Origin: Dictyostelium discoideum
Taxonomy: Eukaryota
Direction of reading: 5' to 3'
Length of the DNA: 64,000 bases
Assembly: GCA_000004695.1 (NCBI GenBank)
Contig: CM000152.2
Span: 2,656,001-2,720,000 of the forward strand
Both the position numbers and the translations under genes were made by a program. Of this stretch, positions 1 to 64,000 are shown in pieces. How positions within the stretch are numbered: position 1 is the first letter of the stretch; each line of letters starts with the position of its first letter. The notes under the pieces were generated by a model, which searched no databases, had not been told where the DNA came from, and was given only the letters and a program-made list of their open reading frames with translations.

Positions 1-13
1 TTATTATTATTTT

Positions 14-1370
14 TTAAAGTTCAATTTTAGGTTCCCAAGTTGACAGATTCCAATCTTTCACTTTTGGGTGAGCGAATTGTTGTTTATATTTTGAAGTTCT
101 GAGAATAAAATTTTGAAATGGGAAATTTGTTAAAGGAGTATCAAATAGGTATAAATGAACTGTTGATTGTGGTATTTCAGTTATTTTTTGATTAAATCCA
201 TCTAATAAAGACAAATCAGTAACACCATTTGGTATTGAACCTTTTAATAATGGTTTTTTAATTGCACCAACAAATAGATGTGTAATTGATTGTGGTAGCA
301 TACCTTCTTTTAGTTGAACATTGAATCCATCAAGTAATACCAAATATTTAACCGATGTTGGAATTGAACCTATTTTAATTGTTTTAACACTTGGTGCAAT
401 CGCTAAATGAGTAGTACCATTTGGAATGATAGAATCATTTTTATAAATAAAACATTCTTTTCCTCCAGCTTTATATAAATAATAATTTATATTAATAACT
501 TCTATTAAAACAATCTAATATTATAATTCTATTAAAATACTATAGTATTTTTTTAAAATATTTACCAATAACTCTTTTTGGATCCTTTACATTTGTAATA
601 GAGAGAGAATTGCTAATTTCAAATATTTCTTTAATTGATTCTTTAACTTGTTCACTATTATTTACAAAATTTACATTTTTATATTGATCCATTAGTTCAT
701 TGATTTTATTTTCATTTTGATTATCTTTTATTAATAGTCGTGATTGACAACAATGTTTTAATATTTCAATATGTTGATAACTATTATTATCATTAATGAT
801 TTGATCAATATTTATTTGATTTATTGTATTTTTATATTTATTTGTAATTAAATTAATATTATTTGAATAATCATGTACAATGGTTGAAATGTTTGTATTG
901 ATATCTTTATTTTCATCATAGAGTGTTACTAATTGTTTGATTTTATCAATTTCGATGATTGGTAATAATTTGGGGAGTTCTTTAAATACTTCTGTGATTG
1001 TATTTACATTTTCAGTGTGTTTATCTTCTAATGATTTAAATAAATTATTTGATTCATTTAATAACTCATTATTGATACCTATTTGTTTATCTAAATTTTG
1101 AAGGTGATTATTTTTAAATTCTTCAAAGATTTCTTTTGAATTCTCTACATCTATACGACCAAATTTATGACCATTATGATCTAAAAGAATACATTCATTA
1201 CATACTACATCCTGTTATAATTGTAATCATACAAAAATGAGTGACAATTACTTTTTATTTAAAGGGTGGAAACATGTTAAAATAATTACCTTACATGTTG
1301 CACAAATCATTTTGATTTTGTGCTCTTTATGTATTGCACATTTGTTATCATATTTACTTATACTATCCAT
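14..1370 (-). CDS. B-box zinc finger / FNIP-repeat protein, paralog 1 (3 exons, about 393 aa)
   Basis: Minus-strand ATG at 1370. Exon 1 (1290..1370) encodes MDSISKYDNKCAIHKEHKIKMICATCK, the start of a B-box Zn finger. A GTAATT donor follows. Exon 2 (566..1211) begins DVVCNECILLDHNGHKF (rest of the B-box). Exon 3 (14..468) carries FNIP repeats (GSIPxxV..LLDGFNQ..IPQS), with a TAA stop at 14..16. Introns are 1212..1289 and 469..565 with GT..AG ends. Seven paralogous copies follow downstream. Confidence 0.75.
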
Positions 1371-2211
1371 CGTGTGAAAGAATTTTTATGAAAAATTAGG
1401 GAAAAAAAAAAAATTTTGAAAAAAAAAAAAATATTATACTATTTTTTTTTTTTTTAAAAATTTAAGTCAAAATTTGAGTTGACAAAATTTAAGTCAATTA
1501 TTTTTTTATTTTTAACATATTTTTCATAAAAAAAAAAAAAATAAAATAAAAACAAGGGATAGGCATTAATTTTTTACTCTTTTTTTAAAAAAAATAAAAT
1601 TAAGTTTTCAATTAGTTTTCAAATAATTTTTATTCACTTCCCACAATCCCATTATTATTATTATATATTTGATACCTTTTTTAAAAGTAAAATATTAAAA
1701 TAATTTTTTTTTTTCAATTTTTTCAATTTTTTTTTTTTTTTTTCATTTTCATTTTAAAGTAGGCAATATAATATTAGTGAATGAATATATAAATGAATAA
1801 ATAAACGAATAAATAAATGAATAAATAAATGAATAAATAGACAAATAAACAAATAAACAATAAATAATAATTAAAAAACATCAAGTAGCTATTTCCAACA
1901 GGTTATCAAGTGGATTTATTCAATTTAGTTTAAATGGTAATTTTCTACTCATGACGGTAGTGATTGTAGAAATGGTGTTCAACAATTATCATTTGAAAAG
2001 GGTTTCTTTTTTAGAGTAGATAGTTCTTTATTTGAATTTTAAACCAAATTTAGTTAAACAATAAAATAAAATTTTTTTTTTTTTTTTCAAAACATATTTA
2101 CAAAGTTTTAGATTTATTAAAACTAGTTTTATTTTATTTATTTATTTTTTTTTTTTTTTTTTTCAATCAAGATTGTAGTTTTATTTTATTATCTTTTTTT
2201 ATTGTTTTTAG

Positions 2212-3580
2212 TTATTATTATTATTAAGATTTGATTGAGAAGGTAATCTTTTTGGTAAAATTTTAGATGGAGTTGATGGTGCAGTATTTTGATCAATTTT
2301 AGTCCAAATTTCTTTAGCAGAACCACCAGAAACTTTATTAGTTTGAGTAGTGGTGGTTGAAGAAGAAGATGATGATGTAACAATGGTTTAGCAGTTACAA
2401 CACTTTCAAGAGTTGGTAATTTTGGAGATGGTGTAGTTGATAATGTTGAATTATCAATAGTTGTGGCCAATAATGATTCTCTTGATGATTCTTTAACTAA
2501 TGATGGTACAATAATTGATACCATCATTAGTTTAAGCACCACTTATTGTACCATCACTAATAAGTTCATCATCATCCATTGGTATATTAATAATATTAAC
2601 TGGTAATGGTAATGGCGAATCTAATTGTTGTTGTTGTGGTGGTGGTGATGTTGTTGTTTTTGTTGTTGTTGAAGAAGATGAAGAAGATGAAGAAGATGAT
2701 CTTAATTGCAGTGGTTGTAGTTGATTTATTACATTCTTCAATTGGTTCCTCTGGAATTGCATGCTTCAGTTTCTTGTTTAGTTAATTCTTTAGTTGGTTT
2801 AATTTCTTGTAAAATTTGACTAGCCGTTGTTACATTATGTTGATTTAAATCTTGTGATGAAGATAAAGAATTCTCTGCATTAACTTTTGATTGTAAAATA
2901 TCAAATGGTGATAATACTTCAGGTGCTTCATCAATCGATTTTGGATGATTGTTACTATTATGTTGTTGTTGTTGTGATGATGATGATATTGATAATGATG
3001 AAGATGAAGGTGAAGATGAAGCTGATTGATGATTTTCTCTTTCTTTACCAAGGAAATCAGTTGATCAATTCAAAGAAGAATTTAATTTTGGCATCATATT
3101 GCACCGACTGATGGTTTGCGTTGAATAAAACTTGTTGATCTGGTGATGATGGTATACCCCTAATTGTTGGGGATTATCCAACTGATACACTTGTAGTAGT
3201 ATTACCACCAATATTATTACTACTAGTATTTAATGGAGTTGGAATTGGTGTTAATGCACTACTTAATGATGGTGAAGATTGAGCTGATGATATCACATTA
3301 TTATTATTATTTATTTTTTATTATTGATAACAACTGGAGTAACACTTAGAATTGTTTTGAAAGAAACCTTCACTATCTAATTTTGCTGCTTTTGTTCTTT
3401 CATCTTTTGAAATTAATACCCAATTAAGTATTTTAATTTTGGTAATTCATTAATAACAAATAATATAAACTCTTCACATTTCTTTTAAATTAAATTATTT
3501 TCAAATGATAAATATTCTGAAGTTTTAGATTTCTTTAATGTTTGTTTGATAATTTGTTGTCCTAAAATTGAAAATATGAA
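2212..3580 (-). pseudogene. Degenerate S/T/Q-rich low-complexity ORF cluster (frame-disrupted gene or pseudogene)
   Basis: Minus-strand ORFs 2189..2542 and 2532..2762 and neighbouring frames encode Ser/Thr/Gln/Pro-rich low-complexity peptide. Coding potential is spread over all three frames with several internal stops, and no clean GT-AG exon model could be built by eye. Confidence 0.3.
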
Positions 3581-3583
3581 AAA

Positions 3584-3615
<32 letters not shown>

Positions 3616-3659
3616 ATAATAATAATTAACCATTAAAATAGGAATTAATAATTAAAAAC

Positions 3660-3815
3660 AAAAAAATAATAAACTTTATTTGTTTTTTTGAAAAAAAAAA
3701 AAATTTAAGGTCAGTGAAATTAAATAAAAAAATTCAATGCTACTGTAGTGAAATTAAATAGTAAAATTCACTACGCTGGGCAGTGAAATTTTATTGAAAA
3801 TTCCCTACAACAATA
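3660..3815 (+). repeat. Solo terminal repeat of the Tdd-4-like DNA transposon (about 156 bp)
   Basis: Near-identical to 31975..32134 and the inverse of 27533..27690. It contains the subterminal palindromic motifs ggtcagtgaaatt and cactacgctactgtagtgaaatt and ends in ccctacaaca. No transposon body lies on either side. Confidence 0.7.
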
Positions 3816-4229
3816 TCTTTATTTTCATCATAGAGTGTTACTAATTGTTTGATTTTATCAATTTCAATGATTTGTAATAATTTGGAGAGTTCTTTAAATA
3901 CTTCTGTGATTGTGTTTACATTTTCAGTATGTTTATCTTCTAATGGTTTAAATAAATTAATTGATTCATTTAATAACTCAAAGATTTCTTTTGAATTCTC
4001 TACACCAATACGATCAAATTTATGGCCATTATGATCTAAAAGAATACATTCTACACATACTACTACCTATTATATTTATAATAATCATACAAAAATGAGT
4101 AAGGATCTTTTATTATTTAAAGAGGTGGATATTTGTTACGATAATTACCTTACATGTTGCACAAATCATTTTAATATCGTGCTCTTTATGTATAGCACAT
4201 TTGTTATCATATTTATTTATATTATTCAT
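3816..4229 (-). pseudogene. B-box/FNIP paralog 2: 5' fragment only, truncated at the solo transposon repeat
   Basis: It has the exon-1 B-box start (ATG at 4229), the intron, and the first ~300 nt of exon 2 with a ~60-nt internal deletion relative to paralog 1. The sequence stops abruptly at 3816, right against the ccctacaaca terminus of the repeat. Confidence 0.7.
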
Positions 4230-4365
4230 TGTGTGAGAATTATTAAGAAAAAATAATGGAAAAAAAAAAAAAATTTAGAAAAAAAAAGTTTCTGGATTTT
4301 CAATTTAAATCAAAAAAAAAAAAAAACCCAGTTGCGATTTTAAAATTATTTTATTATTTTTTAAT

Positions 4366-4401
<36 letters not shown>

Positions 4402-4726
4402 CTTAAAAATTTAGTTATTTGACTGGAATAATTTATAATCTTAAATTTTATATTGGTTTTTTTTTTTTTATTTTTTTTTTTTTATTTTTTTAAAAACTTA
4501 TTTGTGATAATTTTTTAAAAGATTTTTTTATATAAAATATTGCCTATCTTTATTCCCAAAAAAAAAAAAAATTATAAAAAAATAAATGATAAATTATTAA
4601 ATAATAAAAATAGAAATTTTGAGAAAAAAAAAAAATAAAATAAAAAAAATGGTGAAAATGACCTAATAGATTTATTTAATGATGTTTTGTTATTATTTTA
4701 TAATTCAACTTTTTTTAAAAACTCAC

Positions 4727-5510
4727 CTAAAGTTCAAGTTTAGTCTCCCAAACACCATCCCAATTATTCACATTTGGATAAGTGAGTTGTTGTTTATATT
4801 TTGTGCTTCTGTATATGGTTTTGGAATATGGGAATTTTGTTAAAGGAGTATCAAAAAGTATTAATTGATTAACTGATTGTGGTATTTCAGTTATTTCTTG
4901 ATTAAATCCATCAAATAAAAGTAAATAATAAACACCATTTGGTATTGAACCTTTTAATAATGGTTTTTTAATTGCACCAACCAATAGAGATAATTGACTG
5001 TGGTAGCATACCTTCTGTTAGTTCAACATTGAATCCATCAAGTAATAGCAAAGCTTGAACCGATGTTGGAATTGAACCTGTTTTAATTGTTTTAGTACTT
5101 GGTGCAATCGCTACATGAGTAGTACCATTTAGAACCATAGAATCCTCTTTATAAATAAAATATTCAGCTCCTCCAGCTTAAATAAAAAATTTAATATTAA
5201 TAACCTCCATTAAAACAATCTAATATCATTATAATTCTATTAAAATAAAAATGAATATTTACAAATAACTCTTTTTGGATCCTTTACATTTGTAATATAG
5301 GGAGAATAGGTAATTTCAAATATTTCTTTAATTGATTCTTTAACTTGTTCACAATTATTTACAATATTTACATTTTTATATTGATTCATTAATTCATTGA
5401 TTTTATTTTCATTTTGATTATCTTTTAATAATAATTTTGATTGAGAACAATGTTTTAATATTTCAATATGTTGATCGTTATTATTATTAATGATTTTATC
5501 AATTTTTAAT
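4727..5510 (-). pseudogene. B-box/FNIP paralog 3: 3' fragment with frameshift
   Basis: ORF 4727..4984 encodes FNIP repeats, and the upstream exon-3 and exon-2 homologs are present. The reading frame breaks around 4985..5170. The copy ends at about 5510 without a B-box exon. Confidence 0.65.
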
Positions 5511-5755
5511 TAATATTAAAATTTTTTTTTTATGGCAAGTTTCTTTTTTATTATCAGTTTGTTATAAATTCTATTATATTATAATAAAATAGTAAAATTT
5601 CTAACTTTTTTTTTCCAGTGGGTGTATATTGTCTCTTGTGAAAAAAATAAAATAAAATAAAATAAAATAAAATAAAATAAAATAAAATAAAATAAAATAA
5701 AATAAAATAAAAAATGATAAACTGGATTTATTTAATGATGTTTTTATGAATTCAC

Positions 5756-7115
5756 TTAAAATTCAATTATAGGCTCCCAACCACCACCATCCCAATTATT
5801 CACATTTGAACAGTGAGTGAGTTTTTGTTTATATTTTGGGTTTCTGTAAATGGTTTTGGAATATGGGAAATTTGTTAAAAGAGTATCGAAAAGTAATAAT
5901 TGATAAACTGATTGTGGTATTTCACTGATTGCTTGATTAAATCCATCTAATAAAAATAAACATAAAACACCATTTGGTATTGAACCTTTTAATAATGGTT
6001 TTTTAATTGCACCAACTAATAGAGATTTAATTGATTGTGGTAGCATACCTTCTGTTAGTTCAACATTGAATCCATCAAGTAATATCAAATATTGAACCGA
6101 TGTTGGAATTGAACCTATTTTAATTGTTTTAACACTTGGTGCAATCGCTACACGAACAGTACCATTTGGAATGATAGAATCATTTTTATAAATAAAATAT
6201 TCTTTTCCTCCAGCTTTATATAAATAATAATTTATATTAATAACCTCTATTAAAACAATCTAATATTATAATTCTATTAAAATACTATAGTATTTTTTTA
6301 AAATATTTACCAGTAACTCTTTTTGGATCCTTTACATTTGTAATAGAGAGAGAATTGCTAATTTCAAATATTTCTTTAATTGATTCTTTAACTTGTTTAC
6401 TATTATTTACAATATTTACATTTTTATATTGATTTATTAATTCTTTGATTTTATTTTCATTTTGATTATCTTTTATTAATAGTCGTGATTGACAACAATG
6501 TTTTAATATTTCAATATGTTGATAACTATTATTATTATTAATGATTTGATCAATATTTATATGATTTATTGTATTTTTATATTTATTTGTAATTAAATTA
6601 ATATTATTTAAATTATCATGTATAATGGTTGAAATGTTTGTATTGATATCTTTATTTTCATCATAGAGTGTTACTAATTGTTTGATTTTATCAATTTCAA
6701 TGATTGGTAATATTTTGGAGAGTTCTTTAAATACTTCTGTGATTGTATTTACATTTTCAGTATGTTTATCTTCTATTGATTTAAATAAATTATTTGATTT
6801 ATTTAATAACTCATTATTGATACCTATTTGTTTATCTAAATTTTGAAGGTGATTATTTTTAAATTCTTCAAAGATTTCTTTTGAATTCTCTACATCTATA
6901 CGACCAAATTTATGACCATTATGATCTAAAAGAATACATTCATTACATACTACATCCTGTTATAATTGTAATCATACAAAAATGAGTGACAATTACTTTT
7001 TATTTAAAGGGTGGAAACATGTTAAAATAATTACCTTACATGTTGCACAAATCATTTTGATTTTGTGCTCTTTATGTATTGCACATTTGTTATCATATTT
7101 ATTTATACTATCCAT
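5756..7115 (-). CDS. B-box zinc finger / FNIP-repeat protein, paralog 4 (3 exons, about 394 aa)
   Basis: Exon 1 7035..7115, exon 2 6311..6956, exon 3 5756..6213. The layout is the same as paralog 1: exon 2 is the identical 646 nt and exon 3 is one codon longer. Confidence 0.75.
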
Positions 7116-7712
7116 CGTGTGAAAGAATTTTTATTAAAAATTAGGGAAAAAAAAAAAATTTGAAAAAAAAAAAAAATTTGAAAATCTGATCTTATATTTT
7201 TTTATTTTTTTTTTTTTTTTTAAAAAATTTAAGTCAAAATTTGAGTTGACAAAATTTAAGTCTATTATTTTTTTATTTTTACCATATTTTTCATAAAAAA
7301 AAAAAAATAAAATAAAAACAAAGGATAGGCATTAATTTTTTACTCTTTTTTAAAAAAAAAAAATTTATTTCAAAAAAATAAAATTAAGTTTTCAAATTAT
7401 TTTTATTCACGATTTTTTTTATTTTTTTTTTTTATTCAATTTAATTTTTTATTCACTTCCACAATTCCATTATTATTATATTTGATACCTTTTTTAAAAG
7501 TAAAATAAACTTAAACAATAAATAAAATAAAATAAAATAAAAAGATAATATTAAAATAAACATAATCAAATATTAATTAACATAAAAAATTTTTTTAATG
7601 CACCACCAACTTTGGATTGAAACAAATTTTTTTAATGGAAATCCTAAATAAACTAAATTTAAATAATAAAATTTTTTAAATTTTGAACAGTCACTTTCAT
7701 TTATTTTGAATT

Positions 7713-7745
<33 letters not shown>

Positions 7746-8393
7746 CTTTCATTCATTGTTATTCAATAACAAATAATTAATTGTAAATAATTTACTTTTA
7801 TTTGAGCAAAAATCAAATGTAATTTCAAAATTCAAAATAAAATAAAAAAAAATAAATATATATTTTAATTTGTTTATTTTATTAAAATTTTTAAAAGCAG
7901 ATTTATTACTATTATTATTATTTTCACATGATTTGCGAAGTTTTTTTATTATTATTTTTATTTCCTTATTTTTATTTCCTTTTTTCCATTTCTTTTCTTT
8001 TCTTTCCTTTTCTTTCTTTTTATTTTTTATTTTTTTTATATATTTGACTTGGTTAGAAAGAACTTAAAATAAAAATTTTTAAAAATAAATAAATGCACAA
8101 AAAAAAAAAAAAGAGAAATATTAACACTTTTGTTTTTTGTTTTATAACAACACTATAAAAAAAAAATAAAAAATTAAACAAAATAAAAAAAAAATAAATA
8201 AATAAAAATAAAAATAAAAACAATTTTTAGGTTTGGGTTACCAAGATTTATTTAAATTTAAATTTAAAAAAGGAAAAAAAAAATTTTAGAAATCTGGAAA
8301 AAAAAAAAAAACTGAAACCAAATGGAAGAATTGGGAACCAATTTGCCAAAATCAAGTTTGTAGTGTTGTTATTATTATATAATTCATATTTTT

Positions 8394-9872
8394 TTAAAGT
8401 TCAATTTTAATCTCCCAATTACTAAGATCCCAATTATTCACATTTGAGTGAGAGAGTTGTTGTTTATATTTTGGGCTTCTGTAAATGTATTTGGAAAGTG
8501 GGATATTTTTGAAAGGAGTATTCAAAAGGTAGAAACTGTTAACTGATTGTGGCAATTCACTTATTTCTTGATTAAATCCATCTAATAAAAACAAATTTAA
8601 AACACCATTTGGTATTGAACCTTTTAATAATGGTTTTTTAATTGCACCTACCAATAGAGATTTAATTGATTGTGGTAGCATACCTTCTGTTAGTTCAACA
8701 TTGAATCCATCAAGTAATAGCAAATATTCAACCGATTTTGGAATTGAACCTACTTTAATTGTTTTAACACTTGGTGCAATAGCTACAAATCCACTACCAT
8801 TTGGAACGATAGAATCATCTTTATAAATAAAATACTCAATTCCTACAACTTTATAAAATAATTTAATAACCTCCATTATAACAATCTAATATTATTATAA
8901 TTGTTGTAGTGAAAATGAGCAGGTTTTTTTTTTTTACCAACAGTAGTGAAAAATTTCACCAAGTATAGCAGGGAAAAAAAAAATGTTAAATTTCCCTACA
9001 ACAATAATTCTATTAAAATAATATAGAATATTTACCAGTAACTCTTTTTGGATCCTTTACATTTGTAATAGAGGGAAAATCGCTAATTTCGAATATTTCT
9101 TTAATTGATTCTTTAACTTGTTCACTATTATTTACAATATTTACATTTTTATATTGATTCATTAGTTCATTAATTTTATTTTCATTTTGATTATCTTTTA
9201 TTAGTAGTCGTGATTGATGACAATGTTTTAATATTTCAATATGTTGATAGTTATTATTATTATAATTATTATTATTATTAATATTATTTTTATTATTATT
9301 AATGATTTGATCAATATTTATATGATTTATTGTATTTTTATATTTATTTGTAATTAAATTAATAGTATTTAAATTATCATGTACAATGGTTGAAATGTTT
9401 GTATTGATATCTTTATTTTCATCATAGAGTGTTACTAATTGTTTGATTTTATCAATTTCAATGATTGGTAATAATTTGGAGAGTTCTTTAAATTCTTCTG
9501 TGATTGTATTTACATTTTCAGTGTGTTTATCTTCTAATGATTTAAATAAATTATTTGATTTATTTAATAGCTCATTATTGATACCAATTTGTTTATCTAA
9601 ATTTTGAATGTGATTATTTTTAAATTCTTCAAAGATTTCTTTTGAATTCTCTACATCTATACGATCAAGTTTATGACCATTATGATCTAAAACAATACAT
9701 TCAACACATACTACTACCTATTAAATTTATAATAATCATATCAAAGAATCACTTTTTATTTAAAGGGGTGGATATATGTTACAATAATTACCTTACATTT
9801 TGTACAAATCAATTTAATATCATGCCCTTTATGTATTGCACATTTGTTATCATATTTATTTATACTATCCAT
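8394..9872 (-). CDS. B-box zinc finger / FNIP-repeat protein, paralog 5 (3 exons)
   Basis: ATG at 9872 (MDSINKYDNKCAIHKGHDIKLICTKCK). Exon 3 is 8394..8849 (VVGIEYFIYKDDSIVPNGS then FNIP repeats). Intron 2 is enlarged by a ~90-bp MITE-like insertion. Confidence 0.7.
8904..8993. mobile_element. MITE-like ~90-bp element derived from the Tdd-4-like transposon terminus, inside intron 2 of paralog 5
   Basis: It is absent from the equivalent intron in paralogs 1 and 4. Its termini are inverted (gttgtagtgaaaa ... tttccctacaac) and match the TGTTGTAGGG/CCCTACAACA ends of the large element. It is flanked by ataat(t) on both sides, which looks like a 5-6-bp target-site duplication. Confidence 0.55.
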
Positions 9873-11939
9873 TGTGTGAGAGAATTTTTAAGAAAATTTA
9901 AGAAAAAAAAAAAATTTGGGAAAAAAAAAAAAAAAAAAAAAAAATTAAAATAAAATAAAATCTAATTTTTTGATGTTGGAAATCTTGTTTTGTGAAAAAA
10001 AAAAAAAAGATATTATTTTTTTTTTATTTTATATTTTATTAAACTAATATTAATTTTTTATTTATTTTTGACTATTTAAATTGTTTTTATTTTTTTATTA
10101 TTTAATCATTTGATTGTTTTAATATTTTTTACGAATAATTTGACCATTATTATAGTCTATTTTGGTCTTTTATAGTATATATTTGATCATGATCGGAACC
10201 TGGGAATCCCTCAGGATGTAGTAACATTAATCTGTATGATCTAGTGCATACCTCACAATGAAATTTGACCACATGACTTTGCTTTTACAAGAATAGTATT
10301 TTTTTTTGGATTTGGTAATCAGTGGGAGTTTCAATATCAATAGAGGTAGATTCAGCAGCAATTGCACGATAAAGCACATTAGAAATAGGATGTTTTAAAA
10401 AGCCAACTGATTCAACAAGTTTATCATATCTCTTTTCCATTATTTCCTTGCATACAACTCAAAGTGAATGAATGGTTGACTATAGTGATTTTGAAATGTT
10501 TTTGGACTAATACCAAAAGTAACACATATCTCATAAATTGGAAGATATTGTTTCCATTATAAGAGAGTCTTACACAAAAAAAATAAAAAATAAATAATGT
10601 TGTTAATAATTCATTTTATTTTTTACATTTTTTATTTTTTTTTTTTTTACATTTTATTTAATTTAGGACTTGGTGTAATTTTACTAAATAATTTAATTTA
10701 ATTTAATTTAATTTAATTTATTTTAATTTTTTTTCATATAATTTAAAAAAATGAGTGGTTTTTAATGGTAATATTATTGTCTAAAAATAGATATTTTTTT
10801 TTTAAAATAATATTATTTTTTTTTTTCATTCAAATTTAGAAATTTCCGGAAAATCTTAAAAAATACGTATTTCATTTAAAAGTAAAGCTATTTTTGTTTT
10901 TTTTTCTTTAAAAAAAACATATTATTGTAAAAAAAAGATGTATTTTTGGAAAAAAAATATTATTTTAAAATTTTATAATGTTAAGGGGGTAAAAAAAAAA
11001 TTTTTACTAATTATGTTAATCGGGGTGTTAAATATTCTTTAAAAATTTTTTTTTGAAGTTGTGTTTTTTAATTAAATAAATAAATTCATAATTATTTCCT
11101 TCTATTAATAAAAAAAAAAAAAACCCAGTAAAATGTTAAAATATAATTAATTAAATCAAATTTTAATAAAAGTTTGTAATTCTATTTTATAAATAAATAA
11201 AAATTATCAAAAAATAAGATTAATAATAACAAAAAAATAAAATAAAATTTATAAAAAATGAAACTTTTTATAAAAAAAAAAATAGCATTTTTTATTAAAA
11301 TTTAATTAATACTAAAAAATATTAGAATTTTTAAATTTTATTAATTGGTGTTATTTTTTTTTTTAAAAATAATTATAATAATTATTAGAAAATAGGATAT
11401 TTTATAAAAATAAGATTATTTATAAAAAATAACCTTTATTATTATATATTAAAAAATAAGATAAATAATAATAAAAAAAAATATATTAATAATTGATACA
11501 TTAAATAATTTTTAACATATTTTATTAAAATATAATAGATCTTGTATGGAAAATCATCACTGGTGATTTAAGTAATCAATTTTTATTTTTGGAGAATAAG
11601 ATGTTTAAAAAATAATAAAATAAATTATAAATTGGAAAATTTTATAATATTCAACATATTTATTTAAAATATAAGTAATCCAACTTGGTTTTTTTTTTAT
11701 TTTTTTATTTTCTTTTTTTTTTATCCATTTTTACTATATTTTCAAACTTTTTTTTTTATTTTCAAACTTTTCATTTTTACATAAAATTTAATATAAAAAA
11801 ATATAATAAAATTAAAAAAAAATAAAATAACAAAATTTGTTTAAGGGTCATTTTTATTTTTATTGATTTTATTGATTTTATTATTTTTATTTTTATTATT
11901 TTTATTGATTTTATTATTTTTATTTTTGTCGTTTTAGAA

Positions 11940-12001
<62 letters not shown>

Positions 12002-12170
12002 TGGAATCTAATAAAATAAATTGTTGTTGTAATTGAATTAATCTTTTTGTTTGAAAAATATTAATTATAAGCAGAAAGTTAAATAATTAAGATTAATATT
12101 TAATTAGCTATATAAGATTGGAAAAAAAAAAAAAAAAAAAAAATTCGATCTAATTGATTATTATTATTTT

Positions 12171-12926
12171 TTAAAGTTCAATTTTAGGTTCCCAATTTGA
12201 CACACCATTCCAATTACTCATTTTTGGGTGAGTGAGTTGTTGTTTATATTTTGGAGTTCTGTGAATAAAATTTTGAAATGGGAAATTTGTTAAAGGAGTA
12301 TCAAATAGGAATAAATTAGCTGATTGGGGTATTTCAGTTATTTTTTGATTAAATCCATCTAATAAAAACAAATCAGTAACACCATTTGGTATTGAACCTT
12401 TTAATAATGGTTTTTTAATTGCACCAACAAATAGATATCTAATTGATTGTGGTAGCATACCTTCTTTTAATTGAACATTGAATCCATCAAGTAATATCAC
12501 ACATTTAACCGATGTTGGAATTGAACCTATTTTAACTGTTTTAACACTTGGTGCAATCGCTACATGAGTTGTACCATTTGGAATGATAGAATCATCTTTA
12601 AAAATAAGATATTCATTTCCATCAGCTTTATATAAATAATAATTTAATATTAATAAAATAATTAAAACAATCTAATATTATTATAATTTGATTAAAATAC
12701 TTAATGATATTTACAAGTAACTCTTTTTGGGTCCTTTACATTTATAATAGAGAGAATTACTAATTTCAAATATTTCTTTAATTAAATTTTTAACATGTTC
12801 ACTATTATTTACAAAATTTACTTTTTTATATTGATTCATTAATTCTTTGATTTTTTTTTCATTTTGATTATCTTTTATTAATGGTTGTAATTGACAACAA
12901 TGTTTTAATATTTCAATATGTTGATG

Positions 12927-12998
<72 letters not shown>

Positions 12999-13593
12999 AT
13001 TATTATTATTATTATTAATGATTTGATCAATATTTATTTGATTTATTGTATTTTTATATTTATTTGTAATTAAATTAAAAATATTTAAATTATCATGTAT
13101 AGTGGTTGAAATATTTGTTTTGATATCTTTATTTTCATCATAGAGTGTTACTAATTGTTTGATTTTATCAATTTCAATGATTTGTAATAATTTGAAGAGT
13201 TCTTTAAATACTTCTGTGATTGTATTTACATTTTCAGTATGTTTATCTTCTAATGGTTTAAATAAATTATTTGATTCATTTAATAACTCATTATTGATAT
13301 CAATTTGTTTATCTAAATTTTGAATATGATTTTTAAATTCTTCAAAGATTTCTTTTGAATTCTCTACACCAATACGATCAAATTTATGGCCATTATGATC
13401 TATAAGAATACATTCTACACATACTACTACCTATTATATTTATAATAATCATACAAAAATGAGTAAGGATCTTTTTTTATTTAAAGAGGTGGATATATGT
13501 TACGATTATTACCTTACATATTGCACAAATCATTTTAATATCTTGCTCTTTATGTATAGCACATTTGTTATCATATTTATTTATATTATTCAT
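12171..13593 (-). CDS. B-box zinc finger / FNIP-repeat protein, paralog 6 (3 exons) with an expanded poly-Asn tract
   Basis: ATG at 13593 and FNIP exon at 12171..12500 and upstream. Exon 2 contains an (ATT)n run of ~90 nt at 12935..13020, which reads as (AAT)n, poly-Asn, on the coding strand. The other paralogs have only ~4-8 Asn at that position. Confidence 0.7.
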
Positions 13594-14349
13594 TGTGTGA
13601 GAATTATTAAGAAAAAATAATAAAAAAAAAAAAAATTTTAGAAAAAAAAAGTTTCTAGATTTTCAATTTAAATCAAAAAAAAAAAACCCAGTTGCGATTT
13701 TAAAATTATTTTATTATTTTTTAATTATTTTTTTTTTTTTTTTTTTTTTTAAAAACTCAAAAATTTAATTATTTGACTAGAATAATTTATAATCTTAAAT
13801 TTTATTTTGAGAAATCTTGTTTTGAGAAAAAAAAAAAAATATTATTTTTTTTTATTTTTTATTTTATTAAACTAATATTAATTTTTTATTTATTTTTGAC
13901 TATTTAAATTGTTTTTATTTTTTTATTTTTTTTTAAAAATAATTGTTTTCTTTTTTCTCTTTTGGTAAAAATTAAAAAATAATAAAAAGTATAAATTATT
14001 TCCATTAATAATTTATTTTGTTTAGTTTGAAAGGTTGTCTTATTCAATGGATAAATAATTAAATTCTATTAATTTACTTTTTAGTTTATTAAAATAAAAA
14101 ATAAAAAAAAATAATATTTTTATTTTATTACAATAGTTTTATAATCATTTTTTAAAATAAACTTATTTAAAATATTTTATGTGGTGGTTTGAAAGCCTTT
14201 AATTATATATAAATCCATATTGATATTTGTTTATAATTAAAAAAATAAAAAAAAAAAAAATAATAACAGGTTGCTGAAAATGGCATAATGGATTTATTTA
14301 ATGATGTTTGTTATTATTTTATAATTCATACTAATTTTTGTAAATCTAC

Positions 14350-15723
14350 TTAAAATTCAATTTTAGGCTCCCAATAATAAGCAGTATCCCAAGTATACAC
14401 CCTTGGGTGAGTGATTTGTTGTTTATATTTTGTGCTTCTGAATATGTTTTTAGAATATGGGAATTTTGTTAAAGGAGTGTCAAAAAGTAATAATTCTTTA
14501 ACTGATTGTGGTATTTCACTTATTGCTTGATTAAATCCATCTAAAAAAAACAAATTTAAAACACCATTTGGTATTGAACTTTTTAATAATGGTTTTCTAA
14601 TTGCACCTACAAAAAGATGTGTAATTGATTGTGGTAGCATGCCTTCTGTTAGTTTAACATTGAATCCATCAAGTAATATCACACATTTAACTGATGTTGG
14701 AATTGAACCTATTTTAACTGTTTTAACACTTGGTGCAATCGCTACATGAGTTGTACCATTTGGAATGATAGAATCATCTTTATAAATAAAACATTCATTT
14801 CCACCAGCTTTATATAAATAATAATTTAATATTAATAAAATAATTAAAACAATCTAATATTATTATAATTTTATTAAAATACTTAATGATATTTACCAGT
14901 AACTCTTTTTGGGTCCTTTACATTTGTAATAGAGAGAGAATTGCTAATTTCGAATATTTCTTTAATTGATTCTTTAACTTGTTCACAATTATTTACAATA
15001 TTTACATTTTTATATTGATTTATTAATTCTTGGATTTTATTTTCATTTTGATTATCTTTTATTAACAGTCGTGATTGATAACAATGTTTTAATATTTCAA
15101 TATGTTGATAGTTATTATTATTTTTATTATTATTAATGATTTGATCAATATTTATATGATTTATTGTATTTTTATATTTATTTGTAATTAAATTAATATT
15201 ATTTAAATTATCATGTATAGTGGTTGAAATGTTTGTATTGATATCTTTATTTTCATCATAGAGTGTTACTAATTGTTTGATTTTATCAATTTCAATGATT
15301 TGTAATAATTTGGAGAGTTCTTTAAATACTTCTGTGATTGTATTTACATTTTCAGTGTGTTTATCTTCTAATGATTTAAATAAATTATTTGATTCATTTA
15401 ATAACTCATTATTGATATCAATTTGTTTATCTAAATTTTGAATGTGATTATTTTTAAATTCTTCAAAGATTGTTTTTGAATTCTCTGCATTTATAAAATC
15501 AAATCTATGACCATTATGATCTGAAACAATACATCCATCACATACTACTACCTTGAAATAATAAAAATAGAGACAATGAGAATTACTTTTTGTTTTAACA
15601 AGTGGTAAATGTTTTTAAATAATAAAAAACTATAACTACCTTACATGTTGAACAAACTAATCTAATATCAAAATCTTTATGCAATGCACATTTATTATCA
15701 TATTTATTAATTAGAGTAGTCAT
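14350..15723 (-). CDS. B-box zinc finger / FNIP-repeat protein, paralog 7 (3 exons)
   Basis: ATG at 15723 (MTTLINKYDNKCALHKDFDIRLVCSTCK). FNIP exon at 14350..14682 and upstream, with conserved intron positions. Confidence 0.7.
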
Positions 15724-15812
15724 TTGGTTTGGAAAAAATATAAATATTTAGCAATTAAAATTTTATTAATTTGTGAAATTTTCAAAAAAAAAAAAAATAA
15801 AAAAAAAATAAA

Positions 15813-15849
<37 letters not shown>

Positions 15850-15899
15850 AAATAAAAATAAAATTTTGAACCAAAAAAGGATTTAAATTCATTTTAATT

Positions 15900-15935
<36 letters not shown>

Positions 15936-16369
15936 GAATGGATTGATTCTTTTATTTCCCTACTAGAAAAAGTGATCAATTTTAATTTTTTTTTTCTTTT
16001 TTATTTAAATAATAGTAAAAAAAAAAATATATTTCCAAAATTCTAACAAATTTAAAACAATCACAAAAAAATAATAATAAGTTCACTGCAAATCTCATTA
16101 TTCCAAAAAAAATATCTTTTCAAAATAGAAAAAAAAAAAAATAAAAATCCAATTCCAGAAATTTCTGTGAAAATGAAAAAAAAAAAAAATTAGTGATTTT
16201 TTTGATTGAAAAAAAAATAATTAGTGATTTTGTATGTTGAAAAAAAAACAAAAAAAACAAAAGAAAAAAATAAAGTGAAAATAAATAAATAATTTGGCTA
16301 AAGAAAACCGTAATTTTTTTAAGATTGCATATTGTACAATTTATTATAAGTTTTTTTTTTTTTTTTTTT

Positions 16370-17661
16370 TTACATTTCAATTTGAGAGTAACCATTTGAA
16401 TTCCATAACACTTCATTAAAACCATTGAGATCTTGTTTACAAGAAGGAGTTTTATAAACTCTAACTGATTTTATTAAAGTTTGAGGGATTTTAAAAGAAG
16501 TATCACCTAAATAGATTTGAGTAACATTTGGTGGTATTTCAGAGATTTCTTGATTGAATCCATCTAATAAAAATAAAAATGAAACACTTTGTGGTATTGA
16601 TTTCTTTATCAATGGTTTTCTAATGGCACCAATATGTAACCATTGGACGGAATTTGGTAATAAACCTTCAGTTAATTGAAGATTAAAGCCATTTAATAAT
16701 GCAATTCTTTGAATAGTTGCAGGAATTGAACCAATTGTTAAATTTTTAATACTTGGTCCTAATGCTAAATAAAGTGTGCCATTTGGTATAACACAACCAT
16801 CTTTATAAATGAAATATTCACCACCACCCACTTTTTTGTTTTTTTAATTATAATTTAAAATAATTAGGAATTAGTTTTAAAGGATTTTAAAAAATTAAAA
16901 AATTAAAATAAATTAAAATATTATATTTACATTTTACTCTTTTTGGATCTTTATAAGTTGCAGAACTTAATTTAATTTTAAAAGTATCTTTAATTGAATT
17001 CTTTACAAAATCCATTGAATTTTCAATTGTAACTTTATTAAATTCATTTAATAAATCAATATTTTTATTTTCAGTATTCTTTTCTTTTACCAACATTTGA
17101 GATTGATGACAATGTTTTAATAATTCTAAATGTTGATGATTATTTCCTTTAATATTTTGATCATTATTAAAAATTTGTTGGATATTAAAATTATTAATTG
17201 TATCCTTGTATTTATTTGTAATTAAATGAGCATTCTTTGAATTATTTTCAAGTTTTTTTGAAATTTTTGAATGAGTTTCTTTATTTTCATCATAATGACT
17301 GACCAAATGTTTAATGGTATCCTTTTCAACTGAATCCAAAATTGTATGTAATTGTTTAAATTCATTGGAAATTGTATTGACATTGTGAATATGTTCCTCT
17401 TCAAGTTCATTAAAAATCTCATTTGATTTATTTAATAATTCTTTATCACCATCCAAACATTTAATTAAAAATTGAAAATTATTATTTTTAAATTCTTGAA
17501 AAATTTGATTACAATTTTCAGAGGTAATAAAATCAATTGAATGGCTACGATGATGATTTTTTGAAACAATACAATAATCACAAACTGGAACTCTACAATC
17601 ACTACAAATAAATCTATAATCATAATCATTATGTAGTGTACATTTATTATCAAATTTACCT

Positions 17662-17666
<5 letters not shown>
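16370..17666 (-). CDS. B-box zinc finger / FNIP-repeat protein, paralog 8 (diverged; B-box region not split by an intron)
   Basis: ORF 16887..17666 begins MAGKFDNKCTLHNDYDYRFICSDCRVPVCDYCIVSKNHH, a B-box read without an intron. ORF 16370..16831 carries FNIP repeats, with an intron between them at about 16832..16905. A T60 tract lies directly upstream of the ATG. Confidence 0.65.
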
Positions 17667-17715
<49 letters not shown>

Positions 17716-18731
17716 TTAAAACAATATTTTTTTTTTTTTTGTTTTTTGTTTTTTGTTGAGATGTCAGTTGTTTTGGATGATCAAAATAAAAAAAAGAAAA
17801 TAAAAAAAAAAAAAAAAAGTAAATCAATTTTTTTTTTTTTTTTAAAAAAGTAAAAAATAAAAAAAAAAAAAAAAAAAAAAAAGTTTTTAAATATATTCGA
17901 TCAGTGGATAGTTTTCACATAAAGAAGCTGTGCAACCCAACATAGAAAAAATGGGGTATTAGTTTAATTTATTTGGGCACCAAAACACTTTTTTTTTAAA
18001 AAAAAAAATAAAAACTCTGCTGAATATCAATGTGATTTTTTCTTTTTTTTTAATTTTGATTTTTTGATTTTTTTTTAATTTTTTTATTATTTTTTTTTTT
18101 TTTTTTCTGATATTCTGGAAAAACTTAAATTTCGACTTTTAAAATCATTATTAATTTCATTGCTTCCTTCTATTATTTTTTTTAATTATTTTTATTTTTA
18201 TTTTTTTTTTATAAATGTGGTTTTTAAAAAATCTCAGATTAATCTTGACGTAAGGATATTTTTTTTATTGTGTTATAGAAGTTTTTTTTTTTTTTTTTAT
18301 ATTATAATACCAACCCATATATTAATTATTCACACGTGTGCTTTGAGTTTTTAAAAATATCAAAGAATAAATTTAAATTTCTAAAGAAATTTTATTAAAA
18401 TCCCAACCTGATATTTAAAATATAAAAAAAAAAAAAAAATTTATGTAATTTCACATTAATTTTCAAAATGTGGATTATTCTACCAAATAATTTTGGCAAA
18501 ACAGACTATATTAAAAAAAATATTTTTTTTTTTTTTTTTTTTTCTCCAAGTAAATTATTAAAAACATATGATTTCAGAATATTATTTTGATTAAAAGTTT
18601 TAATAATATTAATAAGAATAATAATGATTAACAATAAAACAATAATAATTAAAATAATAATTTATTTATTTAGTTTTATATATTTTAGAGTTTTCGTTCG
18701 AAACTTTTCGTTATTTTTCGACCGAGAACTC

Positions 18732-18874
18732 TTTTTTTTTTTTTTTTTTTTTTTACCTAAAAGCGGTGTATTGTTATATTTTATTACATTTTTAAATTTT
18801 TAGATTTTTAAATTTTTAAATTTTTATATTGTTATATGTTGATATTTTTGGTTATATTATGATTACTACTACTT

Positions 18875-18948
<74 letters not shown>

Positions 18949-19442
18949 TATAATGGAATTGGGTTTGGAGTGTTCGGGTTATGCCATGATGTGTTGAAGT
19001 TGATTATTAATTGGTCTCTGTTATTTAATTTGTATATTGTTTCATTCCTTTCGATCTTCTTTATTAAAATGAATTTCTCTATTTTAATTAAGTTGGTTAG
19101 TTCTTTTTCAATTAATGTTGGATCAAATGAGGGTGGAGTTTTAGATTCGTCTTGATTGAATAGTTTGTAACAAATGATTCTCCATAGTTGATGTATAATT
19201 ATGCCGATTAAATTTGGGTAGATTCTTTCTTTTTTATTTGTTTTGCTAATATCTAGTGAATTGAGATCCCAATTTCTGATCTTGAAGAATGAGAGATTGT
19301 TGAATGTTGAAATTATTATGTTTTCTATTTCTTTTACTTGCATACAGTCTATAAAAAGGTGAGTGTATGGGTCACGGATTATATTGTTAGAGATTTTGCA
19401 TGGTACGTTCCGTTCATAGTTGATTCCAGGAAGTGACCTTTA
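18732..19442 (-). mobile_element. TRE3-like non-LTR retrotransposon, 5'-truncated 3' fragment
   Basis: Minus-strand ORF 18948..19343 looks like an ORF2 C-terminus. The 3' end carries poly(A) (poly-T on plus at 18878..18946 and 18732..18757). It is flanked by a 12-bp direct duplication gaccgagaactc at 18720..18731 and 19443..19454. It sits 96 bp downstream of the tRNA-Glu 3' end in the same orientation as the tRNA. Confidence 0.6.
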
Positions 19443-19496
19443 GACCGAGAACTCCAAAATTATAAAAACTTATTAATGAATGTAATTCATTACAAA

Positions 19497-19507
19497 GATT
19501 CGAACCT
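19497..19507 (-). promoter_or_regulatory. External B-box (exB) downstream of tRNA-Glu
   Basis: GGTTCGAATC on the minus strand, 30 bp past the tRNA 3' end. Dictyostelium tRNA genes commonly carry an extra B-box downstream. Confidence 0.5.
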
Positions 19508-19536
19508 GCGACTTTTGGTCTCCCTGATTAAAAAGC

Positions 19537-19608
19537 TCCCCATTCGGGAATCGAACCCGAGGTACCAGTGTGAAAGACTAGAGTGTTACCGACTACACCA
19601 ATGAGGAT
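19537..19608 (-). tRNA. tRNA-Glu (anticodon UUC)
   Basis: The reverse complement TCCTCATTGGTGTAGTCGGTAACACTCTAGTCTTTCACACTGGTACCTCGGGTTCGATTCCCGAATGGGGAG folds as a cloverleaf: 7-bp acceptor stem with one G-U, anticodon loop CTTTCAC, T-loop GGTTCGATTCC. Confidence 0.85.
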
Positions 19609-19655
19609 TTGGTTTGAATTTTGATTTTTTTATATAATAAAATTTCACGTTTTTT

Positions 19656-19719
19656 GGAAAAAAACAAACAACAACAACAATCTCTTTTTTTGATTATTTC
19701 ATTTTTCATATAAAAAAGA

Positions 19720-19754
<35 letters not shown>

Positions 19755-21460
19755 GGAACCAAGTTAATTAGAAAATTTCCAGATTTTTAACTTTTTAAAG
19801 AAAAATAAAAAAGATAGAAAGAAAATAAAATGAAAATCACAAACAACACCACAAATATTAAGCAACACAAATGCCTACAAAAAATAAGCGAAATTGTGGA
19901 TAAAACTCAATTAAAAAAAAAACAATTCAAATACGTCATAAACATCAATCACGAACCAGACGATAAAATAAAAAAAGATTTAGAAAAAAGTTTGGACAAA
20001 AAAGATGTTTTAATCAAAAGTAATAATACATTCAAAATTCTCACAGACAGTATTAGTACAGTAATCTATTTTGTAAATATGTTTGATGCAGAATTAAAAG
20101 GACAATTTATAACCACTATAAGACCAAAAAATATGTATACAGATTTTGATTGGTATAAATCACTCACAGAAATAGAATGGGTAATAGAAAATGAAGGATG
20201 TAAACTAATTAAATCAGAAATTAAAGGCGAAACTCTAATTATCAAAACAGTGAAAAGAGTCGTAGAAGAATTTGACACTATCATTGAACTAGACAATCTA
20301 ACATTAATTGGACACTCCAACAAAGGATGGAGAGATCAAACCTCATTACCAGAAAATCAAGAAGAAAACAAAAATAAAAAACAATCAGATGAACAACAAC
20401 CACAATCTACATCAGAACAAATACCAAAACAAGGAAAAAGAACAATCATTATCCCACCAATCACATCCTCATCTAATGATAAAACATTTATGGCCCTAGA
20501 TGATACAGCTCAAAAGGTAATAGAAGCATCACTAGAAAACGTAGATGAACTAACAAGAATAGAGAATGAGATCAATACACAATCGATAAACAATCAAGAA
20601 ATTAAAACAAAATCAGAAAAACCTATCGAACCACCATCTCCATACAATACACCAATAAAACAACACGGCGAAACAAAGGGACTAACAACGGAAGAAAAAC
20701 TTAGAGAGGCAAATGATATCTTCGACTTCACCAGCCCAAACACTGATGCAATAAGAAAAATAGAATTCCCACTTTCAATCCCTTCAAATCAATGGTTCTT
20801 CTCCTCTCCAATAAAACATATCATGAGTTTCAGCCCAACCTATGGTACACCATCGAAAATTATCGATTCACCAAGTAAATTGTTAAACACACCAAAAAAG
20901 AAACAACAAGACAAAACAAACAAGACCAACAAAACACCAGTCAAACCAAAATTGGGTGAATATGGACAAAAAAGCATAAAAACAAAAATGGATGAAGATA
21001 TAGACAACTTCAACAAGGAAATTCTAAAACAAATCAATAAATCAAAAAACCCCACAAACACACAAGACCAACAACACAACGAACAAAGTAAAGATCAGTT
21101 AGAAGACAAAATAAACCAGAAACTTCAAAAGGTAGATAAAAATCTACCCCAAATAAAACTATAAAGAAAAACACAATAAGAATAGGTGTTTGGAACGTCC
21201 AAGGATCCAACACCATCCAATCTGCCAGCATAATAAACACCGTTTTAGACAACAACAAGCTGGACGCAGCACTTCTAACTGAAACAAATATAAAAACAAA
21301 TAAAATTTACTCAATAAATCAACAATATAAAAACAAAATAACACACCACGCACCAATTGATAAAACAGGACAAGGGGTGTCACAAATCATCATCAACACC
21401 CGCAATAGAACTTCCTAAACATCTCAAAAAATACAATAATTCACTCAGTACTTTCTATAA

Positions 21461-21520
<60 letters not shown>

Positions 21521-21843
21521 CAAGTTAATCAGAAAAATAAAAAAGATAGAAAGAAAATAAAAGGAAAATCACAAACAACACCACAAATATTAAGCAACAC
21601 AAATGCCTACAAAAAATAAGCGAAATTGTGGATAAAACTCAATTAAAAAAAAAACAATTCAAATACGTCATAAACATCAATCACGAACCAGACGATAAAA
21701 TAAAAAAAGATTTAGAAAAAAGTTTGGACAAAAAAGATGTTTTAATCAAAAAGACCCTGTAAAAAAAAAAAAAAAAATAAAATGAGATCTAGCATCTCAA
21801 GGAGAAGCAAATAATAATTGCGTTATCCAATTCAAAAAAAAAA
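19656..21843 (+). mobile_element. TRE5-A-like non-LTR retrotransposon complex: several 5' fragments each ending in poly(A)
   Basis: Flanked by the direct duplication aaatttcacgtttttt (19640..19655 and 21844..21859). The body starts 48 bp upstream of the tRNA-Glu 5' end, with the 5' end facing the tRNA. Segments: 19656..19740; 19741..21517 (5' UTR, ORF1, start of ORF2, then A50); 21518..21775 (a second copy of the 5' UTR plus ORF1 start, then poly(A)); 21776..21843. Confidence 0.65.
19830..21164 (+). CDS. TRE5-like ORF1 protein (444 aa); start of the ORF2 endonuclease follows at 21165..21420
   Basis: A long ORF inside the element. A downstream ORF (IGVWNVQGSNTIQS...ALLTETN) has the hallmark of an APE-type endonuclease N-terminus. 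The first 50 codons recur in the tandem partial copy at 21565..21745. Confidence 0.55.
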   Translation: MKITNNTTNIKQHKCLQKISEIVDKTQLKKKQFKYVININHEPDDKIKKDLEKSLDKKDVLIKSNNTFKILTDSISTVIYFVNMFDAELKGQFITTIRPKNMYTDFDWYKSLTEIEWVIENEGCKLIKSEIKGETLIIKTVKRVVEEFDTIIELDNLTLIGHSNKGWRDQTSLPENQEENKNKKQSDEQQPQSTSEQIPKQGKRTIIIPPITSSSNDKTFMALDDTAQKVIEASLENVDELTRIENEINTQSINNQEIKTKSEKPIEPPSPYNTPIKQHGETKGLTTEEKLREANDIFDFTSPNTDAIRKIEFPLSIPSNQWFFSSPIKHIMSFSPTYGTPSKIIDSPSKLLNTPKKKQQDKTNKTNKTPVKPKLGEYGQKSIKTKMDEDIDNFNKEILKQINKSKNPTNTQDQQHNEQSKDQLEDKINQKLQKVDKNLPQIKL

Positions 21844-22077
21844 AAATTTCACGTTTTTTCGAATTAAATAAATTATAAAATTTCAAAATTTTTTCCAGAT
21901 TTTTTAATATTCAATTTTTCCCCATTGGAATCATTAAAAATAATGAAAAATATGTATTATTAAACGAAAATGTAACATTTTAAATGTATATTTGTTTAAA
22001 TAAAAAAATTATTTCGGTTCAAAAAAAAAAAAAAAAATTAAAAATAAAAAAAAAAAAAAAAGTCGTTCGTTTTTTAA

Positions 22078-22108
<31 letters not shown>

Positions 22109-22218
22109 TAAACTTTGATTCACTTATAGATTACTTTTTTTTTTTCTTTTTTTTTTCCTCCTTGTAAATAATAACAAATAAATAAAATAAATAAAAATAT
22201 ATATATAATATATATAAA

Positions 22219-22501
22219 ATGGAATCTGAAAATAAAAATAATAATAAAAAAGTTAAAGAAGAATCTAAAGTTAAAGTTAAATTTATAACTAATGATGCAA
22301 ATATTAGAGTTACAGATACACCAATTGCTGTACCAGTTCGTTTAGGTCGTCTTGGTTTATCAGAAGTAATTCATCATTTAAGAGAAGAAGAAAACGAAAC
22401 ATCAAAACCATTCGATTTCCTTATTAATGGTAAATTTATTAGAACAACTTTAGATAAACATATTAAAAATGCAAATTTAAGTGAAGTAAGTTATAATTAT
22501 T

Positions 22502-22536
<35 letters not shown>

Positions 22537-23731
22537 TTATTATTAATATTATTAATAATATTATTTACTAATTTTTTTTTTTTATTTTTTTTTTTTTAAA
22601 AAAAAGGAACAAATTATTACAATTGAATATTTAGAAGCAATTACAGAACCAAAAAGAGAAAAAGAATGTCAACATGATGATTGGGTTAGTTGTGTTGATG
22701 GTAGTAATTTTGGATTAGTAGTTAGTGGATCATATGATTTAGGTGTTAGAGTTTGGGGATATGATGGTGAACTTATTTCAACTGGTACTGGTCATTTAGC
22801 AGGTGTAAAAAGTGTTTGTTGGATTAGTGATAAAAACGCTGATAATCTTAGTTTTGTATCAGCATCAATGGATAAAACATTACGTGTTTGGAATTTCAAT
22901 AAATCACAATCTGAAATCAAAGCATTGGCATGCTTAAAAGAGCATACTGGTACAATTGAATCTGTTTACGTTTCACCAGATTCATCACGTATTGTATCGG
23001 CTTCAATGGATTCAACAATTAAATTATGGAGTATTAAAGACATACCAAATCAACATGCAACCACTTCAAGCTCCATTGAAAAGAGTAATAGTAAAAAACG
23101 TAGATTAGCAAACAACACCAATAATGAAACAGCAGCCGTCGACCAACAATCAGAGATCATTCATAATATAACGGAGTCATTGGCATCGGTAACCGTACCA
23201 AACAGTCAAGGTGTTACAGTGGTCAATTGGACAACCCAATTCCAAATGTTGTCAGGTTCAATGGATTCAAAAATTAGATTATGGGATGTTAGTACATTGG
23301 TTGCAAATGATACAATCCCTACACCTGCTCCATTAACCGATTTGGATTATTCAATGGAATCTGGTTTAATTGTAACTGCACATAAAGATAGAATCGTTAG
23401 AATTTGGGATCCAAGATCATCCGATGAAACTAAATCTCAAACTCAATCTTTAATCTCTCATAAAACTTGGGTAACAAGTGTAAATTGGAATCCATCTTCA
23501 AAATATCATTGTTGTTCTACCTCTCATGATGGTACCGTCAAATATTGGGATATCCGTACAAAGATTCCATTATACACTATTGATACTTTAGAGAAATCAA
23601 AAGATAAAGTTTTATCATCATCTTTCATTTCAAATAAAAATAAAAATATTAATGATTATTCAATTGTTTCTGGTGGTACTGATTCAAAATTAAGAATTCA
23701 TTATAATGATAAACAAGAACAACAACAATAA
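22219..23731 (+). CDS. wdr12: Ribosome biogenesis protein WDR12/Ytm1 homolog (NLE domain plus WD40 repeats; 2 exons, about 463 aa)
   Basis: Exon 1 22219..22485 encodes the Notchless-like NLE domain (KVKFITNDANIRVTDTPIAVPVRLGRLGLSEVIHHL...). A GTAAGT donor and AT-rich intron follow. Exon 2 22607..23731 encodes WD repeats (GHLAGVKSVCW, LRVWNF, TIKLWS, IRLWDV, VRIWDPRS, GTVKYWDIR). Confidence 0.8.
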
Positions 23732-24035
23732 ATAAATAAATAAATAAAAATAAATTAAATAAAAAGTTTTAAAAAAAAAAAAAAAAAAAAAAGAAAATAA
23801 AAACAAATTAAATGAATTAAATTTAAAAAATTAATTAATTAATAAATAAATAAATTAATTAAATTAAATTGGAAATTTACGGAAATTAATTTTTTATTTT
23901 TTTTTTTTGTTTTTTTTTTTTTATTTTTTATTTTTTTTTTCATTTTAATTTTTTTTCTTTTTTCATTTTATTATTTTATTTTAATTGCCATTGTGCTTTT
24001 TATTATTTGATAATTAAAAAAAAAAAAAAAAAAAA

Positions 24036-24602
24036 ATGAACAAATTAATTAAAATTTCAAATTTTAGAAATAATAATAATAATAATATTTTAATAATAAA
24101 TAGATTTTTTAGTTCAAAAATTTATACAAAAACAGGTGATAAAGGAACTTCAGCATTATTTAATGGTGAAAGAAGAAAGAAGGATGATCAAATTTTTCAA
24201 GCATTAGGTTCAGTTGATGAATTATCATCTCAACTTGGTCTTTCAAAAGAACATTTAATAGTATTACGTAAAGAAATAAATAATGAAAAAAAAGAATTGG
24301 CAAATAGAGTAATCGATGAAATTGAACAAATTCAATGTTTACTATTAGATATTGGTTCACATATTGCTACACCAAGTTATTCAGAAGAACAATTTCAAAA
24401 GAGATCACAATTTAATGATTTTCATACAACTCAATTAGAAAATTGGGTTGATCATTATACAAATAATCATTTGGCACCTTTAAAAAATTTCATTCTACCC
24501 GGTGGTGGTCTAACTTCTGCCTCCCTTCATGTTTGTCGTTCAGTTTGTAGAAGAAGTGAACGTGAATTAATAACAATGACAAATTTAGAAAATGAATATG
24601 AA

Positions 24603-24661
<59 letters not shown>

Positions 24662-24822
24662 AATCTCATCACCAGTTTTAAGATTTATAAATCGTTTATC
24701 AGATTATTTATTTACAATCGCTCGTATTTCAAATAAAATAGAAGGAGGTGAAGAATCTATTTATCGTAGACCTTCTGAATCATTATCTTCAAATAATAAA
24801 AATAATAATAATAGTAATAGTA

Positions 24823-24859
<37 letters not shown>

Positions 24860-24911
24860 CAATAATAAATATCAAAGAATATTGGAAAAACATTCAACAA
24901 TTCAAGATTAA
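24036..24911 (+). CDS. mmab: ATP:cob(I)alamin adenosyltransferase (PduO/MMAB type), single exon, 291 aa
   Basis: YTKTGDKGTSALFNGERRKKDDQIFQALGSVDELSSQLG is the classic MMAB N-terminal motif. LPGG..ASLHVCRSVCRRSERE and FINRLSDYLFTIARI are also present, and the N-terminus looks like a mitochondrial presequence. Two in-frame (AAT)n poly-Asn tracts are encoded. Confidence 0.85.
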
Positions 24912-25049
24912 CCTAAAAAATATAAAATAAAAAAAATATTAAAAATTAAAAAGTGAAATAAAATATCATAAACACCCGTGAAATTTTAAAAAAATATTTA
25001 CATATTTGTATAAAAAAAAAAAAATATATATATTAAAATTAATTTTATT

Positions 25050-25081
<32 letters not shown>

Positions 25082-25662
25082 TTTTTTATTTTTTTTATTT
25101 TTTTTATTTTTTTTTTATTTTTTTTTTATTTTTTTTTTTTTTTCAATTTATTTTTAAAAAAAAAAAAAAAAAAAAAAAAATTCATATACTCATATTGTCA
25201 AAACAATTGATCTACTGATATAATATCAATTTTAATATACAGCCATTAAAATCATAAATCACTAAAACCCACGATCACCTTAACATACACTAAAAATGTA
25301 GGTTATTTTTAAAAAATATAGAGAATTTTTTAATAATAAAAAAAAAAAAAAAAAAAAAAAAACACATACAACATTTTCAGACAAAAAGAGGAAAAAAAAA
25401 AAAAAAAAAACAATAGGAGGGATTTTTTTTTTTTTTTTATATTTTTTTTATATATATACATTAATAATAATCATACAATACTAATATTAAATACAAATTA
25501 ATTTAGCACACAAACAAACAAACCAAACCATATACATATATATAGATTACATAATTATTTCCCACACAAAATACATTATATAATTTATTACTTTTTGGAA
25601 ACTCAATAAAAAAAAAAATTAAATAAATTATAAATTATAGCACTCTATGTATCAAAATATCA

Positions 25663-26741
25663 ATGAAATCTTCACCATCAACGACATCGCCATCGGCTTC
25701 AAATCCACAATTTAAACTCAAAAGTATGTTTTTATATATATATATATATGCTTAAATCAAAAATTAAAGTAACGCAATAACAATATTAATTTTTTTATTT
25801 TTTTTATTTTTTTTATTTTTTTTTATTTTCAAAATATAGAACCAAATAAATTTTCAACTACTACAGCAAAATCTATTGTGCCATTAAATCTTGGTAGTGA
25901 GAAAAGTGAAAAGGGTTTAGTAAGTAATAATGGAATTTTTTCAAATACAATAAACACATCAGGACAACCAACCATACCATTGGTTTCTTCTAATAGTGTT
26001 TGGGGTGGAGTAAAACCAGCCACTCCCGTTATTACAACTACACCAACACCATCATCAACAACAACAGCAACAACAACACCAGTAACACCATCATCACCTC
26101 AACAAACTACATCAACAACAAATACAACATCATCAAACACTAATACAAATACAGGAGCACCACAAACAGTTGCAAGTTTAATCCAATCAACTCTTTTACA
26201 TCCATCACTTATAAATTCTTCTACATCATCACCACTTGGTGGCTCAACTTCATCTTCAACATCATCAATTTCATCTTCAACAGAAAATTTAGCTGCTTCA
26301 TCAACTTCACCTCCACCACCACAACCATCATCATCATCACAACCATCATCATCAACTACTACAAACCCAATAAATAATGCATCAACAACTGCGCAATCTC
26401 AATCAAATACTGTAGATACACAACAAACATCAAACACATCAAATTTAGTTATACCACCACAACCAACCACCACCACAACAACAACAACAGCGACCCCATC
26501 AACAACTAATCCAACTACAACAAATGATTCCTATATTTCACCATCTGTCGCAAAAAAGAAAGATATTATTCAACCACCATCACCTCCAACCTTTTCAACA
26601 ATTAATAAAAATACCAATTATCCTGCACTTGGTAAAAAAGATGAATTAAATAAACCAAAAACAATTGCCATGGAATATACATCAGCAGTAACAACAGCAA
26701 CAGCATCATCAACATCAATACATCTAACTCAACCACAATGA
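25663..26741 (+). CDS. Ser/Thr-rich low-complexity protein (2 exons), hypothetical
   Basis: Exon 1 25663..25723 (MKSSPSTTSPSASNPQFKLK), GTATGT donor, acceptor at 25839, exon 2 25840..26741 (long T/S/P-rich ORF). The stop lies 25 nt before the assembly gap. Confidence 0.55.
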
Positions 26742-26766
26742 TAGCATCATAACAAATAATGATCAA

Positions 26767-26866
26767 NNNNNNNNNNNNNNNNNNNNNNNNNNNNNNNNNN
26801 NNNNNNNNNNNNNNNNNNNNNNNNNNNNNNNNNNNNNNNNNNNNNNNNNNNNNNNNNNNNNNNNNN
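26767..26866. other. Assembly gap (100 N)
   Basis: A run of exactly 100 n characters. Its flanks cannot be assumed contiguous. Confidence 0.99.
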
Positions 26867-26997
26867 TAGATAACAAACCAAAACCATCAATTTCACTATT
26901 TGCAAATAAAACAAGGAAAGGAAGAGAGAATAGATCAATATTATATTACCTTTTAATATCAATTAAAAATCAAATATCAAATGATGATTTTTTAATT

Positions 26998-27540
26998 ATG
27001 GAACAATTAGTAACTATATGTTTTAAATTATATAGTGACTCTTTTGATGAAAATGATTTAAATTCACTTCAAGTATTAATTGAATCATTTAATGCAAAAG
27101 TAAATTTAATTACTGAAACAGAAATAATGAATTTCCACTTGTTGTTACATTATCCAATCTATATAAAAAATTGGGGTGCACCAAAATACACTTCAGCTGA
27201 AACTTTTGAAGCACAATTATCAAGAATTAAAAATTATTTAAATAATAATACAAATAATAGGGATGAACAATATGAAAGGGTTACCAAATTAAACATGGTG
27301 AAATTTTTTAATTCAGTAGATAAATTAAAAAGTATTGAGCCTGAAAGTACAGCATTAATTATTGGTAACAAAATAAAAAATCCAGGTAATATAGATAATA
27401 TAAAAATTAAATTAGATTCATTATTTCAAAATTATAAAAATATAACTTTTCACTCATCAATTAAAAATAATAAAGAAATATACAATATTGGTGATGCAGT
27501 TGAAGTTGCATCAGATAATGAACTTTCAGGTATGTTGTAG
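26998..27540 (+). CDS. Hypothetical ORF (180 aa) ending exactly at the terminus of the Tdd-4-like transposon
   Basis: A 180-aa ORF with reasonable composition and no recognised domain. Its final codons ATG TTG TAG overlap the terminal TGTTGTAGGG of the inverted repeat, so the C-terminus is probably created by the insertion. Confidence 0.3.
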   Translation: MEQLVTICFKLYSDSFDENDLNSLQVLIESFNAKVNLITETEIMNFHLLLHYPIYIKNWGAPKYTSAETFEAQLSRIKNYLNNNTNNRDEQYERVTKLNMVKFFNSVDKLKSIEPESTALIIGNKIKNPGNIDNIKIKLDSLFQNYKNITFHSSIKNNKEIYNIGDAVEVASDNELSGML

Positions 27541-27735
27541 GGAATTTTCCATAAAATTTCACTACAGTAGCGTAGTGAATTTTATTATTTAATTTCACTA
27601 CAGTAGCGTAGTGAAAAAAAAAAATCACTGACCTTAAATTTTTTTTTTTTTCAAAAAACAAATAAAGTTTATTAAATTGAAATTTTATTTTTTGTTTTAA
27701 TTATTATTTTATTTATTTTTATTATAATTATTGTT

Positions 27736-27774
<39 letters not shown>

Positions 27775-28549
27775 CAATTTTTTTTTTTAAATTTTTTTCA
27801 TTTTTTATTTGTTTATTAAATTGTATTTTTATTTTTTGTTTTAATTATTATTTTATTTATTATTATTGTTAATTTTTTTTTTTTTTCAATTTTTTTTTTT
27901 TTAATTTATTTTTATTAATTTATTTTTATTAACTCCCTGAGTTGTTCAATTGCTTGATTTACCATATCACTGTAAACACTGCACACAATTGAATTTTTTC
28001 TAGCTTTGTTACCTCTGGTGCATTTGATGTTTTTGCATTTTCCTTTGTATACAAAAAAGTCCAAATATAATTCGTTTTCTATTACAGTTTTTACACAATG
28101 TTGGTGAAATTGTTTTGATTTTAATTCTAATGCTTCTAACATCATATTTGAATTTTTAACGATTAAAGCATCACCACTATTTACATATAGTACTTTGGCT
28201 GCTTTTTCGAGGAATTTAGTCAAATTTTCCTCTGAATCTAACTATTCTTCATTGCCATATTCAATGGCTAAATTTCTTAAGAGTTTTATCGAATCTATTA
28301 ATTCTTCGATCATTCTTTTTTTTTGAAATTTTTTTTTATTTTGTTTTTTCAATTTTTTTTTTTTATTTTGTTTTTTCAATTTTTTTTAAGTTTTATTTTT
28401 TTTTATTTTTTTTTATTTTTTTTAACAAATGTAATTTTTTTTTATTTTTTTCAATTTTTTTTTTTTTTTAATTTTTAATTTTTTTTTTTTTTTTTAATTT
28501 TTTGTGTTGATTTGTGTTTTTTTTGTTTTTTTGATTTGGCCACTTGTTT

Positions 28550-31500
28550 TTATTTTCTAATTTCCCCATACCCCCTTCTATTAATTGCAACCAAATCAAG
28601 TTCTAATTTTTGTGTCCTTGTTAACTTTGTTTTTGCAACTTTTTTTGAAGGTATCACATTAACGATTTTTCCTATTGATGGTGATTTGGAAGGTGATTTA
28701 AATGGTGATTTAAAAGGTGAATTGGAAGGTGATTTAAATGGTGAATTGGAAGGTGAAATGGATGGTGATTTGGAAGGTGATTTAAATGGTGATTTGGAAG
28801 GTGATTTAAATGGTGATTTAAATGGTGAATTGGAAGGTGAAATGGATGGTGATTTGAGAGGTGATTTGGATGGTTTAGAATGTGATTTTAAAGGAGGTTT
28901 ATTAACAATTGGTATCTTATGAGGACGGCCTCTGAGACGTTTAACAGTTGTTACTATACCACTACCAGATTGTGGTATAGTATACGATGGTATTATTTGC
29001 ACTTGAGGTATTGGTGGTACTATTTCTTTTAAATTCATATCCTTTCTCAAACAATTCATTAAATTTGGCGCTGTTGGATTATTATTTAAAAATGGGAGTA
29101 TTTCTTCTTGTTCCATTTCATTATTGAGTTTGTGTTGAAATGGATTATCGTTAATGATAGGTGGAATATTTGATGGATTGTTAAGAGCATCTTCCAAAAC
29201 CCTAAATGGATCATTTTGTGTTACCAATTGATGCAAGTTGAAATTGGATAAATCCTTACCAAGATTTTTAATAAACTGAACCAGAAATTCAATAACTTTC
29301 CCATCATTATTTAAATAAAGACCAGAAGTAAAAGAATCAATATCTTTTTGTATGTTTGGCGATGTTCTAAAAATATCAACTGTTGATTGTTTATAAAGAA
29401 CCAACTTGTTACCTCCTACAAAACCAGAGTATAAACCTTTTTTTTGAAGGCTATTGATTCCATCTTCCAAAAATTCAAGTTTATAAAGTTGTTTAGTGTC
29501 TTCCTGTATTACCTTATGAATTTTACACAAAATCAATATTTTCTATTAGAATTAAATATAAAATTTGTTAATTATTACTGTTTCATATATTATTAATCTT
29601 TATGTTTTAATTACTTACATTATTTTTTTTAATTTCTAGAAAGAGTACAGTATCACCAACTTTCAATCCCTTTGGTGGTTTTGAATTCCATTGATTTTGG
29701 TAACTTGTGAGATTTTCAAGAATAATAGCTGTTCTTTCTTCTTTTGAAACATCTGAAACACCAATTGATTGAGAGTCTTGTTCTGATTGAACATTAATAA
29801 ACAAAGGAACAATACCAACAGCTTGAGATGGTGTCATTTTAATTGTTCTTGTTTTTGTATTATTGTAATCATACAAAGCTTGTTTTAATAGTTCAGAAAG
29901 AGACCTAGAAGTACCATCAAGAAAACTAAAATTTATTTATAAATGATTAATTAATAAACATATCGATAATTTATATTGTTCACAATATCATACTCTTGTT
30001 GTTTTAATTTTGAGATCCTCTCCTTGATAGTTCGATTCAATCTTTCTACCATACCTTGAGTTGTTGGTGTACGAGGAGCTCCATGTGCTGACTTGGAGCC
30101 TGGAAAAAGTTTTAGGAATTCTTTTTGGACTTTGTTTTTAAATTCACGTCCATTATCGCAGTGCCATACTTTCACAGGTTTGCCAAAGTACGTGAGAGCC
30201 AAAAAATTGTATATGGGAACTGTTCTCTTTGTTGTCAAACATCTAAAAAATAAATGATAATTAAAATAAAAAAAGAAAACTAATAAATTAATAAATAAAA
30301 AATAAATACCTTCCAGTAGCAAATTTTGTAAAAGAATCTATGCATAGAATAATGTAAACAACATCGGTGTCGTACGGTTGTACAGAGTCATATTGGATAA
30401 GATCATCTAGTTTAGTTAGTATCTTTTCATTATCATCATCGTATGTAACTTTTTCTTTATGTTCACCTTTAATTGATGTTAAATCATAAACCAATCTTGA
30501 GTATTCCTCGGTATCTACAATTGGAGCAAAATCCTTTGTTATACCTATTAATTTATTTAAATTATTAAAAGAGTTTTAATATAAAAGTTACAAAACATCA
30601 TATAAAAATGATTGATACCAAACCTTTTATTCTATTTCGTTGGCAAATGTCACACGTATCTACTGCATCAGATACAAAAGAATACAATCCCATATTATAA
30701 TATTTAGTCTTGTAGTTCCCATAGGTTGCATCTCTTCCTACACAGCGAAGAAAAAACCACCTTTAAATTCGCTTTAAATTAAATTTAAATTTGCTTTAAA
30801 GTCCTGAATTAAAGCAATTTTAAAGGTAATTTTAAAGGTAATTTTTAAGGTTACTTTAAAATCACCTTAAAAATTACCTTTAAAATTCCTTTAAAAATTA
30901 CTTTTTTAATCGCTTTAAAAGCGAGGTCCTGAGTTCGAAGCCGTTATTTAACGGATAAATTTTTTAAAATTTTTTTTTTAATTTTTCAAAAAATTACCAA
31001 AAGGGATTCGATCCCCCGACCCTCTATCAAAGGGTAGTCTCATCAACCATTACACCATTTGATTGCTTTGATGAAAATTTAAAAATGATAGAATATTTTA
31101 TCCCCATTTTTTTGTTCTAAAATTAGATCTTTTTTATTAAAAACCTTAAATTTATGTTTAAAGGAAATTTAAATTCACTTTAAATCTACTTTAAATCTAC
31201 TTTAAATTCTATTTAAAATTAATTTAAAATAAATTTTAAAGGTATTTTTAAATATCTTAAAAATTATCTTAAAAATTACCTTAAAAATCACCTTTAAAAT
31301 CACCTTTAAAATCACCTTTAAAATTGCTTAAAAATTTATTTTAAAGCAAATTTTAAAGGCATTTTTAAATATCTTTAAAATTACCTTAAAAATTACCTTA
31401 AAAATGAATTTTTTAAACGCGGCTTTAAATTCAATTTAAATCCAATTTAAATCAACTTTTCTTTAAATTTGCTTTAAAGGTGCATTTTTCTTTGCTGTGT

Positions 31501-31808
31501 ATATGACCTTTATGCATTTCTTCCCAGAGTGATACCATTCTATAATCATTAATTACTTCTAAACACACTTCTTTTGATATATTTCTATCTCCGCCACAAT
31601 TCATGACTTTTTTTTCAATTCTAAATAATTTTTCTTTTCTGTTTCTGTTTTTTATTGGTCAGAATTTAAAAAATGATTGTGTTATTGTAAGGAAAAATAT
31701 TTACTCATCATGTAAAAATTTATAATTTTTATGTTTAGTATTTTCAAAATTATTATCTTCAATAAATTTTAAATAATTTATAATTTCATTTATTTTATCT
31801 TGTTTCAT
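28550..31808 (-). CDS. Integrase-like DDE transposase of the Tdd-4-like element (multi-exon, about 700 aa; one exon disrupted by a nested insertion)
   Basis: ATG at 31808 (MKQDKINEII...). An HHCC zinc-finger-like region lies at about 30560..30700 (CDICQRNRIK), downstream of the insertion. The catalytic core lies at about 29950..30480 (DTDVVYIILCIDSFTKFATGR; WHCDNGREF; GAPRTPTTQGMVERLNRTIKE). The C-terminal SPxK/KSP repeat region is ORF 28550..29536. Exons are separated by short AT-rich GT..AG introns. The exon at about 31503..31640 is interrupted by the 30741..31499 insertion. Confidence 0.55.
30741..31499 (+). mobile_element. Unclassified ~760-bp TIR element (TTTAAAGG-type tandem arrays plus tRNA-derived core), copy 1, nested in the transposase exon
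   Basis: Terminal inverted repeats CACAGCGAAGAAAAAACCACCTTTAAA ... TTTAAAGGTGCATTTTTCTTTGCTGTG. Each half carries arrays of 8-10-bp units (ttaaaggta, ttaaaatcacc, tttaaatct and similar). The centre has a tRNA-like segment with a B-box-like GGGATCGAATCCC and an ACCCT-TTGATAG-AGGGT anticodon-like hairpin, but it does not fold as a complete tRNA. Confidence 0.6.
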
Positions 31809-31823
31809 TTTGGGAAAATGAAA

Positions 31824-31858
<35 letters not shown>

Positions 31859-32134
31859 TGTTGGGGAAAAAAAAAAAAAGTTTTGGCGCAAAAAAAAAAA
31901 AAAAAATAAAATAAAAAAAAAAAAAAATAAAATAAAAAAAAAAAAAAATAAAAAAACTTATATAGAACTAATAATCAAATAAAAGATAATAATTTAATAA
32001 ACTTTATTTGTTTTTTGAAAAAAAAAAAATTTAGGGTCAGTGATTTTTTTTTTTCACTACGCTACTGTAGTGAAATTAAATAATAAAATTCACTACGCTA
32101 CTGTAGTGAAATTTTATTGAAAATTCCCTACAAC

Positions 32135-35100
32135 ACCGACTCTCAAATGTTTAATCGTCCCAAACAGAGAAAACATGGATAAACCCAAGATTATAATTAA
32201 CTCTCATTCCAAAGAAAAACAATTCAAATTAATTCTCGATACTGGAAGTAATGTTAGTTTAATCAATAAGAGGTTGATTTCAAAAGATATGAAGAACCAC
32301 GTTCACAAAACCAAAGCCAAGATTAACTTCCCGCTACTAGACGTCAAAGAAGAGTTTGTTGAACAAATCAATATGCAAGTTAACAATGAAATTCATAACT
32401 TCTTTATTATAGAATTGGATATCATTGATGTACTTTTCGGTAATGATATCCTTAAGGACTCTATCATTAACCAAAAAGATAAAATAATCAAGTTGAATAA
32501 TAGTACATACAAAATTAATTATCAACAGTCGAATCAATTACATTGTAATGTAAAAGCTCCAAGAAAACATGTTACCGTATCCAATGATAATCAGTCACAT
32601 AATCTACTGGATGATGATGAAGATATCAAAGAACAAGTTACAAAGTTTGTTGAAAGCATTCCTTCACAACTTTGTGATATACTGGTTAAAACTAATCCAG
32701 AAGAAGAAGAGATACAAGCAGTACGAGATTTCATTAATGACTCATTCGAAGATGTTATAGTAGATAAACTTCCTGATATTCCAGATCAGATTAACAATTC
32801 CAGAAGAGGTAATATCATACATAATATCATAATCAAGAAAGGTCAAGATGTTGAACCAACAAAGAAACAAATCTATTACTCAACAGATGATCATAAGAGA
32901 CATGTCGAAGAGATGGTTCTCAAATTTATAGACTTAGGTATTATCAAAAGATCAGAATCAAATTACTCATCTCCAATCATGTTATTAAAGAAGAGAGATT
33001 CATGGCGTGTAGTCCACGACTATCGTCAACTAAATAAAGTCACTGTTAGAGACGATCATCCATTCACTCCGGTTGATAGTCTTTTAAATCAATGTAAAGA
33101 TTCAAAGCTTTTCTCAAAGTTTGACATGATTATGGGTTATTTCCAAGTGTTAATTAATCCAGAACACGCAAAGTACACCGCTTTCATTACACATATTGGT
33201 AAATTTGAATATACTAGAATGCCACAAGGTTTAGTCAACTCTCCATCCACATTCGCCAGATTGATGGTCGAAATATTTGGAAAAATCAAAAGTTTATTAC
33301 AATACTTTGATGATCTTTTGGTTCATTCAAAACTCGACTACATGGTACATTTCATTGAAATCATTAGAATGCTTCTATATTGTAGAAAGTACCTATTATT
33401 CATTTCAAGAGAAAAGAGTGAAATGTTAAAGACTGAAGTTGATTTCCTTGGTTTTCACATTCATAAAGATGGTATATCTCCAAGAGCTGCAAAGGTTAGA
33501 GCTATCTCTGAGTTACCTGAACCAAGAAACGCCAAAGAAGCTGAAGCTGCATTAGGTCTTTTTGGATTCTTCAGGAGACACATTGAAAATTACGCTGAAA
33601 AAACCTATCACCTTTCCAAAGAATCAAAAGGGAAAAACAAGAAAACTCTTTCTGATGAATCACTCAAAGAATTCAATAATCTAAAGAAAGAGTTTGAAGG
33701 TGAAAATATTGTCGCTATTCCAATTGAACAAGATAACTCCATATCAATAGATATCGAAAAGGTTAAAGCATCAACAGACATGCCAATCCATTCAGATAAT
33801 AATAATATAAACAATGGTAGTTTTCACTTGTATTGTGATGTTAGTGATAAAGCATTATCAGGTGTGTTATATCAAATCCAAGGTGATAAATTCAAAGTCA
33901 TTTGGTTCCACAGTAGAAAACTTACTGATACTCAAAAGAGGTACAGCATAGGTGATAGAGAGTTCCTTTCAATCATTGATTCTCTAAAGAAGTTTCAACA
34001 TTTATTAATTGGTAAAAAGGTTTCAATCTACACTGATCACCAAAATCTTACATATATTATCAATAAGTCAAACGATAAACCGTTCACAAAGAGACAAGAT
34101 AATTATATGAAATATATTAAAGAATTTGATTATGAATTAAGACATATAAGTGGTAAAAAGAATGGTATAGCTGATTTCTTGTCTCGTAAATATGATAATT
34201 TCCAATGGGATGAATCGTTTTTAAATAAAATTAAGGAAGAACAAATCAATTCTCAATGGCTATTAGAGATGAAAAAGAATCCAAATTTATGCATTGAAGA
34301 AATTAATGATATCTGCTACCTTAGTGAAGATGGGTTCAAGAAATTAATCATCATAGATAAAGAAACTATTCATACCGTCATTAGAGAATATCACGATACC
34401 AAATATAGTGGTCATCACGCTTTAGATATCACATACAATAATATAAGACAAGATTACTATTTCAAAGAAATGTTTTCTATTATCAAGAGGTACATAAAGT
34501 CTTGTGCAACATGTCAATTGAACATTAACCGTAAAGATAATGGTATACTCCAAAGTTTAGAAATTCCCTTTGAAGTTTGGAGAGATATATCAATCGATTT
34601 CTTATCGCTACCAAAAACAATGTATGCAATAAACGGATTTACAGTTGAAGTCGATCAAGTTTGTGTCATTGTTTGTAGATTATCTAAAATGGTTCATATA
34701 GTTCCATGTCATAAGACAATAGATGCCCAACATACTGCTCAATTATTGTTGAATCATGTGTTCAGACTCCATGGTTATCCAAGAACAATCGTCTCCGATA
34801 GAGATCCAAGGTTCCTTTCAGAAATATGGGAGAGATGGGCAAAGACGATGGATTCTAAACTCAAGATGACTGTGGCACACAGAGCACAAGCTGATGGTCA
34901 AACTGAAAGAATGAATAGAGAAATTATTAGAATATTAACTAAAGCCTCTACAGAGTATGGGGAGAATTGGTCAGATATCATTCCACTTATTGAATTTGCA
35001 ATGAACTCATCAATGAGCAAGTCTACAAAGATGTCACCATTCCAAATCGTTTATGGATTCAATCCACCAACTCCCGTTAATCACTTCAATTCATTAACAA

Positions 35101-36430
35101 AGACTCGTATACCAATGAGCAACATCAAAAAGATTGTCCGTGATAATATACTAGATGCTCAAATCAATGCTCAAAAGTACTACAACCGAGGTCGTGGTGA
35201 TGTTATCTTCGTAGTCGGAGAAAAGGTTATGGTTAAAAGAAAATTCTTCCAAACTAACCTTTCAAAAGATCTAATCTCTCATAAACTTGAATCCAAGAAT
35301 TGTGGACCATTCATAATCACTGCCGTTCATGGTAATAATGTAACACTCGATTTAGTAGGTTATCCAAAGAAACACAATGTGTTCAACAAGGATCAAATCG
35401 TAAAACTATATGAGGACAGTGAGTGGTTAAGAGAAGAGATATCGATGCCCGAACCTGAGGAGATGGACGAAGCAAGTTACGAAGTTGAAAGTATTCTCAA
35501 TCACGATAAAGTCAAAAAGATGTACCTAGTGAAGTTCAAAGGTTACCCAGAACCTGAATGGATCAAAGAAGTCGATACAGACTGTGAAGAGTTAGTCAGA
35601 GAGTATTGGAATAACGTGCAGAAGAAACAATTGAACTCAAGAAGAGAAAGAGAGAATGTAACTACAGAAGCCGTTGAGCCAATTGTGTCACCTCCGCTCT
35701 CCCAAGAAGTTCAAAGTTCTCAAACATTGCAACCAATTACTCCAAGACAACAAAACTCCATCTCAAATCAAAGAAACCAATCAAAGAAAAGAAAATCAAG
35801 AAATCAAAATACTCAAAGTGATGATGATGAACTTGATCTTAGTTTACAAATTAAAACAACTAGATCAGGAAGAAAAGTTACACCCAAGAGTTTATAGTCC
35901 ACCTCTGAGCCATAGCTAGCCTAAAGAAGGAAGGGGAAGGTGTTAGAGACTCAAAACTAAATTAATTTAAAGTTAGTATGAGCTCAACAACGTAACAAAT
36001 TCGCGCATCTCCATATAAAAATATTTCATTTAATTTTTATTTTTATTTTTTAATTTTTTATTTTTTCAGTCAAAAAATAAAAAATTAAATTAAAAAAAAT
36101 TAAATTAAATTAAAATTTAAAAAAATAATAAAAATTCTGATTTTCGGTTTAGTTGGCATAACGCCCTTACTTTTAATTATCTCTTTTATGTATGTTTACT
36201 TTTATGATATTAGTCTTTCACTCTTTCTATCCTTCATATTAAAATACATTACTTTAAAGATTGGACTGTTTGATTTAAGATTGAATAAATGTGACAATGG
36301 ATTGAAGATTAGTGTGAGTGACTTTTACACTATCGGAGATGAATCATTTAATAATTTGTCAATAGGTAATGTATTAGGAAATGCAAATGCTCCAAACCCA
36401 ATGGAAAACCAGAGAATAATAATTAGAAGA
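32135..36430 (+). mobile_element. Skipper-like (chromovirus, Ty3/gypsy) LTR retrotransposon, 5'-truncated by the Tdd-4-like insertion, with a partial 3' LTR
   Basis: The pol ORF starts mid-protease right after the transposon terminus. A polypurine tract AAGAAGGAAGGGGAAGG at about 35915..35932 is followed by a TG-initiated LTR-like sequence from about 35935. That sequence is cut off at 36430 by another element. Confidence 0.55.
32175..35897 (+). CDS. Pol polyprotein (protease, RT, RNase H, integrase, chromodomain), 1240 aa
   Basis: Protease LILDTGSN. RT YXDD motif QYFDDLLVHS. Integrase HHCC (HHALDITYNN...CATCQLN) with a DDE core. C-terminal chromodomain YEVESILNHDKVKKMYLVKFKGYPEPEWIKEVD. Confidence 0.8.
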   Translation: MDKPKIIINSHSKEKQFKLILDTGSNVSLINKRLISKDMKNHVHKTKAKINFPLLDVKEEFVEQINMQVNNEIHNFFIIELDIIDVLFGNDILKDSIINQKDKIIKLNNSTYKINYQQSNQLHCNVKAPRKHVTVSNDNQSHNLLDDDEDIKEQVTKFVESIPSQLCDILVKTNPEEEEIQAVRDFINDSFEDVIVDKLPDIPDQINNSRRGNIIHNIIIKKGQDVEPTKKQIYYSTDDHKRHVEEMVLKFIDLGIIKRSESNYSSPIMLLKKRDSWRVVHDYRQLNKVTVRDDHPFTPVDSLLNQCKDSKLFSKFDMIMGYFQVLINPEHAKYTAFITHIGKFEYTRMPQGLVNSPSTFARLMVEIFGKIKSLLQYFDDLLVHSKLDYMVHFIEIIRMLLYCRKYLLFISREKSEMLKTEVDFLGFHIHKDGISPRAAKVRAISELPEPRNAKEAEAALGLFGFFRRHIENYAEKTYHLSKESKGKNKKTLSDESLKEFNNLKKEFEGENIVAIPIEQDNSISIDIEKVKASTDMPIHSDNNNINNGSFHLYCDVSDKALSGVLYQIQGDKFKVIWFHSRKLTDTQKRYSIGDREFLSIIDSLKKFQHLLIGKKVSIYTDHQNLTYIINKSNDKPFTKRQDNYMKYIKEFDYELRHISGKKNGIADFLSRKYDNFQWDESFLNKIKEEQINSQWLLEMKKNPNLCIEEINDICYLSEDGFKKLIIIDKETIHTVIREYHDTKYSGHHALDITYNNIRQDYYFKEMFSIIKRYIKSCATCQLNINRKDNGILQSLEIPFEVWRDISIDFLSLPKTMYAINGFTVEVDQVCVIVCRLSKMVHIVPCHKTIDAQHTAQLLLNHVFRLHGYPRTIVSDRDPRFLSEIWERWAKTMDSKLKMTVAHRAQADGQTERMNREIIRILTKASTEYGENWSDIIPLIEFAMNSSMSKSTKMSPFQIVYGFNPPTPVNHFNSLTKTRIPMSNIKKIVRDNILDAQINAQKYYNRGRGDVIFVVGEKVMVKRKFFQTNLSKDLISHKLESKNCGPFIITAVHGNNVTLDLVGYPKKHNVFNKDQIVKLYEDSEWLREEISMPEPEEMDEASYEVESILNHDKVKKMYLVKFKGYPEPEWIKEVDTDCEELVREYWNNVQKKQLNSRRERENVTTEAVEPIVSPPLSQEVQSSQTLQPITPRQQNSISNQRNQSKKRKSRNQNTQSDDDELDLSLQIKTTRSGRKVTPKSL

Positions 36431-36913
36431 CACAGCAAAGAAAAATGCACCTTTAAAGCAAATTTAAAGAAAAGTTGATTTAAATTGGATTTAAATTGAA
36501 TTTAAAGCCGCGTTTAAAAAATTCATTTTTAAGGTAATTTTTAAGGTAATTTTTAAGATATTTAAAAATGCCTTTAAAATTTGCTTTAAAATAAATTTTT
36601 AAGCAATTTTAAAGGTGATTTTAAAGGTGATTTTAAAGGTGATTTTTAAGGTAATTTTTAAGATAATTTTTAAGATATTTAAAAATACCTTTAAAATTTA
36701 TTTTAAATTAATTTTAAATAGGATTTAAAGTAGATTTAAAGTAGATTTAAAGTGAATTTAAATTTCCTTTAAACATAAATTTAAGGTTTTTAATATCTTT
36801 TGATCAATTCATATGATTAAAATAACCCTTCAGCTTAAATGATAAGCCTTTAAATAAATATTAAATAAAACTCGTATTAACACAGATGGACATATATCAA
36901 TCTTGTTAATCCA

Positions 36914-36965
<52 letters not shown>

Positions 36966-37140
36966 AAGCGATTAAAAAGGTAATTTTAAAGGTAATTTTA
37001 AAGGTAATTTTTAAGGTGATTTTAAAGTAACCTTAAAAATTACCTTTAAAATTACCTTTAAAATTGCTTTAATTCGGGACTTTAAAGCAAATTTAAATTT
37101 AATTTAAAGCGAATTTAAAGGTGGTTTTTTCTTCGCTGTG
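36431..37140 (-). mobile_element. Unclassified TIR/TTTAAAGG element, copy 2 (inverted); its central tRNA-like core is replaced by a TRE 3'-end fragment
   Basis: 36431..36795 is the reverse complement of the right half. 36796..36963 is a non-LTR 3' end (tcttttgatcaattcatatgattaaaataaccc...) plus A45, identical to the tail at 43138..43292. 36964..37140 is the reverse complement of the left-half terminus. Confidence 0.55.
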
Positions 37141-37289
37141 GAGTTCCAAGGCCAACTGTTCCACCAATCCAAGAAACAGTGCAAATAACCACAAACCCAC
37201 GTGTAACATACATATTGGAATACGAAAGTCTTCAAAAAGTTTGTCAAAGTAAATACTATTCAGATGGCGATGTATGTTACCAGATTAAT

Positions 37290-37335
<46 letters not shown>

Positions 37336-37608
37336 TTAAATAAATAGGTTTCAAATTTCTTTATTACTGGAATAATTAAACAAGCTGGTGGTAGTAACGA
37401 AGATTGTACCAGTCAAAATATTTTTGCAAGGTTAACGAAATGGGTAAGTAATAAGGAAAGTAACCCAAGAACAAAAGTAGCTGGCAGTTTAGCCATTTAT
37501 TCAAAAGGTGAGAAAAACCACAATTTTAAAGTTTATATTTTCGATAGCCAAGTATTTTTTGGTAATGAAATTGTGTGTATAAATTAATATAATCAAAATT
37601 TACAAATA

Positions 37609-37651
<43 letters not shown>

Positions 37652-37922
37652 AAATATAGTTTTCCCCTGCTTTACTTTCTCTTTTTCTCAACCACATTAA
37701 TTATGAAAATTATCAAAATGATATTTTCATAAAAGAGTTTGTTGACTCTTGTAAAACAGGTGAAGAGAAACACTGGTACCCAGATTCAGTTCCTTTAATA
37801 AAGAGATTAATTTCAATATTAAATGATTTTAGTAGTAAATTTGACTCTAAGGCTAAAATGAGAAAAGATGCACAAGAAGCTTTTCAATTTCCTAATTCTG
37901 CACTTTACTTAAATTCTTCCCA
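37141..37922 (+). CDS. Remnant 3' exons of a host gene (hypothetical), 5' part displaced by transposon insertions
   Basis: Coding-like frames with GTAAGT donors and AG acceptors: about 37141..37293 (VPRPTVPPIQETVQITTNPRVTYILEYESLQKVCQSKYYSDGDVCYQ), about 37335..37448, and 37667..37922 (...DIFIKEFVDSCKTGEEKHWYPDSVPLIKRLISILNDFSSKFDSKAKMRKDAQEAFQFPNSALYLNSSQ, then stop). No domain recognised. Confidence 0.3.
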
Positions 37923-37989
37923 ATAAAAGTTTTAAAATAATTTTTAAAATTTAAAAATAAATTTTATTATTAAAAAATAATATATCTGT

Positions 37990-38447
37990 GTATTTTATTT
38001 TTCACTTAAAATTTTATTTCATACTATAGTTTTAAAATAATTTTTAAATTTTTTTTATTTATTTTTGTAGCATTATTAATAAGGTGCTTTTAAATGTAAT
38101 TATTAATAAACTTTAAAATTCAATTTTTAAGGAGCTTTAAAATGTAATTATTAATATAATTTTTAATCATATTTTTAAGTAATTTTAAAGAGCATTATAA
38201 AGATAATTTTAAAGGGCATTTTAAACTTAATTTTAAAGAGCATTATAAAGGTAATTTTAAAGGTCATTTTAAAGGTAATTTTCAAGGTCATTTTAAAGGT
38301 GATTTTAAAGGTGATTTTAAAGGTGATTTTAAAGGTCATTTAAAAAATTGCTTTTAAATTAATTTTTAAGTGACTTTTTTATAGGACTTTAAATCCACTT
38401 TTAATTTAATTTAAAGTTGCTTTAAAGGTGTAATTTTCATCGCTGTG
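37990..38447 (+). repeat. Unclassified TIR/TTTAAAGG element, diverged half-copy (right half ending ...CATCGCTGTG)
   Basis: Arrays of ttaaaggtgatt/ttaaaggtcatt units ending in the characteristic terminus ggtgtaattttcatcgctgtg. It abuts the 5' truncation point of the non-LTR element. Confidence 0.5.
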
Positions 38448-39027
38448 AATCGAAGCCATCAGAATTTCAAATAACCTAATGGATATGGACCAACTAAATA
38501 AAAGACCCACCTTCTCAAGAACGATACACAACACAAACAATAACCTCACAAGAATCTTGGAAAGGAGACTAGACAGAATATACCTTAACAATAGCTTAAT
38601 CAACTACAGCCAATTATACTTAAGGAACCTAATCCCCCCAAAAATTAACGACATACCTCTATCAGATCACAACTTCCTATCAACCACTTTCACTCTACCC
38701 AACATACAGATGAACAAGCGCAGATGGAGATTAAAAAAATCCTCAATCCTCTCAAGCATAATGCTTAAGAAAATAGACTTCCTACTTAACGATTATTCAA
38801 GGGAGCTGTCATCCAACCATAACTCTATTTCCTTCTCTCAACTCAACAGCTTACTGAACAAAATAAAACAACTATACACCGAATTTCAAAAACAAAACGA
38901 CTACAACAATAAGGCAAACATCAAAAATCTAATCTCCCTACTAGAGACATAATTTAAAGACCAAGCCTTCGCAACCCTTTCAGCAATAAATGAATCTAAA
39001 AAAAGAGAAGAACAACTTAAACAAGAA

Positions 39028-40215
39028 TTGAACAACTATTGCGAAGAAACCTCACTCAAGTACATCTCCGCGAGAATCAAGAAAAGACACAATGATTTCA
39101 CCATCAACGCAGTAAAAGATGTACAAGGTAGAACAAATAACAAACAGGAATTGATCGAAGAAGAATACGTAAAATATTACTCAAATCTTTATGACTACAA
39201 AGAAGATGACCCACTATCTCATTACGAAATGTTGGAAAATTGGACAGTGACCAGGGACTCAACATGGGACAACCTTGAAAATGAATTCACCTCACAAGAA
39301 ATCCTAGAAGTAATAAAACAACTGAACCCACACAAATCTCCAGGTCCAGATGGAATTCCAAACTTATTCTACATAACACACAAAGAAAAACTAGCTCCAA
39401 TACTGGCCTCAGCATTCAACGACACTCTAAGAAATCCTCATCTAAATAGCAAAAATTACAAAGAAGGCCTCATTATCACGATACCTAAAAAGGGAGACCC
39501 CGAACTAATCAAAAACAGAAGACCAATTACACTGGCTAACTGTATATATAAAATCCACTCAAAGCTAATAAACAATAGAATAATCCCAATACTAACGAAA
39601 GTGATCAACCACTATCAAAAAGGTTTCGTACCAGGCAGATTCATTATAGATAATATCATATCAATGAACGAATTAATCAACTATTGTAATGATAAAAGAA
39701 TTAACGGAATAATTACACTATATGATTTCGAAAAAGCTTTTGACTCGATCTCACACGGTTCAATACTTAGATCACTACAACACATCAACATTCCAACCAA
39801 TATAATCAACCTGATAATGAATCTACTCACCAAATCTGAAGCAAGAATTGAAATTAATGGTAGAACTACTATACCCTTTGAGATCAAAAGAGGAGTTAAA
39901 CAAGGAGATCCACTATCACCCACACTGTTCGTCCTTGTAATAGAGGCTTTAGCTAGAAAAATTTTACAAGATGATCGAATTACTGGCCTTCCTCTAAACA
40001 ACAGCAACCACAGAGAGAAATTCCAAAGCTTTGCAGACGACTCGGCTTCAATGGTCCCAGACTCTCAACAACTTGAATTAGTACTACAACACTTCAATTC
40101 ATTTTGCAAAGCCACTTCCTCAAAACTAAACATCGACAAATCTTCATCAATTCTTATAGGCAACCCAGACAATACCAACACAGCGAAGAAAAAACCACCT
40201 TTAAATTCGCTTTAA
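39028..40215 (+). CDS. Reverse transcriptase segment of the non-LTR ORF2 (395 aa), C-terminally cut by the nested insertion at 40179
   Basis: LINE-type RT motifs. The reading frame runs into the inserted element (...NTNTAKKKPPLNSL then stop) and resumes in ORF 41720..43162 after the insertion. Confidence 0.7.
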   Translation: MNNYCEETSLKYISARIKKRHNDFTINAVKDVQGRTNNKQELIEEEYVKYYSNLYDYKEDDPLSHYEMLENWTVTRDSTWDNLENEFTSQEILEVIKQLNPHKSPGPDGIPNLFYITHKEKLAPILASAFNDTLRNPHLNSKNYKEGLIITIPKKGDPELIKNRRPITLANCIYKIHSKLINNRIIPILTKVINHYQKGFVPGRFIIDNIISMNELINYCNDKRINGIITLYDFEKAFDSISHGSILRSLQHINIPTNIINLIMNLLTKSEARIEINGRTTIPFEIKRGVKQGDPLSPTLFVLVIEALARKILQDDRITGLPLNNSNHREKFQSFADDSASMVPDSQQLELVLQHFNSFCKATSSKLNIDKSSSILIGNPDNTNTAKKKPPLNSL

Positions 40216-41722
40216 ATTAAATTTAAATTTGCTTTAAAGTCCTGAATTAAAGCAATTTTAAAGGTAATTTTAAAGGTAATTTTTAAGGTTACTTTAAAAC
40301 CACCTTAAAAATTACCTTTAAAATTACCTTTAATTACCTTTTTAATGGCTTTAAAAGCGAGGTCCTGAGTTCGAAGCCGTTATTTAACGGATAAATTTTT
40401 TAAAATTTTTTTTTTTAATTTTTCAAAAATTACCAAAAGGGATTCGATCCCCCGACCCTCTATCAAAGGGTAGTCTCATCAACCATTACACCATTTGATT
40501 GCTTTGATGAAAAATTTAAAAATGATAGAATATTTTATCCCCATTTTTTTGTTCTAAAATTACACAGCGAAGAAAAAACCACCTTTAAATTCGCTTTAAA
40601 TTAAATTTAAATTTGCTTTAAAGTCCTGAATTAAAAAAATTTTAAAGGTAATTTTAAAGGTAATTTTTAAGGTTACTTTAAAACCACCTTAAAAATTACC
40701 TTTAAAATTACCTTTAAAATTACCTTTTTAATGGCTTTAAAAGCGAGGTCCTGAGTTCGAAGCCGTTATTTAACGGATAAATTTTTTAAAATTTTTTTTT
40801 TTAATTTTTCAAAAATTACCAAAAGGGATTCGATCCCCCGACCCTCTATCAAAGGGTAGTCTCATCAACCATTAAACCATTTGATTGCTTTGATGAAAAA
40901 TTTAAAAATGATAGAATATTTTATCCCCATTTTTTTGTTCTAAAATTAGATCTTTTTTATTAAAAACCTTAAATTTATGTTTAAAGGAAATTTAAATTCA
41001 CTTTAAATATACTTTAAATCTACTTTAAATCCTATTTAAAATTAATTTAAAATAAATTTTAAAGGTATTTTTAAATATCTTAAAAATTATCTTAAAAATT
41101 ACCTTAAAAATCACCTTTAAAATCACCTTTAAAATCACCTTTAAAATTGCTTAAAAATTTATTTTAAAGCAAATTTTAAAGGCATTTTTAAATATCTTAA
41201 AAATTACCTTAAAAATTACCTTAAAAATGAATTTTTTAAACGCGGCTTTAAATTCAATTTAAATCCAATTTAAATCAACTTTTCTTTAAATTTGCTTTAA
41301 AGGTGCATTTTTCTTTGCTGTGTAGATCTTTTTTATTAAAAACCTTAAATTTATGTTTAAAGGAAATTTAAATTCACTTTAAATCTACTTTAAATCTACT
41401 TTAAATCCTATTTAAAATTAATTTAAAATAAATTTTAAAGGTATTTTTAAATATCTTAAAAATTATCTTAAAAATTACCTTAAAAATCACCTTTAAAATC
41501 ACCTTTAAAATCACCTTTAAAATCACCTTTAAAATCACCTTTAAAATTGCTTAAAAATTTATTTTAAAGCAAATTTTAAAGGCATTTTTAAATATCTTAA
41601 AAATTACCTTAAAAATTACCTTAAAAATGAATTTTTTAAACGCGGCTTTAAATTCAATTTAAATCCAATTTAAATCAACTTTTCTTTAAATTTGCTTTAA
41701 AGGTGCATTTTTCTTTGCTGTG
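40179..41722 (+). mobile_element. Unclassified TIR/TTTAAAGG element, copy 3: rearranged left-left-right-right double copy inside the non-LTR ORF2
   Basis: Two tandem left halves (40179..40563 and 40564..40947), each with the tRNA-like core, followed by two tandem right halves (40948..41329 and 41330..41722). The host sequence ACCAA is duplicated at both flanks, a possible 5-bp target-site duplication. Confidence 0.55.
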
Positions 41723-43259
41723 AACCAAAGAATTCCAATATCTACAAATCCAGAAAGATACTTGGGATACTTCTTCACAGGTAAAGGGATAACAAGAAAA
41801 ATGCCAGAAATATTAAACACAATAAGATCATCCTTAGTACTATGGAAAACCACTGACTCAACAATCAAAACCAAAACCAACATCCTCAAAGCATTCGCAC
41901 TCTCTAAATTAACCTACTATTCATATGTAGAGAACTTTAAGGAAGAGGAATTAAACCAAATCAATAAATTAGTCGAATGGTTTTTATCGGCACCAAACAA
42001 CAAAAATGCTAGTGGATTTCAAGTTATTAATTTAATGAGAACCAAAAGAGCAAGATACCCACTAAAAGTAGGGGGCTGGAACATTTGGAATATAGAATTG
42101 AGACAACTGGCGCAGAAACTTTGGATCATAAACCAGTTCATCCTAGCACTAGAAACCAAACAAACAAACTCATCTCATCACAAAAGCTGGGAATATCAGA
42201 TCCAAAAAAACAAATTCACATCCAGATACCTAAAAGAAAACTTAGACGAATGGAACAAAATAAGAATAAAAAAAGCAATCTTCAACAATAATCTCACATC
42301 CATAAAAAACGAAAATGGACAACCACTTTCACTGGCAGAATGGTATACCACAATTCAAGACCAAAATCCAACCATCCCTAAAACGGAATTCCAATCATCT
42401 CTAAACTTAAGAGGCTACAGCTATAATCAACTCTTCAACAACATACTGAAGATAAAAGACCCTAAAACAAGAGACACAATGTTTAGATTCCATGCCAGAT
42501 GCCTTCCAATAAACTACCTTCACAACAAACAATGCCCACTCTGCAAAGAAGATATGAGCAAAGACCCATACGGTCACCTGTTCTTCTCATGCAAGAAAAC
42601 AAAACAATTCATAAAAATAAATAAACTCAAAAATTTCATCTATATTACCACAGGCAAAGGTAAAAACTGGCACCATACAAGAATTAGGCAAAATAACAAT
42701 TTCATTAATAGAATAACTCCAAAATTATCACCGACAGCCAAAAAAGATCAAGAAGTGAATGCAGATTACGCCAACCACAGATTCCACAAAGAATACTTTG
42801 AATGGAACTATAAAGCAATAGACTATGATCTAACCAGATCATTCGCATATAGAAACCTAATGGCCCTTATCCTCCACAACATTTGGATTTGGATTTGCAA
42901 TCAAATATACAGTGAAGATCCTTTAACAGATGAATCACTATCATACAGCTCCCTTCTAAAGAAATGGCACAAATTGGCCACTCTAGAATACATCAAAAAA
43001 GCAAAAGATCTGAAAAACTTATCAGCAAAAGACCATAATAACTTCAAAGATCCTAAGATCCTTCTCACTTCAACGATCAAGCTAAGAAAAACAACAGCTA
43101 ATTACTATTGTATTCCAGAATCATCTCTCCCAAATATTATATCTTTTGATCAATTCATATGATTAAAATAACCCTTCAGCTTAAATGATAAGCCTTTAAA
43201 TAAATATTAAATAAAACTCGTATTAACACAGATGGACATATATCAATCTTGTTAATCCA

Positions 43260-43292
<33 letters not shown>

Positions 43293-44488
43293 TAAAGACC
43301 CAATCGATTAAAGAAATAATTAAAATAAGATTCGAATTTAAAACTCTTTCAAAAGATCCGGGCAACTTTAAAGACCAAAACGATTTCCAAAAACAAATAA
43401 TTAAATTAAGAAAACTAACCTGCAAAGTTTACTCCATCCTGTGATCAGTGCTTCCAAATCTTATATCATTGGATCAATTCATATAATCTTTATTACAACA
43501 CATTTTAATAATTCATATAATTCAAAAAAATAAAAAAAAGAAAAACTTCTTAATTTTTAATATTAAAATCCATAAATAAAACTATTAATTATTGTTTATA
43601 TTCCTTTCCAGAAAAACTGTAATTAATCAATATATATAAAAAAAAAAAAAAAAAAAATTCAAATAAAATATTTGTCGATTATGTAAAATAAATTAAAAAA
43701 AAAAAAAAAAAAAATCTAAATTAACACTTTATTAAATTAAGATCAAGTAAATAATTAATTAATATCTAAAAACAAGAACACTTTGATTGGGGACAAAAAT
43801 ATGTAAACTATGACCTATTCAGAACCTTTGTATTTAGAACATAAAGACATTAATAAAATCTGGTTTGGAAAGATCAACTGGTTTAAAAAAATTCCTTATT
43901 TGATAATTCAAATTAAAAAAGGAATCTAAACATTTTTAAAAAAGGAATCTAAACATAAATAAAACCATGAATTATTATTTTCTTTAATTTTTTATTTTTT
44001 TATTTTTTATTTTTTATTTTTTTTTAATATTGATTAATCAATGTTTATCCATTAATGGAAATAAACAGGTTAATTTTCTTAATTTAAAATCTTTTGCTTT
44101 TGTACCATTTGTTGGTTAGAGTATGAGAGTTTTTAATCTCTGTTCGTTCGTCTTTATGTTTCTATATGCTAATGTTCTGGATAAATCATAGTTTACACAT
44201 TTATAACCCCATTCGAAATATTCTTTGTGGAATCTTAGATTTGCCTAGCCTAAGTTGACCTCATGGTCTTTCCTTATATTTGGTGGAATTATAGGTTTAA
44301 ATCTGTTAATTTATTGTTTGATCTAATTCAATAATGGGTCCAGTGTTTTACTCTACCTGTGGCAATGAAGATGAAGTTTTTCAATCTATGAGGTTAAATA
44401 ATAAATAAAATAATGTTTTCATAAAATTAAAGACTTTTTTTGTGAAATCAAAGAATTGCTTAATATATGTTAGCATATATCTAAATAC

Positions 44489-44499
44489 GGAATTGAACC
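44489..44499 (-). promoter_or_regulatory. External B-box (exB) downstream of tRNA-Ile
   Basis: GGTTCAATTCC on the minus strand, 26-36 bp past the tRNA 3' end. Confidence 0.45.
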
Positions 44500-44524
44500 A
44501 ACGATCGTATAAAGAATTCTTAAA

Positions 44525-44597
44525 AAAAAGAACTTGCTCGATGCAGGGATCGAACCTGCGACCGTGGCGTTATTAGCACCACGCTCTGCCGACTGAG
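44525..44597 (-). tRNA. tRNA-Ile (anticodon AAU)
   Basis: The reverse complement GCTCGATTAGCTCAGTCGGCAGAGCGTGGTGCTAATAACGCCACGGTCGCAGGTTCGATCCCTGCATCGAGCA has a perfect 7-bp acceptor stem, D-loop AGCTCAGTCGG, anticodon loop CTAATAA and T-loop GGTTCGATCC. Confidence 0.85.
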
Positions 44598-44611
44598 CTA
44601 ATCGAGCTTTT

Positions 44612-44989
44612 TATATTTTTCTGTAATAAAGTTACTCTATAAAATTAATAGATATTAAATATGCATATTACATTACTAATTATAGTTGACACACATTTAA
44701 ATAATATAATAATAATACTGTCAACTCATTATAAATAATATAAATACTAAAGAATAATTTTATTAACAATATTGAATATTATAAATATAAACTAATATTA
44801 AATAAAGATAACAAAGTATTATTCAATTATATAATTATTAATTATATATATTTATAAAGCTAACAAGCTTTATTACATTTGGCGACATCGTCTTTCAAAA
44901 AAAAAAAAAAAATATATATACTATAAATATAAAGTTATCAAATTATTCAATCAATTAAAATTGTACATTAGATTAAATTTAATTTAATA

Positions 44990-45059
<70 letters not shown>

Positions 45060-46335
45060 GAATAATAATGAAAACATAATTTTTTCGGGCGATGGAAAAG
45101 GTTTATCATTTCGTAAATTCAAACACTTACTCTTACTAATTCATGGCGAGGAAATATCGAAAGCTGATATTATTAGAAAACTAAGAAACAATGCATTGGA
45201 ATATGCCGCAACATTGGATACAAACTTAACAGCAATGGAGATAATTGAAGATCTTAAAGATGCTTTTGATATTGGTGATAGTGATGATTTAACAGAATTA
45301 ACAAAGTTGGGAGAATATAAATACAATACATTAGATATATTAATTGGTAAATTTCTATCAAAATGTTCAGCAGTTGATATTTCAGAAAAGTTTAAAATAC
45401 AATTGTTTTATTCAGCTGTTGGCACTGAATTGGGTATTGAAATTACAAAATGTGCACCAAAATCATTAAAAAGAGCAATAGATATTGCAAAGTCTTGTGA
45501 AGATGGTTCAATTCGTATCAAAGGTAGATCAATGTACACTGGTCAATTAGTTGCAAAGACGTTGCAAGAATTTGGTAATCAAAGATATCTAGGTTCGGGT
45601 TCTGGTTATTCTTCAACATCCCCTCAATATGTTACATCTCAAAACGAACAACAATCAATTGAATCTGAAGAAATTTCAACACCAATTTTTAAAAATCAAT
45701 ATTATAATCGATCACCACAAATGTCACCACAATCATCCCCTTATAAAGCACCACAAAATCAAGTAAATTCAATCACAAAATTTTGTAAATATTGCAAAAA
45801 GAAAGGTCATGTAATTCAAGAGTGTTGGTCAAAAGATAAAAATAATAATAACAATTACAATAATAGAACTAATTCAATTACAATGGTCAATAATAGTACA
45901 ATTAATTCAATTGGAATAGATAGTATGAATGCAGCTTTATTAATAAATAATAAAAATGTTAGAGGTTTGATTGATACTGGTTCATCACTTACTATTGTTT
46001 GGGAAAGTATTGCTAAAAAGTTAAAATTAAAGATTGAAAATAAACAATATTCTGTTAAATCAGCATCAAATAATGAAATCAAAATCATTGGAATAAGTAA
46101 CACAACAATTAAATTAGGTAAAGCATTGGCTAGAGTTAAAGTTAATGTTGTTAAAGATAATGATACATCAATTGATTGTATATTTGGCATTGATACAATA
46201 ATTGGATTAAATTTAGTCATTGATTTTAAAGAAATGATCATTAAGAATCTTGAATTCAATGTTGGTACCAAATTAATATCTAAAGAAACCCAACCATGTA
46301 TACAAACTATATTTAAAACAGTATCTGATTATTCA

Positions 46336-46366
<31 letters not shown>

Positions 46367-47219
46367 CATCAAAATCAGAATTATTAACAGATACTGATCA
46401 TTTAATTGAAAATTTTAATTCTCATCATATACTATCAATCAAATCGTGTCCAACTATTGAAGAACAACTACCAATAGATTACGATATTCCAGAATTCTTA
46501 TTCCAAGAACCAATAGATTCACCAATAACATCAAATTTACCATTAAAATCAATATCATTAAATCAAACAGAGAATTCAATAATTAAATCACAAATAACCT
46601 CAATTCAACCATTAATAAGAAATCCATGTACAAATTTATCAAGATTAGATTTTGCTCATAATTTCGCCCAAATTGTAAATAATAACTTCAAACGTCCTTG
46701 TCTCATTAAGGATAATCTTGGTAAAGACCAATTATCACAAATTAATAAAAAAGTTTCTCGTTCAAATATTCAAGTAGGAGATTATGTCTATTTACAATCC
46801 ACTGTTGGTCCAGTAAAGCTCAATAAATCTTGGGAAGGTCTTTTCAAAGTACATGAGAGAGTTAGCGATTTAAAATTCAAATTAGTATTGGATAATATTA
46901 AAAATCATGATGTGTTTTATATTAAAAGATTGAAAAATTTTTTTCAACTAAAAGGGGGGGATATGTAATAAAGTTACTCTATAAAATTAATAGATATTAA
47001 ATATGCATATTACATTACTAATTATAGTTGACACACATTTAAATAATATAATAATAATACTGTCAACTCATTATAAATAATATAAATACTAAAGAATAAT
47101 TTTATTAACAATATTGAATATTATAAATATAAACTAATATTAAATAAAGATAACAAAGTATTATTCAATTATATAATTATTAATTATATATATTTATAAA
47201 GCTAACAAGCTTTATTACA
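44612..47219 (+). mobile_element. DGLT-A-like LTR retroelement, internally deleted (LTR, gag-protease, LTR), 14 bp upstream of tRNA-Ile
   Basis: Direct LTRs 44612..44877 and 46964..47219 (~260 bp, TGTAATAAAG...CTTTATTACA, i.e. TG...CA with inverted termini). A primer-binding-site-like TGGCGACATCGTC lies 2 nt after the 5' LTR. Flanking TTTC on both sides is a candidate 4-bp target-site duplication. The position 13-33 bp upstream of a tRNA gene and the LTR size fit DGLT-A. Confidence 0.6.
45058..46968 (+). CDS. Gag-protease polyprotein (636 aa) with CCHC zinc knuckle and aspartic protease; no RT or integrase present
   Basis: CKYCKKKGHVIQECWSK (CX2CX4HX4C) and protease LIDTGSSLTIV...IFGIDTI. 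The stop codon overlaps the start of the 3' LTR. Confidence 0.7.
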
Positions 47220-47382
47220 TTTCCATTGAAAATTGGTAGCTGAGGTCATAAAATTTTCAATCATTCGAACCGCATCAATAAAAAGAAGACTCGAAAAATT
47301 CAGCCACAACTGGAACTCGAAACTCATGACCATAAACATCCGGGAACACTTCATACCATACTGCTCATATAACACCAACTAC

Positions 47383-47413
<31 letters not shown>
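47220..47413 (+). mobile_element. Short 5'-truncated non-LTR 3' end (~165 bp plus A27)
   Basis: A non-AT-rich segment (ccattgaaaattggtagctgaggtcat...ccaactactctt) ending in poly(A), right after the DGLT-A-like 3' LTR. It differs from the tcttttgatcaattc-type tail, so a second non-LTR family is present. Its orientation (5' towards the tRNA-Ile) is that of a TRE5-type element. Confidence 0.4.
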
Positions 47414-47518
47414 TTATAACATTAATAATAATAATAATAATATAATAATAATAATAATAATAATATAATAATAATAATAATATAATAATAATAATAATAA
47501 TAATAAAAATAAGAATAA

Positions 47519-47556
<38 letters not shown>

Positions 47557-47860
47557 AAACTCTCCTAGAACACACTCAAATTGAGTGATGTTATTAAAAA
47601 AAAAAAAAAAGTCATAAAAAATTTATCCTATAATTATAAAATTCTTTCCATTAAGGAAAAGTTTAAATACTAAAACCAGGAAACACCTCCTTTAATAGAA
47701 ATCAAAAAAACAATCAAATATAAAAGGTATAGATCTAAATATTTCTAAGCACTACCAAAAGCCTTTGTAATCATTATAATTCCACTTTCCCATGAATGAA
47801 ATGTATATGTATTAATTTTTTTTTTTTTGTTTAAATTTTTTTATTTTTACAATTATTTTT

Positions 47861-49657
47861 TTATTTAAGGGGCCAACCAATTTTTAAAGATTGGACACTT
47901 GAAGGAATTGAATCTGTTAATAATAGGTCTTGGTTAGGAGATTTAAATATTAATGATCTAATATTTGGTGGAATTGAATCTAGAGATAAGTAGTGGTTAA
48001 ATTTTGAACCAAATTTTAAATATTCAACACTTGATGGAATTGAATTAGGTGATATTGGTTGATTGAATTCTTCTCCAAATGTTAAAGATTTAACAGTGGG
48101 TGGAATTAAATTTGGTAATAATGGTTTATTATATTTAAGACCAAATGTTAATGTTTCAATAGTGGTGTTTGATAAATGTAAAACTTGATTTAATTCTCTA
48201 TTAAAATTACATCCAAAAGTTAATGATTTTAAATTTGAAGGTATTGAATTTATTTCCAATGGTTGGTCAAAGCATTCACCAAATGTTAATGATTTGACAT
48301 TGGAAGGGATTACACCCTCTGGTATAGGTTGATTGAAATTTTTACCAAATGTTAAATGAAGAACACTAGATGGAATTATACCAGGTGATAAAGGTTGATT
48401 GAAGCAAATTCCAAATGTTAATGATTCAACATTTGAAGGAATTGATCCTTCCACTAATGGTTGATTAAAGAGTTGACCTAAATCCAATGTTTTAACACTA
48501 GATGGAATTAAACCAGGTAATAATCGATAATTGAAATAACCTTTGAATGATAATGTTTCGACACTTGATGGAATTGTTCCAATTAATAAATTTGGATTGA
48601 AACGAGATTGAAATGTTAATGTTTCAACACTTGATGGAATTATACCAGAAATTAAATTTTTTAGAATTCCAGCAGGTGAGAATATCAAAGTTTTAACACT
48701 TGATGGAATGGAACCAATTGATAGCTCTTGTGCAAAATCCCAACCAAATGTTAATGTTTCAACAGTGTTTGGAATTAAACCAACCGATAAAACTTGATTA
48801 AAACTATTTCCAAATGTTAAAGATTTAACACCATTTGGAATGGAACCAAAAAGTAATGGAAAATTAAAGTCGTCACCAATTTTTAAAGATTTAATAGTTG
48901 ATGGTATAGAATTTGGTAGTAATCTTTGATTAAAATTTAAACCCAAATCTAATGATTTAACACTTGGTGGTATTATTTCAAATGGTATATTTCTTTTAAA
49001 TTTATCACCAAATTTCAAATTTTCAACACCCAATGGAATTGATCCAACCAACAATTGTTGATTATATTCAAAAGGTAATATTAAAGTTTTAACACTTGAT
49101 GGAATTAAACCAGATGCTATTGGTTGATTGAAATTTGCACTAAATGTTAAAGATTTAAGATTTGGTAAACTATTAAAAAACTCTTTTGATAATGGTTGAA
49201 CAAAATTATGACCTAATGATAAAAATTCTACACTTGGAGGAACTGAATCTGCTAATAATTGTTGATTGAAATAAAGTCCAAATTCTAATTTTTTAACACC
49301 TAAAGGAAGTGTATCTTTAACAATTGGTTGATTAAAATCTGAACCAAATTTAATAGATTCAACACTTGATGGAATTGAACCTTGTAATATTGGCTGATTG
49401 AATTTATAACTAAATTCCAAATATATAACATTTGGTGGTATATTTCCATATGAAAACTTTTCATTTGTATCATAAAATAAATGTTTTATAAACTCTCTAA
49501 ATTTAAAATTTATTAGTCTTTCTTTTGAATTTATTGTAATTTTAAAACTCTTATTTAAATATCTAATATAATTTATTATATAATTTTTTAAAAATTTATT
49601 TCTCCAAATACTAAATAGAAAATTATTCTCTTCATCAAATTTATTTATTATTTTCAT
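47861..49657 (-). CDS. FNIP repeat-containing protein (598 aa, single exon)
   Basis: More than 20 tandem ~22-aa FNIP units (F-G/N-x-x-F-N-Q-P/L-L..x-S-I-P-x-S/N-V-K/E-x-L). Confidence 0.8.
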   Translation of the reverse strand: MKIINKFDEENNFLFSIWRNKFLKNYIINYIRYLNKSFKITINSKERLINFKFREFIKHLFYDTNEKFSYGNIPPNVIYLEFSYKFNQPILQGSIPSSVESIKFGSDFNQPIVKDTLPLGVKKLEFGLYFNQQLLADSVPPSVEFLSLGHNFVQPLSKEFFNSLPNLKSLTFSANFNQPIASGLIPSSVKTLILPFEYNQQLLVGSIPLGVENLKFGDKFKRNIPFEIIPPSVKSLDLGLNFNQRLLPNSIPSTIKSLKIGDDFNFPLLFGSIPNGVKSLTFGNSFNQVLSVGLIPNTVETLTFGWDFAQELSIGSIPSSVKTLIFSPAGILKNLISGIIPSSVETLTFQSRFNPNLLIGTIPSSVETLSFKGYFNYRLLPGLIPSSVKTLDLGQLFNQPLVEGSIPSNVESLTFGICFNQPLSPGIIPSSVLHLTFGKNFNQPIPEGVIPSNVKSLTFGECFDQPLEINSIPSNLKSLTFGCNFNRELNQVLHLSNTTIETLTFGLKYNKPLLPNLIPPTVKSLTFGEEFNQPISPNSIPSSVEYLKFGSKFNHYLSLDSIPPNIRSLIFKSPNQDLLLTDSIPSSVQSLKIGWPLK

Positions 49658-49677
49658 TTTTTAAAATTAGAGAAAAA

Positions 49678-49713
<36 letters not shown>

Positions 49714-50626
49714 AAATTTTTTTTTTTTTGTTTTTTAACAAAAAAAAAAAACACATAGTGCCAAATTAAAAAAATCTTTTTTTATTTAGGAAAATAAAAA
49801 TAATAAAAGTAAAAAAAAAAAAAAACAACCAACCCACTAGTGTGCATATAACTACTTTAATTTAATGCTAAAATTTTATTATTTGGTCAACCTTATTTTT
49901 TATTTTAAAACTGTTTTTTTCTTTTTTATATATTTGGGTTACTAATAAAACTAATGATACTAATTTACTAAATCAAAAAATAATTTAGTATACTAATTTA
50001 ATTAATTTAATTTAGTATACTAAATCAAAAAATAATTTATTTTATTTATTTTAGAATAGATTTTTCAGTTTTTTTTTATAGAAAATAATTTTATTTTCAT
50101 TTTTTTTTAAATTAAATTTCTAAAATAAATCAAAGTTATTTAATTAACCTTTAATTTATTTTTTTTTTTATTTTTATTTTTATTTTTATTTTTATTTTTA
50201 TTTTTATTTTTTTTTTATTTTTATTTTGTTTTTTTTTTTTTTTTTTTTTTTTTTCAAAATTTTATTTGAAATTTAAGATTTTTTTCAATGGTTTTAATTG
50301 AAAAAATTCTTAAATTTCAATTGAAACCAAATAAATAAAAATTTAGATTTTATAAAATTTTAAATAAGATATACAATGCTCACAAACATTATAAATACAA
50401 TGAATTTTTCCCAATTTTTTTTTTTTAATTTTATTCTAAACTAAGAAACACAACAAATTAATTAAATTGTAATAAAATATAAAATATAAAATAAAATAAA
50501 TAATCAAACAAATGGCAACTCTTTATGATATTTTTAATGAAATTAATAATAATAATAAAAGCCAAAGTTTTGTTAATGATAGAATGGAAATCATAGCAGA
50601 TATGGATGTAACACGTAACAGATGAT

Positions 50627-50817
50627 ATGTTTGTATTGAATTTTGAATTAGCAGGTGTCAATAAGAATGATATTAAAATTGAAATCAAAGATTCATTATT
50701 ATGTATTCAAGGTGAAAAATATAAATCAATGAACAACAACAACAAAAATAACTTACAAATTAATAATGATGATAAACCAATGATAGAAGAAGAAGATGAT
50801 GATTCATCATCATCTTC

Positions 50818-50894
<77 letters not shown>

Positions 50895-51106
50895 GTAATA
50901 ATAATAATAATAAATCATCAAAAACAAATGATAAAAAGTTTATTTCAGAAAGATCTTTTGGCCACTTTGAAAAATATTTAGATTTATCACCAGTATTTTA
51001 TCAATTAGATTTAAGTACAATTAATGCTCAATTCGAGGATGGTCTATTAACAATTACTGTAAGAAAAACTAACCTTTCAAATAATATTAAAATCCAAATA
51101 AATTAA
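50627..51106 (+). CDS. Small heat-shock protein, HSP20/alpha-crystallin domain (at least 159 aa)
   Basis: MFVLNFELAGVNKNDIKIEIKDSLLCIQGEK ... ISERSFGHFEKYLDLSPVFYQLDLSTINAQFEDGLLTITVRK. A poly-Asn linker is encoded by (AAT)n. A possible N-terminal extension from an ATG at about 50515 is out of frame by one nucleotide. Confidence 0.7.
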
Positions 51107-51252
51107 ATAATTTTAAATAAATCAATTTAAGTATGTAATATATATTACATTCACCAAAAATTTTAATTATAATAATTATTTTATTTTATTTTTTATTTTT
51201 TTTTTTTTGATTTCTTTTTTTTTAAAATTCTTTGAAAGTGCAAGTTGTTTTT

Positions 51253-51359
<107 letters not shown>

Positions 51360-51383
51360 AACAACTCAAAACAAACAAATAAA

Positions 51384-52017
51384 ATGGTTAAAAAAAGTAA
51401 TAGAGAAGAAGACTATAATATACTTTGTTTTACAATTGTTAGTGGAAAAATTCTTGAAGCATATGATTCTAATGGTTTGGCAGATGGTAAATTTTTTTTA
51501 TTTTTTTTTAATTTTTTTTTAATTTTTTTTTTTGGGAATTTTTAGTTTTTAATATACTAATAGTTATGTGAAAATAAAAATAAAAACCAAAAAATAAAAA
51601 AAAAAAGGGTATTGTAAAGTTGGATATTTAGATGAAACTAAAACACCAAATAAGGTTAAATGGTTATTAAAGACAACAGTATGTAATAAAACATTAGAAC
51701 CACATTGGAGTTATTCAGAAGCTTATTGGGTACCAAAATATGTTACCCAAATTCAATTAGAATTATTTGATCATGATATAATTGGTAGTGATGATTTCAT
51801 TGGTAGTGTTATTGTTGATATATCAAATTTAATAGAAGGTACACCTGAAGTTGAACAATATTCACTTGTTAAAAAAGATGGTAAAACTAAATCTGCCTCT
51901 GTATTATTTATGATTCAAAAGTGTCCAACAACTGATGAATTTAAAATTCATTGTAAAAATGCTACAAAATTAGAACTAATTTCAAATGAAATTAAAAAAG
52001 AAACTAATAAACTATAA
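51384..52017 (+). CDS. Small C2 domain-containing protein (2 exons, about 170 aa)
   Basis: Exon 1 51384..51486 (MVKKSNREEDYNILCFTIVSGKILEAYDSNGLAD), GTAAAT donor, intron 51487..51607, exon 2 51608..52017 (GYCKVGYLDETKT...LELFDHDIIGSDDFIGS...). These are C2-domain Ca-binding loop signatures. An A90 homopolymer lies about 30 bp upstream. Confidence 0.7.
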
Positions 52018-52290
52018 TTCATAATTTAATTTTTTCCTGTCTTTTTTTGGAATTTTAAAAAATTTCCAAGATTCTTTTTAATCTAGTAAAAAAAATAAAA
52101 TAAAATAAAATAAAAAAAATAAAAAAAAATGGAAAAAGTGTGTGAATAAGTATTGTTTACAAAAATATATTTTTTTTTTTTAAATTCGCGCCTATATATT
52201 GAAATAGGAATGATTATATTTTATTTATATATTGTATATGTATCTCTCTCCCTCTCTCTCCCTCTCTCTTCCTCTCTTTCTCTCTCATTA

Positions 52291-52621
52291 TTAATTATTT
52301 AAATCATCAAAGTCAATTATATTAATTATATTATTAGTTTTTGATGTTGAAATTGTTGGTGACAAAGCCAAATCCATATGATCAATTAAAGGTAATGTGT
52401 TATTTCCATTACTATTATTACTTGTGGTGGTTGTAGTTGGTATTGATAAATCAATATCCAATATTGATAATGATGATGAGGAAAATGTTTTTGATATGTT
52501 ACTTGTATTACTATTATTTCTACTATGACTAATATTACCAACAATACCACCACCATTACTATTTGTACTATTACATCTACTATGTCCATTACCATTACCA
52601 TTACTATTACCATTACTATTG

Positions 52622-52653
<32 letters not shown>

Positions 52654-53323
52654 TTCTTTATGAGTATTTAATAATTCACCAACATTTGATAACATTGAAG
52701 GTGATAATGCATTTGTTGGAGAAGTAGCTAAAGAGTTTGGTAAAGAAGTTGATGTTGAAATTGTTGAAGATCTTTTTTTATTTGGTGAATGTTGTTGTTG
52801 TAATTGTTGTTGTTGTTGATTTTGTTTTTCTTCTTGTTGTAATTGTTGTTGTTGTATTTGATCATTTCTTTTAAATTCATCAAATTTTTTAGAAGCATCT
52901 TCTAATAAACCATCAATAGTCCAATCTAAAGTATTTCTTAAAGCTGCTTCAAAAGTTGTTAAACAATATTGTTGTTTTTGTGAACATTGTGAAAAATCTG
53001 CATAATCTTGAATAAACATACACTCTGATAATGAATTTGTTATATTTGATTTAATTATAACATATGAAAAAATTGGTAATAATTCATCTGCACTAATTTG
53101 TGGAATTTTTTTATTATTCTTTTTCTTTAATTGTGATGATGATGATGATGATGATGTTGTTGTTGCTTTATTTAACCAATAAGTTCTAACAGATTCAGAG
53201 ATTGCATCAATACTATGTTCAATACATTCTAATTTCTCTGATGGTGTTGTAAATGATGATAATTTCTTTAAAATATCAATACTATTTTGATATGGTGGTA
53301 TACTTTCTTCAATATCATCAATA

Positions 53324-53382
<59 letters not shown>

Positions 53383-53783
53383 TATTTCCTCGTCGACATT
53401 ATTATTATTATAATTTGTAATATCATCTTTACTTGTATTTAATAAAATTGGTGATAATGAATCAGAATTATCTAATAACCAAAATTGTTGAGGTATACCA
53501 ATATGAATAGTTGTAATTGTTAATAATTGACCAACTTTACTTGAAAAAGTTTCATCATCTAATGAATATTTATGAGTGTATAATGATAAAATAATTTGAT
53601 AAATAAAAGAGTAAACTGATTTCTCAACTGCTAATCTAGTATATTGAATTCTTTGTTCTGTAGTTCTTAACTCTGGCATTTTATGTAAAATAGTTTGAGT
53701 ATATTCATAAATTATATTATTAATATCTGTTGCAATCTTTTCATTTGTAATTCTTGAATTATTATCTTGTTGTTCACCATCAG

Positions 53784-53831
<48 letters not shown>

Positions 53832-54867
53832 CATTATCATCACCAATAGTAACACCATTTGCAATAATTCTATCCTCAATTGCAAATACTAAAGATGAAA
53901 ATGATTTACCTAATTCAAATTCTTGATTTAATAATAGATTTGAAATGTTATCAATGATTTGATCTTTTTTATCTAAATTCTTTGATATCGATTTAAGGGT
54001 TTTCTTTTGTGAATCAGATTTGAAAATATCTAAACCTTTTTTTAAAAGATTGTCAAAATCGATTTCTTCAATTTTACCAATTTCATTATCGCCTGCAGCA
54101 ATGCTATATTCTAGAGTATCCGATAATGATTGTAAATTAGCTGACAGGGATTGCAATCTTGGTGATGATGTTGAGTTTAAGATTTTCTTTGGTTTTGATT
54201 CAGGTTGAGAGATTTCCAAGATTTGATTAATCATTTCAGATTCTTTCTCTTGATTGAAATTTAAAGTGTAATTACCAATTGAAACTAACCACATTATACA
54301 CTGTTTTGCATCGGTTGTCCAAAGGAAATGAGCGATTGAATTGTTTGGTGTACGTAATTTGAATCCATATCTAAGCGAATTACTATCATCCAATAATCTA
54401 ATATCAATATTTAATATTAATCTCTTTAGATCCAATACATCAACTTCTTCTAAATCTTGTGCTAAATGATTGAATAGAAATTGACCCCTTTGTACTAACC
54501 ATCTATTATCATTAACATTACCTTTTGGTTCACCCATTATCAATACATTATAAAACATACAACCTTCTGATATAATTGCTTCTGAATGTAAATTATTATT
54601 ATTATTGTTGTTGTTACTACTACTACTTTTATTTAATTGATTATTTGTTTTATTGATTGTTGTTGAATTTAATGATGAATTTAATGAAGAGGATGATGAA
54701 GAAGAATATAATGGAGCGTTTGAAGATGATGATGAAGATAAAGATGTAGATTCTCTATACTCTTTATAAATATCATTTAATATGTATCCAATATCTTTTG
54801 ATAAATCTTCTGACATTTTTTTAAATGAACTATTACTTTTATTTAAATTACTATTATTATTATTATT

Positions 54868-54903
<36 letters not shown>

Positions 54904-55614
54904 ATTATTGGTATTATTGGTATTATTATTGATGTTATTGGTGTTGTGGTTGTTGTTGGTATTATTTATATTTCTTTGGTTATAATTATAATTTGTTTGA
55001 TTTACAATTAATTGTGGTGAAGTTGGTAATGAATGTGATCTTTGTTGTCTATATGATTGTGCTTGATAAGATTGTTGTTGAGTTTGTGGTTGTGGTTGTG
55101 GTACAATATAATTATTTTGATAGGTTGGTGGTTGTTGTTGTTGTTGTGGTGGTGGTAGTGGTGAGATTGGTTGTAAATTATGTGAAGGATAAGGAGGCGG
55201 TGGTGACCTATATTGATCATATAGTTGTTGTTGATGATGATATGGTTGATAATAAGGTATATTATCATTATTATTATTATTAAAATTATTATTATTATTA
55301 CTATTACTATTACTATTACTATTTACATTACTTGAGTTACTTTTATATTCAACTGAACTCCTGTTGTTATTATTATTGTTATTTATATTATTAACATTTA
55401 TATTATTATTATAGTTTACATGATTTATATTATTATTATTATTATTATAATTATTATTATCATTATTACTATTATTATTGTTATTTTTATTTTTATTTGT
55501 ATCTAATGAATATGAAGGAATAAAAGATTGAATATACGGATTCTTATTTTGTGAATCGTTATTTAAATTATTATTATTCCTATTATTATTATTGACTTCA
55601 TTATAAAGATACAT
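52291..55614 (-). CDS. VPS9 domain-containing protein (putative Rab5-family GEF), 1107 aa, with long poly-Asn and poly-Gln tracts
   Basis: The VPS9 signature ISADELLPIFSYVIIKSNITNSLSECMFIQDYA...QQYCLTTFEAAL sits in the C-terminal third. The reading frame runs uninterrupted from the ATG at 55614. Coding (AAT)n and (CAA)n microsatellites are present. Confidence 0.7.
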
Positions 55615-55876
55615 TTTTTATAGTTATATATTGTGAAGAGGAAAAAAAAAAAAGAAACGAGCTTTCGTATGTTCCAAATTGTAAATGATTTTTTAGAAAA
55701 AAAAAGAAAATGCAAGGTGGCACCTTAGATTAAAAATTAAAAAAAACAAAAATAAAAAAAAAAAAAAAAATAAAATAAAATATATTTAATTTTAAAAAAA
55801 AATTAAAAAATAAAAAAATAAAAAATGGGAATTTAATTTAAAAAAAAAAATTTTATTTTAATTAAATAAAATCTAA

Positions 55877-55911
<35 letters not shown>

Positions 55912-56311
55912 AACAAGAAAAGAAATTGGGGAAAAAAAAAAAAAAAATAAAAAAAAAAAAAAGGGCTTTTTGAATAAAAATATTTATATTTGTGTGGTGG
56001 AATTGAAAGTTAATAAATAAACTTTATACCAAATAATTTTTATTTTTTATTAATTTTTTTATTTTTTTTATTTTAAAAAAAAAAAAATAATAAAAAAATA
56101 AAAAAAAAAAAAAATAAATAATAAAAATAAAAAAAAAAGAATTAATAGTGTAAATAAATTGTACAATGCTTTACTTTTTTTTTTTTTTCTTTTTTTTTCT
56201 TTCTTTTTTTTTTTTTTTTTTTTTTTTTCCATACCGTTGAACGATAATTTTTTTAATTTTTTTTTTTTTTTTTGAAAATTGGAAATATCTTTGCAATCAA
56301 AAAAGACTTTG

Positions 56312-56346
<35 letters not shown>

Positions 56347-56597
56347 TTTCCCCAAAAATCTGATTTGATTGTAATAATAATAAAAATAATAATAATTATT
56401 GTTTAATTGTATAATTATATTTTTAAATAAACCAACAATTGTAAATATATTTATTTATATCTGTATCATTAAATCAAAATATTTTGATTAGATAATACAA
56501 ATCCATTTTAATTTTAATTTTATTTATTTTAAAATCTCACACTGATATAAAATAATTATCAAATATTTTCAATAAATTATCGTTTTATTATTTCAAC

Positions 56598-56750
<153 letters not shown>

Positions 56751-57195
56751 ATTTTTATTGTGGTTTGAATTACAAGTCCACATATTCTTACCACTCCTAA
56801 CAGACGCACACATACACACTACACACACTCACATAACTCACACCACATTCCCACCACTACTAGCACACCCACAATAATAACAATATCACAATAATAAAAG
56901 TACTTAAAAATAAACAAATAATTGTTATTGTTTTTTTTTTGTTTTTTTTATTATTTTATATTTTATTTTTATTTTATTTTGTTTTTTTTGATATTAATTT
57001 AAAATTTATTAAATTATTATAAAATAAATACTAATATTATTAAATAAAATTAGAAAAAAAAAAAAAAAAAAACAACTCAACAGTATCAAGTTCAATCAAA
57101 CACACATATGATAATATAATTTTATTTTTTAATTTATTTTTTATTTTTTTTTAATTTGTTTTTTTTCAAAAATAAATAAATAAAAATAAAATACC

Positions 57196-59419
57196 ATGGT
57201 ATTAAGAGGTAGAGCAGGTTCAATGACACCTCAAGTCAATTTTAATAAATTAAGTGGTAGTGGTAATATTGAAGAAAGAAATAATAATCAATCATCATCA
57301 CAATCACAATCATCACCATCACCATCACAATCACCATCACTACAACAAAATCAATTAAATAGTAGTAATGGAATGAATAATAAAGTTAAAAATTTACTTG
57401 ATTTGGAAAATTATTATAAATCTATAAAAAAGAATATTACAGAGAATCAATTTGAATTTTCAATTAAAAAAAAAGAAAAAAATAGGACATTATTAGTTAA
57501 TTTAAAAGATAAAAGTTTGACAATTTTTAAATTATCAAAACGTGGGAATAAAAAAAATATAAAGAAATATTTAATTTCTGAAATTGAAAAAGTGAGTAAT
57601 TAATAGTTTATATATATTTATTTTTTTATTTTTTTTAATAATAATTAAACATATATTAACATATACGGTTTAATAATTTTTTTAAAAAAATTAGATTACA
57701 AAAGATAAAAAAGATAATAAAGAATTAATAGTTTTTAGAAGGAGTAAAAAAAAAGAAATGAAATTATATTTTTTAAATACAGAAAGAAGAGAATGTTTTT
57801 ATGAATTAATATGGATGACATGGAATAATAAAATTATGCCACCAACACCATTAAGTGGCGAAGAAGATGTTGAGGAAAAAGCTCAATATGAAAAGATTAG
57901 TATATTTATTTCAACCTGGAATATGGGTGATGCGCCACCACCAATTAATGAAGGTTTATTAAATAGTTGGATACCAAAATCAAAACCATATGATTTATAT
58001 GTTATTGGTGTTCAAGAATGTGAATATACTCCATTAAAATCAAAACATAAACAAACCCAATTAAATCAACCACAACAACAACCTCAACCACAACCCCAAC
58101 AGGCACAAGCACAACAACAACCACAACAACAAAATCAATCACAACAACAATATTCAGAATGTCAAGAAGATTGGTTTGGTACATTATCAGAACATTTAGG
58201 ACATGATTATTATAAAGTTGAAAGTACATCATTAGTTAAAATGAGAATTATTATATTTGCAAAGAAACAACATTATTATAAGATTAATTATATTGAGAAA
58301 GCATCAATTGGTACAGGTATTGGTAATATGTATGGTAATAAAGGTGGAACATGTATATCATTGTCATGGTGGGAAACATCATTTTGTTTTATGTCTTCAC
58401 ATTTTGCAGCACATCAAGAAAAGATTGAACAAAGAAATTCAAATTATAAAGATATCATCAAAGGCATTAAAATTGGTAATAAGGAATTGGACATTTTAAA
58501 TCAATATAATTATGTATTTTGGATGGGTGATTTAAACTATCGTATTGGTGGTGGCTTATTTAGAGAGGAGGTGCTAATGCATATAAAGAGTAAAAACATT
58601 AGAAAACTATTACAACACGATCAATTGAATCAACAAAGAAATCAAGAGAAAGTTTTCATAGGCTTTAAAGAAGAGCCAGTCGGATTCCTCCCAACTTATA
58701 AAACCCTCAGAGGAGTGGAGAATCAATACACCGAGGAGAAGCAACGTATACCCAGTTGGTGTGATCGTATTCTCCATAAGAAGCTACCCTACTCTCATGA
58801 TATCATTTGCTTGGAATACAACTCTGCCAATAGGATCACTACTAGTGATCATGTGCCAGTGTATGGGGTCTATGAATCGTACGTTAGAATGCCCTGTTCG
58901 CCCAATAGTAGCAGTTGCTCCAATGTTAAGAAACAAATTTGTCAAATCCTATTCAACGATTTACGTGCAGAGTGTTTGGATATGGTTGACAATGAGGAGA
59001 GGGCACCCGATGCCTATATCGTTTTCAATTCCTCTGCTTTCATAGCCACCGAAATCACTACCCCTCATGCCTACAAAAATAGAAATCCAATTTGGGGCGA
59101 TTTACCACCAATCACTCCAATCATTGAAAGACAAAACTTTTTAGAAACTCAACATCTCTTTCTTACATTTTATCACGATGATAAATCCATTGGTCATGCT
59201 GCAGTTCCTCTGGGTATTGGCTTTCAAAAGGAACCTTTTGCTTTTAAAACTAGAATCACTAGAAATGGTTTACCAGCTGGTACCCTATTTGGTTCAATTC
59301 ATATTGTTTATCAACAAATTTCTGATTCAAAATTAAAAATCTCTCCAAATCTATTAGGTAAATCAACTCCTGATACTTTTAAATTTTATCAACAATCATT
59401 ACCTTTACCAATACCACAA

Positions 59420-59491
<72 letters not shown>

Positions 59492-59591
59492 AGTGTTGGC
59501 GGTAGTGGCAGTAGTGCTAATAATTCAACTCCACCATTACCACCAAAAAATTATTTAAATAATAATAATAATTCAAATAATAACAATTCAA

Positions 59592-59624
<33 letters not shown>

Positions 59625-60121
59625 TTGGTTATACTAATAATGCCAATATTAATAATAATGGTTCTGCAGTATCTGAACCAAATTCAAATACTTCAACACC
59701 AATACTAACCCCAATTAAAAATTACCAACAACCTCAACCATCTCTACAATCTCAACAATTACCACCACAACCAACTACAACAACTACAACAACTACCACG
59801 ACTACAACTACAACAACGACCACTACTCAAACAATTAAACCATTACCAAATAATCAACCAGTTCAACTTAGAGAATATCTTTCTCGTGGTTTATCAACTG
59901 CAAGTATAGAGTTGGATGATTTGACAATGAATGATAATGCTATCATTCAATCGCAATCATCAATTTCAACTTCATCTGTAACAACAATTAACGATAATAA
60001 TAATAATAACAATAATACCAGTAATAATACCAGTAATAATAGTAATAATGCTGATGGTGTTGATGATAATATTCGTCCTCCATTAGAAAGACAATCTAGT
60101 CAATTAAGAAGAAGTGTATAA
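57196..60121 (+). CDS. Inositol polyphosphate 5-phosphatase (IPPc catalytic domain), 2 exons, about 941 aa
   Basis: Exon 1 57196..57591, GTGAGT donor, 103-nt AT-rich intron, acceptor TTAG at 57694, exon 2 57695..60121 in phase 0. IPPc motifs FWMGDLNYRI, PSWCDRILHK and TSDHVPV are present. The C-terminus is Q/N/T low-complexity. Confidence 0.75.
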
Positions 60122-60528
60122 TAATAATAATAATAATCAATAATAATGAATAATCAATAATAATGAATAATAAATAATTAAAAAGTAAAAATAAAATAAA
60201 CTGAACCAATACTTAAAAAAAACCATTATTCTCTCTCTCCTCTCATTTTTTTTTTTTTTTTTTATAAACTTTATCTTATTTAATAAAATAAAAAAGAAAT
60301 AATAATAAAAAATAGATTTGTTACTTTGGTATAACTTTTTTTTTTTTTTTGATTTTATTTTGTTTTATTTTGATTTTAATTTTATTTTTGATTCAAACCA
60401 AGTTTATCGCTAAATATTTAGGTTGATTAATTAATTTTTTTTTTTTTTCTTTTTTTTTCGTTATTATATACAGAAATAAAGAATAACTTGAATCCTTTTT
60501 TTTCTTGAAATTTTGTATTTATTTATAT

Positions 60529-60600
60529 TTAATGTTTTTCAATATGATCCCATGGATAATTTACACCCTAAAATTTTTAAAAATAATATTAATGAATAAC

Positions 60601-60661
<61 letters not shown>

Positions 60662-60884
60662 TAATAATAATAATTAGTAAATGAGCATGAACATGAAAAT
60701 GATCACTGTGTGTGTGTGTTGTGTGTTGAAAAATTGGGTAAATAATTATAGTACGCACAACGAAAGTTCTCCAATCTTGTTTTGCTCTGTAGAAAACCCA
60801 GAACCAAACAGTTGTACCTAAACCAACTGAAAGGAGTTTGTGTACTTTTGAAACGTGAAATGGTGCGTGATGACCTCCTGCCAT
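60529..60884 (-). CDS. NDUFB2 (AGGG)-like complex I accessory subunit, 2 exons, about 54 aa
   Basis: Exon 1 60759..60884 (MAGGHHAPFHVSKVHKLLSVGLGTTVWFWVFYRAKQDWRTFV) resembles the AGGG/WFWI region of NDUFB2. The proposed donor is GTGCGT. The intron contains an (AAT)n microsatellite. Exon 2 is 60529..60567 (GVNYPWDHIEKH, then stop). The single-ORF read-through would instead give HTHSDHFHVHAHLLIIIILLLL..., which is implausible. Confidence 0.45.
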
Positions 60885-61301
60885 TATTATTATTATATGT
60901 GAATATGTAAAATAAAAAAAAAAAAAAAAATTAAAAAAATTAAAAAAAAATCAAAATAATTTTTTTTATTTTTTTTTTATTTTTTTTTTTTTTTTGAAAA
61001 AAAAAATTAAAAAAATAATTATTATTTCTTATAACTTTTTATTTATATCATTAAAACTTTTATTTATTATTTGAATTCATAAGATTAAATAAATTTTCTA
61101 TTCTTTTTTTATTTTATATTTTTTTATATTAATTCCAAAAATAGATTAAGGTTTGAAATTATTTTTTTAAAAAAGCAAACAAAATAAAAAAATAAAGTTT
61201 TGCCAATTATCCAAAATGCAATTTACAAAAATTTAAAATCAATGTCATTTTAATAAATTAAAATTATAAAGTAAACAATCTTATTTGAACAATAATAAAC
61301 C

Positions 61302-61365
<64 letters not shown>

Positions 61366-62241
61366 CTTAAAACAGAACGATTACATTCATTTTTTTATAT
61401 TTTATACCATTTTGTGTATTTTTGAGTTCTCTATTTTTATATGTTATAAATTAATATTAAAAATAAATAATATTAAATCATTTTTTTAAAAATTTCAATC
61501 AAAAAGGGTTTTTAGGTATTTTGGATTTAATGTTCGCGAACCGCCAGAGATATGTTAGTTTGTGATATTTATCTTTTTGACAGATATCAGGATTTTTTTT
61601 TGCTTTGTGTCTCAATTATTCAATCGAGACACTCAACGGTTTTTTCGATGTTTTTACACACCTTCATATCTCTGGTGGTCGCTTACGATTAATCAATGAG
61701 AACTTTTTGTTAGACGAAGAATGACAATTTCTTTTATGCATTTGTATCCAAAACCTATTTTACCTGTGATTAATTATATTTTAAAATTTAGTTTTGTAAC
61801 TTAATATTTTTAAAAAATAATCATTTAAGGGATTTTTTAAAAAAACAATGGTCTAAAATAAAAATAAAATTTTTTTTTTTTTTTTGAGAATTAAATTTTA
61901 AAAATTATTTCCATTATTTTTCTATATTTTTTTAACCCATTTTTTAATTCAATCCGATTATTTCCATAATATTTTATTAATATTTTTTTTTCCAAAAAAA
62001 CCTTTTTTAAACCTTTTGCATCTAAAATTTTTTTTTTTAGTTGATTCTACTCTTTTTTAAGACTTGAAAAAAAAAATGATATTTGAATTATAAGAGAAAT
62101 AATTACTTTACCTATTTTTTAAAATTTTTCTTTTTTATAATTTAATAAAAAAATAAAAAAAATTAAAATAAAAAAAAATAAAGAAAAGAAAATTTTAAGA
62201 TTTTATTATTTTTTATTTTTTAATTTTTAATTTTTAATTTT

Positions 62242-63966
62242 TTATTTTTTAATTTCATTAATTAACTTGGCGACCAAGGCAGTCCAACCAGTCTGGTGAG
62301 AAGCACCAAGACCAGCACCACTATCACCATGGAAATATTCATTGAACAATATATGATCTTTCCAATGTTTTTTTGCGAAAATTGGTTTACCACCAGCAAA
62401 TTTTCTAGTACCATCTTGATTCTCTTGGAAGATACTAATGAGACGTTTAGAGATATCATCGGCTACGATATCCAAAGTTACGAGGTTACCAGAGTTTGTT
62501 GGATATTCAATTTGGAATTCATCACCATAGTATTCATGATAGGTACGAAGTGATTGAATCATGAGATAATTTACGGCAAACCAAACTGGACCTCTCCAAT
62601 TACTATTTGAACCCATGATATGAACATCACTCTCGCCAGGTACATAACCAACACAAGCATCCATCTCAGCAAAAGTGAATGGATGATCCTTGTGATGTTT
62701 TGATAATGATCTAATACCATTTTCAGAGAGGAACCAATCTTCATCCAACATTTTCTTTAAGATTAATTCCAATTTCTCACGATTTACAATTGAGAGTAAA
62801 CGTGATTTATTTTGACCCAAAGCAGTGAATGGAGCAATGTTTTTCACTAAATTTGGTCTATACTTTACGAACCAATCCAAACGTTCTTTGAATTTTGGTA
62901 AAGCTTGAAGTGTATCATAATCCAAAATTTCAGCAGCAAACAATGGTATTAAACCAACGAATGAATAGACTTTGAGTTGATGTTGATGAGAACCTGGTGA
63001 AATGATTGAATCAAAGAAGAAACCATCCTCATTACTCCATAAACCAGTTTTTGAGGTGATACTCTTGGCAATGCTAATGAAATGTTCGAGGAATTTAGTG
63101 GCGATTGATTCATAAGAGTTTCTTTCACGTGCTAAAATCAAGGAGATTTTCAACATATTGGCACTATAGAATGCCATCCATGATGTACCATCGGCTTGTT
63201 GAAGTTTAGCACCATCTTTCAATGGTGTTGATCTATCGAATACACCAATATTATCAAGACCTAAGAAACCACCTTCAAAAATGTTATTACCTTTGATATC
63301 TTTTTTATTGACCCACCAAGTGAAATTTAATAAAAGTTTATGGAAAATTTGCTCCAAAAATTCGATATCTTTAACACCGGTTGTTTTCTCTATATGTTTA
63401 TAGACTTCCAAGGTTGCCCATGCATGTACTGGTGGATTTACATCACCAAAATCCCATTCATATGCGCAAAGTGCACCACTTGAATGAGAATACCATTCAC
63501 GAGTAATTAGAATCAATTGACGTTTTGTCCATTCAATATCTAATAACATCATTGGTATCATTTGAAAAGCTAAATCCCATGCAGCCAAGAATGGGAATTC
63601 CCATTTATCTGGCATTGAAATTACATCGTTTGCATAGAAATGATCCCAATGATTATTACGAGTAACTGGTTTCTCTCTTGGATGAGCTGGGTCACCTCTT
63701 GCCCACATATCAACACCAAAGTGATAATATTGTTTGGTCCATAGTAAACCTGCCAATGATTGTCTTTGAATACGTTTTAAATCTTCACTCATACCATCGA
63801 TACCACTTTGGTTGGCCTTGAAAACATTATCATAAAATTCATCGGCTTCTTGTTCTCTTTTAGTGAAAATTGAATCAAAGCTTGTAAATGCTTCTTGTTC
63901 TTGAAATTCTGTTGGTGAGAATCTAATCTTTACAGTATAAGATTCACCTGGACCCAATAATTTCTT
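62242..63966 (-). CDS. Six-hairpin (alpha/alpha)6 glycoside hydrolase-like protein, partial (5' exon(s) beyond the window end)
   Basis: A 571-codon open frame with no ATG at its 5' end. An in-frame stop lies 9 nt upstream and a possible acceptor AG is at 63961. It has an acidic, aromatic-rich glycosidase-like composition (WDxxF, GGFLGLDNIGVFDRS, GDSGAGLGASHQTGWT). The exact family (GH63/GH37-like) is not resolved. Confidence 0.45.
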   Translation of the reverse strand, partial: KKLLGPGESYTVKIRFSPTEFQEQEAFTSFDSIFTKREQEADEFYDNVFKANQSGIDGMSEDLKRIQRQSLAGLLWTKQYYHFGVDMWARGDPAHPREKPVTRNNHWDHFYANDVISMPDKWEFPFLAAWDLAFQMIPMMLLDIEWTKRQLILITREWYSHSSGALCAYEWDFGDVNPPVHAWATLEVYKHIEKTTGVKDIEFLEQIFHKLLLNFTWWVNKKDIKGNNIFEGGFLGLDNIGVFDRSTPLKDGAKLQQADGTSWMAFYSANMLKISLILARERNSYESIATKFLEHFISIAKSITSKTGLWSNEDGFFFDSIISPGSHQHQLKVYSFVGLIPLFAAEILDYDTLQALPKFKERLDWFVKYRPNLVKNIAPFTALGQNKSRLLSIVNREKLELILKKMLDEDWFLSENGIRSLSKHHKDHPFTFAEMDACVGYVPGESDVHIMGSNSNWRGPVWFAVNYLMIQSLRTYHEYYGDEFQIEYPTNSGNLVTLDIVADDISKRLISIFQENQDGTRKFAGGKPIFAKKHWKDHILFNEYFHGDSGAGLGASHQTGWTALVAKLINEIKK

Positions 63967-64000
63967 ACAATGAGCTGCAACTTTTGTACCACTTTTTTCA

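Follow-up and report, generated by a model that had tools for sequence, protein, structure and literature searches.

A tandem array of RING-less, TRIM-like genes headed by areA in Dictyostelium discoideum, with a fast-evolving LRR face

The areA locus and its question

The areA locus on chromosome 3 of D. discoideum AX4 consists of areA followed by a row of duplicates that varies between strains. The question raised by this locus is what such a row of paralogs does, and whether the divergence of its members is adaptive or a product of drift. The answer that we consider probable is that the areA-led array is a repertoire of paralogous adaptors with a variable LRR face, acting on the autophagy machinery.

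The window analyzed here, 64 000 nt of chromosome sequence, begins within this row. An initial annotation, made from the letters alone, had described it as a tandem array of eight B-box/FNIP-repeat genes. The array is real, since the minus strand carries eight homologous units at positions 14-17666 (tblastn E-values 1e-28 to 1e-158, far beyond chance), but these are not eight complete genes (Table 1). Copies A, D, E, G, and H are intact, B and C are fragments, and F carries a 2-nt deletion, thus only five or six of the eight are complete. Accordingly, the three exons ascribed to every copy are not found in B and C, and the 27-codon B-box exon ascribed to all is the first exon of A, B, D, E, and F, whereas G has 28 codons, H is without the B-box intron, and C starts in exon 2. 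The conserved intron positions proposed for A, D, E, F, and G were confirmed as GT..AG introns, and the three C-terminal tails quoted as divergent were found in A, C, and G.

Table 1. Positions, exons, and state of the array units and of the associated LTR-like repeat in the window.
Feature	Positions	Strand	Exons	Product and state
Copy H (areA, DDB_G0279871)	16370..17666	-	17666-16931, 16830-16370	398 aa; without the B-box intron
Copy G (DDB_G0279873)	14350..15723	-	15723-15640, 15551-14897, 14807-14350	398 aa, intact; exact match to AX4 protein
Copy F	12171..13593	-	13593-13513, 13430-12715 (12740 with alternative donor), 12625-12171	
Copy E (DDB_G0279877)	8394..9872	-	9872-9792, 9717-9036, 8848-8394	405 aa, intact
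Copy D (DDB_G0279879 locus)	5756..7115	-	7115-7035, 6956-6311, 6213-5756	394 aa, intact
Copy C	4730..5509	-	begins mid exon 2; intron 2 kept	pseudogene fragment
Copy B	3814..4229	-	exon 1 (4229-4149), intron 1, first part of exon 2	pseudogene fragment
LTR-like terminal repeat (TGTTGTAGGGAATTTT...)	3563..3813	-		stands in place of the 3' half of copy B
Copy A (DDB_G0279899)	14..1370	-	1370-1290, 1211-566, 468-14	393 aa, intact, recombinant

Pseudogenization, which the initial annotation had named as a possible objection, applies to part of the array. Fragment B has a 57-nt in-frame deletion in exon 2 and is truncated at 3814 by the LTR-like repeat; this repeat has ~79% identity to two inverted repeat arms (27533-27774 and 31894-32135) that adjoin a Ty3/gypsy pol ORF. 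Fragment C is without its 5' half, and its FNIP exon is frameshifted by a 2-nt deletion near 4985; the 488-aa AX4 model at DDB_G0279879 is a wrong fusion of this fragment with copy D, which is itself 100% identical to ACTFIT_010740. In copy F, the deletion lies near the end of exon 2 and breaks the frame when the canonical donor is used; only an upstream alternative GT donor would restore it, giving a protein of 408 aa without the 'ITNVKDPKRV' segment. The second assembly (GCA_054883475.1) carries the identical gene, deletion included, and the NCBI product there is also 408 aa. Intron 2 of the intact copy E, 187 nt long, contains a ~110-nt insert resembling an LTR end (8895-9004). The array region is a dense repeat within a very AT-rich genome. 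The window edge cuts the array; beyond the window start, a near-identical independent assembly shows two further copies, DDB_G0279897 and DDB_G0279891, both intact, plus at least three fragments.

areA, the conserved head of the array

By look-up, the protein of copy H is an exact match to XP_641480.1/Q54W55 (DDB_G0279871), the 398-aa Autophagy regulator A, a member with a published function that the initial annotation missed. AreA, published as residues 1-398 and identical in sequence, is a cytosolic negative regulator of autophagy that binds Atg101 of the Atg1/ULK complex, as found with full-length AreA in a single Y2H clone and by pull-down; its knockout raises autophagic flux with only a mild phenotype, and its expression in vegetative cells drops as development sets in (Mesquita et al. 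2015, PMC4554924). That study presents AreA as a lone novel protein and mentions neither paralogs nor a tandem array (PMC4554924). In every genome examined, areA heads the array, in the order NLE-WD40, areA, array, and it is conserved 1:1 between species, with a dN/dS of 0.10 among orthologs from seven genomes. Copy H is the conserved founder gene of the array. The other copies have in common with AreA the B-box, coiled-coil, and FNIP-LRR architecture, the phase-1 intron, motifs in the coiled coil, and 46-50% amino-acid identity, but they differ from it by an extra B-box intron, a hypervariable LRR face, and a number that varies by strain.

The missing B-box intron of copy H had been read as a loss by retroposition or gene conversion, whereas it is the ancestral state. 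According to the tree and gene models, this intron occurs only in a monophyletic expanded subfamily, and no areA ortholog has it, nor do the other intron-poor subfamilies or the mapped D. purpureum homolog; thus, the parsimonious reading is that the phase-0 intron inside the B-box is a single derived gain in the expanding subfamily. The idea that copy H is a processed retrocopy was rejected because areA keeps the ancestral second intron, a phase-1 intron of 100 nt at the family-wide position, which is common to all areA orthologs and the outgroup.

A TRIM-like architecture without a RING

Intact paralogs encode proteins of ~395-405 residues that consist of a B-box2, a long coiled coil, a five-unit FNIP-type LRR, and a short C-terminal tail. 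The B-box and FNIP assignments made initially hold in Pfam, where zf-B_box (PF00643) scores 34.2-34.7 bits in A, G, and H against a gathering cut-off of 24.1, and FNIP (PF05725) scores 31-60 bits against a cut-off of 21. The zinc-ligand pattern C-x2-H-x7-8-C-x2-C-x4-C-x2-C-x4-H-x2-H is that of a two-zinc B-box2, and its ligands (C11, H14, C23, C26, C31, C34, H39, and H42) each show 90% or higher conservation, up to invariance, among 30 family sequences, and no window copy with the B-box region lacks them. No RING was matched in Pfam; in the proteins the B-box is preceded by 8-10 residues, and what lies ahead of the ATG is A-rich leader alone. Thus, the array proteins are TRIM-like without a RING.

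An AF2 model (pLDDT 86.9) has a helix of ~105 residues (49-153), helices at 162-221, and five LRR strands, so that the B-box is predicted to be followed by a long coiled coil with fold-back helices, as in TRIM proteins. The best Foldseek matches were the KAP1/TRIM28 tripartite motif (~230 columns), TRIM B-box2 domains, and IpaH/SspH LRRs, with marginal E-values for the TRIM matches (~1e-3). Among solved structures, a family profile matches Crov588 (E 1.3e-53, in eight stretches) and Crov539 (E 9e-7), and also TRIM B-boxes and the B-box/coiled-coil region of TRIM3. By analogy with TRIM coiled coils, the array proteins are probably dimeric.

Two known systems therefore invite structural comparison. 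With TRIM/RBCC proteins, as seen in the TRIM28/KAP1 structure, the array proteins have in common a B-box2 with CHC(C/D)C2H2 ligands followed directly by a long helix and fold-back helices, and a variable C-terminal recognition domain after the coiled coil. However, they lack a RING and hence an intrinsic E3 module, they carry an LRR on the C-terminal side in place of a SPRY, NHL, or similar domain, and their sequence similarity goes no further than the B-box and the first part of the coiled coil; D. discoideum is itself said to have one true TRIM, which is TRIM37-like. The LRR belongs to the same repeat family as the FNIP/FGxxFN proteins Crov588 and Crov539 (PF05725; crystal structures in PMC9525666), with units of ~22 residues, an L-x-x-L-x-(F/L) strand, and a (D)GFN motif. 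Compared with the FNIP consensus LxxLxFGxxFNQxIxENVLPxx, units 2 and 4 read VxxLxLLDGFNxxLxEG(M)LP and units 1, 3, and 5 are degenerate, without FN. Unlike FNIP proteins, the array proteins have only five units, with alternate ones degenerate (VGAIKKPL for FGxxFN), and their repeat is fused to a B-box and a coiled coil; moreover, their concave face is hypervariable instead of bearing a His/Tyr ladder or an Ile patch.

Selection on the LRR face

The predicted strands coincide exactly with x3-L4-x5-L6 of each LRR unit. Fifteen codons were chosen in advance as the predicted concave face, namely x2, x3, and x5 of the five units, which alternate with core leucines within each predicted beta strand and immediately ahead of it; their predicted exposure is based on the LRR alternation rule and the register of the strands, not on coordinates. 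In the paralogs, these codons have a dN of 0.57 versus 0.054 elsewhere in the FNIP domain; when 5000 sets of 15 codons were drawn at random, not one attained a dN as high as 0.57. Counting methods (NG86 and parsimony) applied to 15 recombining sequences gave, in tree-based counts, 132 nonsynonymous and 14 synonymous changes at the LRR face (omega 2.2, P 0.001), or an omega of 2.4 (P 5e-4) with an intron-derived mutation spectrum, as compared with a tree-based 0.66 for the rest of the FNIP domain. In areA orthologs from seven genomes the same codons are invariant (dN 0). The C-terminal tail has an omega of ~1.3-1.4, and when the first paralog is compared by position between three strains, the tail differs by 20-29 nonsynonymous versus 0-2 synonymous changes, while the B-box is nearly identical. 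Sequence comparison thus supports positive diversifying selection on the LRR face and tail of the paralogs, the same LRR-face residues being frozen in areA orthologs. The initial annotation had proposed diversifying selection on the repeat surface, and the signal at x2, x3, and x5 (P ~0.001) is more specific than that proposal.

One may argue that redundant duplicates drift under relaxed constraint as by-products of an unstable, retroelement-rich region, without adaptive recognition, and that surface residues vary merely as the least constrained ones. This reading, which we regard as unlikely, fits the two fragments and one frameshifted unit among the eight, the retroelement pieces within the array, and the mild phenotype of the areA knockout; in addition, because omega is high for the whole gene (~0.85) and for the framework (0.6-0.8), relaxed constraint could explain part of the selection signal. 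Neutral drift gives an omega of at most 1, however, and the 15 pre-chosen codons exceed this value at P 0.0005-0.001, whereas framework codons beside them remain at 0.35-0.66. Moreover, most copies retain long open reading frames and all zinc ligands in several strains and species.

The C-terminal tails had also been said to diverge far more than the B-box exon. The fast evolution of the tails is borne out, but the B-box (dN 0.129) is not the conserved reference; this is the coiled coil, with the lowest dN (0.046) and also the lowest dS (0.068), the latter pointing to homogenization by gene conversion. A coiled coil that is both most conserved and most homogenized, that has motifs in common with AreA, and whose structural matches are to dimerizing TRIM-type coiled coils would also suit paralogs that modulate AreA, forming heterodimers with it that tune its inhibition of Atg101 or act as decoys for this inhibition, without recognizing foreign ligands; their diversification could come from an arms race in which pathogen effectors attack AreA or Atg101. 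We think this quite improbable, as by itself it does not account for an LRR face that is frozen in AreA yet hypervariable in the paralogs.

Turnover within and between species

Duplication, deletion, and retroelement insertion all contribute to turnover of the array, as does recombination or gene conversion between paralogs. Comparable arrays are present in six other genomes, and paralog copies cluster by species in the tree, their number ranging from 3 to ~9 between D. discoideum strains and amounting to two in D. firmibasis, one plus one of another type in D. citrinum, and at least 3-4 in D. dimigraforme. The birth-and-death evolution inferred at the outset is thus upheld by differing copy content between strains and species, together with the fragments. 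The best-match partner of a given copy switches from region to region, and copy A is a chimera that resembles copy I over its first ~1090 nt and copy F over its last ~270 nt (informative sites 91:7 versus 4:34, Fisher p ~1e-20). Taken together, omega values of 2.2-2.4 versus 0.6 by counting methods, the chimera, and copy-number variation place the locus in the functional class of diversifying-selection LRR receptor arrays.

Strong between-strain divergence and copy-number variation would also be expected of social or kin recognition like that of the polymorphic tgrB1/tgrC1 system on the same chromosome, and hypervariable recognition loci are known in D. discoideum (PMC12745789). We nevertheless hold this to be very unlikely here, given that the model has neither a signal peptide nor a transmembrane segment and that AreA is cytosolic and vegetative, falling as development begins. 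Allorecognition requires cell-surface molecules. Lastly, an assembly artefact inflating a smaller family, conceivable for a dense repeat in a very AT-rich genome and allowed for initially, is effectively refuted by GCA_054883475.1, which matches 17.1 kb of the window at 99.85% identity with the same eight units, by copies that are 4-11% apart in nucleotides with distinct spacers, and by the arrays in other genomes.

A putative repertoire of autophagy adaptors

The adaptor repertoire that we favor would work as follows. The paralogs, as putative dimers, would attach through their conserved half to shared machinery, for which the Atg1 complex or AreA itself is the most plausible candidate. The variable LRR face would recognize different, fast-changing protein ligands, of which pathogens, symbionts, or mobile elements are the most plausible sources, and recognition would be coupled to autophagy control, as in the mammalian TRIM receptors of 'precision autophagy'. 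The paralogs would thus likely be variable-specificity adaptors on the Atg1 complex, with a putative link to autophagy drawn from homology. No expression or protein data for any paralog were found in the searchable literature.

The closest functional parallels are fast-evolving clusters of the TRIM5/TRIM22 type and the TRIM receptor-regulators of precision autophagy; according to background cited in PMC5758549, there are TRIMs that scaffold ULK1/Beclin1 and TRIMs whose tandem clusters are under positive selection. Plant NLR/R-gene clusters and lamprey VLRs likewise limit hypervariability to the solvent-exposed x of the xxLxLxx strand and in them, too, copies undergo birth-and-death turnover, recombine with one another, and are present or absent depending on the strain. 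However, their descent and signaling domain are unrelated: the array has no NB-ARC or TIR, and its products are probably cytosolic B-box/coiled-coil adaptors. In this family, the predicted ligand-binding surface changes unusually fast, much like that of immune receptor genes.

Composition of the array and its gene models

The proteins of the window (G+C ~20%) match those of Dictyostelium discoideum AX4 exactly, and stop-to-stop frames, a MAFFT alignment of the units and tblastn reveal eight homologous units within 14-17666, all on the minus strand and named A to H here from low to high coordinate. The initial annotation had read these as eight three-exon copies; the number of units stands, but splice models built from the sequence leave only five intact genes, one doubtful gene (F) and two fragments (B and C). 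In A, D, E, F and G, exon 1 has 27 or 28 codons and ends in TGTAAG followed by GTA, and after it come a phase-0 intron (74-88 nt), exon 2 (~650-720 nt), a phase-1 intron (89-187 nt) and the FNIP exon (~455 nt), while H has no first intron and keeps the second. Fragment B retains only the first exon and intron and a portion of exon 2 with a 57-nt in-frame deletion, and at 3814 it meets a terminal repeat that starts with TGTTGTAGGGAATTTT; fragment C lacks everything before the middle of exon 2, and its FNIP exon is frameshifted by a 2-nt deletion. The 2-nt deletion of F lies 25 nt before the canonical donor of exon 2, so that use of this donor breaks the frame, and an upstream GT donor at 12740 restores it to give a 408-aa product. 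Sequencing error is unlikely to account for this frameshift because the identical deletion is present in a second assembly, though one from the same laboratory lineage.

That second assembly, GCA_054883475.1, is 99.85% identical to window positions 1-17136 (five SNPs and two homopolymer indels), and its copy of D, ACTFIT_010740 on a 6.43-Mb contig, is 100% identical. It has the same eight units, which rules out the assembly artefact raised in the initial annotation, whereby the array would be collapsed or absent in an independent assembly. Because it is nearly identical to AX4, this assembly is probably AX2-214 of the 2025 ten-genome study. Past the start of the window, it continues the array with a fragment, an intact copy I (393 aa), a fragment, an intact copy J (DDB_G0279891, 395 aa) and a further fragment, followed by integrase and reverse-transcriptase ORFs of retroelements.

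Exact-sequence look-ups identify H as DDB_G0279871 (areA), G as DDB_G0279873, E as DDB_G0279877 and A as DDB_G0279899, and D lies within DDB_G0279879, whose 488-aa AX4 model splices D onto the pseudogene fragment C. The AX4 models DDB_G0279899 and DDB_G0279897 (373 aa; the latter is copy I) begin at an internal Met and lack exon 1, so that half of the B-box is gone. The three reference models DDB_G0279899, DDB_G0279897 and DDB_G0279879 look wrong, and several reference gene models are thus corrected by the present analysis.

Array units and surrounding features (window coordinates; L002 is a sequence from outside the window)
Feature	Position	Strand	Description
Unit A	1370-14	-	393 aa, intact
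Unit B	4229-3814	-	Fragment
Unit C	5509-4730	-	Fragment
Unit D	7115-5756	-	394 aa, intact
Unit E	9872-8394	-	405 aa, intact
Unit F	13593-12171	-	2-nt deletion in exon 2
Unit G	15723-14350	-	398 aa, intact
Unit H (areA)	17666-16370	-	398 aa, intact
Array left of window coordinate 1	L002 5279-6007, 7926-9282, 9494-9671, 10001-11342, 14505-14790		Two intact copies and three fragments
Terminal repeat starting TGTTGTAGGGAATTTT	3563-3813		Truncates copy B
Derivative of the TGTTGTAGGGAATTTT terminal repeat	8895-9004		~110 nt, in intron 2 of copy E
Inverted pair of the TGTTGTAGGGAATTTT terminal repeat	27533-27774 and 31894-32135		242 nt; flanks ~4.1 kb
Ty3/gypsy pol ORF	32175-35897		1240 aa; RT, RNase H, integrase, chromodomain; adjoins inverted pair
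tRNA-Glu(UUC)	19535-19607	-	Within 18601-21879
NLE gene	22219-23731

Sequence around the array

The spacer between the NLE gene and areA is 1.8 kb in another strain, and in AX4 it contains two insertions within 18601-21879. One of them, with an ORF at 19830-21164, lies ~48 bp upstream of the tRNA-Glu(UUC) gene, the sole Rfam match, and the other, with an ORF at 18951-19439, lies ~90 bp downstream of it; such positions upstream and downstream of a tRNA gene are typical of the tRNA-targeted TRE5 and TRE3 retrotransposons. The two ORFs have no Pfam matches.

Three other stretches were noticed. Between B and A, minus-strand sequence at 2200-3560 is Ser/Thr/Gln-rich and coding-like, broken over three frames and unique in the window; its broken Ser/Gln-rich ORFs have no Pfam hit and no match to any family was found, and together with fragment B it forms a single 404-aa NCBI 'gene' in the sister assembly. 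The spacer between E and F contains a coding-like relic (~10140-10560) with higher G+C and no Pfam or Rfam match, and its segment 10262-10459 recurs, inverted and at 97% identity, in the A-I spacer immediately beyond the window (L002 5040-5238). Outside the array, at ~48300-49000 on the minus strand, another FNIP-repeat coding region resembles the LRRs of D and H (~36-43% identity across ~80-100 residues) and has no B-box match.

TRIM-like architecture of the predicted proteins

Both zf-B_box and FNIP are found above the Pfam gathering thresholds, and the DUF4559 domain reported for AreA in 2015 has no hit at E <= 0.1 in current Pfam. The zinc ligands of a type-2 B-box (C11, H14, C23, C26, C31, C34, H39 and H42) are invariant or nearly so among 30 family members. 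In an AlphaFold2 model of copy D (mean pLDDT 86.9), the B-box is followed by a predicted 105-residue helix (49-153), shorter fold-back helices (162-221), five LRR strands (263-266, 284-287, 306-309, 327-330 and 347-350) and a short beta-rich tail. A Foldseek search of the PDB ranked the tripartite motif of KAP1/TRIM28 first (~230 aligned columns, E ~1e-3), followed by isolated TRIM B-box2 domains (TM 0.7-0.8) and the short LRRs of IpaH/SspH effectors, and the family sequence profile matches the FNIP-LRR crystal structures of Crov588 (E 1e-53) and Crov539 as well as the B-boxes of TRIM28, TRIM3, MID1 and MuRF1. Because the B-box, the helix fold and the LRR all find such matches and the family proteins have no RING domain, they are, as modelled, RING-less and TRIM-like in their workings, with an LRR replacing the usual C-terminal domain, without being members of the TRIM family.

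A poly-Asn tract (e.g. at ~12900-13030 in F, and within 7890-9408 of L006, another sequence from outside the window) varies from ~4 to ~55 residues among copies and strains. It falls within the loop that joins the long helix to the fold-back helices, and seems to be tolerated at this hairpin end of the coiled coil.

A conserved founder and the turnover of its paralogs

Gene order is the same in every genome examined: a Cob_adeno_trans gene, the NLE-WD40 gene, areA and then the array. One-to-one orthologs of areA with at least 90% amino-acid identity occur in D. discoideum strains, D. cf. discoideum, D. citrinum, D. dimigraforme and D. firmibasis; the gene is 96.4-98.1% identical between strains of the D. 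discoideum complex, and the ortholog dN/dS is 0.10. Copy number in other species, a matter raised in the initial annotation, proved variable: downstream of areA there are two paralogs in D. firmibasis, one plus one of another subtype in a D. citrinum strain, at least 3-4 in D. dimigraforme, 3-7 (some truncated or internally duplicated) in three other strains of the D. discoideum complex, and seven (F counted) plus at least five fragments in AX4. A profile search, limited by its word index, found the family solely in group-4 Dictyostelium, with about eight members in D. purpureum; within the same limit, which leaves absence elsewhere unproven, it found no B-box-plus-FNIP architecture outside this group.

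In a neighbor-joining tree (200 bootstraps), all of A-G fall in one subfamily with 100% support, whose sister clade (90% support) contains areA and intron-poor subtypes, and within this expanded subfamily the copies cluster by species. By exact exon mapping, the phase-1 intron before the FNIP exon (between DPKRVx and xGG) is present in every member mapped, D. purpureum included, and the phase-0 B-box intron (between TCK and VVVC) is confined to the expanded subfamily. The initial annotation had H losing the B-box intron, perhaps by retroposition, but the mapping in seven genomes and the family tree rule this out. H is not a retrocopy, since it keeps its phase-1 intron, and the polarity has to be reversed because tree and intron distribution fit one gain: on the sequences compared, a single gain in the expanded subfamily would explain the data, whereas loss would take at least two events.

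Diversification of the predicted LRR face

Across the seven close AX4 copies (NG86), dN/dS is 0.75 in the B-box (dN 0.129, dS 0.171), 0.67 in the coiled coil (0.046, 0.068), 1.04 in FNIP (0.116, 0.111) and 1.02 in the tail (0.233, 0.229). The tail thus diverges more than the B-box, as the initial annotation had it, but conservation of the B-box is not particularly high. Since dS spans a threefold range, the regions of the gene have different histories, and the values would be in line with homogenisation of its middle part by gene conversion. At informative sites, copy A agrees with copy I over its first ~1090 nt (91 of 98) and with copy F over its last ~270 nt (34 of 38; Fisher p ~1e-20), and the best-match partners of most copies switch from region to region. 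Between strains, the FNIP-region matches of every copy stay at or below 94%, compared with 96-98% for areA between the same strains.

An entropy profile of 19 subfamily members has sharp peaks at x2, x3 and x5 of each "(I/L)Pxx-L1-x2-x3-L4-x5-L6" unit, positions that were picked beforehand from the LRR consensus and that coincide with the predicted strands (x3-L4-x5-L6). The 15 codons of this predicted LRR face have a dN of 0.57, against 0.054 in the other 88 FNIP codons, and a dN/dS of 2.1-2.4, compared with 0.63-0.66; in 5000 random draws of 15 codons, such a dN was never attained. Parsimony counts on the neighbor-joining tree give 132 nonsynonymous and 14 synonymous changes for the face (omega 2.2, binomial P 0.001) and 78 and 37 for the rest of the domain (omega 0.66), a difference (Fisher p ~1e-5) that holds with a tree from the other half of the gene. 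With an intron-estimated mutation spectrum in place of equal-rate site counts, omega of the face is 2.4 (P 5e-4). Omega of the paralog tails is 1.3-1.4 (P 0.06-0.08). The areA orthologs show no change at all in the 15 codons of the face, and their tail omega is 0.02. Positional alleles at the first paralog position past areA, which are G and the corresponding copies of two other strains, have nearly identical B-boxes (dN 0.01-0.02), and their tails differ by 20-29 nonsynonymous versus 0-2 synonymous changes.

The main rival explanation is that the paralogs, as redundant duplicates, have come under relaxed constraint, but the framework is preserved and omega exceeds 1 at specific sites, which speaks against this reading. 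Birth-and-death evolution with diversifying selection on the repeat surface, the core evolutionary idea of the initial annotation, is upheld, as regards selection by these counting methods, and can be made more precise: positive selection and recombination are shown to have diversified the predicted LRR concave face and the tail of the paralogs, while the AreA scaffold was kept. This face and the tail are probably the ligand-binding surface.

Possible implications for autophagy and defense

AreA was identified through its yeast two-hybrid interaction with Atg101, which a pull-down confirmed, and has been presented as an orphan regulator acting on the Atg1 complex (PMC4554924). It is cytosolic, its high vegetative expression drops within 4 h of starvation, and its knockout increases autophagic flux with a mild phenotype (PMC4554924). 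That paper mentions neither paralogs nor a tandem array, a literature search by paralog gene IDs returned nothing beyond it, and the main text of the 2025 ten-genome paper mentions neither FNIP nor B-box. The array is thus real and annotated, but largely uncharacterised. We rate it as a candidate fast-evolving tandem LRR receptor family combined with a TRIM-like adaptor, both kinds being already known; what is new is that an autophagy regulator of characterised function stands at the head of the array, that the family is TRIM-like with an LRR, and that the diversifying residues map to a predicted LRR face that is invariant in the founder. Redundancy or competition among paralogs is raised as an explanation of the mild areA knockout phenotype.

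Mechanistically, the frozen surface of AreA would bind a fixed partner, plausibly Atg101, and the coiled coil may dimerise as in TRIMs. The paralogs would then be a repertoire of adaptors with differing ligand specificities feeding the same machinery, their ligands perhaps being fast-evolving ones, e.g. from pathogens, symbionts or mobile elements. The closest functional analogy is with those mammalian TRIMs that scaffold ULK1/Beclin1 and recognise cargo via variable C-terminal domains (PMC5758549). It is conceivable, although we regard it as rather unlikely, that the array is an amoebal receptor repertoire for innate immunity or genome defense, made of dimeric RING-less TRIM-like adaptors that couple recognition to Atg1/ULK control via Atg101. 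The hypervariable LRR faces would recognise proteins of intracellular bacteria, endosymbionts, giant viruses or retroelements, and local control of Atg1/ULK through Atg101 might lead to xenophagy or 'precision autophagy'. If true, the array would be a protist, convergent counterpart of TRIM5-type and NLR-type receptor clusters, polymorphic between wild strains. To our knowledge, one TRIM has so far been discussed for Dictyostelium, and no NLR-like diversifying receptors. With AreA at the head of a fast-evolving, strain-variable family, Dictyostelium, a standard model of cell-autonomous defense, gains a candidate family of polymorphic intracellular receptors linked to autophagy.

Follow-up and report, generated by a model that had tools for sequence, protein, structure and literature searches.

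In a tandem array of B-box/FNIP genes of Dictyostelium discoideum, two stretches that resemble the ends of a Tdd transposon lie apart from any transposon body. The question raised by this locus is what these two stretches are and how they came to lie within genes. A preliminary description of the sequence took the first to be a solo terminal repeat of Tdd-4 that truncates one gene of the array, and the second to be a miniature, MITE-like derivative of the same transposon located in an intron of another gene. The Dictyostelium genome is two-thirds coding, so most of its mobile elements persist by inserting into one another or by choosing tRNA genes as targets. A 2017 review (PMC5633606) states that its DNA transposons (Tdd, DDT and thug) lack detailed study and that no one has examined how they are expressed or controlled, and TDD-4 and TDD-5 are the only Dictyostelium elements listed in PMC2836005 (citing Wells 1999 and Glockner 2001). 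We analysed the 64,000 nucleotides that contain both stretches, referred to below as the window, together with other Dictyostelium loci. In our judgement the two are quite probably separate relics of cut-and-paste transposition by the Tdd family (Ginger2/Tdd, with an integrase-like DDE transposase) in the B-box/FNIP array.

The B-box/FNIP gene array

The window has a G+C content of about 20% and long A/T runs, and the array, on the minus strand, fills its first 17.5 kb. Family alignment identified five full copies (14-1429, 5700-7173, 8390-9929, 12122-13604 and 14350-15711), one divergent copy (16528-17519) and two fragments, 3813-4455 being a 5' part and 4728-5533 a 3' part. Positions 1-18895 of the window are 99.8% identical to a chromosome-scale contig of GCA_054883475.1. 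The syntenic regions of two wild D. discoideum assemblies (L002 and L003) show only about 91% identity to the window at 14-26 kb, and the B-box/FNIP copy number also differs in them, which indicates that the array turns over quickly. The 3' fragment at 4728-5533 breaks at unit position 1286 and no transposon end is found at the break, so that at least one further rearrangement of the array was unrelated to Tdd termini.

The copy numbered 5 in the preliminary description is DDB_G0279877 (8394..9872, minus strand), with exons at 9872-9792, 9717-9036 and 8848-8394. The translation of this three-exon model is 100% identical over its full length to DDB_G0279877 (P0001) of D. discoideum AX4.

A miniature inverted-repeat element in intron 2 of DDB_G0279877

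Intron 2 of this gene (8849..9035, minus strand) has 187 nt, or 80 nt once an inverted-repeat element and one copy of the pentamer ATAAT are subtracted. The element is a genuine insertion of non-coding inverted-repeat DNA of the Tdd kind. It had been given as about 90 bp at 8904..8993, and its limits have to be corrected to 8902..9003 (plus strand), that is 102 bp; its position in intron 2 of copy 5 and its ATAAT duplication agree with what had been reported. Its ends read TGTTGTAG…CTACAACA, with the termini TGTTGTAGTGAAA... and ...TTTCCCTACAACA, and the whole forms one imperfect palindrome. A perfect 5-bp duplication of ATAAT flanks it on both sides, at 8897..8901 and 9004..9008, where the paralogues have one copy; by arithmetic from the base composition of the window, a chance match of 5-bp flanks has a probability of about 0.004. 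The annotated coding sequence of the gene is intact.

Ginger2/Tdd termini follow the rule TGTNR...YNACA, and a 5-bp target duplication together with TGTNR termini are the hallmarks of TDD-4 and TDD-5 (PMC2836005). In the miniature element TGTTG...CAACA is found at 8902 and 9003. It resembles TDD-4 and TDD-5 in its TGTNR termini (TGTTG), its 5-bp duplication, its AT-rich target and its subterminal GTAG(T/G)GAAA repeats, whereas those two elements are 3.8 kb long with repeats of 260-297 bp and the miniature element has 102 bp and is non-coding. No reading frame covers the entire 102 bp. As RNA, the whole element is predicted to form a single foldback of -26.5 kcal/mol (z -5.3), and a search of positions 3400-9300 against Rfam found no RNA family.

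The terminal 13-mer TGTTGTAGKGAAA, with at most one mismatch, has five matches in the 64 kb, which are exactly five element termini, the expected number being 0.31. The 9-mer GTAGTGAAA occurs nine times in the window, twice of these in the miniature element, and every occurrence lies within Tdd repeats, the orphan repeat described below or the miniature element, with none outside Tdd-type sequences; window base composition predicts about 0.6 matches by chance.

The site before the insertion, and a second copy

The unoccupied target site is preserved in five paralogues of the window, each with a single ATAAT and with nothing between the flanks that bracket the miniature element. They include copies 1 (523..527) and 4 (6268..6272), from which the element had already been noted to be absent, and three more: the 3' gene fragment 4728-5533 (site at 5231..5235) and the paralogues with sites at 12683..12687 and 14865..14869. 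In all five the flank alignments overlap by exactly 5 bp, which is the signature of an unoccupied target.

Intron 2 was surveyed in more than 25 members of the gene family from AX4-lineage DNA, two wild D. discoideum strains and D. cf. discoideum; the arrays of both wild D. discoideum strains in this survey are syntenic with the window. The miniature element is present in only two of these copies, and its site is unoccupied in all sampled copies of the two wild strains and of D. cf. discoideum. The second copy has 65 bp (L001 21153-21217) and lies about 1.3 kb beyond the window, in a 5'-truncated pseudogene of the B-box/FNIP family. It occupies the identical intron site with the identical duplication, and 37 bp are deleted between two TTTTCACTAC direct repeats. 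Because it is found at the same site of a paralogous pseudogene it is an inherited copy and not an independent insertion: a single insertion event reached both genes through duplication or gene conversion. Both carriers have a common local intron haplotype. Over 520 bp of flank they are 92.4% identical to each other, compared with 94.7-94.9% to copies without the element. As they are not each other's closest relatives over this flank, gene conversion has to be invoked.

Parentage of the miniature element

The miniature element had been ascribed to the Tdd-4 copy of the window. This parentage is not supported, since alignments of the element with the Tdd-4 ends reach only z 2-5, and a direct deletion derivative of that copy was rejected. 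Only 12 of the 13 terminal nt and the 9-mer motif are common to both; beyond the terminal 13 nt TDD-4 matches the miniature element poorly, whereas a third Tdd-family end matches it much better. This end belongs to a complete Tdd-family element of a wild D. discoideum assembly (L015 3733-12193, GCA_054859385.1), which has the duplication TCATT on both sides, a length of 8.5 kb with nested insertions, and fragments of H2C2 and DDE (rve-type) genes. Its DDE fragment (P0041) has 60% identity to the Tdd-4 domain and 66% to that of a second type. The ends of the miniature element are homologous to those of this element, which encodes an integrase-like DDE transposase.

The left end of the L015 element reads TGTTGTAGGGAAATTTAACA-T12-CCCAACTGTAGGGAAAAATAT, and both miniature arms align with it over about 55 nt (scores 39 and 38, z 12.1 and 15.6). 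Its first 33 nt are identical to the miniature element save for the length of the T-run. An internal inverted copy in the L015 element, at ~4195-4140, reads GGGAAATTTAACA-T10-CCAACTGTAGTGAAAAATTTCAC and, judged from these alignments, appears to be essentially the common ancestor of both arms. The parent is probably a Tdd family different from the Tdd-4 of the window, and the miniature element would be a head-to-head fusion of two outer end pieces of about 50 nt from the L015-type family. The outer ~55 nt of the L015 element are the best match to both arms and a 5-bp duplication is found in both elements; the L015 element differs in being 8.5 kb long, in encoding H2C2/DDE sequences, in its nested insertions and in belonging to another strain. 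No autonomous element of the L015 type was seen in about 156 kb of AX4-lineage DNA, the closest parental end being that of the wild strain.

Several kinds of Tdd-type ends were distinguished in Dictyostelium loci sampled through protein look-ups, namely Tdd-4, a second type (L004, L005 and L015-842), a Tdd-4 variant (L008) and the family of L015 3733-12193. There are at least three kinds of Tdd-type terminal repeat besides Tdd-4 in D. discoideum isolates and D. cf. discoideum. Such repeats are located at L008 571-802, 15386-15679 and 6435, L005 12971, L004 9187 and L015 842, and these further repeats all begin with TGTTGTAG(G/T)GAA. The thug elements were also considered as a source of the miniature element and were rejected, since thug-S has an intron and hence is a larger element.

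In a genome with about 78% A+T, full of inverted repeats (3286 pairs), an intron difference might be an ordinary AT-rich indel that forms a hairpin and resembles Tdd ends by chance. This explanation is extremely improbable in view of the exact termini, the exact 5-bp duplication, a 9-mer that the element has twice and that is confined to Tdd sequences, and 33 nt nearly identical to the end of a complete element of the Tdd family. The termini, the 9-mer, the unoccupied sites and the L015 alignment effectively refute it.

Copy number and MITE status

The Dictyostelium DNA scanned for small inverted pairs amounts to 303 kb counting overlaps, of which an estimated 156 kb or so is of the AX4 lineage (the window and loci L001, L005-L007, L014 and L016). 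No independent small element with a target duplication was found in these ~300 kb, which hold one independent insertion and one inherited paralogous copy. Two inverted pairs, L008 731-802 and L015 12098-12193, were examined as further miniature elements and rejected; neither is flanked by a duplication and both are located within longer terminal repeats, for which reasons they are read as subterminal repeats. The pattern of the termini had no match in metagenome contigs and prokaryote genome contigs, which are collections that do not include Dictyostelium. The core 21-mer had five metagenome matches, all of them in unrelated, apparently bacterial coding sequence (contigs of 34-44% GC).

Like MITEs, the element is short, has no coding capacity and possesses both terminal inverted repeats and a target duplication. 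It resembles the generic MITEs (Stowaway/Tourist) in its small size, terminal inverted repeats, foldback, target duplication and location in a genic intron, but these are defined by a high copy number and here there is one independent insertion in about 300 kb. A parallel in kind is Ginger2-1N1_NV of Nematostella vectensis (252 bp; PMC2836005, Table 2), likewise a short non-coding Ginger2/Tdd derivative that keeps only the terminal repeats. That family has more than 50 copies and 4-bp duplications, whereas the Dictyostelium element has one known independent copy, a 5-bp duplication and less than half the size. PMC2836005 lists the 252-bp non-autonomous family only for Nematostella. We found no description of miniature Tdd derivatives of Dictyostelium in the literature searched, of which the Glockner 2001 catalogue and Repbase were not part, so that an earlier description is possible; searching the literature text with the terminal sequences gave only unrelated primer matches. 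The suggestion that the transposon had spawned miniature derivatives holds for one insertion of the Tdd kind. A family was not shown, since the other copy is inherited and none independent of it was found in the ~300 kb.

One could go further and regard the 102-bp foldback as the first recognised member of a multi-copy Tdd/Ginger2 miniature family, mobilised in the NC4/AX4 lineage after its split from the sampled wild isolates, tolerating or preferring introns within a gene-dense genome, and yielding intronic hairpin RNAs that could feed an RNAi or miRNA-like pathway. We regard this as an unlikely extension.

With one independent insertion only, transposition at the miniature stage is indistinguishable from the collapse in place of a longer insertion. 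A full-length Tdd-family element may have inserted into the intron and then lost its interior, by deletion between or within its long inverted arms or by interrupted gap repair after excision, leaving about 50 nt at each end; it would then never have been mobile as a miniature and there would be no MITE family. The single independent site fits such a course, as do the evident tendency of the palindrome to suffer deletions (37 bp lost in the paralogue) and the origin of both arms from the same kind of end as that of a complete element. Yet the arms are symmetric, with about 50 nt each, and have diverged both mutually and from the known parental end, as miniature elements that evolve independently typically do. 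Moreover an insertion of 4-8 kb in an intron of 80 nt would probably have inactivated the gene, but its coding sequence is intact. We hold this explanation to be improbable.

The preferred explanation is that a non-autonomous element of 102 bp, made up almost entirely of the outermost ~50 nt of a Tdd-family repeat, present twice in inverted orientation, was mobilised in trans and transposed while already miniature. Each arm would consist of the terminal TGTTGTAGGGAAATTTAACA, then a T-run and then a subterminal motif of the CCAACTGTAGTGAAAAAT type. A Tdd-family transposase acting in trans would have inserted it into intron 2, an AT-rich target, of the gene ancestral to DDB_G0279877 and duplicated ATAAT there. 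Tandem duplication or gene conversion would later have carried the occupied intron into a neighbouring paralogue, in which the element would then have lost its 37 bp between the TTTTCACTAC direct repeats.

The orphan terminal repeat and the truncated gene

The second relic is an orphan terminal repeat of the Tdd-4 type (3564..3815, plus strand, terminus at 3815), which has about 250 bp and not the ~156 bp first attributed to it. Its outer ~150 bp are clear, and in its inner ~100 bp, which are A/T-rich, the homology is weaker. Window positions 3678-3815 align with both arms of the Tdd-4 element at 27533-32135, and beyond them the weaker homology, to the A/T-rich inner arm, reaches about 3564, so that roughly a whole arm is present; this size fits the published TDD-4 repeat of 260 bp (PMC2836005). 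Over the terminal 147 alignment columns the orphan repeat is 82-83% identical to the Tdd-4 ends, which are 98-100% identical to one another over the same columns, and this marks it as an old or divergent relic. To the left of the repeat tblastx detected no homology to a Tdd transposase body, and no partner terminus was found in the window at up to two mismatches. The locus thus bears a solo Tdd-4-type repeat with neither an adjacent body nor a partner end, as the preliminary description had it.

It was equally right that the repeat ends exactly where the gene fragment begins. The homology to the gene family starts at 3816, directly after ...CCCTACAACA, and at the junction ...CCCTACAACA is followed immediately by ATATCtttattTTCATC, where the paralogues have ...gtattgATATCtttattTTCATC. 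A junction exact to the base at the terminus of an element is what integration rather than random breakage would be expected to leave. The pentamer ATATC at 3816..3820 is presumably the surviving half of a 5-bp target duplication whose partner copy was lost (intact paralogues read ...gtattgATATCtttatt). The gene fragment next to it (3816..4229, minus strand) is the 5' part of its gene, with the B-box; from the ATG at 4229 it runs through exon 1 and intron 1 into exon 2. It covers unit positions 1424-2110 only and is cut about 480 nt after the ATG; some 330 nt of exon 2 are kept and the other ~1 kb of the gene is gone.

The repeat is followed on its inner side by a segment of 2.1 kb (1430-3563) that the arrays of other strains lack. 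Directly inside the repeat this segment contains a decayed, Ser/Thr/Gln-rich coding-like sequence with several frameshifts (2211..3446, minus strand), which is not a Tdd body; as such the segment was rejected because tblastx found no coding homology to one. The sole detectable homologue of the decayed sequence is a hypothetical protein of a wild strain (P0047), with one weak partial match. The annotation of GCA_054883475.1 has a single B-box gene of 404 aa at window 2208-4229 (L001 15644-17665). This predicted chimeric gene crosses the transposon junction, running from the gene fragment through the orphan repeat into the decayed segment; if it were unspliced, its reading frame would stop seven codons into the repeat.

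As the 3' part of the gene is missing, a second event after the insertion is needed and the repeat end is not the sole cause of the truncation. We suggest that an older or divergent element of the Tdd-4 type integrated into exon 2 of another member of the array, with ATATC as its target, and that a later deletion or ectopic recombination took away the body and the other end of the element as well as the 3' part of the gene. The same event would have joined the orphan repeat to the unrelated decayed coding-like segment. Against a deletion it can be said that the Tdd homology stops near the inner edge of the repeat, which would be a coincidence for a random deletion.

That boundary speaks instead for a composite, in which the orphan repeat would be the right end of a non-autonomous Tdd-type element with the decayed segment at ~1990-3563 as its interior (a captured fragment of a host gene) and with its left end lost or degenerate. 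The absence of the 2.1-kb segment from the orthologous arrays of other strains points the same way, as does a partial homologue of the 3' end of the segment at about 0.6-2 kb from a related Tdd-type repeat of a wild strain (L008 12760-15679). However, a second terminus was not found even at two mismatches, and the similarity in L008 consists of only about 450 bp and a family-level match (70-73%) to a repeat in a transposon cluster, which may be coincidental. Nor would a simple insertion have caused the loss of the 3' part of the gene. A composite element is the weaker alternative to insertion followed by deletion or recombination, and we think it doubtful, slightly more so than the collapse in place considered for the miniature element.

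Tdd-4 and exchanges between its copies

The Tdd-4 copy of the window (27533..32135, minus strand) has inverted arms of about 242 bp and an integrase-like gene on the minus strand. Apart from a nested insert it is 99.4% identical to a copy of 3821 bp at L007 6579-10399. In copy length, arms and TGTNR termini this agrees with TDD-4 as published (3839 bp with 260-bp arms; PMC2836005), which identifies it as Tdd-4. The nested insert is an inverted-repeat element of 759 bp (30741..31499) that has the ends CACAGCGAAGAAAAA...TTTTTCTTTGCTGTG and duplicated TA at its target. The L007 copy lacks it, further copies of it are found in the window at ~36430-37143 and ~40558-41323 (the latter within a wider stretch, ~40179-41722), and it is probably a known short DNA element.

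The flanks of the Tdd-4 copy differ, with AGGTA on the left and CCGAC on the right, and there is no matching target duplication. In GCA_054883475.1 the Tdd-4 copy that corresponds to window 27533 has as its left flank a B-box/FNIP exon 2 that ends in ...AAAAATAAT at the transposon boundary, and another Tdd-4 copy on a different contig has a right flank that starts with ATAATCATATTC... and continues that same exon. The two flanks are the halves of one insertion (ATAAT), parted by an exchange between Tdd-4 copies. The halves of a Skipper element with CCGAC are likewise split between Tdd-4 copies. Exchange positions of this kind lie between 27532 and 27533 in the window, between 5382 and 5383 in L016, and between 6578 and 6579 and between 10399 and 10400 in L007. 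The window and GCA_054883475.1 diverge exactly between 27532 and 27533, the left terminus of Tdd-4, which reflects either a real rearrangement (an inversion or a translocation) or a misjoin in one assembly.

The left flank itself (window 26867-27532) belongs to a repeated element coding for a protein of 607 aa (L007 1791-3614, 99.4% identity), and L007 3336-3348 keeps the unoccupied site, GAACTTTCAGGTA followed by gatggtc. Abutting the right end of Tdd-4 is an intact Skipper-type pol reading frame of 1240 aa (32175-35897) with protease, RT, RNase H and integrase domains; the same protein is annotated in GCA_054883475.1.

The proposal that Tdd termini take part in gene-disrupting rearrangements is thus borne out in part. 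The precise junction truncates one gene and a second B-box/FNIP gene was split by Tdd-4 (ATAAT), with its halves now on different contigs as a precedent for later rearrangement, but the truncation requires a later second event, for which deletion and ectopic recombination would both be candidates.

Biological significance

These findings leave the accepted view of the Tdd transposon mechanism unchanged and belong to ordinary transposon biology. Within that frame, the clean insertion in the intron suggests that the integrase-like Tdd transposase can act on a substrate of about 100 bp, and some 50 nt per end may come close to what is minimally required in cis. Such elements can land without harm in the introns of tandem gene families whose members are redundant. 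The orphan repeat, together with the flank exchanges of Tdd-4, documents Tdd elements reshaping a fast-evolving gene array.

Follow-up and report, generated by a model that had tools for sequence, protein, structure and literature searches.

A Tdd-4 DNA transposon with a nested insertion and mismatched flanks in Dictyostelium discoideum

The window analysed here, a 64-kb stretch (64,000 nucleotides) of Dictyostelium discoideum DNA, contains a complete Tdd-4 element of 4,603 bp (27533-32135), delimited by terminal repeat alignment, with its transposase gene on the minus strand. The left terminal inverted repeat (27533-27678, plus strand, 146 nt) begins TGTTGTAGGG and lies at the 3′ end of the gene, while the right one (31991-32135, minus strand, 145 nt) lies at the 5′ end and finishes CCCTACAACA. 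The element ends are 5′-TGTTGTAGGG...CCCTACAACA-3′, i.e. 5′-TG...CA-3′, and fit TGTNR. The original prediction had described ends of about 150 bp as near-perfect inverted copies, and the aligned arms (146/145 nt) do differ by just 2 substitutions and one 1-nt indel, with weaker A/T-rich similarity beyond them out to about 242 nt. Each repeat holds two copies of an 18-mer, CACTACAGTAGCGTAGTG: direct copies at 27560-27577 and 27596-27613 (plus strand) on the left, and matching copies at 32055-32072 and 32091-32108 (minus strand) on the right. All occurrences of the 18-mer or its complement in the 64 kb, starting at 27560, 27596, 32055 and 32091, fall inside the terminal repeats. Two palindromes per end had been predicted and are present, but the palindrome is interrupted rather than perfect: arms of 6 bp (CACTAC/GTAGTG), or 8-9 bp if the TTTC/GAAA flanks are added, enclose a non-palindromic spacer of 6 nt. 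Folded as single-stranded DNA, the terminal repeats, the right one included, are more stable than shuffled sequences (z-scores of -4 to -6; -6.2 for the left pair of copies), and the palindrome copies are putative transposase binding sites.

Once the nested insert and one TA are subtracted, 3,842 bp of the element remain, in keeping with the predicted length of about 3.84 kb and with the 3,839 bp listed for TDD-4 (Bao et al. 2010). Comparison of the transposase with the published reference gives 255 of 256 identical positions over residues 66-321 against TDD4(XP_629668) as given in the alignment that supplements Bao et al. 2010, where the TDD5 row clearly differs from the window protein at many positions. 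The suggestion of a Tdd-4-like element is thereby borne out, and sequence identity confirms the locus as Tdd-4 (Wells 1999, ref. 14 in PMC2836005), a known D. discoideum cut-and-paste DNA transposon of the Ginger2/Tdd group. There is practically no chance that the element is instead a rearranged, integrase-bearing piece of an LTR retrotransposon, a reading to which the integrase-like enzyme and the adjoining Ty3/gypsy element lend some colour. The terminal repeats are inverted, not direct, no reverse transcriptase (RT), RNase H or gag lies between them, the same 3.8-kb unit occurs in many copies bearing 5-bp duplications, and the protein is that of the TDD4 reference; this candidate was rejected. 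The window Tdd-4 is an ordinary copy of an already known element, within a stack of mobile elements.

In the splice model, the minus-strand gene has six exons and five GT-AG introns of 67-84 nt, and the insert, by dividing exon 2, raises the number of coding blocks to seven. Removal of the insert and one TA leaves an open reading frame of 707 aa. The expectation of at least five short-intron exons was sound as regards a multi-exon gene with short introns, the exact number being six. Exon 1 (31705-31808, ATG at 31808) fits the 715-aa product predicted for four other copies, the intron-1 acceptor chosen being the one difference, and the coding sequence is identical to that of four intact copies. 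The 5′ part of exon 2 (31500-31620, of which 31500-31501 is one TA copy) ends ...HKGHI with His71 and His74 of the zinc finger, and its 3′ part (30624-30738, GRDATY...CDICQRNRIK) supplies Cys104 and Cys107. Exon 3 (30310-30544), placed by splice model and alignments, holds the candidate first catalytic Asp, which an insertion of about 40 aa makes ambiguous: D134 in the Bao alignment, or near D166 in an alignment with PFV. Exon 4 (29994-30242) carries D221 in CDNGREF and E258 in GMVERLN, and is followed by exon 5 (29619-29925) and exon 6 (28550-29542), the final block of the frame. The latter encodes 16 tandem SPXX units (about 28673-28864), visible in the DNA as a 12-nt periodicity; C-terminal repeats had been foreseen, but the motif given for them, KSPxKSP, only approximates these units.

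The protein was predicted to be an integrase-like DDE enzyme with an HHCC finger, and the residues H71, H74, C104, C107, D221 and E258 agree with this. The Pfam Integrase_H2C2 model reaches 32.2 bits, above its cut-off of 25.5, rve scores 26.7 bits, under the Pfam cut-off of 32.6, and the best matches among solved structures are retroviral integrases (E of about 4e-6). [quoted passage not shown] Downstream lies an ORF2 region (27915-28310, minus strand, MIEELIDS...), called by gene callers as a separate gene of 110-114 aa, with an in-frame TAG conserved in all copies.

The predicted splitting of an exon by a foreign 759-bp inverted-repeat element can be placed precisely: the insert occupies 30741-31499, has the termini CACAGC...GCTGTG and interrupts exon 2 within the zinc finger, separating His74 from Ile75. 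It is flanked by a TA duplication (30739-30740 and 31500-31501), and another Tdd-4 copy, at locus L001, has an empty site with a single TA, which proves the nested insertion. All 12 copies of the nested-element family (12/12) have 2-bp duplications. Its last 138 bp are the terminus of a larger D-family element at locus L009, a shared end that marks the insert as a non-autonomous derivative of the D family. Since the insert splits exon 2, the window copy cannot make its own transposase; with both terminal repeats intact, it could still be mobilised by intact copies.

The Tdd-4 element is bordered by AGGTA|TG... and ...CA|CCGAC. As had been noticed before, these flanks share no target-site duplication, in any register. 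Comparison with other Tdd-4 copies points to a duplication of 5 bp: four have perfect ones (TCATC, CATAT, ATGAC and AACAA), and the copy at locus L008 has an imperfect one (AAAAT/AAATA). The right flank (32136-36329, plus strand) is the 3′ part of a Ty3/gypsy LTR retrotransposon, in which Pfam recognises a protease (DTGS), RT, RNase H, integrase and chromodomain. It had been taken for the middle of a Skipper-like protease; the insertion indeed lies in the protease region, and the retrotransposon is consistent with the Skipper type. A polypurine tract lies just upstream of its 3′ LTR (35941-36329, plus strand), and the LTR is followed by a 5-bp duplication, CTATC (36330-36334), where a D-family element resumes (36330-36430 and 37141-37546). 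The interval 36431-37140 is probably a second repeat collapse.

The missing partner of CCGAC was located on a different Tdd-4 copy, at locus L010 of a near-identical independent assembly. This locus holds the 5′ half of the same retrotransposon with an identical LTR, and both halves share the CTATC duplication in the D-family element. When the L010 Tdd-4 flank and the right flank of the window are joined, the resulting 295 bp match an intact copy of the retrotransposon at 100%, with a single CCGAC. Because the CCGAC partner lies beside the 5′ half elsewhere, Tdd-4 first inserted into that retrotransposon, and on this reconstruction the right flank of the window copy is the original one. A single insertion at the present place, with a duplication that never formed or was lost to point mutations, could appeal to the imperfect L008 duplication, but AGGTA and CCGAC differ at every position, the flanks are parts of different elements, and the exact CCGAC partner lies elsewhere together with the other retrotransposon half. 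This reading is highly improbable and is refuted by the rebuilt CCGAC target site.

The left flank (26867-27532, plus strand) is a 666-bp fragment of an ORF from a multi-copy D. discoideum transposon family (the D family), cut after ...NELSG exactly at the Tdd-4 terminus. Thirteen homologues were found, and the intact ones run on as ...ELSGRWSGIINS; identity is 99.4% to the copies at L010/L004 and 97.9% to that at L009, and a Pfam search with the ORF gave no family. Its description as an unrelated ORF did not hold, as the D family is both the host of the whole stack and the source of the 759-bp element. The scaffold gap suspected nearby consists of 100 N (26767-26866) and lies 666 bp from the left end of Tdd-4; to its left is a contig that breaks off within a 1,709-aa host gene and has the opposite orientation in the other assembly. 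Agreement between the independent assembly and the window starts exactly at 27533 and runs for 9.26 kb, with a second matching stretch of 8.1 kb after it. Its counterpart of the window copy (L003, 5383-9961, within a 99.67% match) shares the right junction and the nested insert, but its left flank is different. Substitution divergence between the two assemblies is 0.04-0.09% outside the left 1.3 kb of the window contig and about 10 times higher within it (4/666 in the left flank and another 3 in 27533-28151). Of these seven differences, three carry states found in paralogous copies; the substitutions at 27801 and 27826 are absent from every sampled copy and may be errors in the reads. The orthologous copy has the same rare variant at 27886-27890, which speaks against a foreign left side; the variant is also present at L010 and L013. 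The other assembly was sampled for Tdd-4 ends of the corresponding type, and none of the 12 showed the D|Tdd-4 junction of the window.

A layered history would account for this arrangement. The terminal inverted repeats are the predicted binding sites of the Tdd-4 enzyme, which would cleave at the CA-3′ ends and integrate the element at target cuts staggered by 5 bp. A Skipper-type LTR retrotransposon first entered a larger D-family DNA transposon, duplicating CTATC; Tdd-4 then entered the protease region of that retrotransposon, duplicating CCGAC; and a 759-bp D-family derivative later entered exon 2 of Tdd-4, duplicating TA. The mismatch of the flanks has its cause on the left, where the present flank is not that of the original insertion site. 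The favoured reading, with a chance of about even, is an assembly chimera with another copy. The left 1.3 kb (the 666-bp flank and at least 620 bp of the element) would derive from another Tdd-4 copy in a paralogous D-family element, joined by the assembler at a contig end beside an unreliable scaffold gap. The different left flank in the independent assembly, the raised divergence on the left, the gap 666 bp away and the inverted contig favour such a chimera; the family and orientation of the left fragment, and its 99.4% identity to the D copy hosting the stack, count against it and would also suit a plain deletion of 3,230 bp. Since the D|Tdd-4 junction is accurate to the last nucleotide of the element, it must exist in real DNA somewhere; on the third copy, its expected partner junction would read ...CCCTACAACA|AGGTAGATGGTCAGG. 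The original alternatives, recombined copies or a misassembly near the gap, were essentially right, given that the CCGAC partner lies elsewhere, the left flank is uncorroborated and the scaffold is inconsistent.

The join may also be real, made in the window's strain by ectopic homologous recombination with a Tdd-4 copy in a D-family element to give a chimeric element. The other assembly offers a precedent, as L003 (B-box gene ...ATAAT|Tdd-4|CCGAC... retrotransposon 3′ half) and L010 (retrotransposon 5′ half ...CCGAC|Tdd-4|ATAAT... FNIP part of the B-box gene) are reciprocal products of just such an exchange involving this element; the two empty sites can be reconstructed from them, neither locus contains Ns, and a different donor copy would agree with the higher divergence in the left 1.3 kb. 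Recombination in the window's strain is nevertheless unlikely: the genomes are only about 0.06% apart and share the whole cluster, so that this Tdd-4 element would have had to exchange flanks a second time, independently, in a very closely related lineage, the placing of the host-gene block, in both assemblies 20-30 kb or less from the cluster, is left unexplained, and the gap and inverted contig make the reference the weaker witness. A deletion is likewise doubtful. On this reading the left fragment truly represents the upstream portion of the same D element, and an aberrant transposase-mediated event, comparable to the adjacent deletions of bacterial IS elements or to Ac/Ds alternative transposition, removed 3,230 bp (479 bp of D and the 2,751-bp retrotransposon 5′ half) up to the Tdd-4 terminus. 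Family and orientation are right, the D copy preceding the retrotransposon 5′ half in L010 is 99.4% identical, D sequence picks up again on the right side of the window retrotransposon, and an endpoint at the last terminal-repeat base is what a transposase-made break predicts. However, 4 substitutions in 666 bp are about 10 times the inter-genome background (Poisson probability of about 0.001 at the background rate), 2 of the 4 show the paralogue state, and the neighbouring host-gene contig should not adjoin if the arrangement is unrecombined in the window's strain.

Chimeric transposons without matching duplications are made by ectopic recombination between copies. Alternative transposition produces flanking rearrangements in Ac/Ds and P elements and adjacent deletions by bacterial IS elements. 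The window copy resembles such chimeric transposons in placing one element between the halves of two target sites, with the reciprocal partner in the other assembly; for its left junction, an assembly chimera is at least as likely as a biological origin. The nested element and the left-flank ORF family are candidate members of the D. discoideum DDT elements (DDT-A and DDT-S of Glockner et al. 2001). Like DDT elements they form a non-autonomous/autonomous pair sharing a terminus, and like DDT, and by resemblance only CACTA/Mirage/Chapaev-type elements, they have termini starting CAC... and 2-bp duplications. The DDT transposases of D. discoideum matched no known family (PMC5633606), and the D family here behaves likewise.

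The element itself agrees with Tdd-4/TDD-4 in host, length, terminal repeats, TGTNR, the 5-bp duplications of sister copies and an H2C2 and DDE transposase that lacks GPY/F and YPYY and has a 255/256 core; it differs in the 759-bp foreign insert in exon 2 and the lack of a matching duplication. The Tdd-4 described by Wells reportedly has five GT-AG introns, a run of 15 SPXX repeats, compared with 16 units here, and a sixth, AT-AA intron, which was not located in the window gene. Tdd-5/TDD-5 (AF298206) belongs to the same superfamily and host. A sister family (protein P0004, 43% identical; elements in L004 and L006) has the first 16-20 nt of the terminus, TGTTGTAGGGAATTTT, in common with the window Tdd-4; it also has subterminal interrupted palindromes, but these are family-specific and differ in sequence from those of Tdd-4. 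In the catalytic cores of RSV, PFV and HIV-1, the second Asp and the Glu of the triad align with the DNG and MVER motifs. Like retroviral and Ty3/gypsy integrases, the transposase has an upstream H2C2 finger and acts in an element with TG...CA termini; unlike them, it is encoded with introns in a terminal-inverted-repeat element that carries no reverse transcriptase.

Protein matches assign the window to Dictyostelium discoideum. The transposon at 27533-32135 carries on its minus strand a gene that can be rebuilt as 6 exons separated by 5 GT-AG introns of 67-84 nt. Taking out a nested insert together with one TA leaves an open frame of 707 aa. This frame equals the 715-aa product annotated at 4 other loci in GCA_054883475.1, an independent and near-identical assembly, save for 8 residues that differ because the intron-1 acceptor was chosen differently. 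The protein matches Integrase_H2C2 in Pfam (32.2 bits, cut-off 25.5), with rve (26.7) and rve_3 (22.7) each just under its own cut-off, and among solved structures it is most similar to retroviral integrase cores. The motifs CDNGREF and GMVERLN align with the second Asp and the Glu of the retroviral integrase catalytic triad, and the D221-E258 spacing is 36 residues; the position of the first catalytic Asp is ambiguous in the alignments. Its zinc-finger residues are H71, H74, C104 and C107, and 16 SPXX units follow one another in tandem. A string search of the 707-aa protein found neither GP[YF] nor [YF]P[YF][YF]. The original prediction of an intron-containing, integrase-like DDE transposase with a zinc finger is thus borne out.

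[quoted passage not shown] Comparison of the window transposase with this reference, which the original prediction had proposed, gave 255/256 identical residues to TDD4 (XP_629668) over residues 66-321 in the supplementary alignment of that paper. Without its insert the window element measures 4,603 - 759 - 2 = 3,842 bp, in keeping with the size that had been anticipated, and uninterrupted sister copies measure 3,815-3,831 bp. The core match, together with the agreement in termini, length, domain and motifs, places the element at the sequence level in Tdd-4 (Ginger2/Tdd). A further, conserved ORF at 27915-28310 (minus), 3′ of the transposase stop, has an in-frame TAG in every sampled copy; gene callers treat it as a separate 110-114-aa gene, and it has no Pfam match. 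Exact-protein look-ups of P0003 and of a 180-aa junction-spanning ORF found no record.

The ends of the element are, as had been noticed, near-perfect inverted copies (27533-27678 and 32135-31991; 146 and 145 nt), 98% identical (2 substitutions and a 1-nt indel), and a fainter A/T-rich similarity extends to ~242 nt. Both terminal repeats are intact, and the termini TGTTG...CAACA fit the TGTNR and TG...CA pattern (PMC2836005). A palindrome had been reported twice in each end. This 18-mer does occur four times in 64 kb, every time within the Tdd-4 terminal repeats, which as single-stranded DNA fold better than shuffled controls (z = -4 to -6); it is, however, an interrupted rather than a perfect palindrome, with 6-bp arms (8-9 bp including flanking bases) around a 6-nt spacer. 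The subterminal palindromes may be transposase binding sites, the chemistry would be cut-and-paste, and the window copy could probably be mobilised in trans. Other Tdd-4 remains were also observed. A degenerate solo right-end terminal repeat with decayed palindromes abuts a B-box gene fragment at ~3650-3812. At L005 4686-8500, taken together with L011, a Tdd-4 copy is flanked by internal Tdd-4 exon 2 sequence and has thus inserted into Tdd-4; a neighbouring copy lacks one end.

Exon 2 of the window copy, and with it the zinc finger, is disrupted by an element at 30741-31499. This element is 759 bp long, with termini CACAGC...GCTGTG and TA on either side. The split of an exon by a foreign element had been predicted, and the Tdd-4 copy at L001 of GCA_054883475.1 proves the insertion, since it reads ...CTTCCTATATGACC... 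without interruption and holds a single TA at this site. Duplications of 2 bp and variable sequence border 12/12 complete copies of the 759-bp family in the window and the fetched loci (TA x4, AA x4, GA x2, AC, CT). The last 138 bp of the element are 98% identical to the terminus that comes after a larger, ORF-bearing element (L009 10117-10254). Because this terminus is common to the two and the multi-copy ORF family is that of the left flank of Tdd-4 (26867-27532), here called the D family, the 759-bp element would be a non-autonomous derivative of D, and the pair looks like a non-autonomous and autonomous partnership. The left flank had been described as an unrelated ORF; it is indeed an ORF fragment, but it belongs to the family that probably gave rise to the nested element. 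The ORF family has no Pfam match, even at E <= 1, and may resemble CACTA/KDZ-type transposases. The 759-bp element and the ORF family may correspond, respectively, to DDT-S and DDT-A of Glockner et al. 2001. An identity with thug-S was rejected, as thug-S has an intron according to the literature.

The 759-bp family is abundant: in the window further copies lie at 36431-37140 and 40179-41722 (with a nested copy at 40563-41322), and L001 holds copies at 5108-5867, 7299-8056, 9108-9867 and 10978-11736. The family nests in its own copies, and one single Tdd-4 copy in L001 was struck three times. The copy at L001 7299-8056 lies between TTCTAA and TTCATAA in place of 30 bp of Tdd-4, a small target deletion that took away the acceptor of intron 5 together with the beginning of the last exon. 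Within the element nested in exon 2, a tRNA-like stretch at 30996-31065 (minus) resembles the tRNA-Glu of the window over 56 nt, with an A-box-like TGGTGTAATGG and a B-box-like GGATCGAATCC ~40 nt apart; a second B-box-like motif, GAGTTCGAAGCC, lies at ~30925-30945. Neither ARAGORN nor Rfam called a tRNA at 30996-31065, and the stretch could matter in a genome such as that of D. discoideum, where retrotransposons target tRNA genes. Inverted 12-nt sub-repeats at 30808-30895 form a long AT-rich hairpin, whose Rfam matches to miRNA precursor models stay below threshold (42.7 bits; gathering score 94). Such miRNA-like matches are most likely a chance consequence of a hairpin made of AT-rich inverted sub-repeats.

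The flanks of the window Tdd-4 are mismatched, as had been noted: the left ends in AGGTA, the right begins with CCGAC, and they hold no common duplication. The proposed check of flanks in other copies found perfect 5-bp duplications at four other Tdd-4 loci in GCA_054883475.1 (TCATC, CATAT, ATGAC and AACAA); therefore Tdd-4 inserts with a 5-bp stagger, duplications of 5 bp are the family norm and the window copy is an exception. The right flank (32136-36329) is the 3′ part of a retrotransposon and is open from the Tdd-4 junction onward, with a DTGS protease motif followed by RT, RNase H, integrase and chromodomain, which upholds the Skipper-like protease predicted there. Pfam matches are RVT_1, RT_RNaseH and Integrase_H2C2, with rve and Chromo sub-threshold. 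The partner flank lies in the same assembly at L010, whose Tdd-4 copy is bordered by GTCGG, the complement of CCGAC, on one side and by ATTAT, the complement of ATAAT, on the other. Sequence ...CATTCCGAC before Tdd-4 at L010 and CCGACTCTC... after Tdd-4 in the window together restore an uninterrupted retrotransposon site that has CCGAC once; over the 295 bp so assembled, junction included, identity to an intact retrotransposon copy is 100%. Once this partner flank is used, the window copy has the 5-bp duplication of Tdd-4.

The LTR copies of the two retrotransposon halves are identical at 391/391 positions of a BLAST alignment, the LTR proper being 389 bp, and the retrotransposon also shows a polypurine tract and a 5-bp CTATC duplication. 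This duplication lies in a D-family element that is common to both halves and resumes at window position 36330. The LTRs, the order of the polyprotein and the 5-bp duplication are all those of the Skipper class, and the retrotransposon is consistent with Skipper, the name that the original prediction also proposed. The D-family element came first at this locus, followed by the retrotransposon, then Tdd-4 and then the 759-bp element.

GCA_054883475.1 is chromosome-scale, with L002 and L003 on CM142509.1 and L010 on JBTAPE010000034.1. Window positions 27533-36795 match L003 at 99.67%, with 8 substitutions and 10 homopolymer-length differences, over the nested insert and the right junction; 36964-45107 likewise matches L003, and the 1,240-aa polyprotein is present there unchanged. 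An independent assembly thus also joins the two Tdd-4 terminal repeats to each other. The match begins exactly at 27533, and the left flank differs there: at L003 a B-box/FNIP host gene, cut down to its 5′ part (fragment ...GAATTTAAAAATAAT) and ending in ATAAT, takes its place, and this Tdd-4 likewise lacks a matching duplication. The L003 left flank and the other flank of L010 together give a contiguous alignment to paralogous B-box genes at 89-91%. The flanks are those of two Tdd-4 copies, copy A inserted in the retrotransposon at CCGAC and copy B in the B-box gene at ATAAT. Because both empty sites can be rebuilt from swapped flanks, L003 5383-9961 and L010 4410-8230 are reciprocal recombinants in GCA_054883475.1. 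The former is on a 6.43-Mb chromosome record, the latter on a separate 2.2-Mb contig, and the exchange suggests a large Tdd-4-mediated rearrangement. Elsewhere in the window, a 102-bp miniature element at 8902-9003 with Tdd-type termini (TGTTGTAG...CCCTACAACA) and a 5-bp ATAAT duplication sits inside a paralogue of the B-box/FNIP gene. The ATAAT beside its Tdd-like end at 9003 was considered as the partner of the L003 left flank and rejected, as it is the duplication of this unrelated element.

The left junction of the window copy joins GATAATGAACTTTCAGGTA of the D family directly to TGTTGTAGGGAATTTTCCATA of Tdd-4. Intact D-family ORFs run from ...NELSG into RWSGIINS..., and the fragment here stops precisely where Tdd-4 begins. 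The original prediction read the discordant flanks as recombination or misassembly, and that reading has held: the CCGAC partner is on another Tdd-4 copy, and the left flank is uncorroborated. Against a background of 0.04-0.09% substitutions over 29 kb of sequence common to the window and GCA_054883475.1, there are 4 differences in the 666-bp left flank, 3 in the first 620 bp of Tdd-4 and none in the following 2.7 kb. For 3/7 of these left-side differences the state is seen in paralogous copies; single diagnostic variants are equivocal and the regional divergence rate alone is informative. This pattern suggests that the leftmost 1.3 kb came from another copy, and a scaffold gap lies 666 bp from the Tdd-4 left end. 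The divergence, the paralogue states and the state of the scaffold therefore favour an assembly chimera, induced by repeats at a contig end. Such a junction must nevertheless exist in real DNA, yet it was found at 0/12 Tdd-4 ends of that type sampled in GCA_054883475.1.

Two rivals to the chimera remain. Compared with L010, 3,230 bp are missing from the window (the 5′ half of the retrotransposon and 479 bp of D), up to the very end of Tdd-4, and a deletion anchored at that terminus would fit the family, the orientation and the 99.4% identity of the left fragment. Alternatively, the join may be a real recombination with a third Tdd-4 copy; a copy with an AGGTA duplication would have a partner junction in which ...AAAATTCCCTACAACA meets AGGTAGATGGTCAGGTATTATC.... 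It seems rather doubtful that Tdd-4 mediated a large chromosomal rearrangement and that the window left junction is also a further Tdd-4-associated event (recombination or terminus-anchored deletion) instead of an assembly error.

The scaffold around this junction has other irregularities. Host genes occupy 1-26766 (a B-box/FNIP gene array, a WD40 gene, a cobalamin adenosyltransferase gene and the start of a long gene), a gap of 100 N spans 26767-26866, and a mobile-element cluster extends from 26867 to ~47000 around a tRNA-Ile gene, with host genes beyond. Left of the gap, the contig breaks off within a host gene of 1,709 aa, in a degraded simple repeat of CAACCA type; the remainder of that gene is nowhere in the window. 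By comparison with L002 and L003, the whole 1-26766 contig is inverted relative to the cluster, which reflects either a mistake in scaffold orientation or a true inversion. Because the contig ends in a host gene and is inverted, and the 666-bp left flank is uncorroborated, users of the region should treat the scaffold at about 26.7-28.2 kb as unreliable. At 36431-37140 a single 710-bp copy of the 759-bp family is present in the window, and L003 14257-15776 has an outer copy with a second nested inside (~810 bp more), a probable second collapse of nested repeats, or else a polymorphism. A 2.18-kb insertion at 19660-21839 starts 52 bp upstream of tRNA-Glu (19535-19607, minus) and is absent from GCA_054883475.1, where ~24 bp are common to both flanks; its 444-aa ORF has no Pfam match. 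It looks like an insertion polymorphism of a tRNA-targeted retroelement between otherwise near-identical genomes.

With minor corrections, the description and interpretation originally given for this element are supported. The locus has little import for biology at large, and nested, rearranged Tdd-4 copies are expected in the transposon clusters of D. discoideum. It does illustrate neatly a nesting four elements deep, with every target-site duplication recovered, and a flank swap between two Tdd-4 copies. Both families look recently active, since the window copy and four intact copies have the same coding sequence and the 759-bp element lies at different positions in different Tdd-4 copies.

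The literature on Tdd-4 goes back to 1999, and the window copy is a known element whose setting is ordinary, if instructive. In the description by Wells of that year, Tdd-4 reportedly has six introns, the sixth AT-AA and alternatively spliced around the SPXX repeats; the genomic sequence of the window copy shows five GT-AG introns and 16 SPXX units. The TDD5 row of the published alignment differs widely from the window protein (PMC2836005). A family whose protein is 43% identical to the window transposase has the first 16-20 nt of its terminus in common with Tdd-4, whereas its subterminal palindromes are its own. This family is presumably Tdd-5, the sole sister named for TDD-4 (PMC2836005).

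Follow-up and report, generated by a model that had tools for sequence, protein, structure and literature searches.

A repeated unit of ~760 bp in Dictyostelium discoideum was found to be a non-autonomous DNA transposon of class II (cut-and-paste), with four copies in the 64-kb stretch of DNA that was analyzed (the window), as seen in Table 1. We consider it probable that this is DDT-S, the short member of the DDT family, mobilized in trans by larger CMC-like relatives and carrying a Pol III-like core. The tRNA-like module of the core has been kept in the stripped-down element, where no other part is as well conserved.

Perfect 2-bp target-site duplications (TSDs) flanked all 13 short copies scored in the window and at other D. 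discoideum loci (four in the window, one more in L001, five in L005, two in L007 and one in L010). Identical 2-bp flanks would arise by chance with a probability of 0.103 per copy and 1.4e-13 for all 13. A preliminary description of this DNA had asked for the flanks to be checked and had overlooked these duplications. The duplicated sequence was TA in 4 of the 13 copies and TT, AA, TC, GA, AT, GT or CT in the other nine; there is no strict target sequence, and TA and T-rich sites are enriched. Integration involves a 2-bp staggered cut, which yields the 2-bp TSD. Removal of a copy plus 2 bp restored three host ORFs, and paralogs lacking the insertion were present for all three sites. Without copy 1, an HHCC zinc-finger ORF was restored, and the uninterrupted Tdd-4 proteins P0121/P0141 read ...HKGHIGRDATY... 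over this site. Without copy 2, one continuous 276-aa ORF of a larger relative was obtained (uninterrupted paralog P0163), and without the outer copy an 862-aa ORF, 100% identical to the uninterrupted P0001. Since the 2-bp TSDs are accompanied by restored host reading frames, the short element is a non-autonomous DNA transposon.

Table 1. Features of the short element and its larger relatives in the window (TIR, terminal inverted repeat)
Feature	Position	Strand	Observation
Copy 1, 759 bp	30741..31499	+	Within Tdd-4 integrase-like ORF; TA TSD 30739-30740 / 31500-31501
Left 27-bp TIR, copy 1	30741..30767	+	Terminus search
Left arm, copy 1	30768..30920	.	Phased 11-12-bp TTTAAA units
Near-perfect hairpin in left arm, 88 nt	30808-30895
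Extra B-box-like / T-arm-like piece	30925..30942	+	GGTCCTGAGTTCGAAGCC; ~50 bp downstream of tRNA-like unit
tRNA-like unit, copy 1	30994..31064	-	A-box-like TGGTGTAATGG, B-box GGATCGAATCC, then T6 run
Right arm, copy 1	31135..31472	.	Phased 11-12-bp TTTAAA units
Right 27-bp TIR, copy 1	31473-31499		Terminus search
Copy 2, inverted	36431..37140	-	GA TSD 36429-30 / 37141-42
Copy 2, right arm	36431-36795
Copy 2, foreign filler	36796-36964
Copy 2, left arm	36965-37140
Outer copy	40179-40562 + 41325-41722 (span 40179..41722)	+	In TRE3-type reverse-transcriptase ORF; AA TSD 40177-78 / 41723-24
Inner copy	40563..41322	+	Inserted in outer copy at TA; TSD 40561-62 / 41323-24
Further tRNA-like units	40430-40500; 40816-40886
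Candidate transposase of larger relative, C-terminal fragment of big ORF	26867..27532	+	99.4% identical to L006
276-aa ORF gene of larger relative	36329..37926	+	Exons ~36329-36430, 37143-37277, 37348-37584, 37660-37926
Right-terminal array + TIR of larger relative	37927..38447	+	TIR 38420-38447, CACAGCGATGAAAATTACACCTTTAAAG on minus strand

The copies had been described as nested in other transposons, and this was borne out, the hosts being a Tdd-4-like ORF, a TRE3-type reverse-transcriptase ORF, a larger relative and a copy of the element itself. The host of copy 2 had been misassigned to a Skipper LTR; this LTR occupies 35941-36331, and copy 2 lies outside it, interrupting codon 48/49 in exon 1 of the 276-aa ORF. 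The region 40179-41722, once attributed to slippage or unequal exchange, is a full copy (40563-41322) inserted in another copy, with TA duplicated on both sides. Independence as TIR-bounded units held for four of the five items, which are non-coding, mobile and not parts of one larger element. It failed for the supposed half copy at 37990-38447, which is ~75% similar to the short element and represents the terminal array and TIR of the larger relative; over the first 156 bp of copy 1, the terminal region of this relative is 77.7% identical.

The replacement of the core in copy 2 was confirmed, with 122 bp identical (122/122) to a TRE 3' end at 43142-43263, followed by A45. The orientation of this TRE fragment to the tRNA-like unit differs from that of canonical TRE3. 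An independent long-read assembly, GCA_054883475.1, has the same copies at the same sites as the window. Its counterpart of copy 2 has an intact core and carries a nested full copy, which lies 6 bp from the nested site of the window in the opposite orientation and is an independent event. The two assemblies differ by ~5 substitutions in 9.2 kb, yet the structure of copy 2 is different. The element has been recently active, as seen in the mean pairwise identity of the 13 short copies (98.9%), in TIRs that are invariant or nearly so across them, and in this structural difference between near-identical assemblies.

A search of the window for the terminus CACAGCGAAGAAAAAACCACCTTTAAA with up to three mismatches gave eight occurrences versus zero expected, all at exactly the positions where 27-bp inverted termini had been reported. 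The left (CACAGCGAAGAAAAAACCACC) and right (CACAGCAAAGAAAAATGCACC) ends differ constantly at 3 of the 27 positions. The element has the form 5'-CACAGC...GCTGTG-3' with an imperfect TIR. The four window copies of ~760 bp aligned end to end and were mutually 98-99% alike. Subterminal arms of ~150 bp and ~340 bp enclose a core of ~215 bp, in which a degenerate tRNA gene, with A and B boxes and a T-run as terminator, is accompanied by a second B-box-like piece. TTTAAA occurs 34 times in the arms, over 759 bp, a density of 44.8 per kb (background, 3.8 per kb), and is spaced nearly always by 11-12 bp or multiples; this measured period of 11-12 bp replaces the 8-11-bp units given before. The number of units in the right arm differs from copy to copy. 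When the left-arm hairpin was compared with miRNA families, every match was far under the gathering score, and the hairpin is to be read as hairpin potential only. The short element has no coding capacity and no poly(A) or 3' tail. It also occurs in the AX4 reference, where the DDB_G0282355 protein ends in HSKEKCTFKANLKKS, the translated element terminus.

The tRNA-like unit occupies nucleotides 254-324 from the left end. The components previously ascribed to the core were all located, namely GGGGGATCGAATCCC with a 5-bp stem and 7-nt loop on the minus strand and the separate GGTCCTGAGTTCGAAGCC piece. The latter is preserved in diverged copies, and similar external B boxes are found at the genuine D. 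discoideum tRNA genes in our data. ARAGORN called no tRNA in the core, and the Rfam tRNA model RF00005 scored 14.8 bits (E=1.9) against a gathering score of 29. A true tRNA gene was rejected on these grounds, in agreement with the earlier view that the core is tRNA-derived and does not fold as a tRNA. Between subfamilies, identity was 94% in the tRNA-like unit, 89% in the remaining core and 73-77% in the arms. The substitutions in the unit fell in the anticodon stem-loop and left the A and B boxes intact. In D. cf. discoideum, the B box and trailer are identical at 24/24 positions and the anticodon differs. Part of the difference in conservation between core and arms may be due to rapid change by slippage in the repetitive arms.

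Relatives of autonomous size (~5.2 kb once inserts are subtracted) have CACAGC termini, 11-12-bp TTTAAA arrays and a 2-bp TSD, as does the short element. One (L012 6361-11518) is 5158 bp long, with TSD AA, an intact 831-aa ORF and a 276-aa gene. Another (L011 6584-17094) has TIR CACAGCAATGAAAAATGC... and TSD TC, carries genes for 772-aa and 247-aa proteins, and measures ~4.8 kb once three nested elements are subtracted. At L006 13442-15194, the 27-bp terminus matches the right TIR of the short element at every position and leads into a zinc-finger ORF. In the window, the 276-aa ORF gene (homologs P0159, P0160 and P0163) is interrupted by copy 2, across which the two parts of exon 1 (~36329-36430 and 37143-37277) are joined, and is truncated upstream by the Skipper LTR. 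The C-terminal fragment of the large ORF follows a 100-N gap and is cut at 27533 by a Tdd-4 end. Besides this gap, the window has one doubtful junction.

The large ORF protein (772-831 aa) has an N-terminal C2H2-type zinc finger and gave no Pfam match, no PDB match and no DDE_1 or Tc1-type domain. A candidate motif order of D..D..C(2)C..H(3)H..E, conserved between the 831-aa and 614-aa ORFs, includes CHTC at residue 407 and HLLLH at 612, with SAETFE thereafter; no profile match was significant. The tRNA-like module was absent from the autonomous-size relatives examined. Therefore, the short element is not a simple deletion derivative of those seen, and its direct parent, presumably DDT-B, is not among them.

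Most probably, the short element is DDT-S, a catalogued repeat, judging from descriptions of DDT rather than from sequence comparison. DDT elements (DDT-A, DDT-B and DDT-S; Glockner et al. 2001) are putative DNA transposons of the same host and lie in transposon clusters. The DDT-B consensus is 5471 bp, with an A/B-box motif within nucleotides 1-428 that is a proven target of TRE5-A (Barth et al. 2022, PMC9012585), and the transposases of DDT reportedly resemble none that are known (PMC5633606). The present family likewise has a long member of ~5.2-5.5 kb with unfamiliar ORFs (5158 bp and ~4.8 kb, against ~5.5 kb for DDT; 772-831-aa ORF), A/B-box-like sequences within ~430 bp of one element end and a short non-coding member. 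The DDT name is used because size class, A/B box and ORFs without known similarity agree, which is circumstantial; in contrast to DDT-B, the long relatives found here have no A/B-box module. The arrangement agrees with that of the published '428-1' fragment, where TRE5-A sits 46 bp upstream (PMC9012585), and the two motifs would then be the same. The earlier statement that no Dictyostelium family matches is probably wrong for DDT, given larger relatives with the same type of ends and an A/B-box motif in DDT-B (PMC9012585).

The enzyme appears to be of the CMC/CMCT type (Mirage-like), as suggested by termini, TSD length, subterminal repeats and motif order rather than by significant alignment. 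Mirage gives 2-bp TSDs, and the subterminal arrays of En/Spm are built from a ~12-bp unit. The CMCT clade (EnSpm/CACTA, Mirage, Chapaev, Transib, Plavaka) is characterized by 5'-CA..TG-3' termini and 2-5-bp TSDs (PMC12730594), and the CACAG...CTGTG termini and 2-bp TSD found here lie within this description; the candidate motif order of the large ORF would be a further likeness. However, there was no significant sequence or profile match to CMC transposase models, the subterminal unit here is a phased TTTAAA, and a Pol III promoter module is foreign to CMC elements. MITEs and internally deleted elements (Ds, dSpm, Stowaway, Made1) are similar in having no ORF, ends in common with longer relatives, homogeneous copies and hairpin arms, but the short element is longer, at 760 bp, and has a tRNA-like insert that the long relatives seen do not have. 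Foldback (FB) elements of Drosophila also have arms of short tandem units in inverted orientation. FB elements have 9-bp duplications and much longer, variable arms, and no relation is implied.

That the element is instead an uncatalogued family, a short DDT-like derivative that is none of DDT-S, thug-T or the Repbase entries, is unlikely. The element could be tied to no named repeat at the sequence level, and it was not recognized in the preliminary description, but it is present in the AX4 reference, and many 760-bp copies with 98-99% identity would hardly be overlooked by a census. The repeat census of 2001 reportedly claimed a complete list of complex repeats, the short DDT member included. 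Identity with thug-T, the other member of the thug class, is quite improbable, even though the element is small, non-coding and located inside other elements, and the class makes up ~0.1% of the genome, which is compatible with a few dozen copies. thug-S was identified through its published multi-copy miRNA, miRNA_can_D3 (PMC4894637), which mapped to another element, 2 kb in length and present in L001 and L005, and to no copy of the short element. It is a small TIR element with hairpin-rich ends from the same transposon clusters, but it has TGTCCCATGCC... ends, 6-bp TSDs (GTTGCA, AATAAG) and a 178-aa ORF, which points to a different integration chemistry. If thug-T has the ends of thug-S, the short element cannot be thug-T. 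thug-S itself was rejected because the short element has CACAGC... ends, 2-bp TSDs and no sequence similarity to it. A derivative of Tdd-4/Tdd-5 (Ginger2), which have Tdd-type TIRs and a 5-bp duplication (PMC2836005), was rejected on the 2-bp TSD in 13/13 copies and on the Tdd-4 ends, TGTTGTAGGG.... The earlier exclusion of thug-S and Tdd was correct.

A Stowaway-like MITE moved by a Tc1/mariner or pogo transposase would account for the 2-bp duplication, among which TA is the commonest (4 of the 12 copies oriented), and pogo-like gene fragments are present in these genomes; the hairpin also weakly matches mir-548-type (mariner-MITE-derived) models. Stowaway/Tc1-type termini are usually CAGT/TACAGT. 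The short element has CACAG termini, 9/13 duplications are not TA where an invariant TA is expected, and the autonomous-size relatives with the same ends encode no DDE_1 or Tc1-type domain, which makes this origin very improbable. The A and B boxes and T-run of the tRNA-like core, the satellite-like look of the arms, and the gap and doubtful junction of the window might suggest a tRNA-derived SINE-like retroposon, satellite or segmental-duplication DNA, or an assembly artefact. We give these hardly any credence. A SINE does not fit the TIRs, the constant 2-bp duplication and the lack of a poly(A) or 3' tail; boundaries are precise and the inverted termini perfect, the same copies occupy the same sites in the independent assembly, and the duplications and restored ORFs refute all of these readings.

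Returning to a DDT transposon, the short element must be mobilized in trans since it has no coding capacity. The family of large relatives would do this, as termini, arrays and the 2-bp TSD are in common, and could supply the 772-831-aa candidate transposase and the 276-aa protein. The tRNA-like core is predicted to bind the Pol III factors TFIIIC/TFIIIB; each copy might then serve as a decoy tRNA gene, with retrotransposons that target tRNA genes, as well as DDT elements, inserting around it. A broader and rather doubtful proposal is that the module is selected and functional in DDT, that putative TFIIIC/TFIIIB recruitment makes a decoy drawing TRE5, TRE3, Skipper-2 and new DDT into the 20-60 bp upstream of the module, that the family is Mirage-like CMC and still excising in laboratory strains, and that the copy-2 allele of the window arose by excision and repair of the footprint, with filler copied from the TRE 6 kb away. 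If true, DDT copies would thereby start and enlarge the nested transposon 'safe havens' of this gene-dense genome.

The short element tends to insert in other mobile elements, itself included, a preference biased by the sampling of loci for transposon content. Insertions of other elements cluster around the tRNA-like core, with few events and loci selected for transposons. Own-family insertions (n=3) lay 20, 54-55 and 60-61 bp upstream of the tRNA-like 5' end, the last being the inner copy in the outer copy. Breaks by a chromodomain LTR element (n=2) were 2-12 bp downstream of the tRNA-like 3' end; the integration sites of Skipper-2 are 8-23 bp downstream of tRNA genes (PMC5006619).

The 27-bp terminus CACAGCGAAGAAAAAACCACCTTTAAA was found at eight sites in the window (≤3 mismatches; none expected by chance), and all eight terminal inverted repeat (TIR) positions of the preliminary description were matched. 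A search with the 14-mer TIR core CACAGCRAWGAAAA added a ninth site, 38434-38447. Copy 1, the inverted copy 2, and both units of the block at 40179-41722 could be aligned with one another end to end. TTTAAA occurs 34 times in 759 bp of the short element (44.8 per kb) compared to 3.8 per kb in the remainder of the window. In the arms, these sites are almost always spaced by 11 or 12 bp, or multiples, and the autocorrelation maxima lie at lags of 12, 24, and 11. The earlier sequence description was largely correct. The left arm includes an 88-nt near-perfect hairpin whose matches to unrelated miRNA models were all sub-threshold, which indicates only hairpin potential.

The short element is a real, non-autonomous DNA transposon that makes a 2-bp target-site duplication and was recently active. 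Direct duplications of TA, GA, and AA flank copy 1, copy 2, and the outer copy at 40179, respectively. Matching 2-bp flanks were seen in 13 of 13 short copies from the window and from the D. discoideum loci L001, L005, L007, and L010. The chance of such a match is 0.103 per copy and 1.4e-13 for all 13. TA was the commonest duplication (4/13), followed by TT and AA, and the duplication therefore has no fixed sequence. Removing the outer copy and 2 bp restored an 862-aa reverse-transcriptase ORF in a non-LTR element, 100% identical to the uninterrupted D. discoideum protein P0001. The same operation on copy 1 regained the H-x3-H...C-x2-C finger of a Tdd-4-type integrase and, on copy 2, gave an unbroken ORF across the insertion site. 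Within the 40179-41722 block, the junctions read ...aaaatTA/CACAG...CTGTG/TAgatc..., compared to ...aaaattagatc... in a single copy. This TA duplication identifies 40563-41322 as a complete copy inserted into another copy, in place of the replication slippage suggested earlier for a left-left-right-right arrangement.

Coordinates and properties of the features discussed, with the identity of copy 1 regions to the diverged short copies of strain ACTFIR
Feature	Location	Description	Identity
Copy 1	30741-31499	short element
Copy 2	36431-37140(-)	short element
Outer copy	40179-40562 + 41325-41722	short element
Inner copy	40563-41322	short element
tRNA-like unit	30994-31064(-)	end-to-end alignment to Rfam tRNA model	94%
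Adjoining core		copy 1	89%
Second B-box region		copy 1	81-89%
Arms		copy 1	73-77%
Spacer		copy 1	68%
GGTCCTGAGTTCGAAGCC	30925-30942	centre of copy 1
Skipper 3' LTR	35941-36331	391 bp; L006 and L007 have 100% identical LTRs
Larger element, 3' part	36329-38447	three-exon 276-aa gene, then terminal array and TIR
Larger element, big-ORF fragment	26867-27532	abuts Tdd-4 end and 100-N gap
Larger element, complete	L011 6584-17094	another D. discoideum strain; TC duplication
Larger element	L012	5158 bp; AA duplication

The proteins encoded near the elements place this DNA in Dictyostelium discoideum. The syntenic locus L001 in assembly GCA_054883475.1, reached through a Skipper-type pol ORF, differs from the window by ~5 substitutions in 9.2 kb plus homopolymer-type indels and carries one short copy that is absent from the window. 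Loci fetched through Tdd-4-type proteins provided eight further full copies (L005, five; L007, two; L010, one). Apart from a deleted copy of 690 bp, copy lengths range from 759 to 772 bp; the mean pairwise identity is 98.9% and the TIRs are essentially invariant. The C-terminus of the AX4 protein DDB_G0282355, HSKEKCTFKANLKKS, is the translated element terminus at the L010 site, and thus the short element is also in the reference genome. In L005, copies at 9108-9867 and 13108-13867 lie upstream and downstream of the ORF in one Tdd-4, both 98.555% identical to copy 1. The 13-copy alignment includes at least one 100% identical pair, which may be this one; if so, it would indicate very recent local transposition or gene conversion.

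All the insertions found sit in other mobile elements: Tdd-4 (the window copy, three in L005, and the L010 copy), a TRE3-type element in the window and a TRE5-type element in L005, a Skipper-type pol in L007, and the short element's own family. No short copy was seen in ~45 kb of gene-rich window DNA or in the host genes of the fetched loci. Since the loci were picked through transposon proteins, the support for a preference for transposons is qualitative. An exact look-up of eight small ORFs within the short element found none in the protein collection, and its six-frame translation gave no protein match at E≤0.001, a weak test with such low-complexity sequence. A TIR scan of JGI metagenome contigs gave 0 matches, and BLAST of joined flanks for empty sites in the window returned only low-complexity noise.

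The stretch 37990-38447, previously taken for a half copy, is the end of a larger, ORF-bearing element: the sequence before 38447 has only ~75-78% similarity to the short element, and its TIR differs. Upstream of its array are two ORF segments, 37348-37584 and 37660-37926. An exhaustive HMMER search with the second found 247-279-aa proteins in D. discoideum and D. cf. discoideum, and these homologs also cover the first segment and the ORF interrupted by copy 2. Residues 15-48 of the related protein P0163 map to 36329-36430 and residues 49-93 to 37143-37277, which begins immediately after copy 2 and the duplicated GA. This mapping defines the 3' part of the larger element (see table), and copy 2 lies in exon 1 of its 276-aa gene. 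Copy 2 had been described as cutting a Skipper-like 3' LTR; the bounds of this LTR, which ends at 36331, place copy 2 100 bp outside it.

The exchange of the copy 2 core for a non-LTR 3' end, noted before, was confirmed. The core is replaced in the window by 122 bp plus A45, and the 122 bp match the 3' end of a TRE 6 kb away at 122/122 positions. Short microhomologies are present at both filler junctions. In the near-identical assembly GCA_054883475.1, the copy 2 core is intact, with a nested copy. The filler may have been copied in to mend an excision footprint, may stem from a 5'-truncated retrotransposition accompanied by loss of target DNA, or may be an assembly error. A canonical tRNA-targeted TRE3 insertion was rejected, as the TRE fragment has the wrong orientation relative to the tRNA-like unit.

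Long members of the short element's family are present in the same window. At locus L006, the terminal 27 bp of such an element are identical to the right TIR of the short element and are followed by ~300 bp of arrays, ~680 bp of AT-rich DNA, and an ORF that begins with a C-x2-C-x12-H-x3-H finger. The complete L011 element has a 772-aa gene (finger plus 614-aa part) and then a 247/276-aa gene; both genes are intact in L012 and L013 from D. cf. discoideum (831 and 276 aa). The L011 element was invaded by a 729-bp short copy (TT duplication, 83% identical to copy 1) and by two 2.45-kb CACAGGGGCG-type elements with AG and TA duplications, which are a third family with like ends and a 2-bp duplication. 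These two (10281-12736 and 12871-15412, ends CACAGGGGCGAAAATCAGTAC...) lie within the long relative's 276-aa gene.

Pfam and PDB sequence searches with the 79-, 88-, 160-, 233-, 614-, and 831-aa ORFs gave only a weak N-terminal zinc-finger signal. The large protein has the residue order D...D, C-x2-C (residue 407), H-x3-H (residue 612), E, which is conserved in both D. discoideum and D. cf. discoideum at 88% identity. Such a residue order, 5'-CA..TG-3' ends, and 2-5-bp duplications are the signature of the CMC/CMCT clade (PMC12730594). From motif order rather than significant alignment, we hypothesize that the large ORF could encode a CMC/Mirage-like transposase. Two other candidates were discarded. 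In L006, an apparent 244-bp inverted repeat that might have marked the two ends of an autonomous partner belongs to two adjacent Tdd-4 copies. The 382-aa and 607-aa ORFs beside some copies, considered as a new transposase, come from Skipper (gag/pol) and from the relative itself. DDT-like elements of both D. discoideum and D. cf. discoideum have neighbouring genes that encode DDE_1 (pogo-type), DDE_Tnp_4 (PIF/Harbinger-type), and HTH_Tnp_Tc5 domains (L012 11301-13267, L013 13321-14625, L010 4126-4557); these superfamilies are not usually listed for this species.

The initial view that the short element matches no Dictyostelium family is probably wrong, and we consider it likely that the element is already catalogued. 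Tdd-4 and Tdd-5 are excluded because they produce 5-bp duplications (PMC2836005) rather than 2-bp ones. thug-S gives rise to a published multi-copy miRNA (PMC4894637), which maps to a separate 2-kb element in L001 and L005 with ends TGTCCCATGCC...GGCATGGGACA, 6-bp duplications (GTTGCA, AATAAG), and a 178-aa ORF; the different ends and 6-bp duplications rule out thug-S. This 2-kb TIR element lies at ~3026-5003 in L001 and at ~7950-8065 and ~17645-17830 in L005, and its terminal hairpins contain the thug-S-derived miRNA_can_D3. The L005 element is split by a Tdd-4 that holds three short-element copies. thug-T is unlikely if it shares the thug-S ends. The literature searched gave no description of the structure of thug-T or DDT-S and no primer table for DDT-S.

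The short element is most likely DDT-S. The published DDT-B consensus, 5471 bp long, has an A/B-box arrangement within nucleotides 1-428 (Barth et al. 2022, PMC9012585), and DDT proteins are said to be unlike any known transposase (PMC5633606). Similarly, the tRNA-like unit occupies nucleotides 254-324 from one end of the short element, and the long relatives are ~5.2 kb with ORFs without known similarity. The placement therefore follows the published DDT description rather than a consensus alignment. In contrast to DDT-B, the long relatives found here lack the tRNA-like module. For both reasons, we infer the name DDT-S rather than assign it.

The tRNA-like unit scored 14.8 bits against the Rfam tRNA model (gathering score 29), and ARAGORN made no tRNA call on the core of the short element, which agrees with the earlier reading of a tRNA-derived centre that does not fold as a tRNA. 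The unit includes an A-box-like TGGTGTAATGG, a perfect 5-bp stem with a 7-nt loop, and GGGGGATCGAATCCC, which matches the external B box beside a genuine tRNA-His gene of L005; a T6 run lies a few bases downstream. An external B box is also present ~30 bp downstream of tRNA-Glu 19535-19607(-) in the window. Compared to the ACTFIR short copies (~82% identical overall to copy 1), substitutions in the unit fall in the anticodon stem-loop and spare the A and B boxes. D. cf. discoideum shares the B box and trailer GGGGGATCGAATCCCTTTTGGTAA at 24/24 positions and differs in the anticodon arm. This conservation is compatible with constraint on the promoter boxes and not on tRNA function. Quicker decay of the repetitive arms could share in the contrast between core and arms.

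Insertions also cluster around the core. Upstream of the 5' end of the tRNA-like unit are two nested short copies, at 54-55 and 60-61 bp, which inserted independently and in opposite orientations, and in L012 a 5.2-kb relative at ~20 bp. In L011, an LTR element with a chromodomain integrase interrupts two short-copy left halves 2-12 bp past the 3' end of the unit; the reported integration range of Skipper-2 is 8-23 bp downstream of tRNA genes (PMC5006619). For TRE5-A, both natural and tagged, integration occurs 46 bp upstream of the DDT-B A/B motif (PMC9012585), and the insertions seen here, few as they are, point in the same direction. The L011 retrotransposon (18059-24449) is apparently intact, with ORFs of 1024 and 526 aa, and is flanked by inverted left halves (17811-18058 and 24450-24698), an arrangement suggestive of recombination after two targeted insertions. 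In AX4, Skipper-2 is described as degenerate. At 43297-44607 in the window, a full TRE (end 43296) is separated from tRNA-Ile(AAT) at 44535-44607(-) by a stack of several poly(A)-bearing TRE 3' ends, as is usual for TRE3 downstream of tRNA genes.

The novelty of the element is low and its catalogue value small, since it is most likely DDT-S, which the reference genome has contained since 2005. Whether the DDT-B A/B box matters to DDT replication was left open by Barth et al. (2022, PMC9012585). The stripped-down 760-bp element appears to retain exactly this module, which is the best-conserved part between subfamilies and also between D. discoideum and D. cf. discoideum, and insertions of other elements and of its own family cluster beside it, making the replication question directly testable. 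From the 2-bp duplication, CAC...GTG ends, and motif order of the large ORF, a CMC/Mirage-like enzyme can be proposed, as a concrete first hypothesis, for this family, the transposase of which has been described as unlike any other. The conserved putative Pol III module, the insertion clustering, and the CMC-like family features are all testable points.

Several possible rearrangements were seen nearby. The window has a 100-N scaffold gap at 26767-26866. The 5-bp flanks of the Tdd-4 copy at 27533-32135 (3842 bp when copy 1 is left out; 27528-32140 with flanks) do not match (aggta and ccgac), and the syntenic GCA_054883475.1 locus is wholly different left of 27533, which suggests that this Tdd-4 is chimeric, rearranged at its end, or mis-joined. 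WD40 and cobalamin-adenosyltransferase genes at 22868-24911 adjoin the transposon cluster; in GCA_054883475.1 (L004), an identical adenosyltransferase protein is encoded ~29 kb away in opposite orientation, which reflects either inversion or duplication, or a difference between the assemblies. Lastly, the C-terminal (SPFKSP)n coding repeat of Tdd-4 (L010 12200-12275 and 13033-13080; window ~28600-28800) repeats every 12 bp at the DNA level (CCATTTAAATCA) and is similar to the short-element arm unit CCTTTAAAATCA, and the L010 short copy is inserted inside this repeat. The resemblance may be coincidence or a hint of a common DNA-binding preference.

Follow-up and report, generated by a model that had tools for sequence, protein, structure and literature searches.

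The DNA analysed here (hereafter the window) is a 64-kb stretch of Dictyostelium discoideum chromosome 3, and the element of interest lies in the intergenic space between DDB_G0279939, an NDUFB2-like gene, and DDB_G0279941, which codes for a GH63 glycosidase, both of them on the minus strand. It is situated ~615 bp upstream of the NDUFB2-like ATG and shares the strand of that gene. Coordinates are given as window positions throughout. DDB_G0279939 is placed at chr3:2716529-2716884 in the supplement of PMC5295588, and with an offset derived from this coordinate a window position x corresponds to about chr3 2,656,000 + x, from which we infer that the unit described below occupies approximately chr3:2,717,501-2,717,768 in AX4. 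The GC content is 0.29-0.37 across 61500-61750 versus 0.04-0.16 in the flanks, in agreement with a preliminary description that had noted a segment between these two genes departing sharply from its A/T-rich surroundings.

None of the eight genome annotations, including the RNA-seq-supported annotation of D. firmibasis, has a protein-coding gene call at this position, and there is no lncRNA at chr3:2.7175-2.7178 Mb among the entries listed in the available tables of PMC5295588. Literature text searches with the arm sequences, the loop sequences and the gene identifiers found no mention of them, and a literature search for a catalogue of Dictyostelium sORFs found none. A scan of the window for tRNA and tmRNA genes with ARAGORN returned only two unrelated tRNAs and no tmRNA. 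In the protein collection the relatives of the NDUFB2-like protein are confined to its own D. discoideum cluster, and neither the unspliced NDUFB2-like ORF nor four other short ORFs of the element have an exact match there.

The inverted repeat around which the preliminary description was built is present, its arms CCGCCAGAGATATG (61541-61554) and CATATCTCTGGTGG (61665-61678) being 110 nt apart, and the inner hairpin GTGTCTCAATTATTCAATCGAGACAC is found at 61607-61632 and is unique within the window. The arms were said to pair over 14 bp; 13 of the 14 positions are complementary and the remaining one is not, being G.T on the plus strand and A.C on the minus strand. The limits proposed for the element (61530-61700) are too narrow, as the conserved unit extends over ~61501-61768, ~100 nt longer, and is accompanied by a motif at 61824-61833. 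The segment had also been described as having no ORF, which is incorrect: several short ORFs are present, and one of these, a minus-strand ATG ORF running from 61741 to 61664, overlaps the right arm and has a strong coding signature across eight genomes. The features of the locus, with helices as predicted in the consensus fold, are as follows:

61824..61833, minus strand: invariant motif ATCCCTTAAA, identical in 8/8 genomes, a candidate promoter element
61501..61768, minus strand: conserved candidate transcription unit of ~267 nt, a sharp block in eight genomes, both ends putative
61746..61757, minus strand: 5' strand of helix H2, UAGGUUUUGGAU, in the 5' leader, pairing with 61513-61526
61720..61742, minus strand: hairpin H3, with the AUG in its 5' strand and a coding loop
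61664..61741, minus strand: small ORF of 25 codons plus TGA, encoding MHKRNCHSSSNKKFSLINRKRPPEI (pI 11), intact in 8/8 genomes
61667..61686, minus strand: 5' strand of rod H4/H5, ORF codons 19-25, including most of the right arm of the inverted repeat
61647..61662, minus strand: weak and variable hairpin H6/H7, directly after the stop codon
61602..61637, minus strand: hairpin H8, which holds the inner hairpin (61607-61632)
61563..61589, minus strand: hairpin H9, UGAUAUCUGUC...GAUAAAUAUCA
61532..61552, minus strand: 3' strand of rod H4/H5, an anti-sequence in the tail that includes most of the left arm and a B-box-like GGTTCGCGAAC
61513..61526, minus strand: 3' strand of helix H2, AUCCAAAAUACCUA, near the 3' end
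61501..61505, minus strand: T run closing the conserved block, T5 in this genome

Orthologous loci were retrieved through the GH63 protein and other proteins in its 90% cluster, and are from two further D. discoideum isolates, two D. cf. discoideum, two D. citrinum, D. dimigraforme and D. firmibasis; the D. purpureum and P. violaceum loci were also retrieved for comparison. The comparison set comprises eight genomes and covers five named species (discoideum, cf. discoideum, citrinum, dimigraforme and firmibasis), and these eight closely related genomes represent seven distinct sequences. The element is conserved in these related dictyostelids: each genome of the D. discoideum group (eight in all) has a single copy in the corresponding position, with identities to the window of 98, 98, 96, 93, 93, 86 and 85%; one contig stops inside the element. 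The edges of the conserved block are sharp (~61501-61768), and the flanking intergenic DNA is unalignable between the more distant species. A covariance model of the element (R1) gives scores of 261-332 bits and finds one copy at each locus, and no extra copies were found in the 64-kb window by pattern matching, blastn or the covariance model. The distance to GH63 in D. citrinum is 1.5-1.9 kb.

Synteny around GH63 is broken in D. purpureum, and searches of the syntenic loci of D. purpureum and P. violaceum with model R1 and with the peptide (tblastn), both on the GH63 side and on the side of the inositol 5-phosphatase and NDUFB2-like genes, gave nothing credible (best 13-18 bits). This lack of a counterpart at the syntenic flanks in the two species counts against a micropeptide reading of the element. 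A metagenome scan with an invariant 17-mer yielded chance matches only, the best of which (30 bits) is in an apparently bacterial coding sequence and does not have the stems.

The 25-codon frame is conserved as a frame. Its ATG is kept and it is open in all eight genomes, with no indel anywhere within the 75 nt; the indels begin at the stop codon, immediately 3' of the ORF. The stop is at the same codon in five genomes and one to three codons later in D. dimigraforme and D. citrinum, the C-terminal additions being A in D. dimigraforme and RRC in D. citrinum, where CGA stands in place of TGA and the stop follows three codons later. In this comparison the C-terminus varies in the manner of real ORF ends. 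The coding test draws on 12 variable sites in closely related genomes: nine of the changes are synonymous and three are conservative replacements (F/Y, S/T and E/A), and they are distributed 1/2/9 over codon positions 1/2/3. When the same 12 changes are placed at random in a Monte Carlo simulation a mean of 2.7 are synonymous, and nine or more are synonymous in 2 of 100,000 trials (P=2e-5). No such synonymous bias was seen in other frames, strands or segments of the block.

Divergence within the frame was compared with that of the GH63 gene as a reference. The small ORF has a dN/dS of ~0.04-0.08 (dS 0.33-0.43, dN 0.017-0.034), and the corresponding GH63 values are dS 0.32-0.55 and dN 0.015-0.025. 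By species these are:

D. firmibasis vs D. discoideum: small ORF dS 0.42, dN 0.034; GH63 dS 0.55, dN 0.025
D. dimigraforme vs D. discoideum: small ORF dS 0.43, dN 0.017; GH63 dS 0.43, dN 0.019
D. citrinum vs D. discoideum: small ORF dS 0.33, dN 0.017; GH63 dS 0.32, dN 0.015

The substitutions in these genomes show that the amino-acid sequence of the frame is under strong purifying selection. The peptide itself, MHKRNCHSSSNKKFSLINRKRPPEI, has a hydrophilic composition (GRAVY -1.4, pI 11), and its consensus, MHKRNCHSSSNKKF[S/T]LINRKRPP[E/A]I, is very basic. A Pfam search with the peptide gave no match, a PDB search gave a single chance match (E=1.6), and there was no match among 1.84 billion protein representatives. 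That the product has only 25 residues, with no detectable relatives, is a point against a micropeptide gene.

Other coding interpretations were considered and rejected. The frame is not an exon of a larger gene: an in-frame TAA precedes it, the D. firmibasis leader has a 1-nt indel, and no splice donor is conserved, the GTAAG being lost in two species. A spliced plus-strand ORF of 54 aa (with a 30-nt intron) and a plus-strand ORF of 46 aa carry frameshifts in D. dimigraforme and D. firmibasis, and synonymous bias is absent from both ORFs. A selenoprotein, with UGA read as Sec, is discounted by the indels that break the frames past the TGA (alignment columns 112-139) and by the change of TGA to CGA in D. 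citrinum; the sole ATGA on the RNA strand, sought as a SECIS core, is the ATA-TGA junction within helix H4/H5.

RNA structure prediction on 61530-61700 gives z = -5.96 for the plus strand and -8.86 for the minus strand, with 0/200 shuffles equally stable, and a 273-nt stretch has a folding z of -7.5. The minus-strand consensus fold of the eight sequences has 67 pairs, with 97.6% of cells paired versus 32-45% when the partners are slid by 1-3 columns, and a covariation score of 0.135 versus ≤0.045 in the slid controls, a value reached by 0/500 shuffles; the structure and the pairing test both derive from the same seven distinct, closely related sequences. Compensatory changes on both sides are seen at four pairs (alignment columns 93/254, 121/128, 153/175 and 202/214). 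There are 45 G.U cells in 17 pairs on the minus strand versus 2 A.C cells, the consensus energy is -59.0 kcal/mol for the minus and -52.9 for the plus strand, and the plus-strand consensus fold has a negative covariation term and drops the inner hairpin H8. The functional strand is assigned as minus because the helices vary by way of G.U, changes that would be C.A mismatches if the plus strand were the RNA. A plus-strand RNA was entertained on account of the lone G.T in the inverted repeat, which is outvoted by the 45 minus-strand G.U cells.

The 3' tail of ~160 nt following the frame has accumulated 0.05-0.21 substitutions per site versus 0.32-0.55 at neutral sites (~1/6 to 2/5 of the neutral rate) and has no coding bias, and the changes that it has undergone show it to be under selection for minus-strand base pairing. 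The suggestion in the preliminary description of a structured RNA module is therefore sustained as to the structure, since the consensus fold, the compensatory substitutions and those that preserve G.U, and the conservation among related dictyostelids all point to an RNA fold under selection. It fails in taking the module to be free of an ORF, the conserved 25-codon frame being inside the unit.

Helix H2, which joins the leader to the 3' end, has 12 pairs with 100% of cells paired and is nearly invariant, with a single variable pair (A-U to G.U), and hairpin H3 has six pairs, likewise with 100% of cells paired. The right arm of the inverted repeat (61665-61678) encodes PPEI and the stop codon, and its anti-sequence, lying in the 3' tail, is the left arm. 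The fold computed for D. discoideum adds pairing of 61532-61552 with the first bases of the stop codon, and CTGGCGGTTCGC in the 3' strand of the rod is invariant in 8/8 genomes. At pair 93/254 of rod H4/H5 a U-A has become G-C in D. dimigraforme and D. firmibasis, by a synonymous CGT to CGG change on the ORF side and an A-to-C change on the tail side, and coding and structural constraint can thus both be seen at one pair. Hairpin H8 has 14 pairs (98% of cells paired), six of which vary one-sidedly within Watson-Crick or G.U and one of which has a compensatory two-sided change; on the plus strand the same changes are C.A mismatches. Hairpin H9 has ten pairs (98.6% of cells paired), with three varying one-sidedly and one on both sides. 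The H6/H7 region (~91-93% of cells paired) is the site of the indels and of the species-specific C-terminal extensions of the ORF. The AUG, the stop codon and the leader are all base-paired in the predicted fold, which is a further point against a micropeptide reading.

The motif ATCCCTTAAA is located 72-74 nt upstream of TAGGTTTTGG, the first helix, in 8/8 genomes, and the AT-rich sequence between them is variable. Its core TCCCTTAA (61832 to 61825), which occurs once in the 64-kb window, agrees at 7/8 positions with the DUSE [AT]CCCA[AT]AA that is found ~63 nt upstream of Dictyostelium small ncRNA genes (PMC3188802, PMC7919456), deviating at the A after CCC; there is no canonical DUSE within 200 nt on either strand. 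Because the DUSE distance is ~63 nt, the transcription start is provisionally placed at the conserved ATCACAGG, at ~61763-61769. At the other end the block closes in 8/8 genomes with CC(C) followed by a T run of T4 to ~T30, which could be a pol III-type terminator or merely AT-rich spacer; the terminator reading is weakened by an invariant internal T4 (GGTTTTGG) near the 5' end of the RNA. The upstream motif and the T run resemble features of ncRNA genes. A DUSE-like motif and a terminal T run are typical of ncRNA genes of Dictyostelium, some of them pol III genes, and count against a micropeptide gene; efficient translation fits poorly with this arrangement.

We propose, with somewhat better than even confidence, that the element is an unannotated single-exon micropeptide gene on the minus strand whose short RNA folds back on itself. 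The putative transcript of ~267 nt would consist of a ~25-nt leader, the ORF for the 25-codon basic peptide and a ~160-nt non-coding tail, and would be made from the upstream motif with a start ~63 nt downstream. One segment of the tail is predicted to pair with the stop codon and the seven codons before it, a pairing that corresponds to the 14-bp inverted repeat as originally noticed, and a second with the 5' leader. With both the leader and the end of the ORF paired by the tail, the RNA would therefore be a closed rod, having two independent hairpins (H8 and H9) at its tip and the AUG in a small hairpin. The peptide would presumably be translated, and the fold-back may act in cis, by shielding the termini of so short a transcript and/or by restricting how readily ribosomes reach the frame; peptide output would then depend on opening of the rod. 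The coding and structural constraints emerge directly from the comparison of genomes; transcription and translation of the unit and a cis role for its fold-back are inferred.

The main rival to the cis model is a dual-function RNA, in which the folded ~267-nt RNA, transcribed from a promoter of DUSE type, works in trans as an snRNA-like molecule or scaffold besides encoding the peptide, and its structure serves the RNA's own job rather than control of the frame. This reading keeps both constraints and is a possibility, at a clearly lower level of confidence. The DUSE-like motif is at the distance published for ncRNA genes, the block ends in a T run in 8/8 genomes, hairpins H8 and H9 covary without any obvious link to the ORF, and the single-stranded tail stretches UAUCACAAACUAA and UCCUGAU are invariant. 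Against these, the motif lacks the A that follows CCC in the DUSE consensus, there is no match to an Rfam family, and the RNA strand has no Sm site, box motif or known protein-binding motif.

A more specific version, which we regard as rather doubtful, is a lineage-restricted dual-function gene specifying an snRNA-style panhandle RNA of ~267 nt, with a DUSE-like promoter and an end at the T run, that would be functional as RNA and also be translated into a 3-kDa, pI-11 peptide. At residue 15 S<->T is the only tolerated change, and this position falls in a basic motif, KKF[S/T]L, similar to a phospho-acceptor site of the PKA type. The peptide could thus be a signalling or RNA-binding molecule, for example a developmental phosphopeptide factor or a partner of its own RNA.

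It is unlikely that the element is a purely non-coding structured RNA, with a pol III or snRNA-type pol II promoter, in which the 25-codon frame is coincidental. The upstream motif, terminal T run, compact size and panhandle shape would all suit such an RNA, as would the burial of the AUG and the stop codon in helices and the peptide's lack of relatives in searches, but it fails to explain why nine of 12 changes are at third positions and all of these synonymous (P=2e-5), why dS matches neutral divergence in the neighbouring gene with dN 10-25 times lower, and why indels avoid exactly the ORF stretch. Codon-periodic substitutions of this kind are hard to reconcile with an RNA that is only structural.

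Known classes of RNA provide no match to the element. Rfam 15, whose families include SRP, RNase P/MRP, snRNAs, tmRNA and miRNA precursors, searched at the gathering threshold over the whole window has no family matching it, so that covariance searching assigns it to no described family, and searches at E up to 10 with 801, 281 and 291 nt returned chance matches only (psRNA14, TUG1_2, ST7-OT4_3 and ES173; 8-16 bits). The preliminary description had offered a snoRNA or a Class I-like RNA as candidates, and neither stands. There is no C box, with no TGATGA on either strand and a single internal CTGA, and no H/ACA layout, there being no ACA 3 nt from the end and no Rfam snoRNA match at E up to 10. 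Class I and II RNAs are 42-65 nt long and have a short terminal stem and a CCTTACAGCAA-like conserved 11-nt motif; CCTTACAG, CTTACAGC and TTACAG are absent on both strands and the unit is ~267 nt rather than ~60 nt. SRP/MRP-like RNA and tmRNA were also dropped, and of vault-RNA-like A and B boxes only the B-box-like GGTTCGCGAAC is present and is not diagnostic. The D. firmibasis telomere repeats are GAGGAGAGAGTCCCTTTTTTT and GGGGAGAGACA (PMC11193728); on comparison by eye neither strand of either repeat matches the block, and telomerase RNA was rejected. The only partial telomere-repeat match, GAGACA/UGUCUC, sits in the covarying hairpin H8 and is not retained in D. firmibasis itself.

A primary microRNA or other Dicer substrate, with the ~20-bp rod cut into small RNAs, would account for the long, nearly perfect helix and for the intergenic position, as D. 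discoideum miRNA loci are mostly intergenic, but it is very unlikely: the arm sequences are not found in the available supplements of the Amoebozoa miRNA survey, the fold is multi-branched rather than a simple hairpin, and, in contrast to this strongly conserved and partly coding block, dictyostelid miRNAs are reported to show little conservation from D. discoideum to D. firmibasis. A palindromic regulatory module acting as DNA, that is, a protein-binding site for the NDUFB2-like or the GH63 gene, fits with the same-strand location ~615 bp upstream of the NDUFB2-like ATG and is similarly improbable, as the asymmetry of 45 G.U to 2 A.C and the codon periodicity are unexpected for a duplex DNA site, the conserved length of 270 nt far exceeds a binding site, and the element is 1.5-1.9 kb from GH63 in D. 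citrinum. A short foldback or MITE-like (thug-like) transposon with a hairpin formed by terminal inverted repeats, as raised in the preliminary description, is suggested by the enclosing repeats and by the multicopy thug-S elements known in D. discoideum, and can hardly be credited, given that the 64-kb window has a single copy and the orthologous loci searched over 178 kb have one each, that the element occupies one syntenic position across eight genomes with purifying selection at both protein and RNA levels, and that G.U is tolerated on one strand only, a property of RNA and not of DNA.

The significance of the locus is in the presence of two independent footprints of selection within 270 nt, one a frame as tightly constrained as the neighbouring enzyme gene and the other a one-strand RNA fold. 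Should the locus be expressed, it would offer a compact eukaryotic case of a micropeptide message closing on itself, or else of a coding-and-structural RNA. The host is genetically tractable, and synonymous recoding together with compensatory mutation could separate the two functions. More generally, where an AT-rich genome has a GC-rich island without a long ORF, a test for codon-periodic substitution should come before any labelling of the island as ncRNA.

Among known systems, the DUSE-driven snRNAs and Class I/II RNAs of Dictyostelium (PMC7919456, PMC3188802) are similar in forming a G+C-richer island in AT-rich spacer, with a CCC motif ~60-65 nt upstream of the putative start, paired 5' and 3' ends and a downstream T run. 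The present unit differs in having TCCCTTAA instead of [AT]CCCA[AT]AA, in having no Rfam match, and in carrying a frame with a coding signature; relative to Class I RNA it is ~267 nt rather than 42-65 nt, and the 11-nt motif is absent. With thug-S and other D. discoideum foldback or MITE repeats it shares only the form of a short non-LTR segment bounded by inverted repeats, and is distinguished by being single-copy per locus, syntenic in eight genomes and under purifying selection.

Bacterial type I toxin mRNAs such as hok are fold-back mRNAs with paired 5' and 3' ends, and the resemblance is to a compact RNA of a few hundred nucleotides in which long-range pairing of the ends and of the coding region closes the message around a small ORF. 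The unit described here would be a eukaryotic nuclear gene, in which no antisense partner is seen, and its peptide is hydrophilic and basic (GRAVY -1.4, pI 11), not a membrane toxin. Plant ENOD40, Staphylococcus RNAIII/hld and E. coli SgrS/SgrT are dual-function RNAs, both coding and structured. There is no sequence relationship to any of these and the lineage is Amoebozoa; the 3' end of the ORF itself forms the main helix here, and a trans function is only a candidate. What the Dictyostelium element has in common with them is a very short conserved ORF (about 10-45 codons) within a small RNA of conserved structure.

The distance from the stop codon of the GH63 glycosidase gene (DDB_G0279941) to the conserved block of the unit, a putative micropeptide gene with a fold-back RNA, is 1.5-1.9 kb in both D. 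citrinum genomes as compared to ~0.45 kb in D. discoideum. The two D. citrinum intervals are:

L004 8885-10392, interval between GH63 and the conserved block
L008 9015-10936, interval between GH63 and the conserved block

In L008 the additional DNA includes, at 9467-9956 on the opposite strand, an annotated gene for a 105-aa product, for which Pfam gave no match. The copy in D. cf. discoideum (GCA_054859235.1; locus L007, 9244-9301) covers only the first 58 model positions, as the contig stops within the conserved unit.

A ~60-nt poly(A) run lies on the forward strand ~140 nt past the 3' end of the unit (window 61303-61363), and in D. firmibasis and D. dimigraforme the unit is likewise bordered by long homopolymer runs. 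CUFF_2408_1 (chr3:2716318-2716929, + strand), listed as an antisense lncRNA in the supplement to PMC5295588, overlaps the NDUFB2-like gene DDB_G0279939 (window 60529-60884), immediately downstream of the new unit.

Elsewhere, the window contains only two tRNA genes, whose starts are exactly 25,000 bp apart, probably by coincidence:

19535-19607, minus strand, tRNA-Glu-UUC
44535-44607, minus strand, tRNA-Ile-AAU

The sequence ACCCAAAA is present at window 12732 and 14914 (minus strand), with ~2.2 kb between them; the ~70 nt after each site are near-identical, which suggests that a gene was locally duplicated in tandem together with its upstream region.

At the syntenic D. purpureum locus (L131, 12774-13253), a 52-aa gene is retained tail-to-tail with the inositol 5-phosphatase gene, where the NDUFB2-like gene would lie. 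A Plus-3 domain gene follows upstream of this 52-aa gene after only ~256 nt, such that the structured unit cannot fit; either the locus has been rearranged, or the structured unit is younger than the D. purpureum split.
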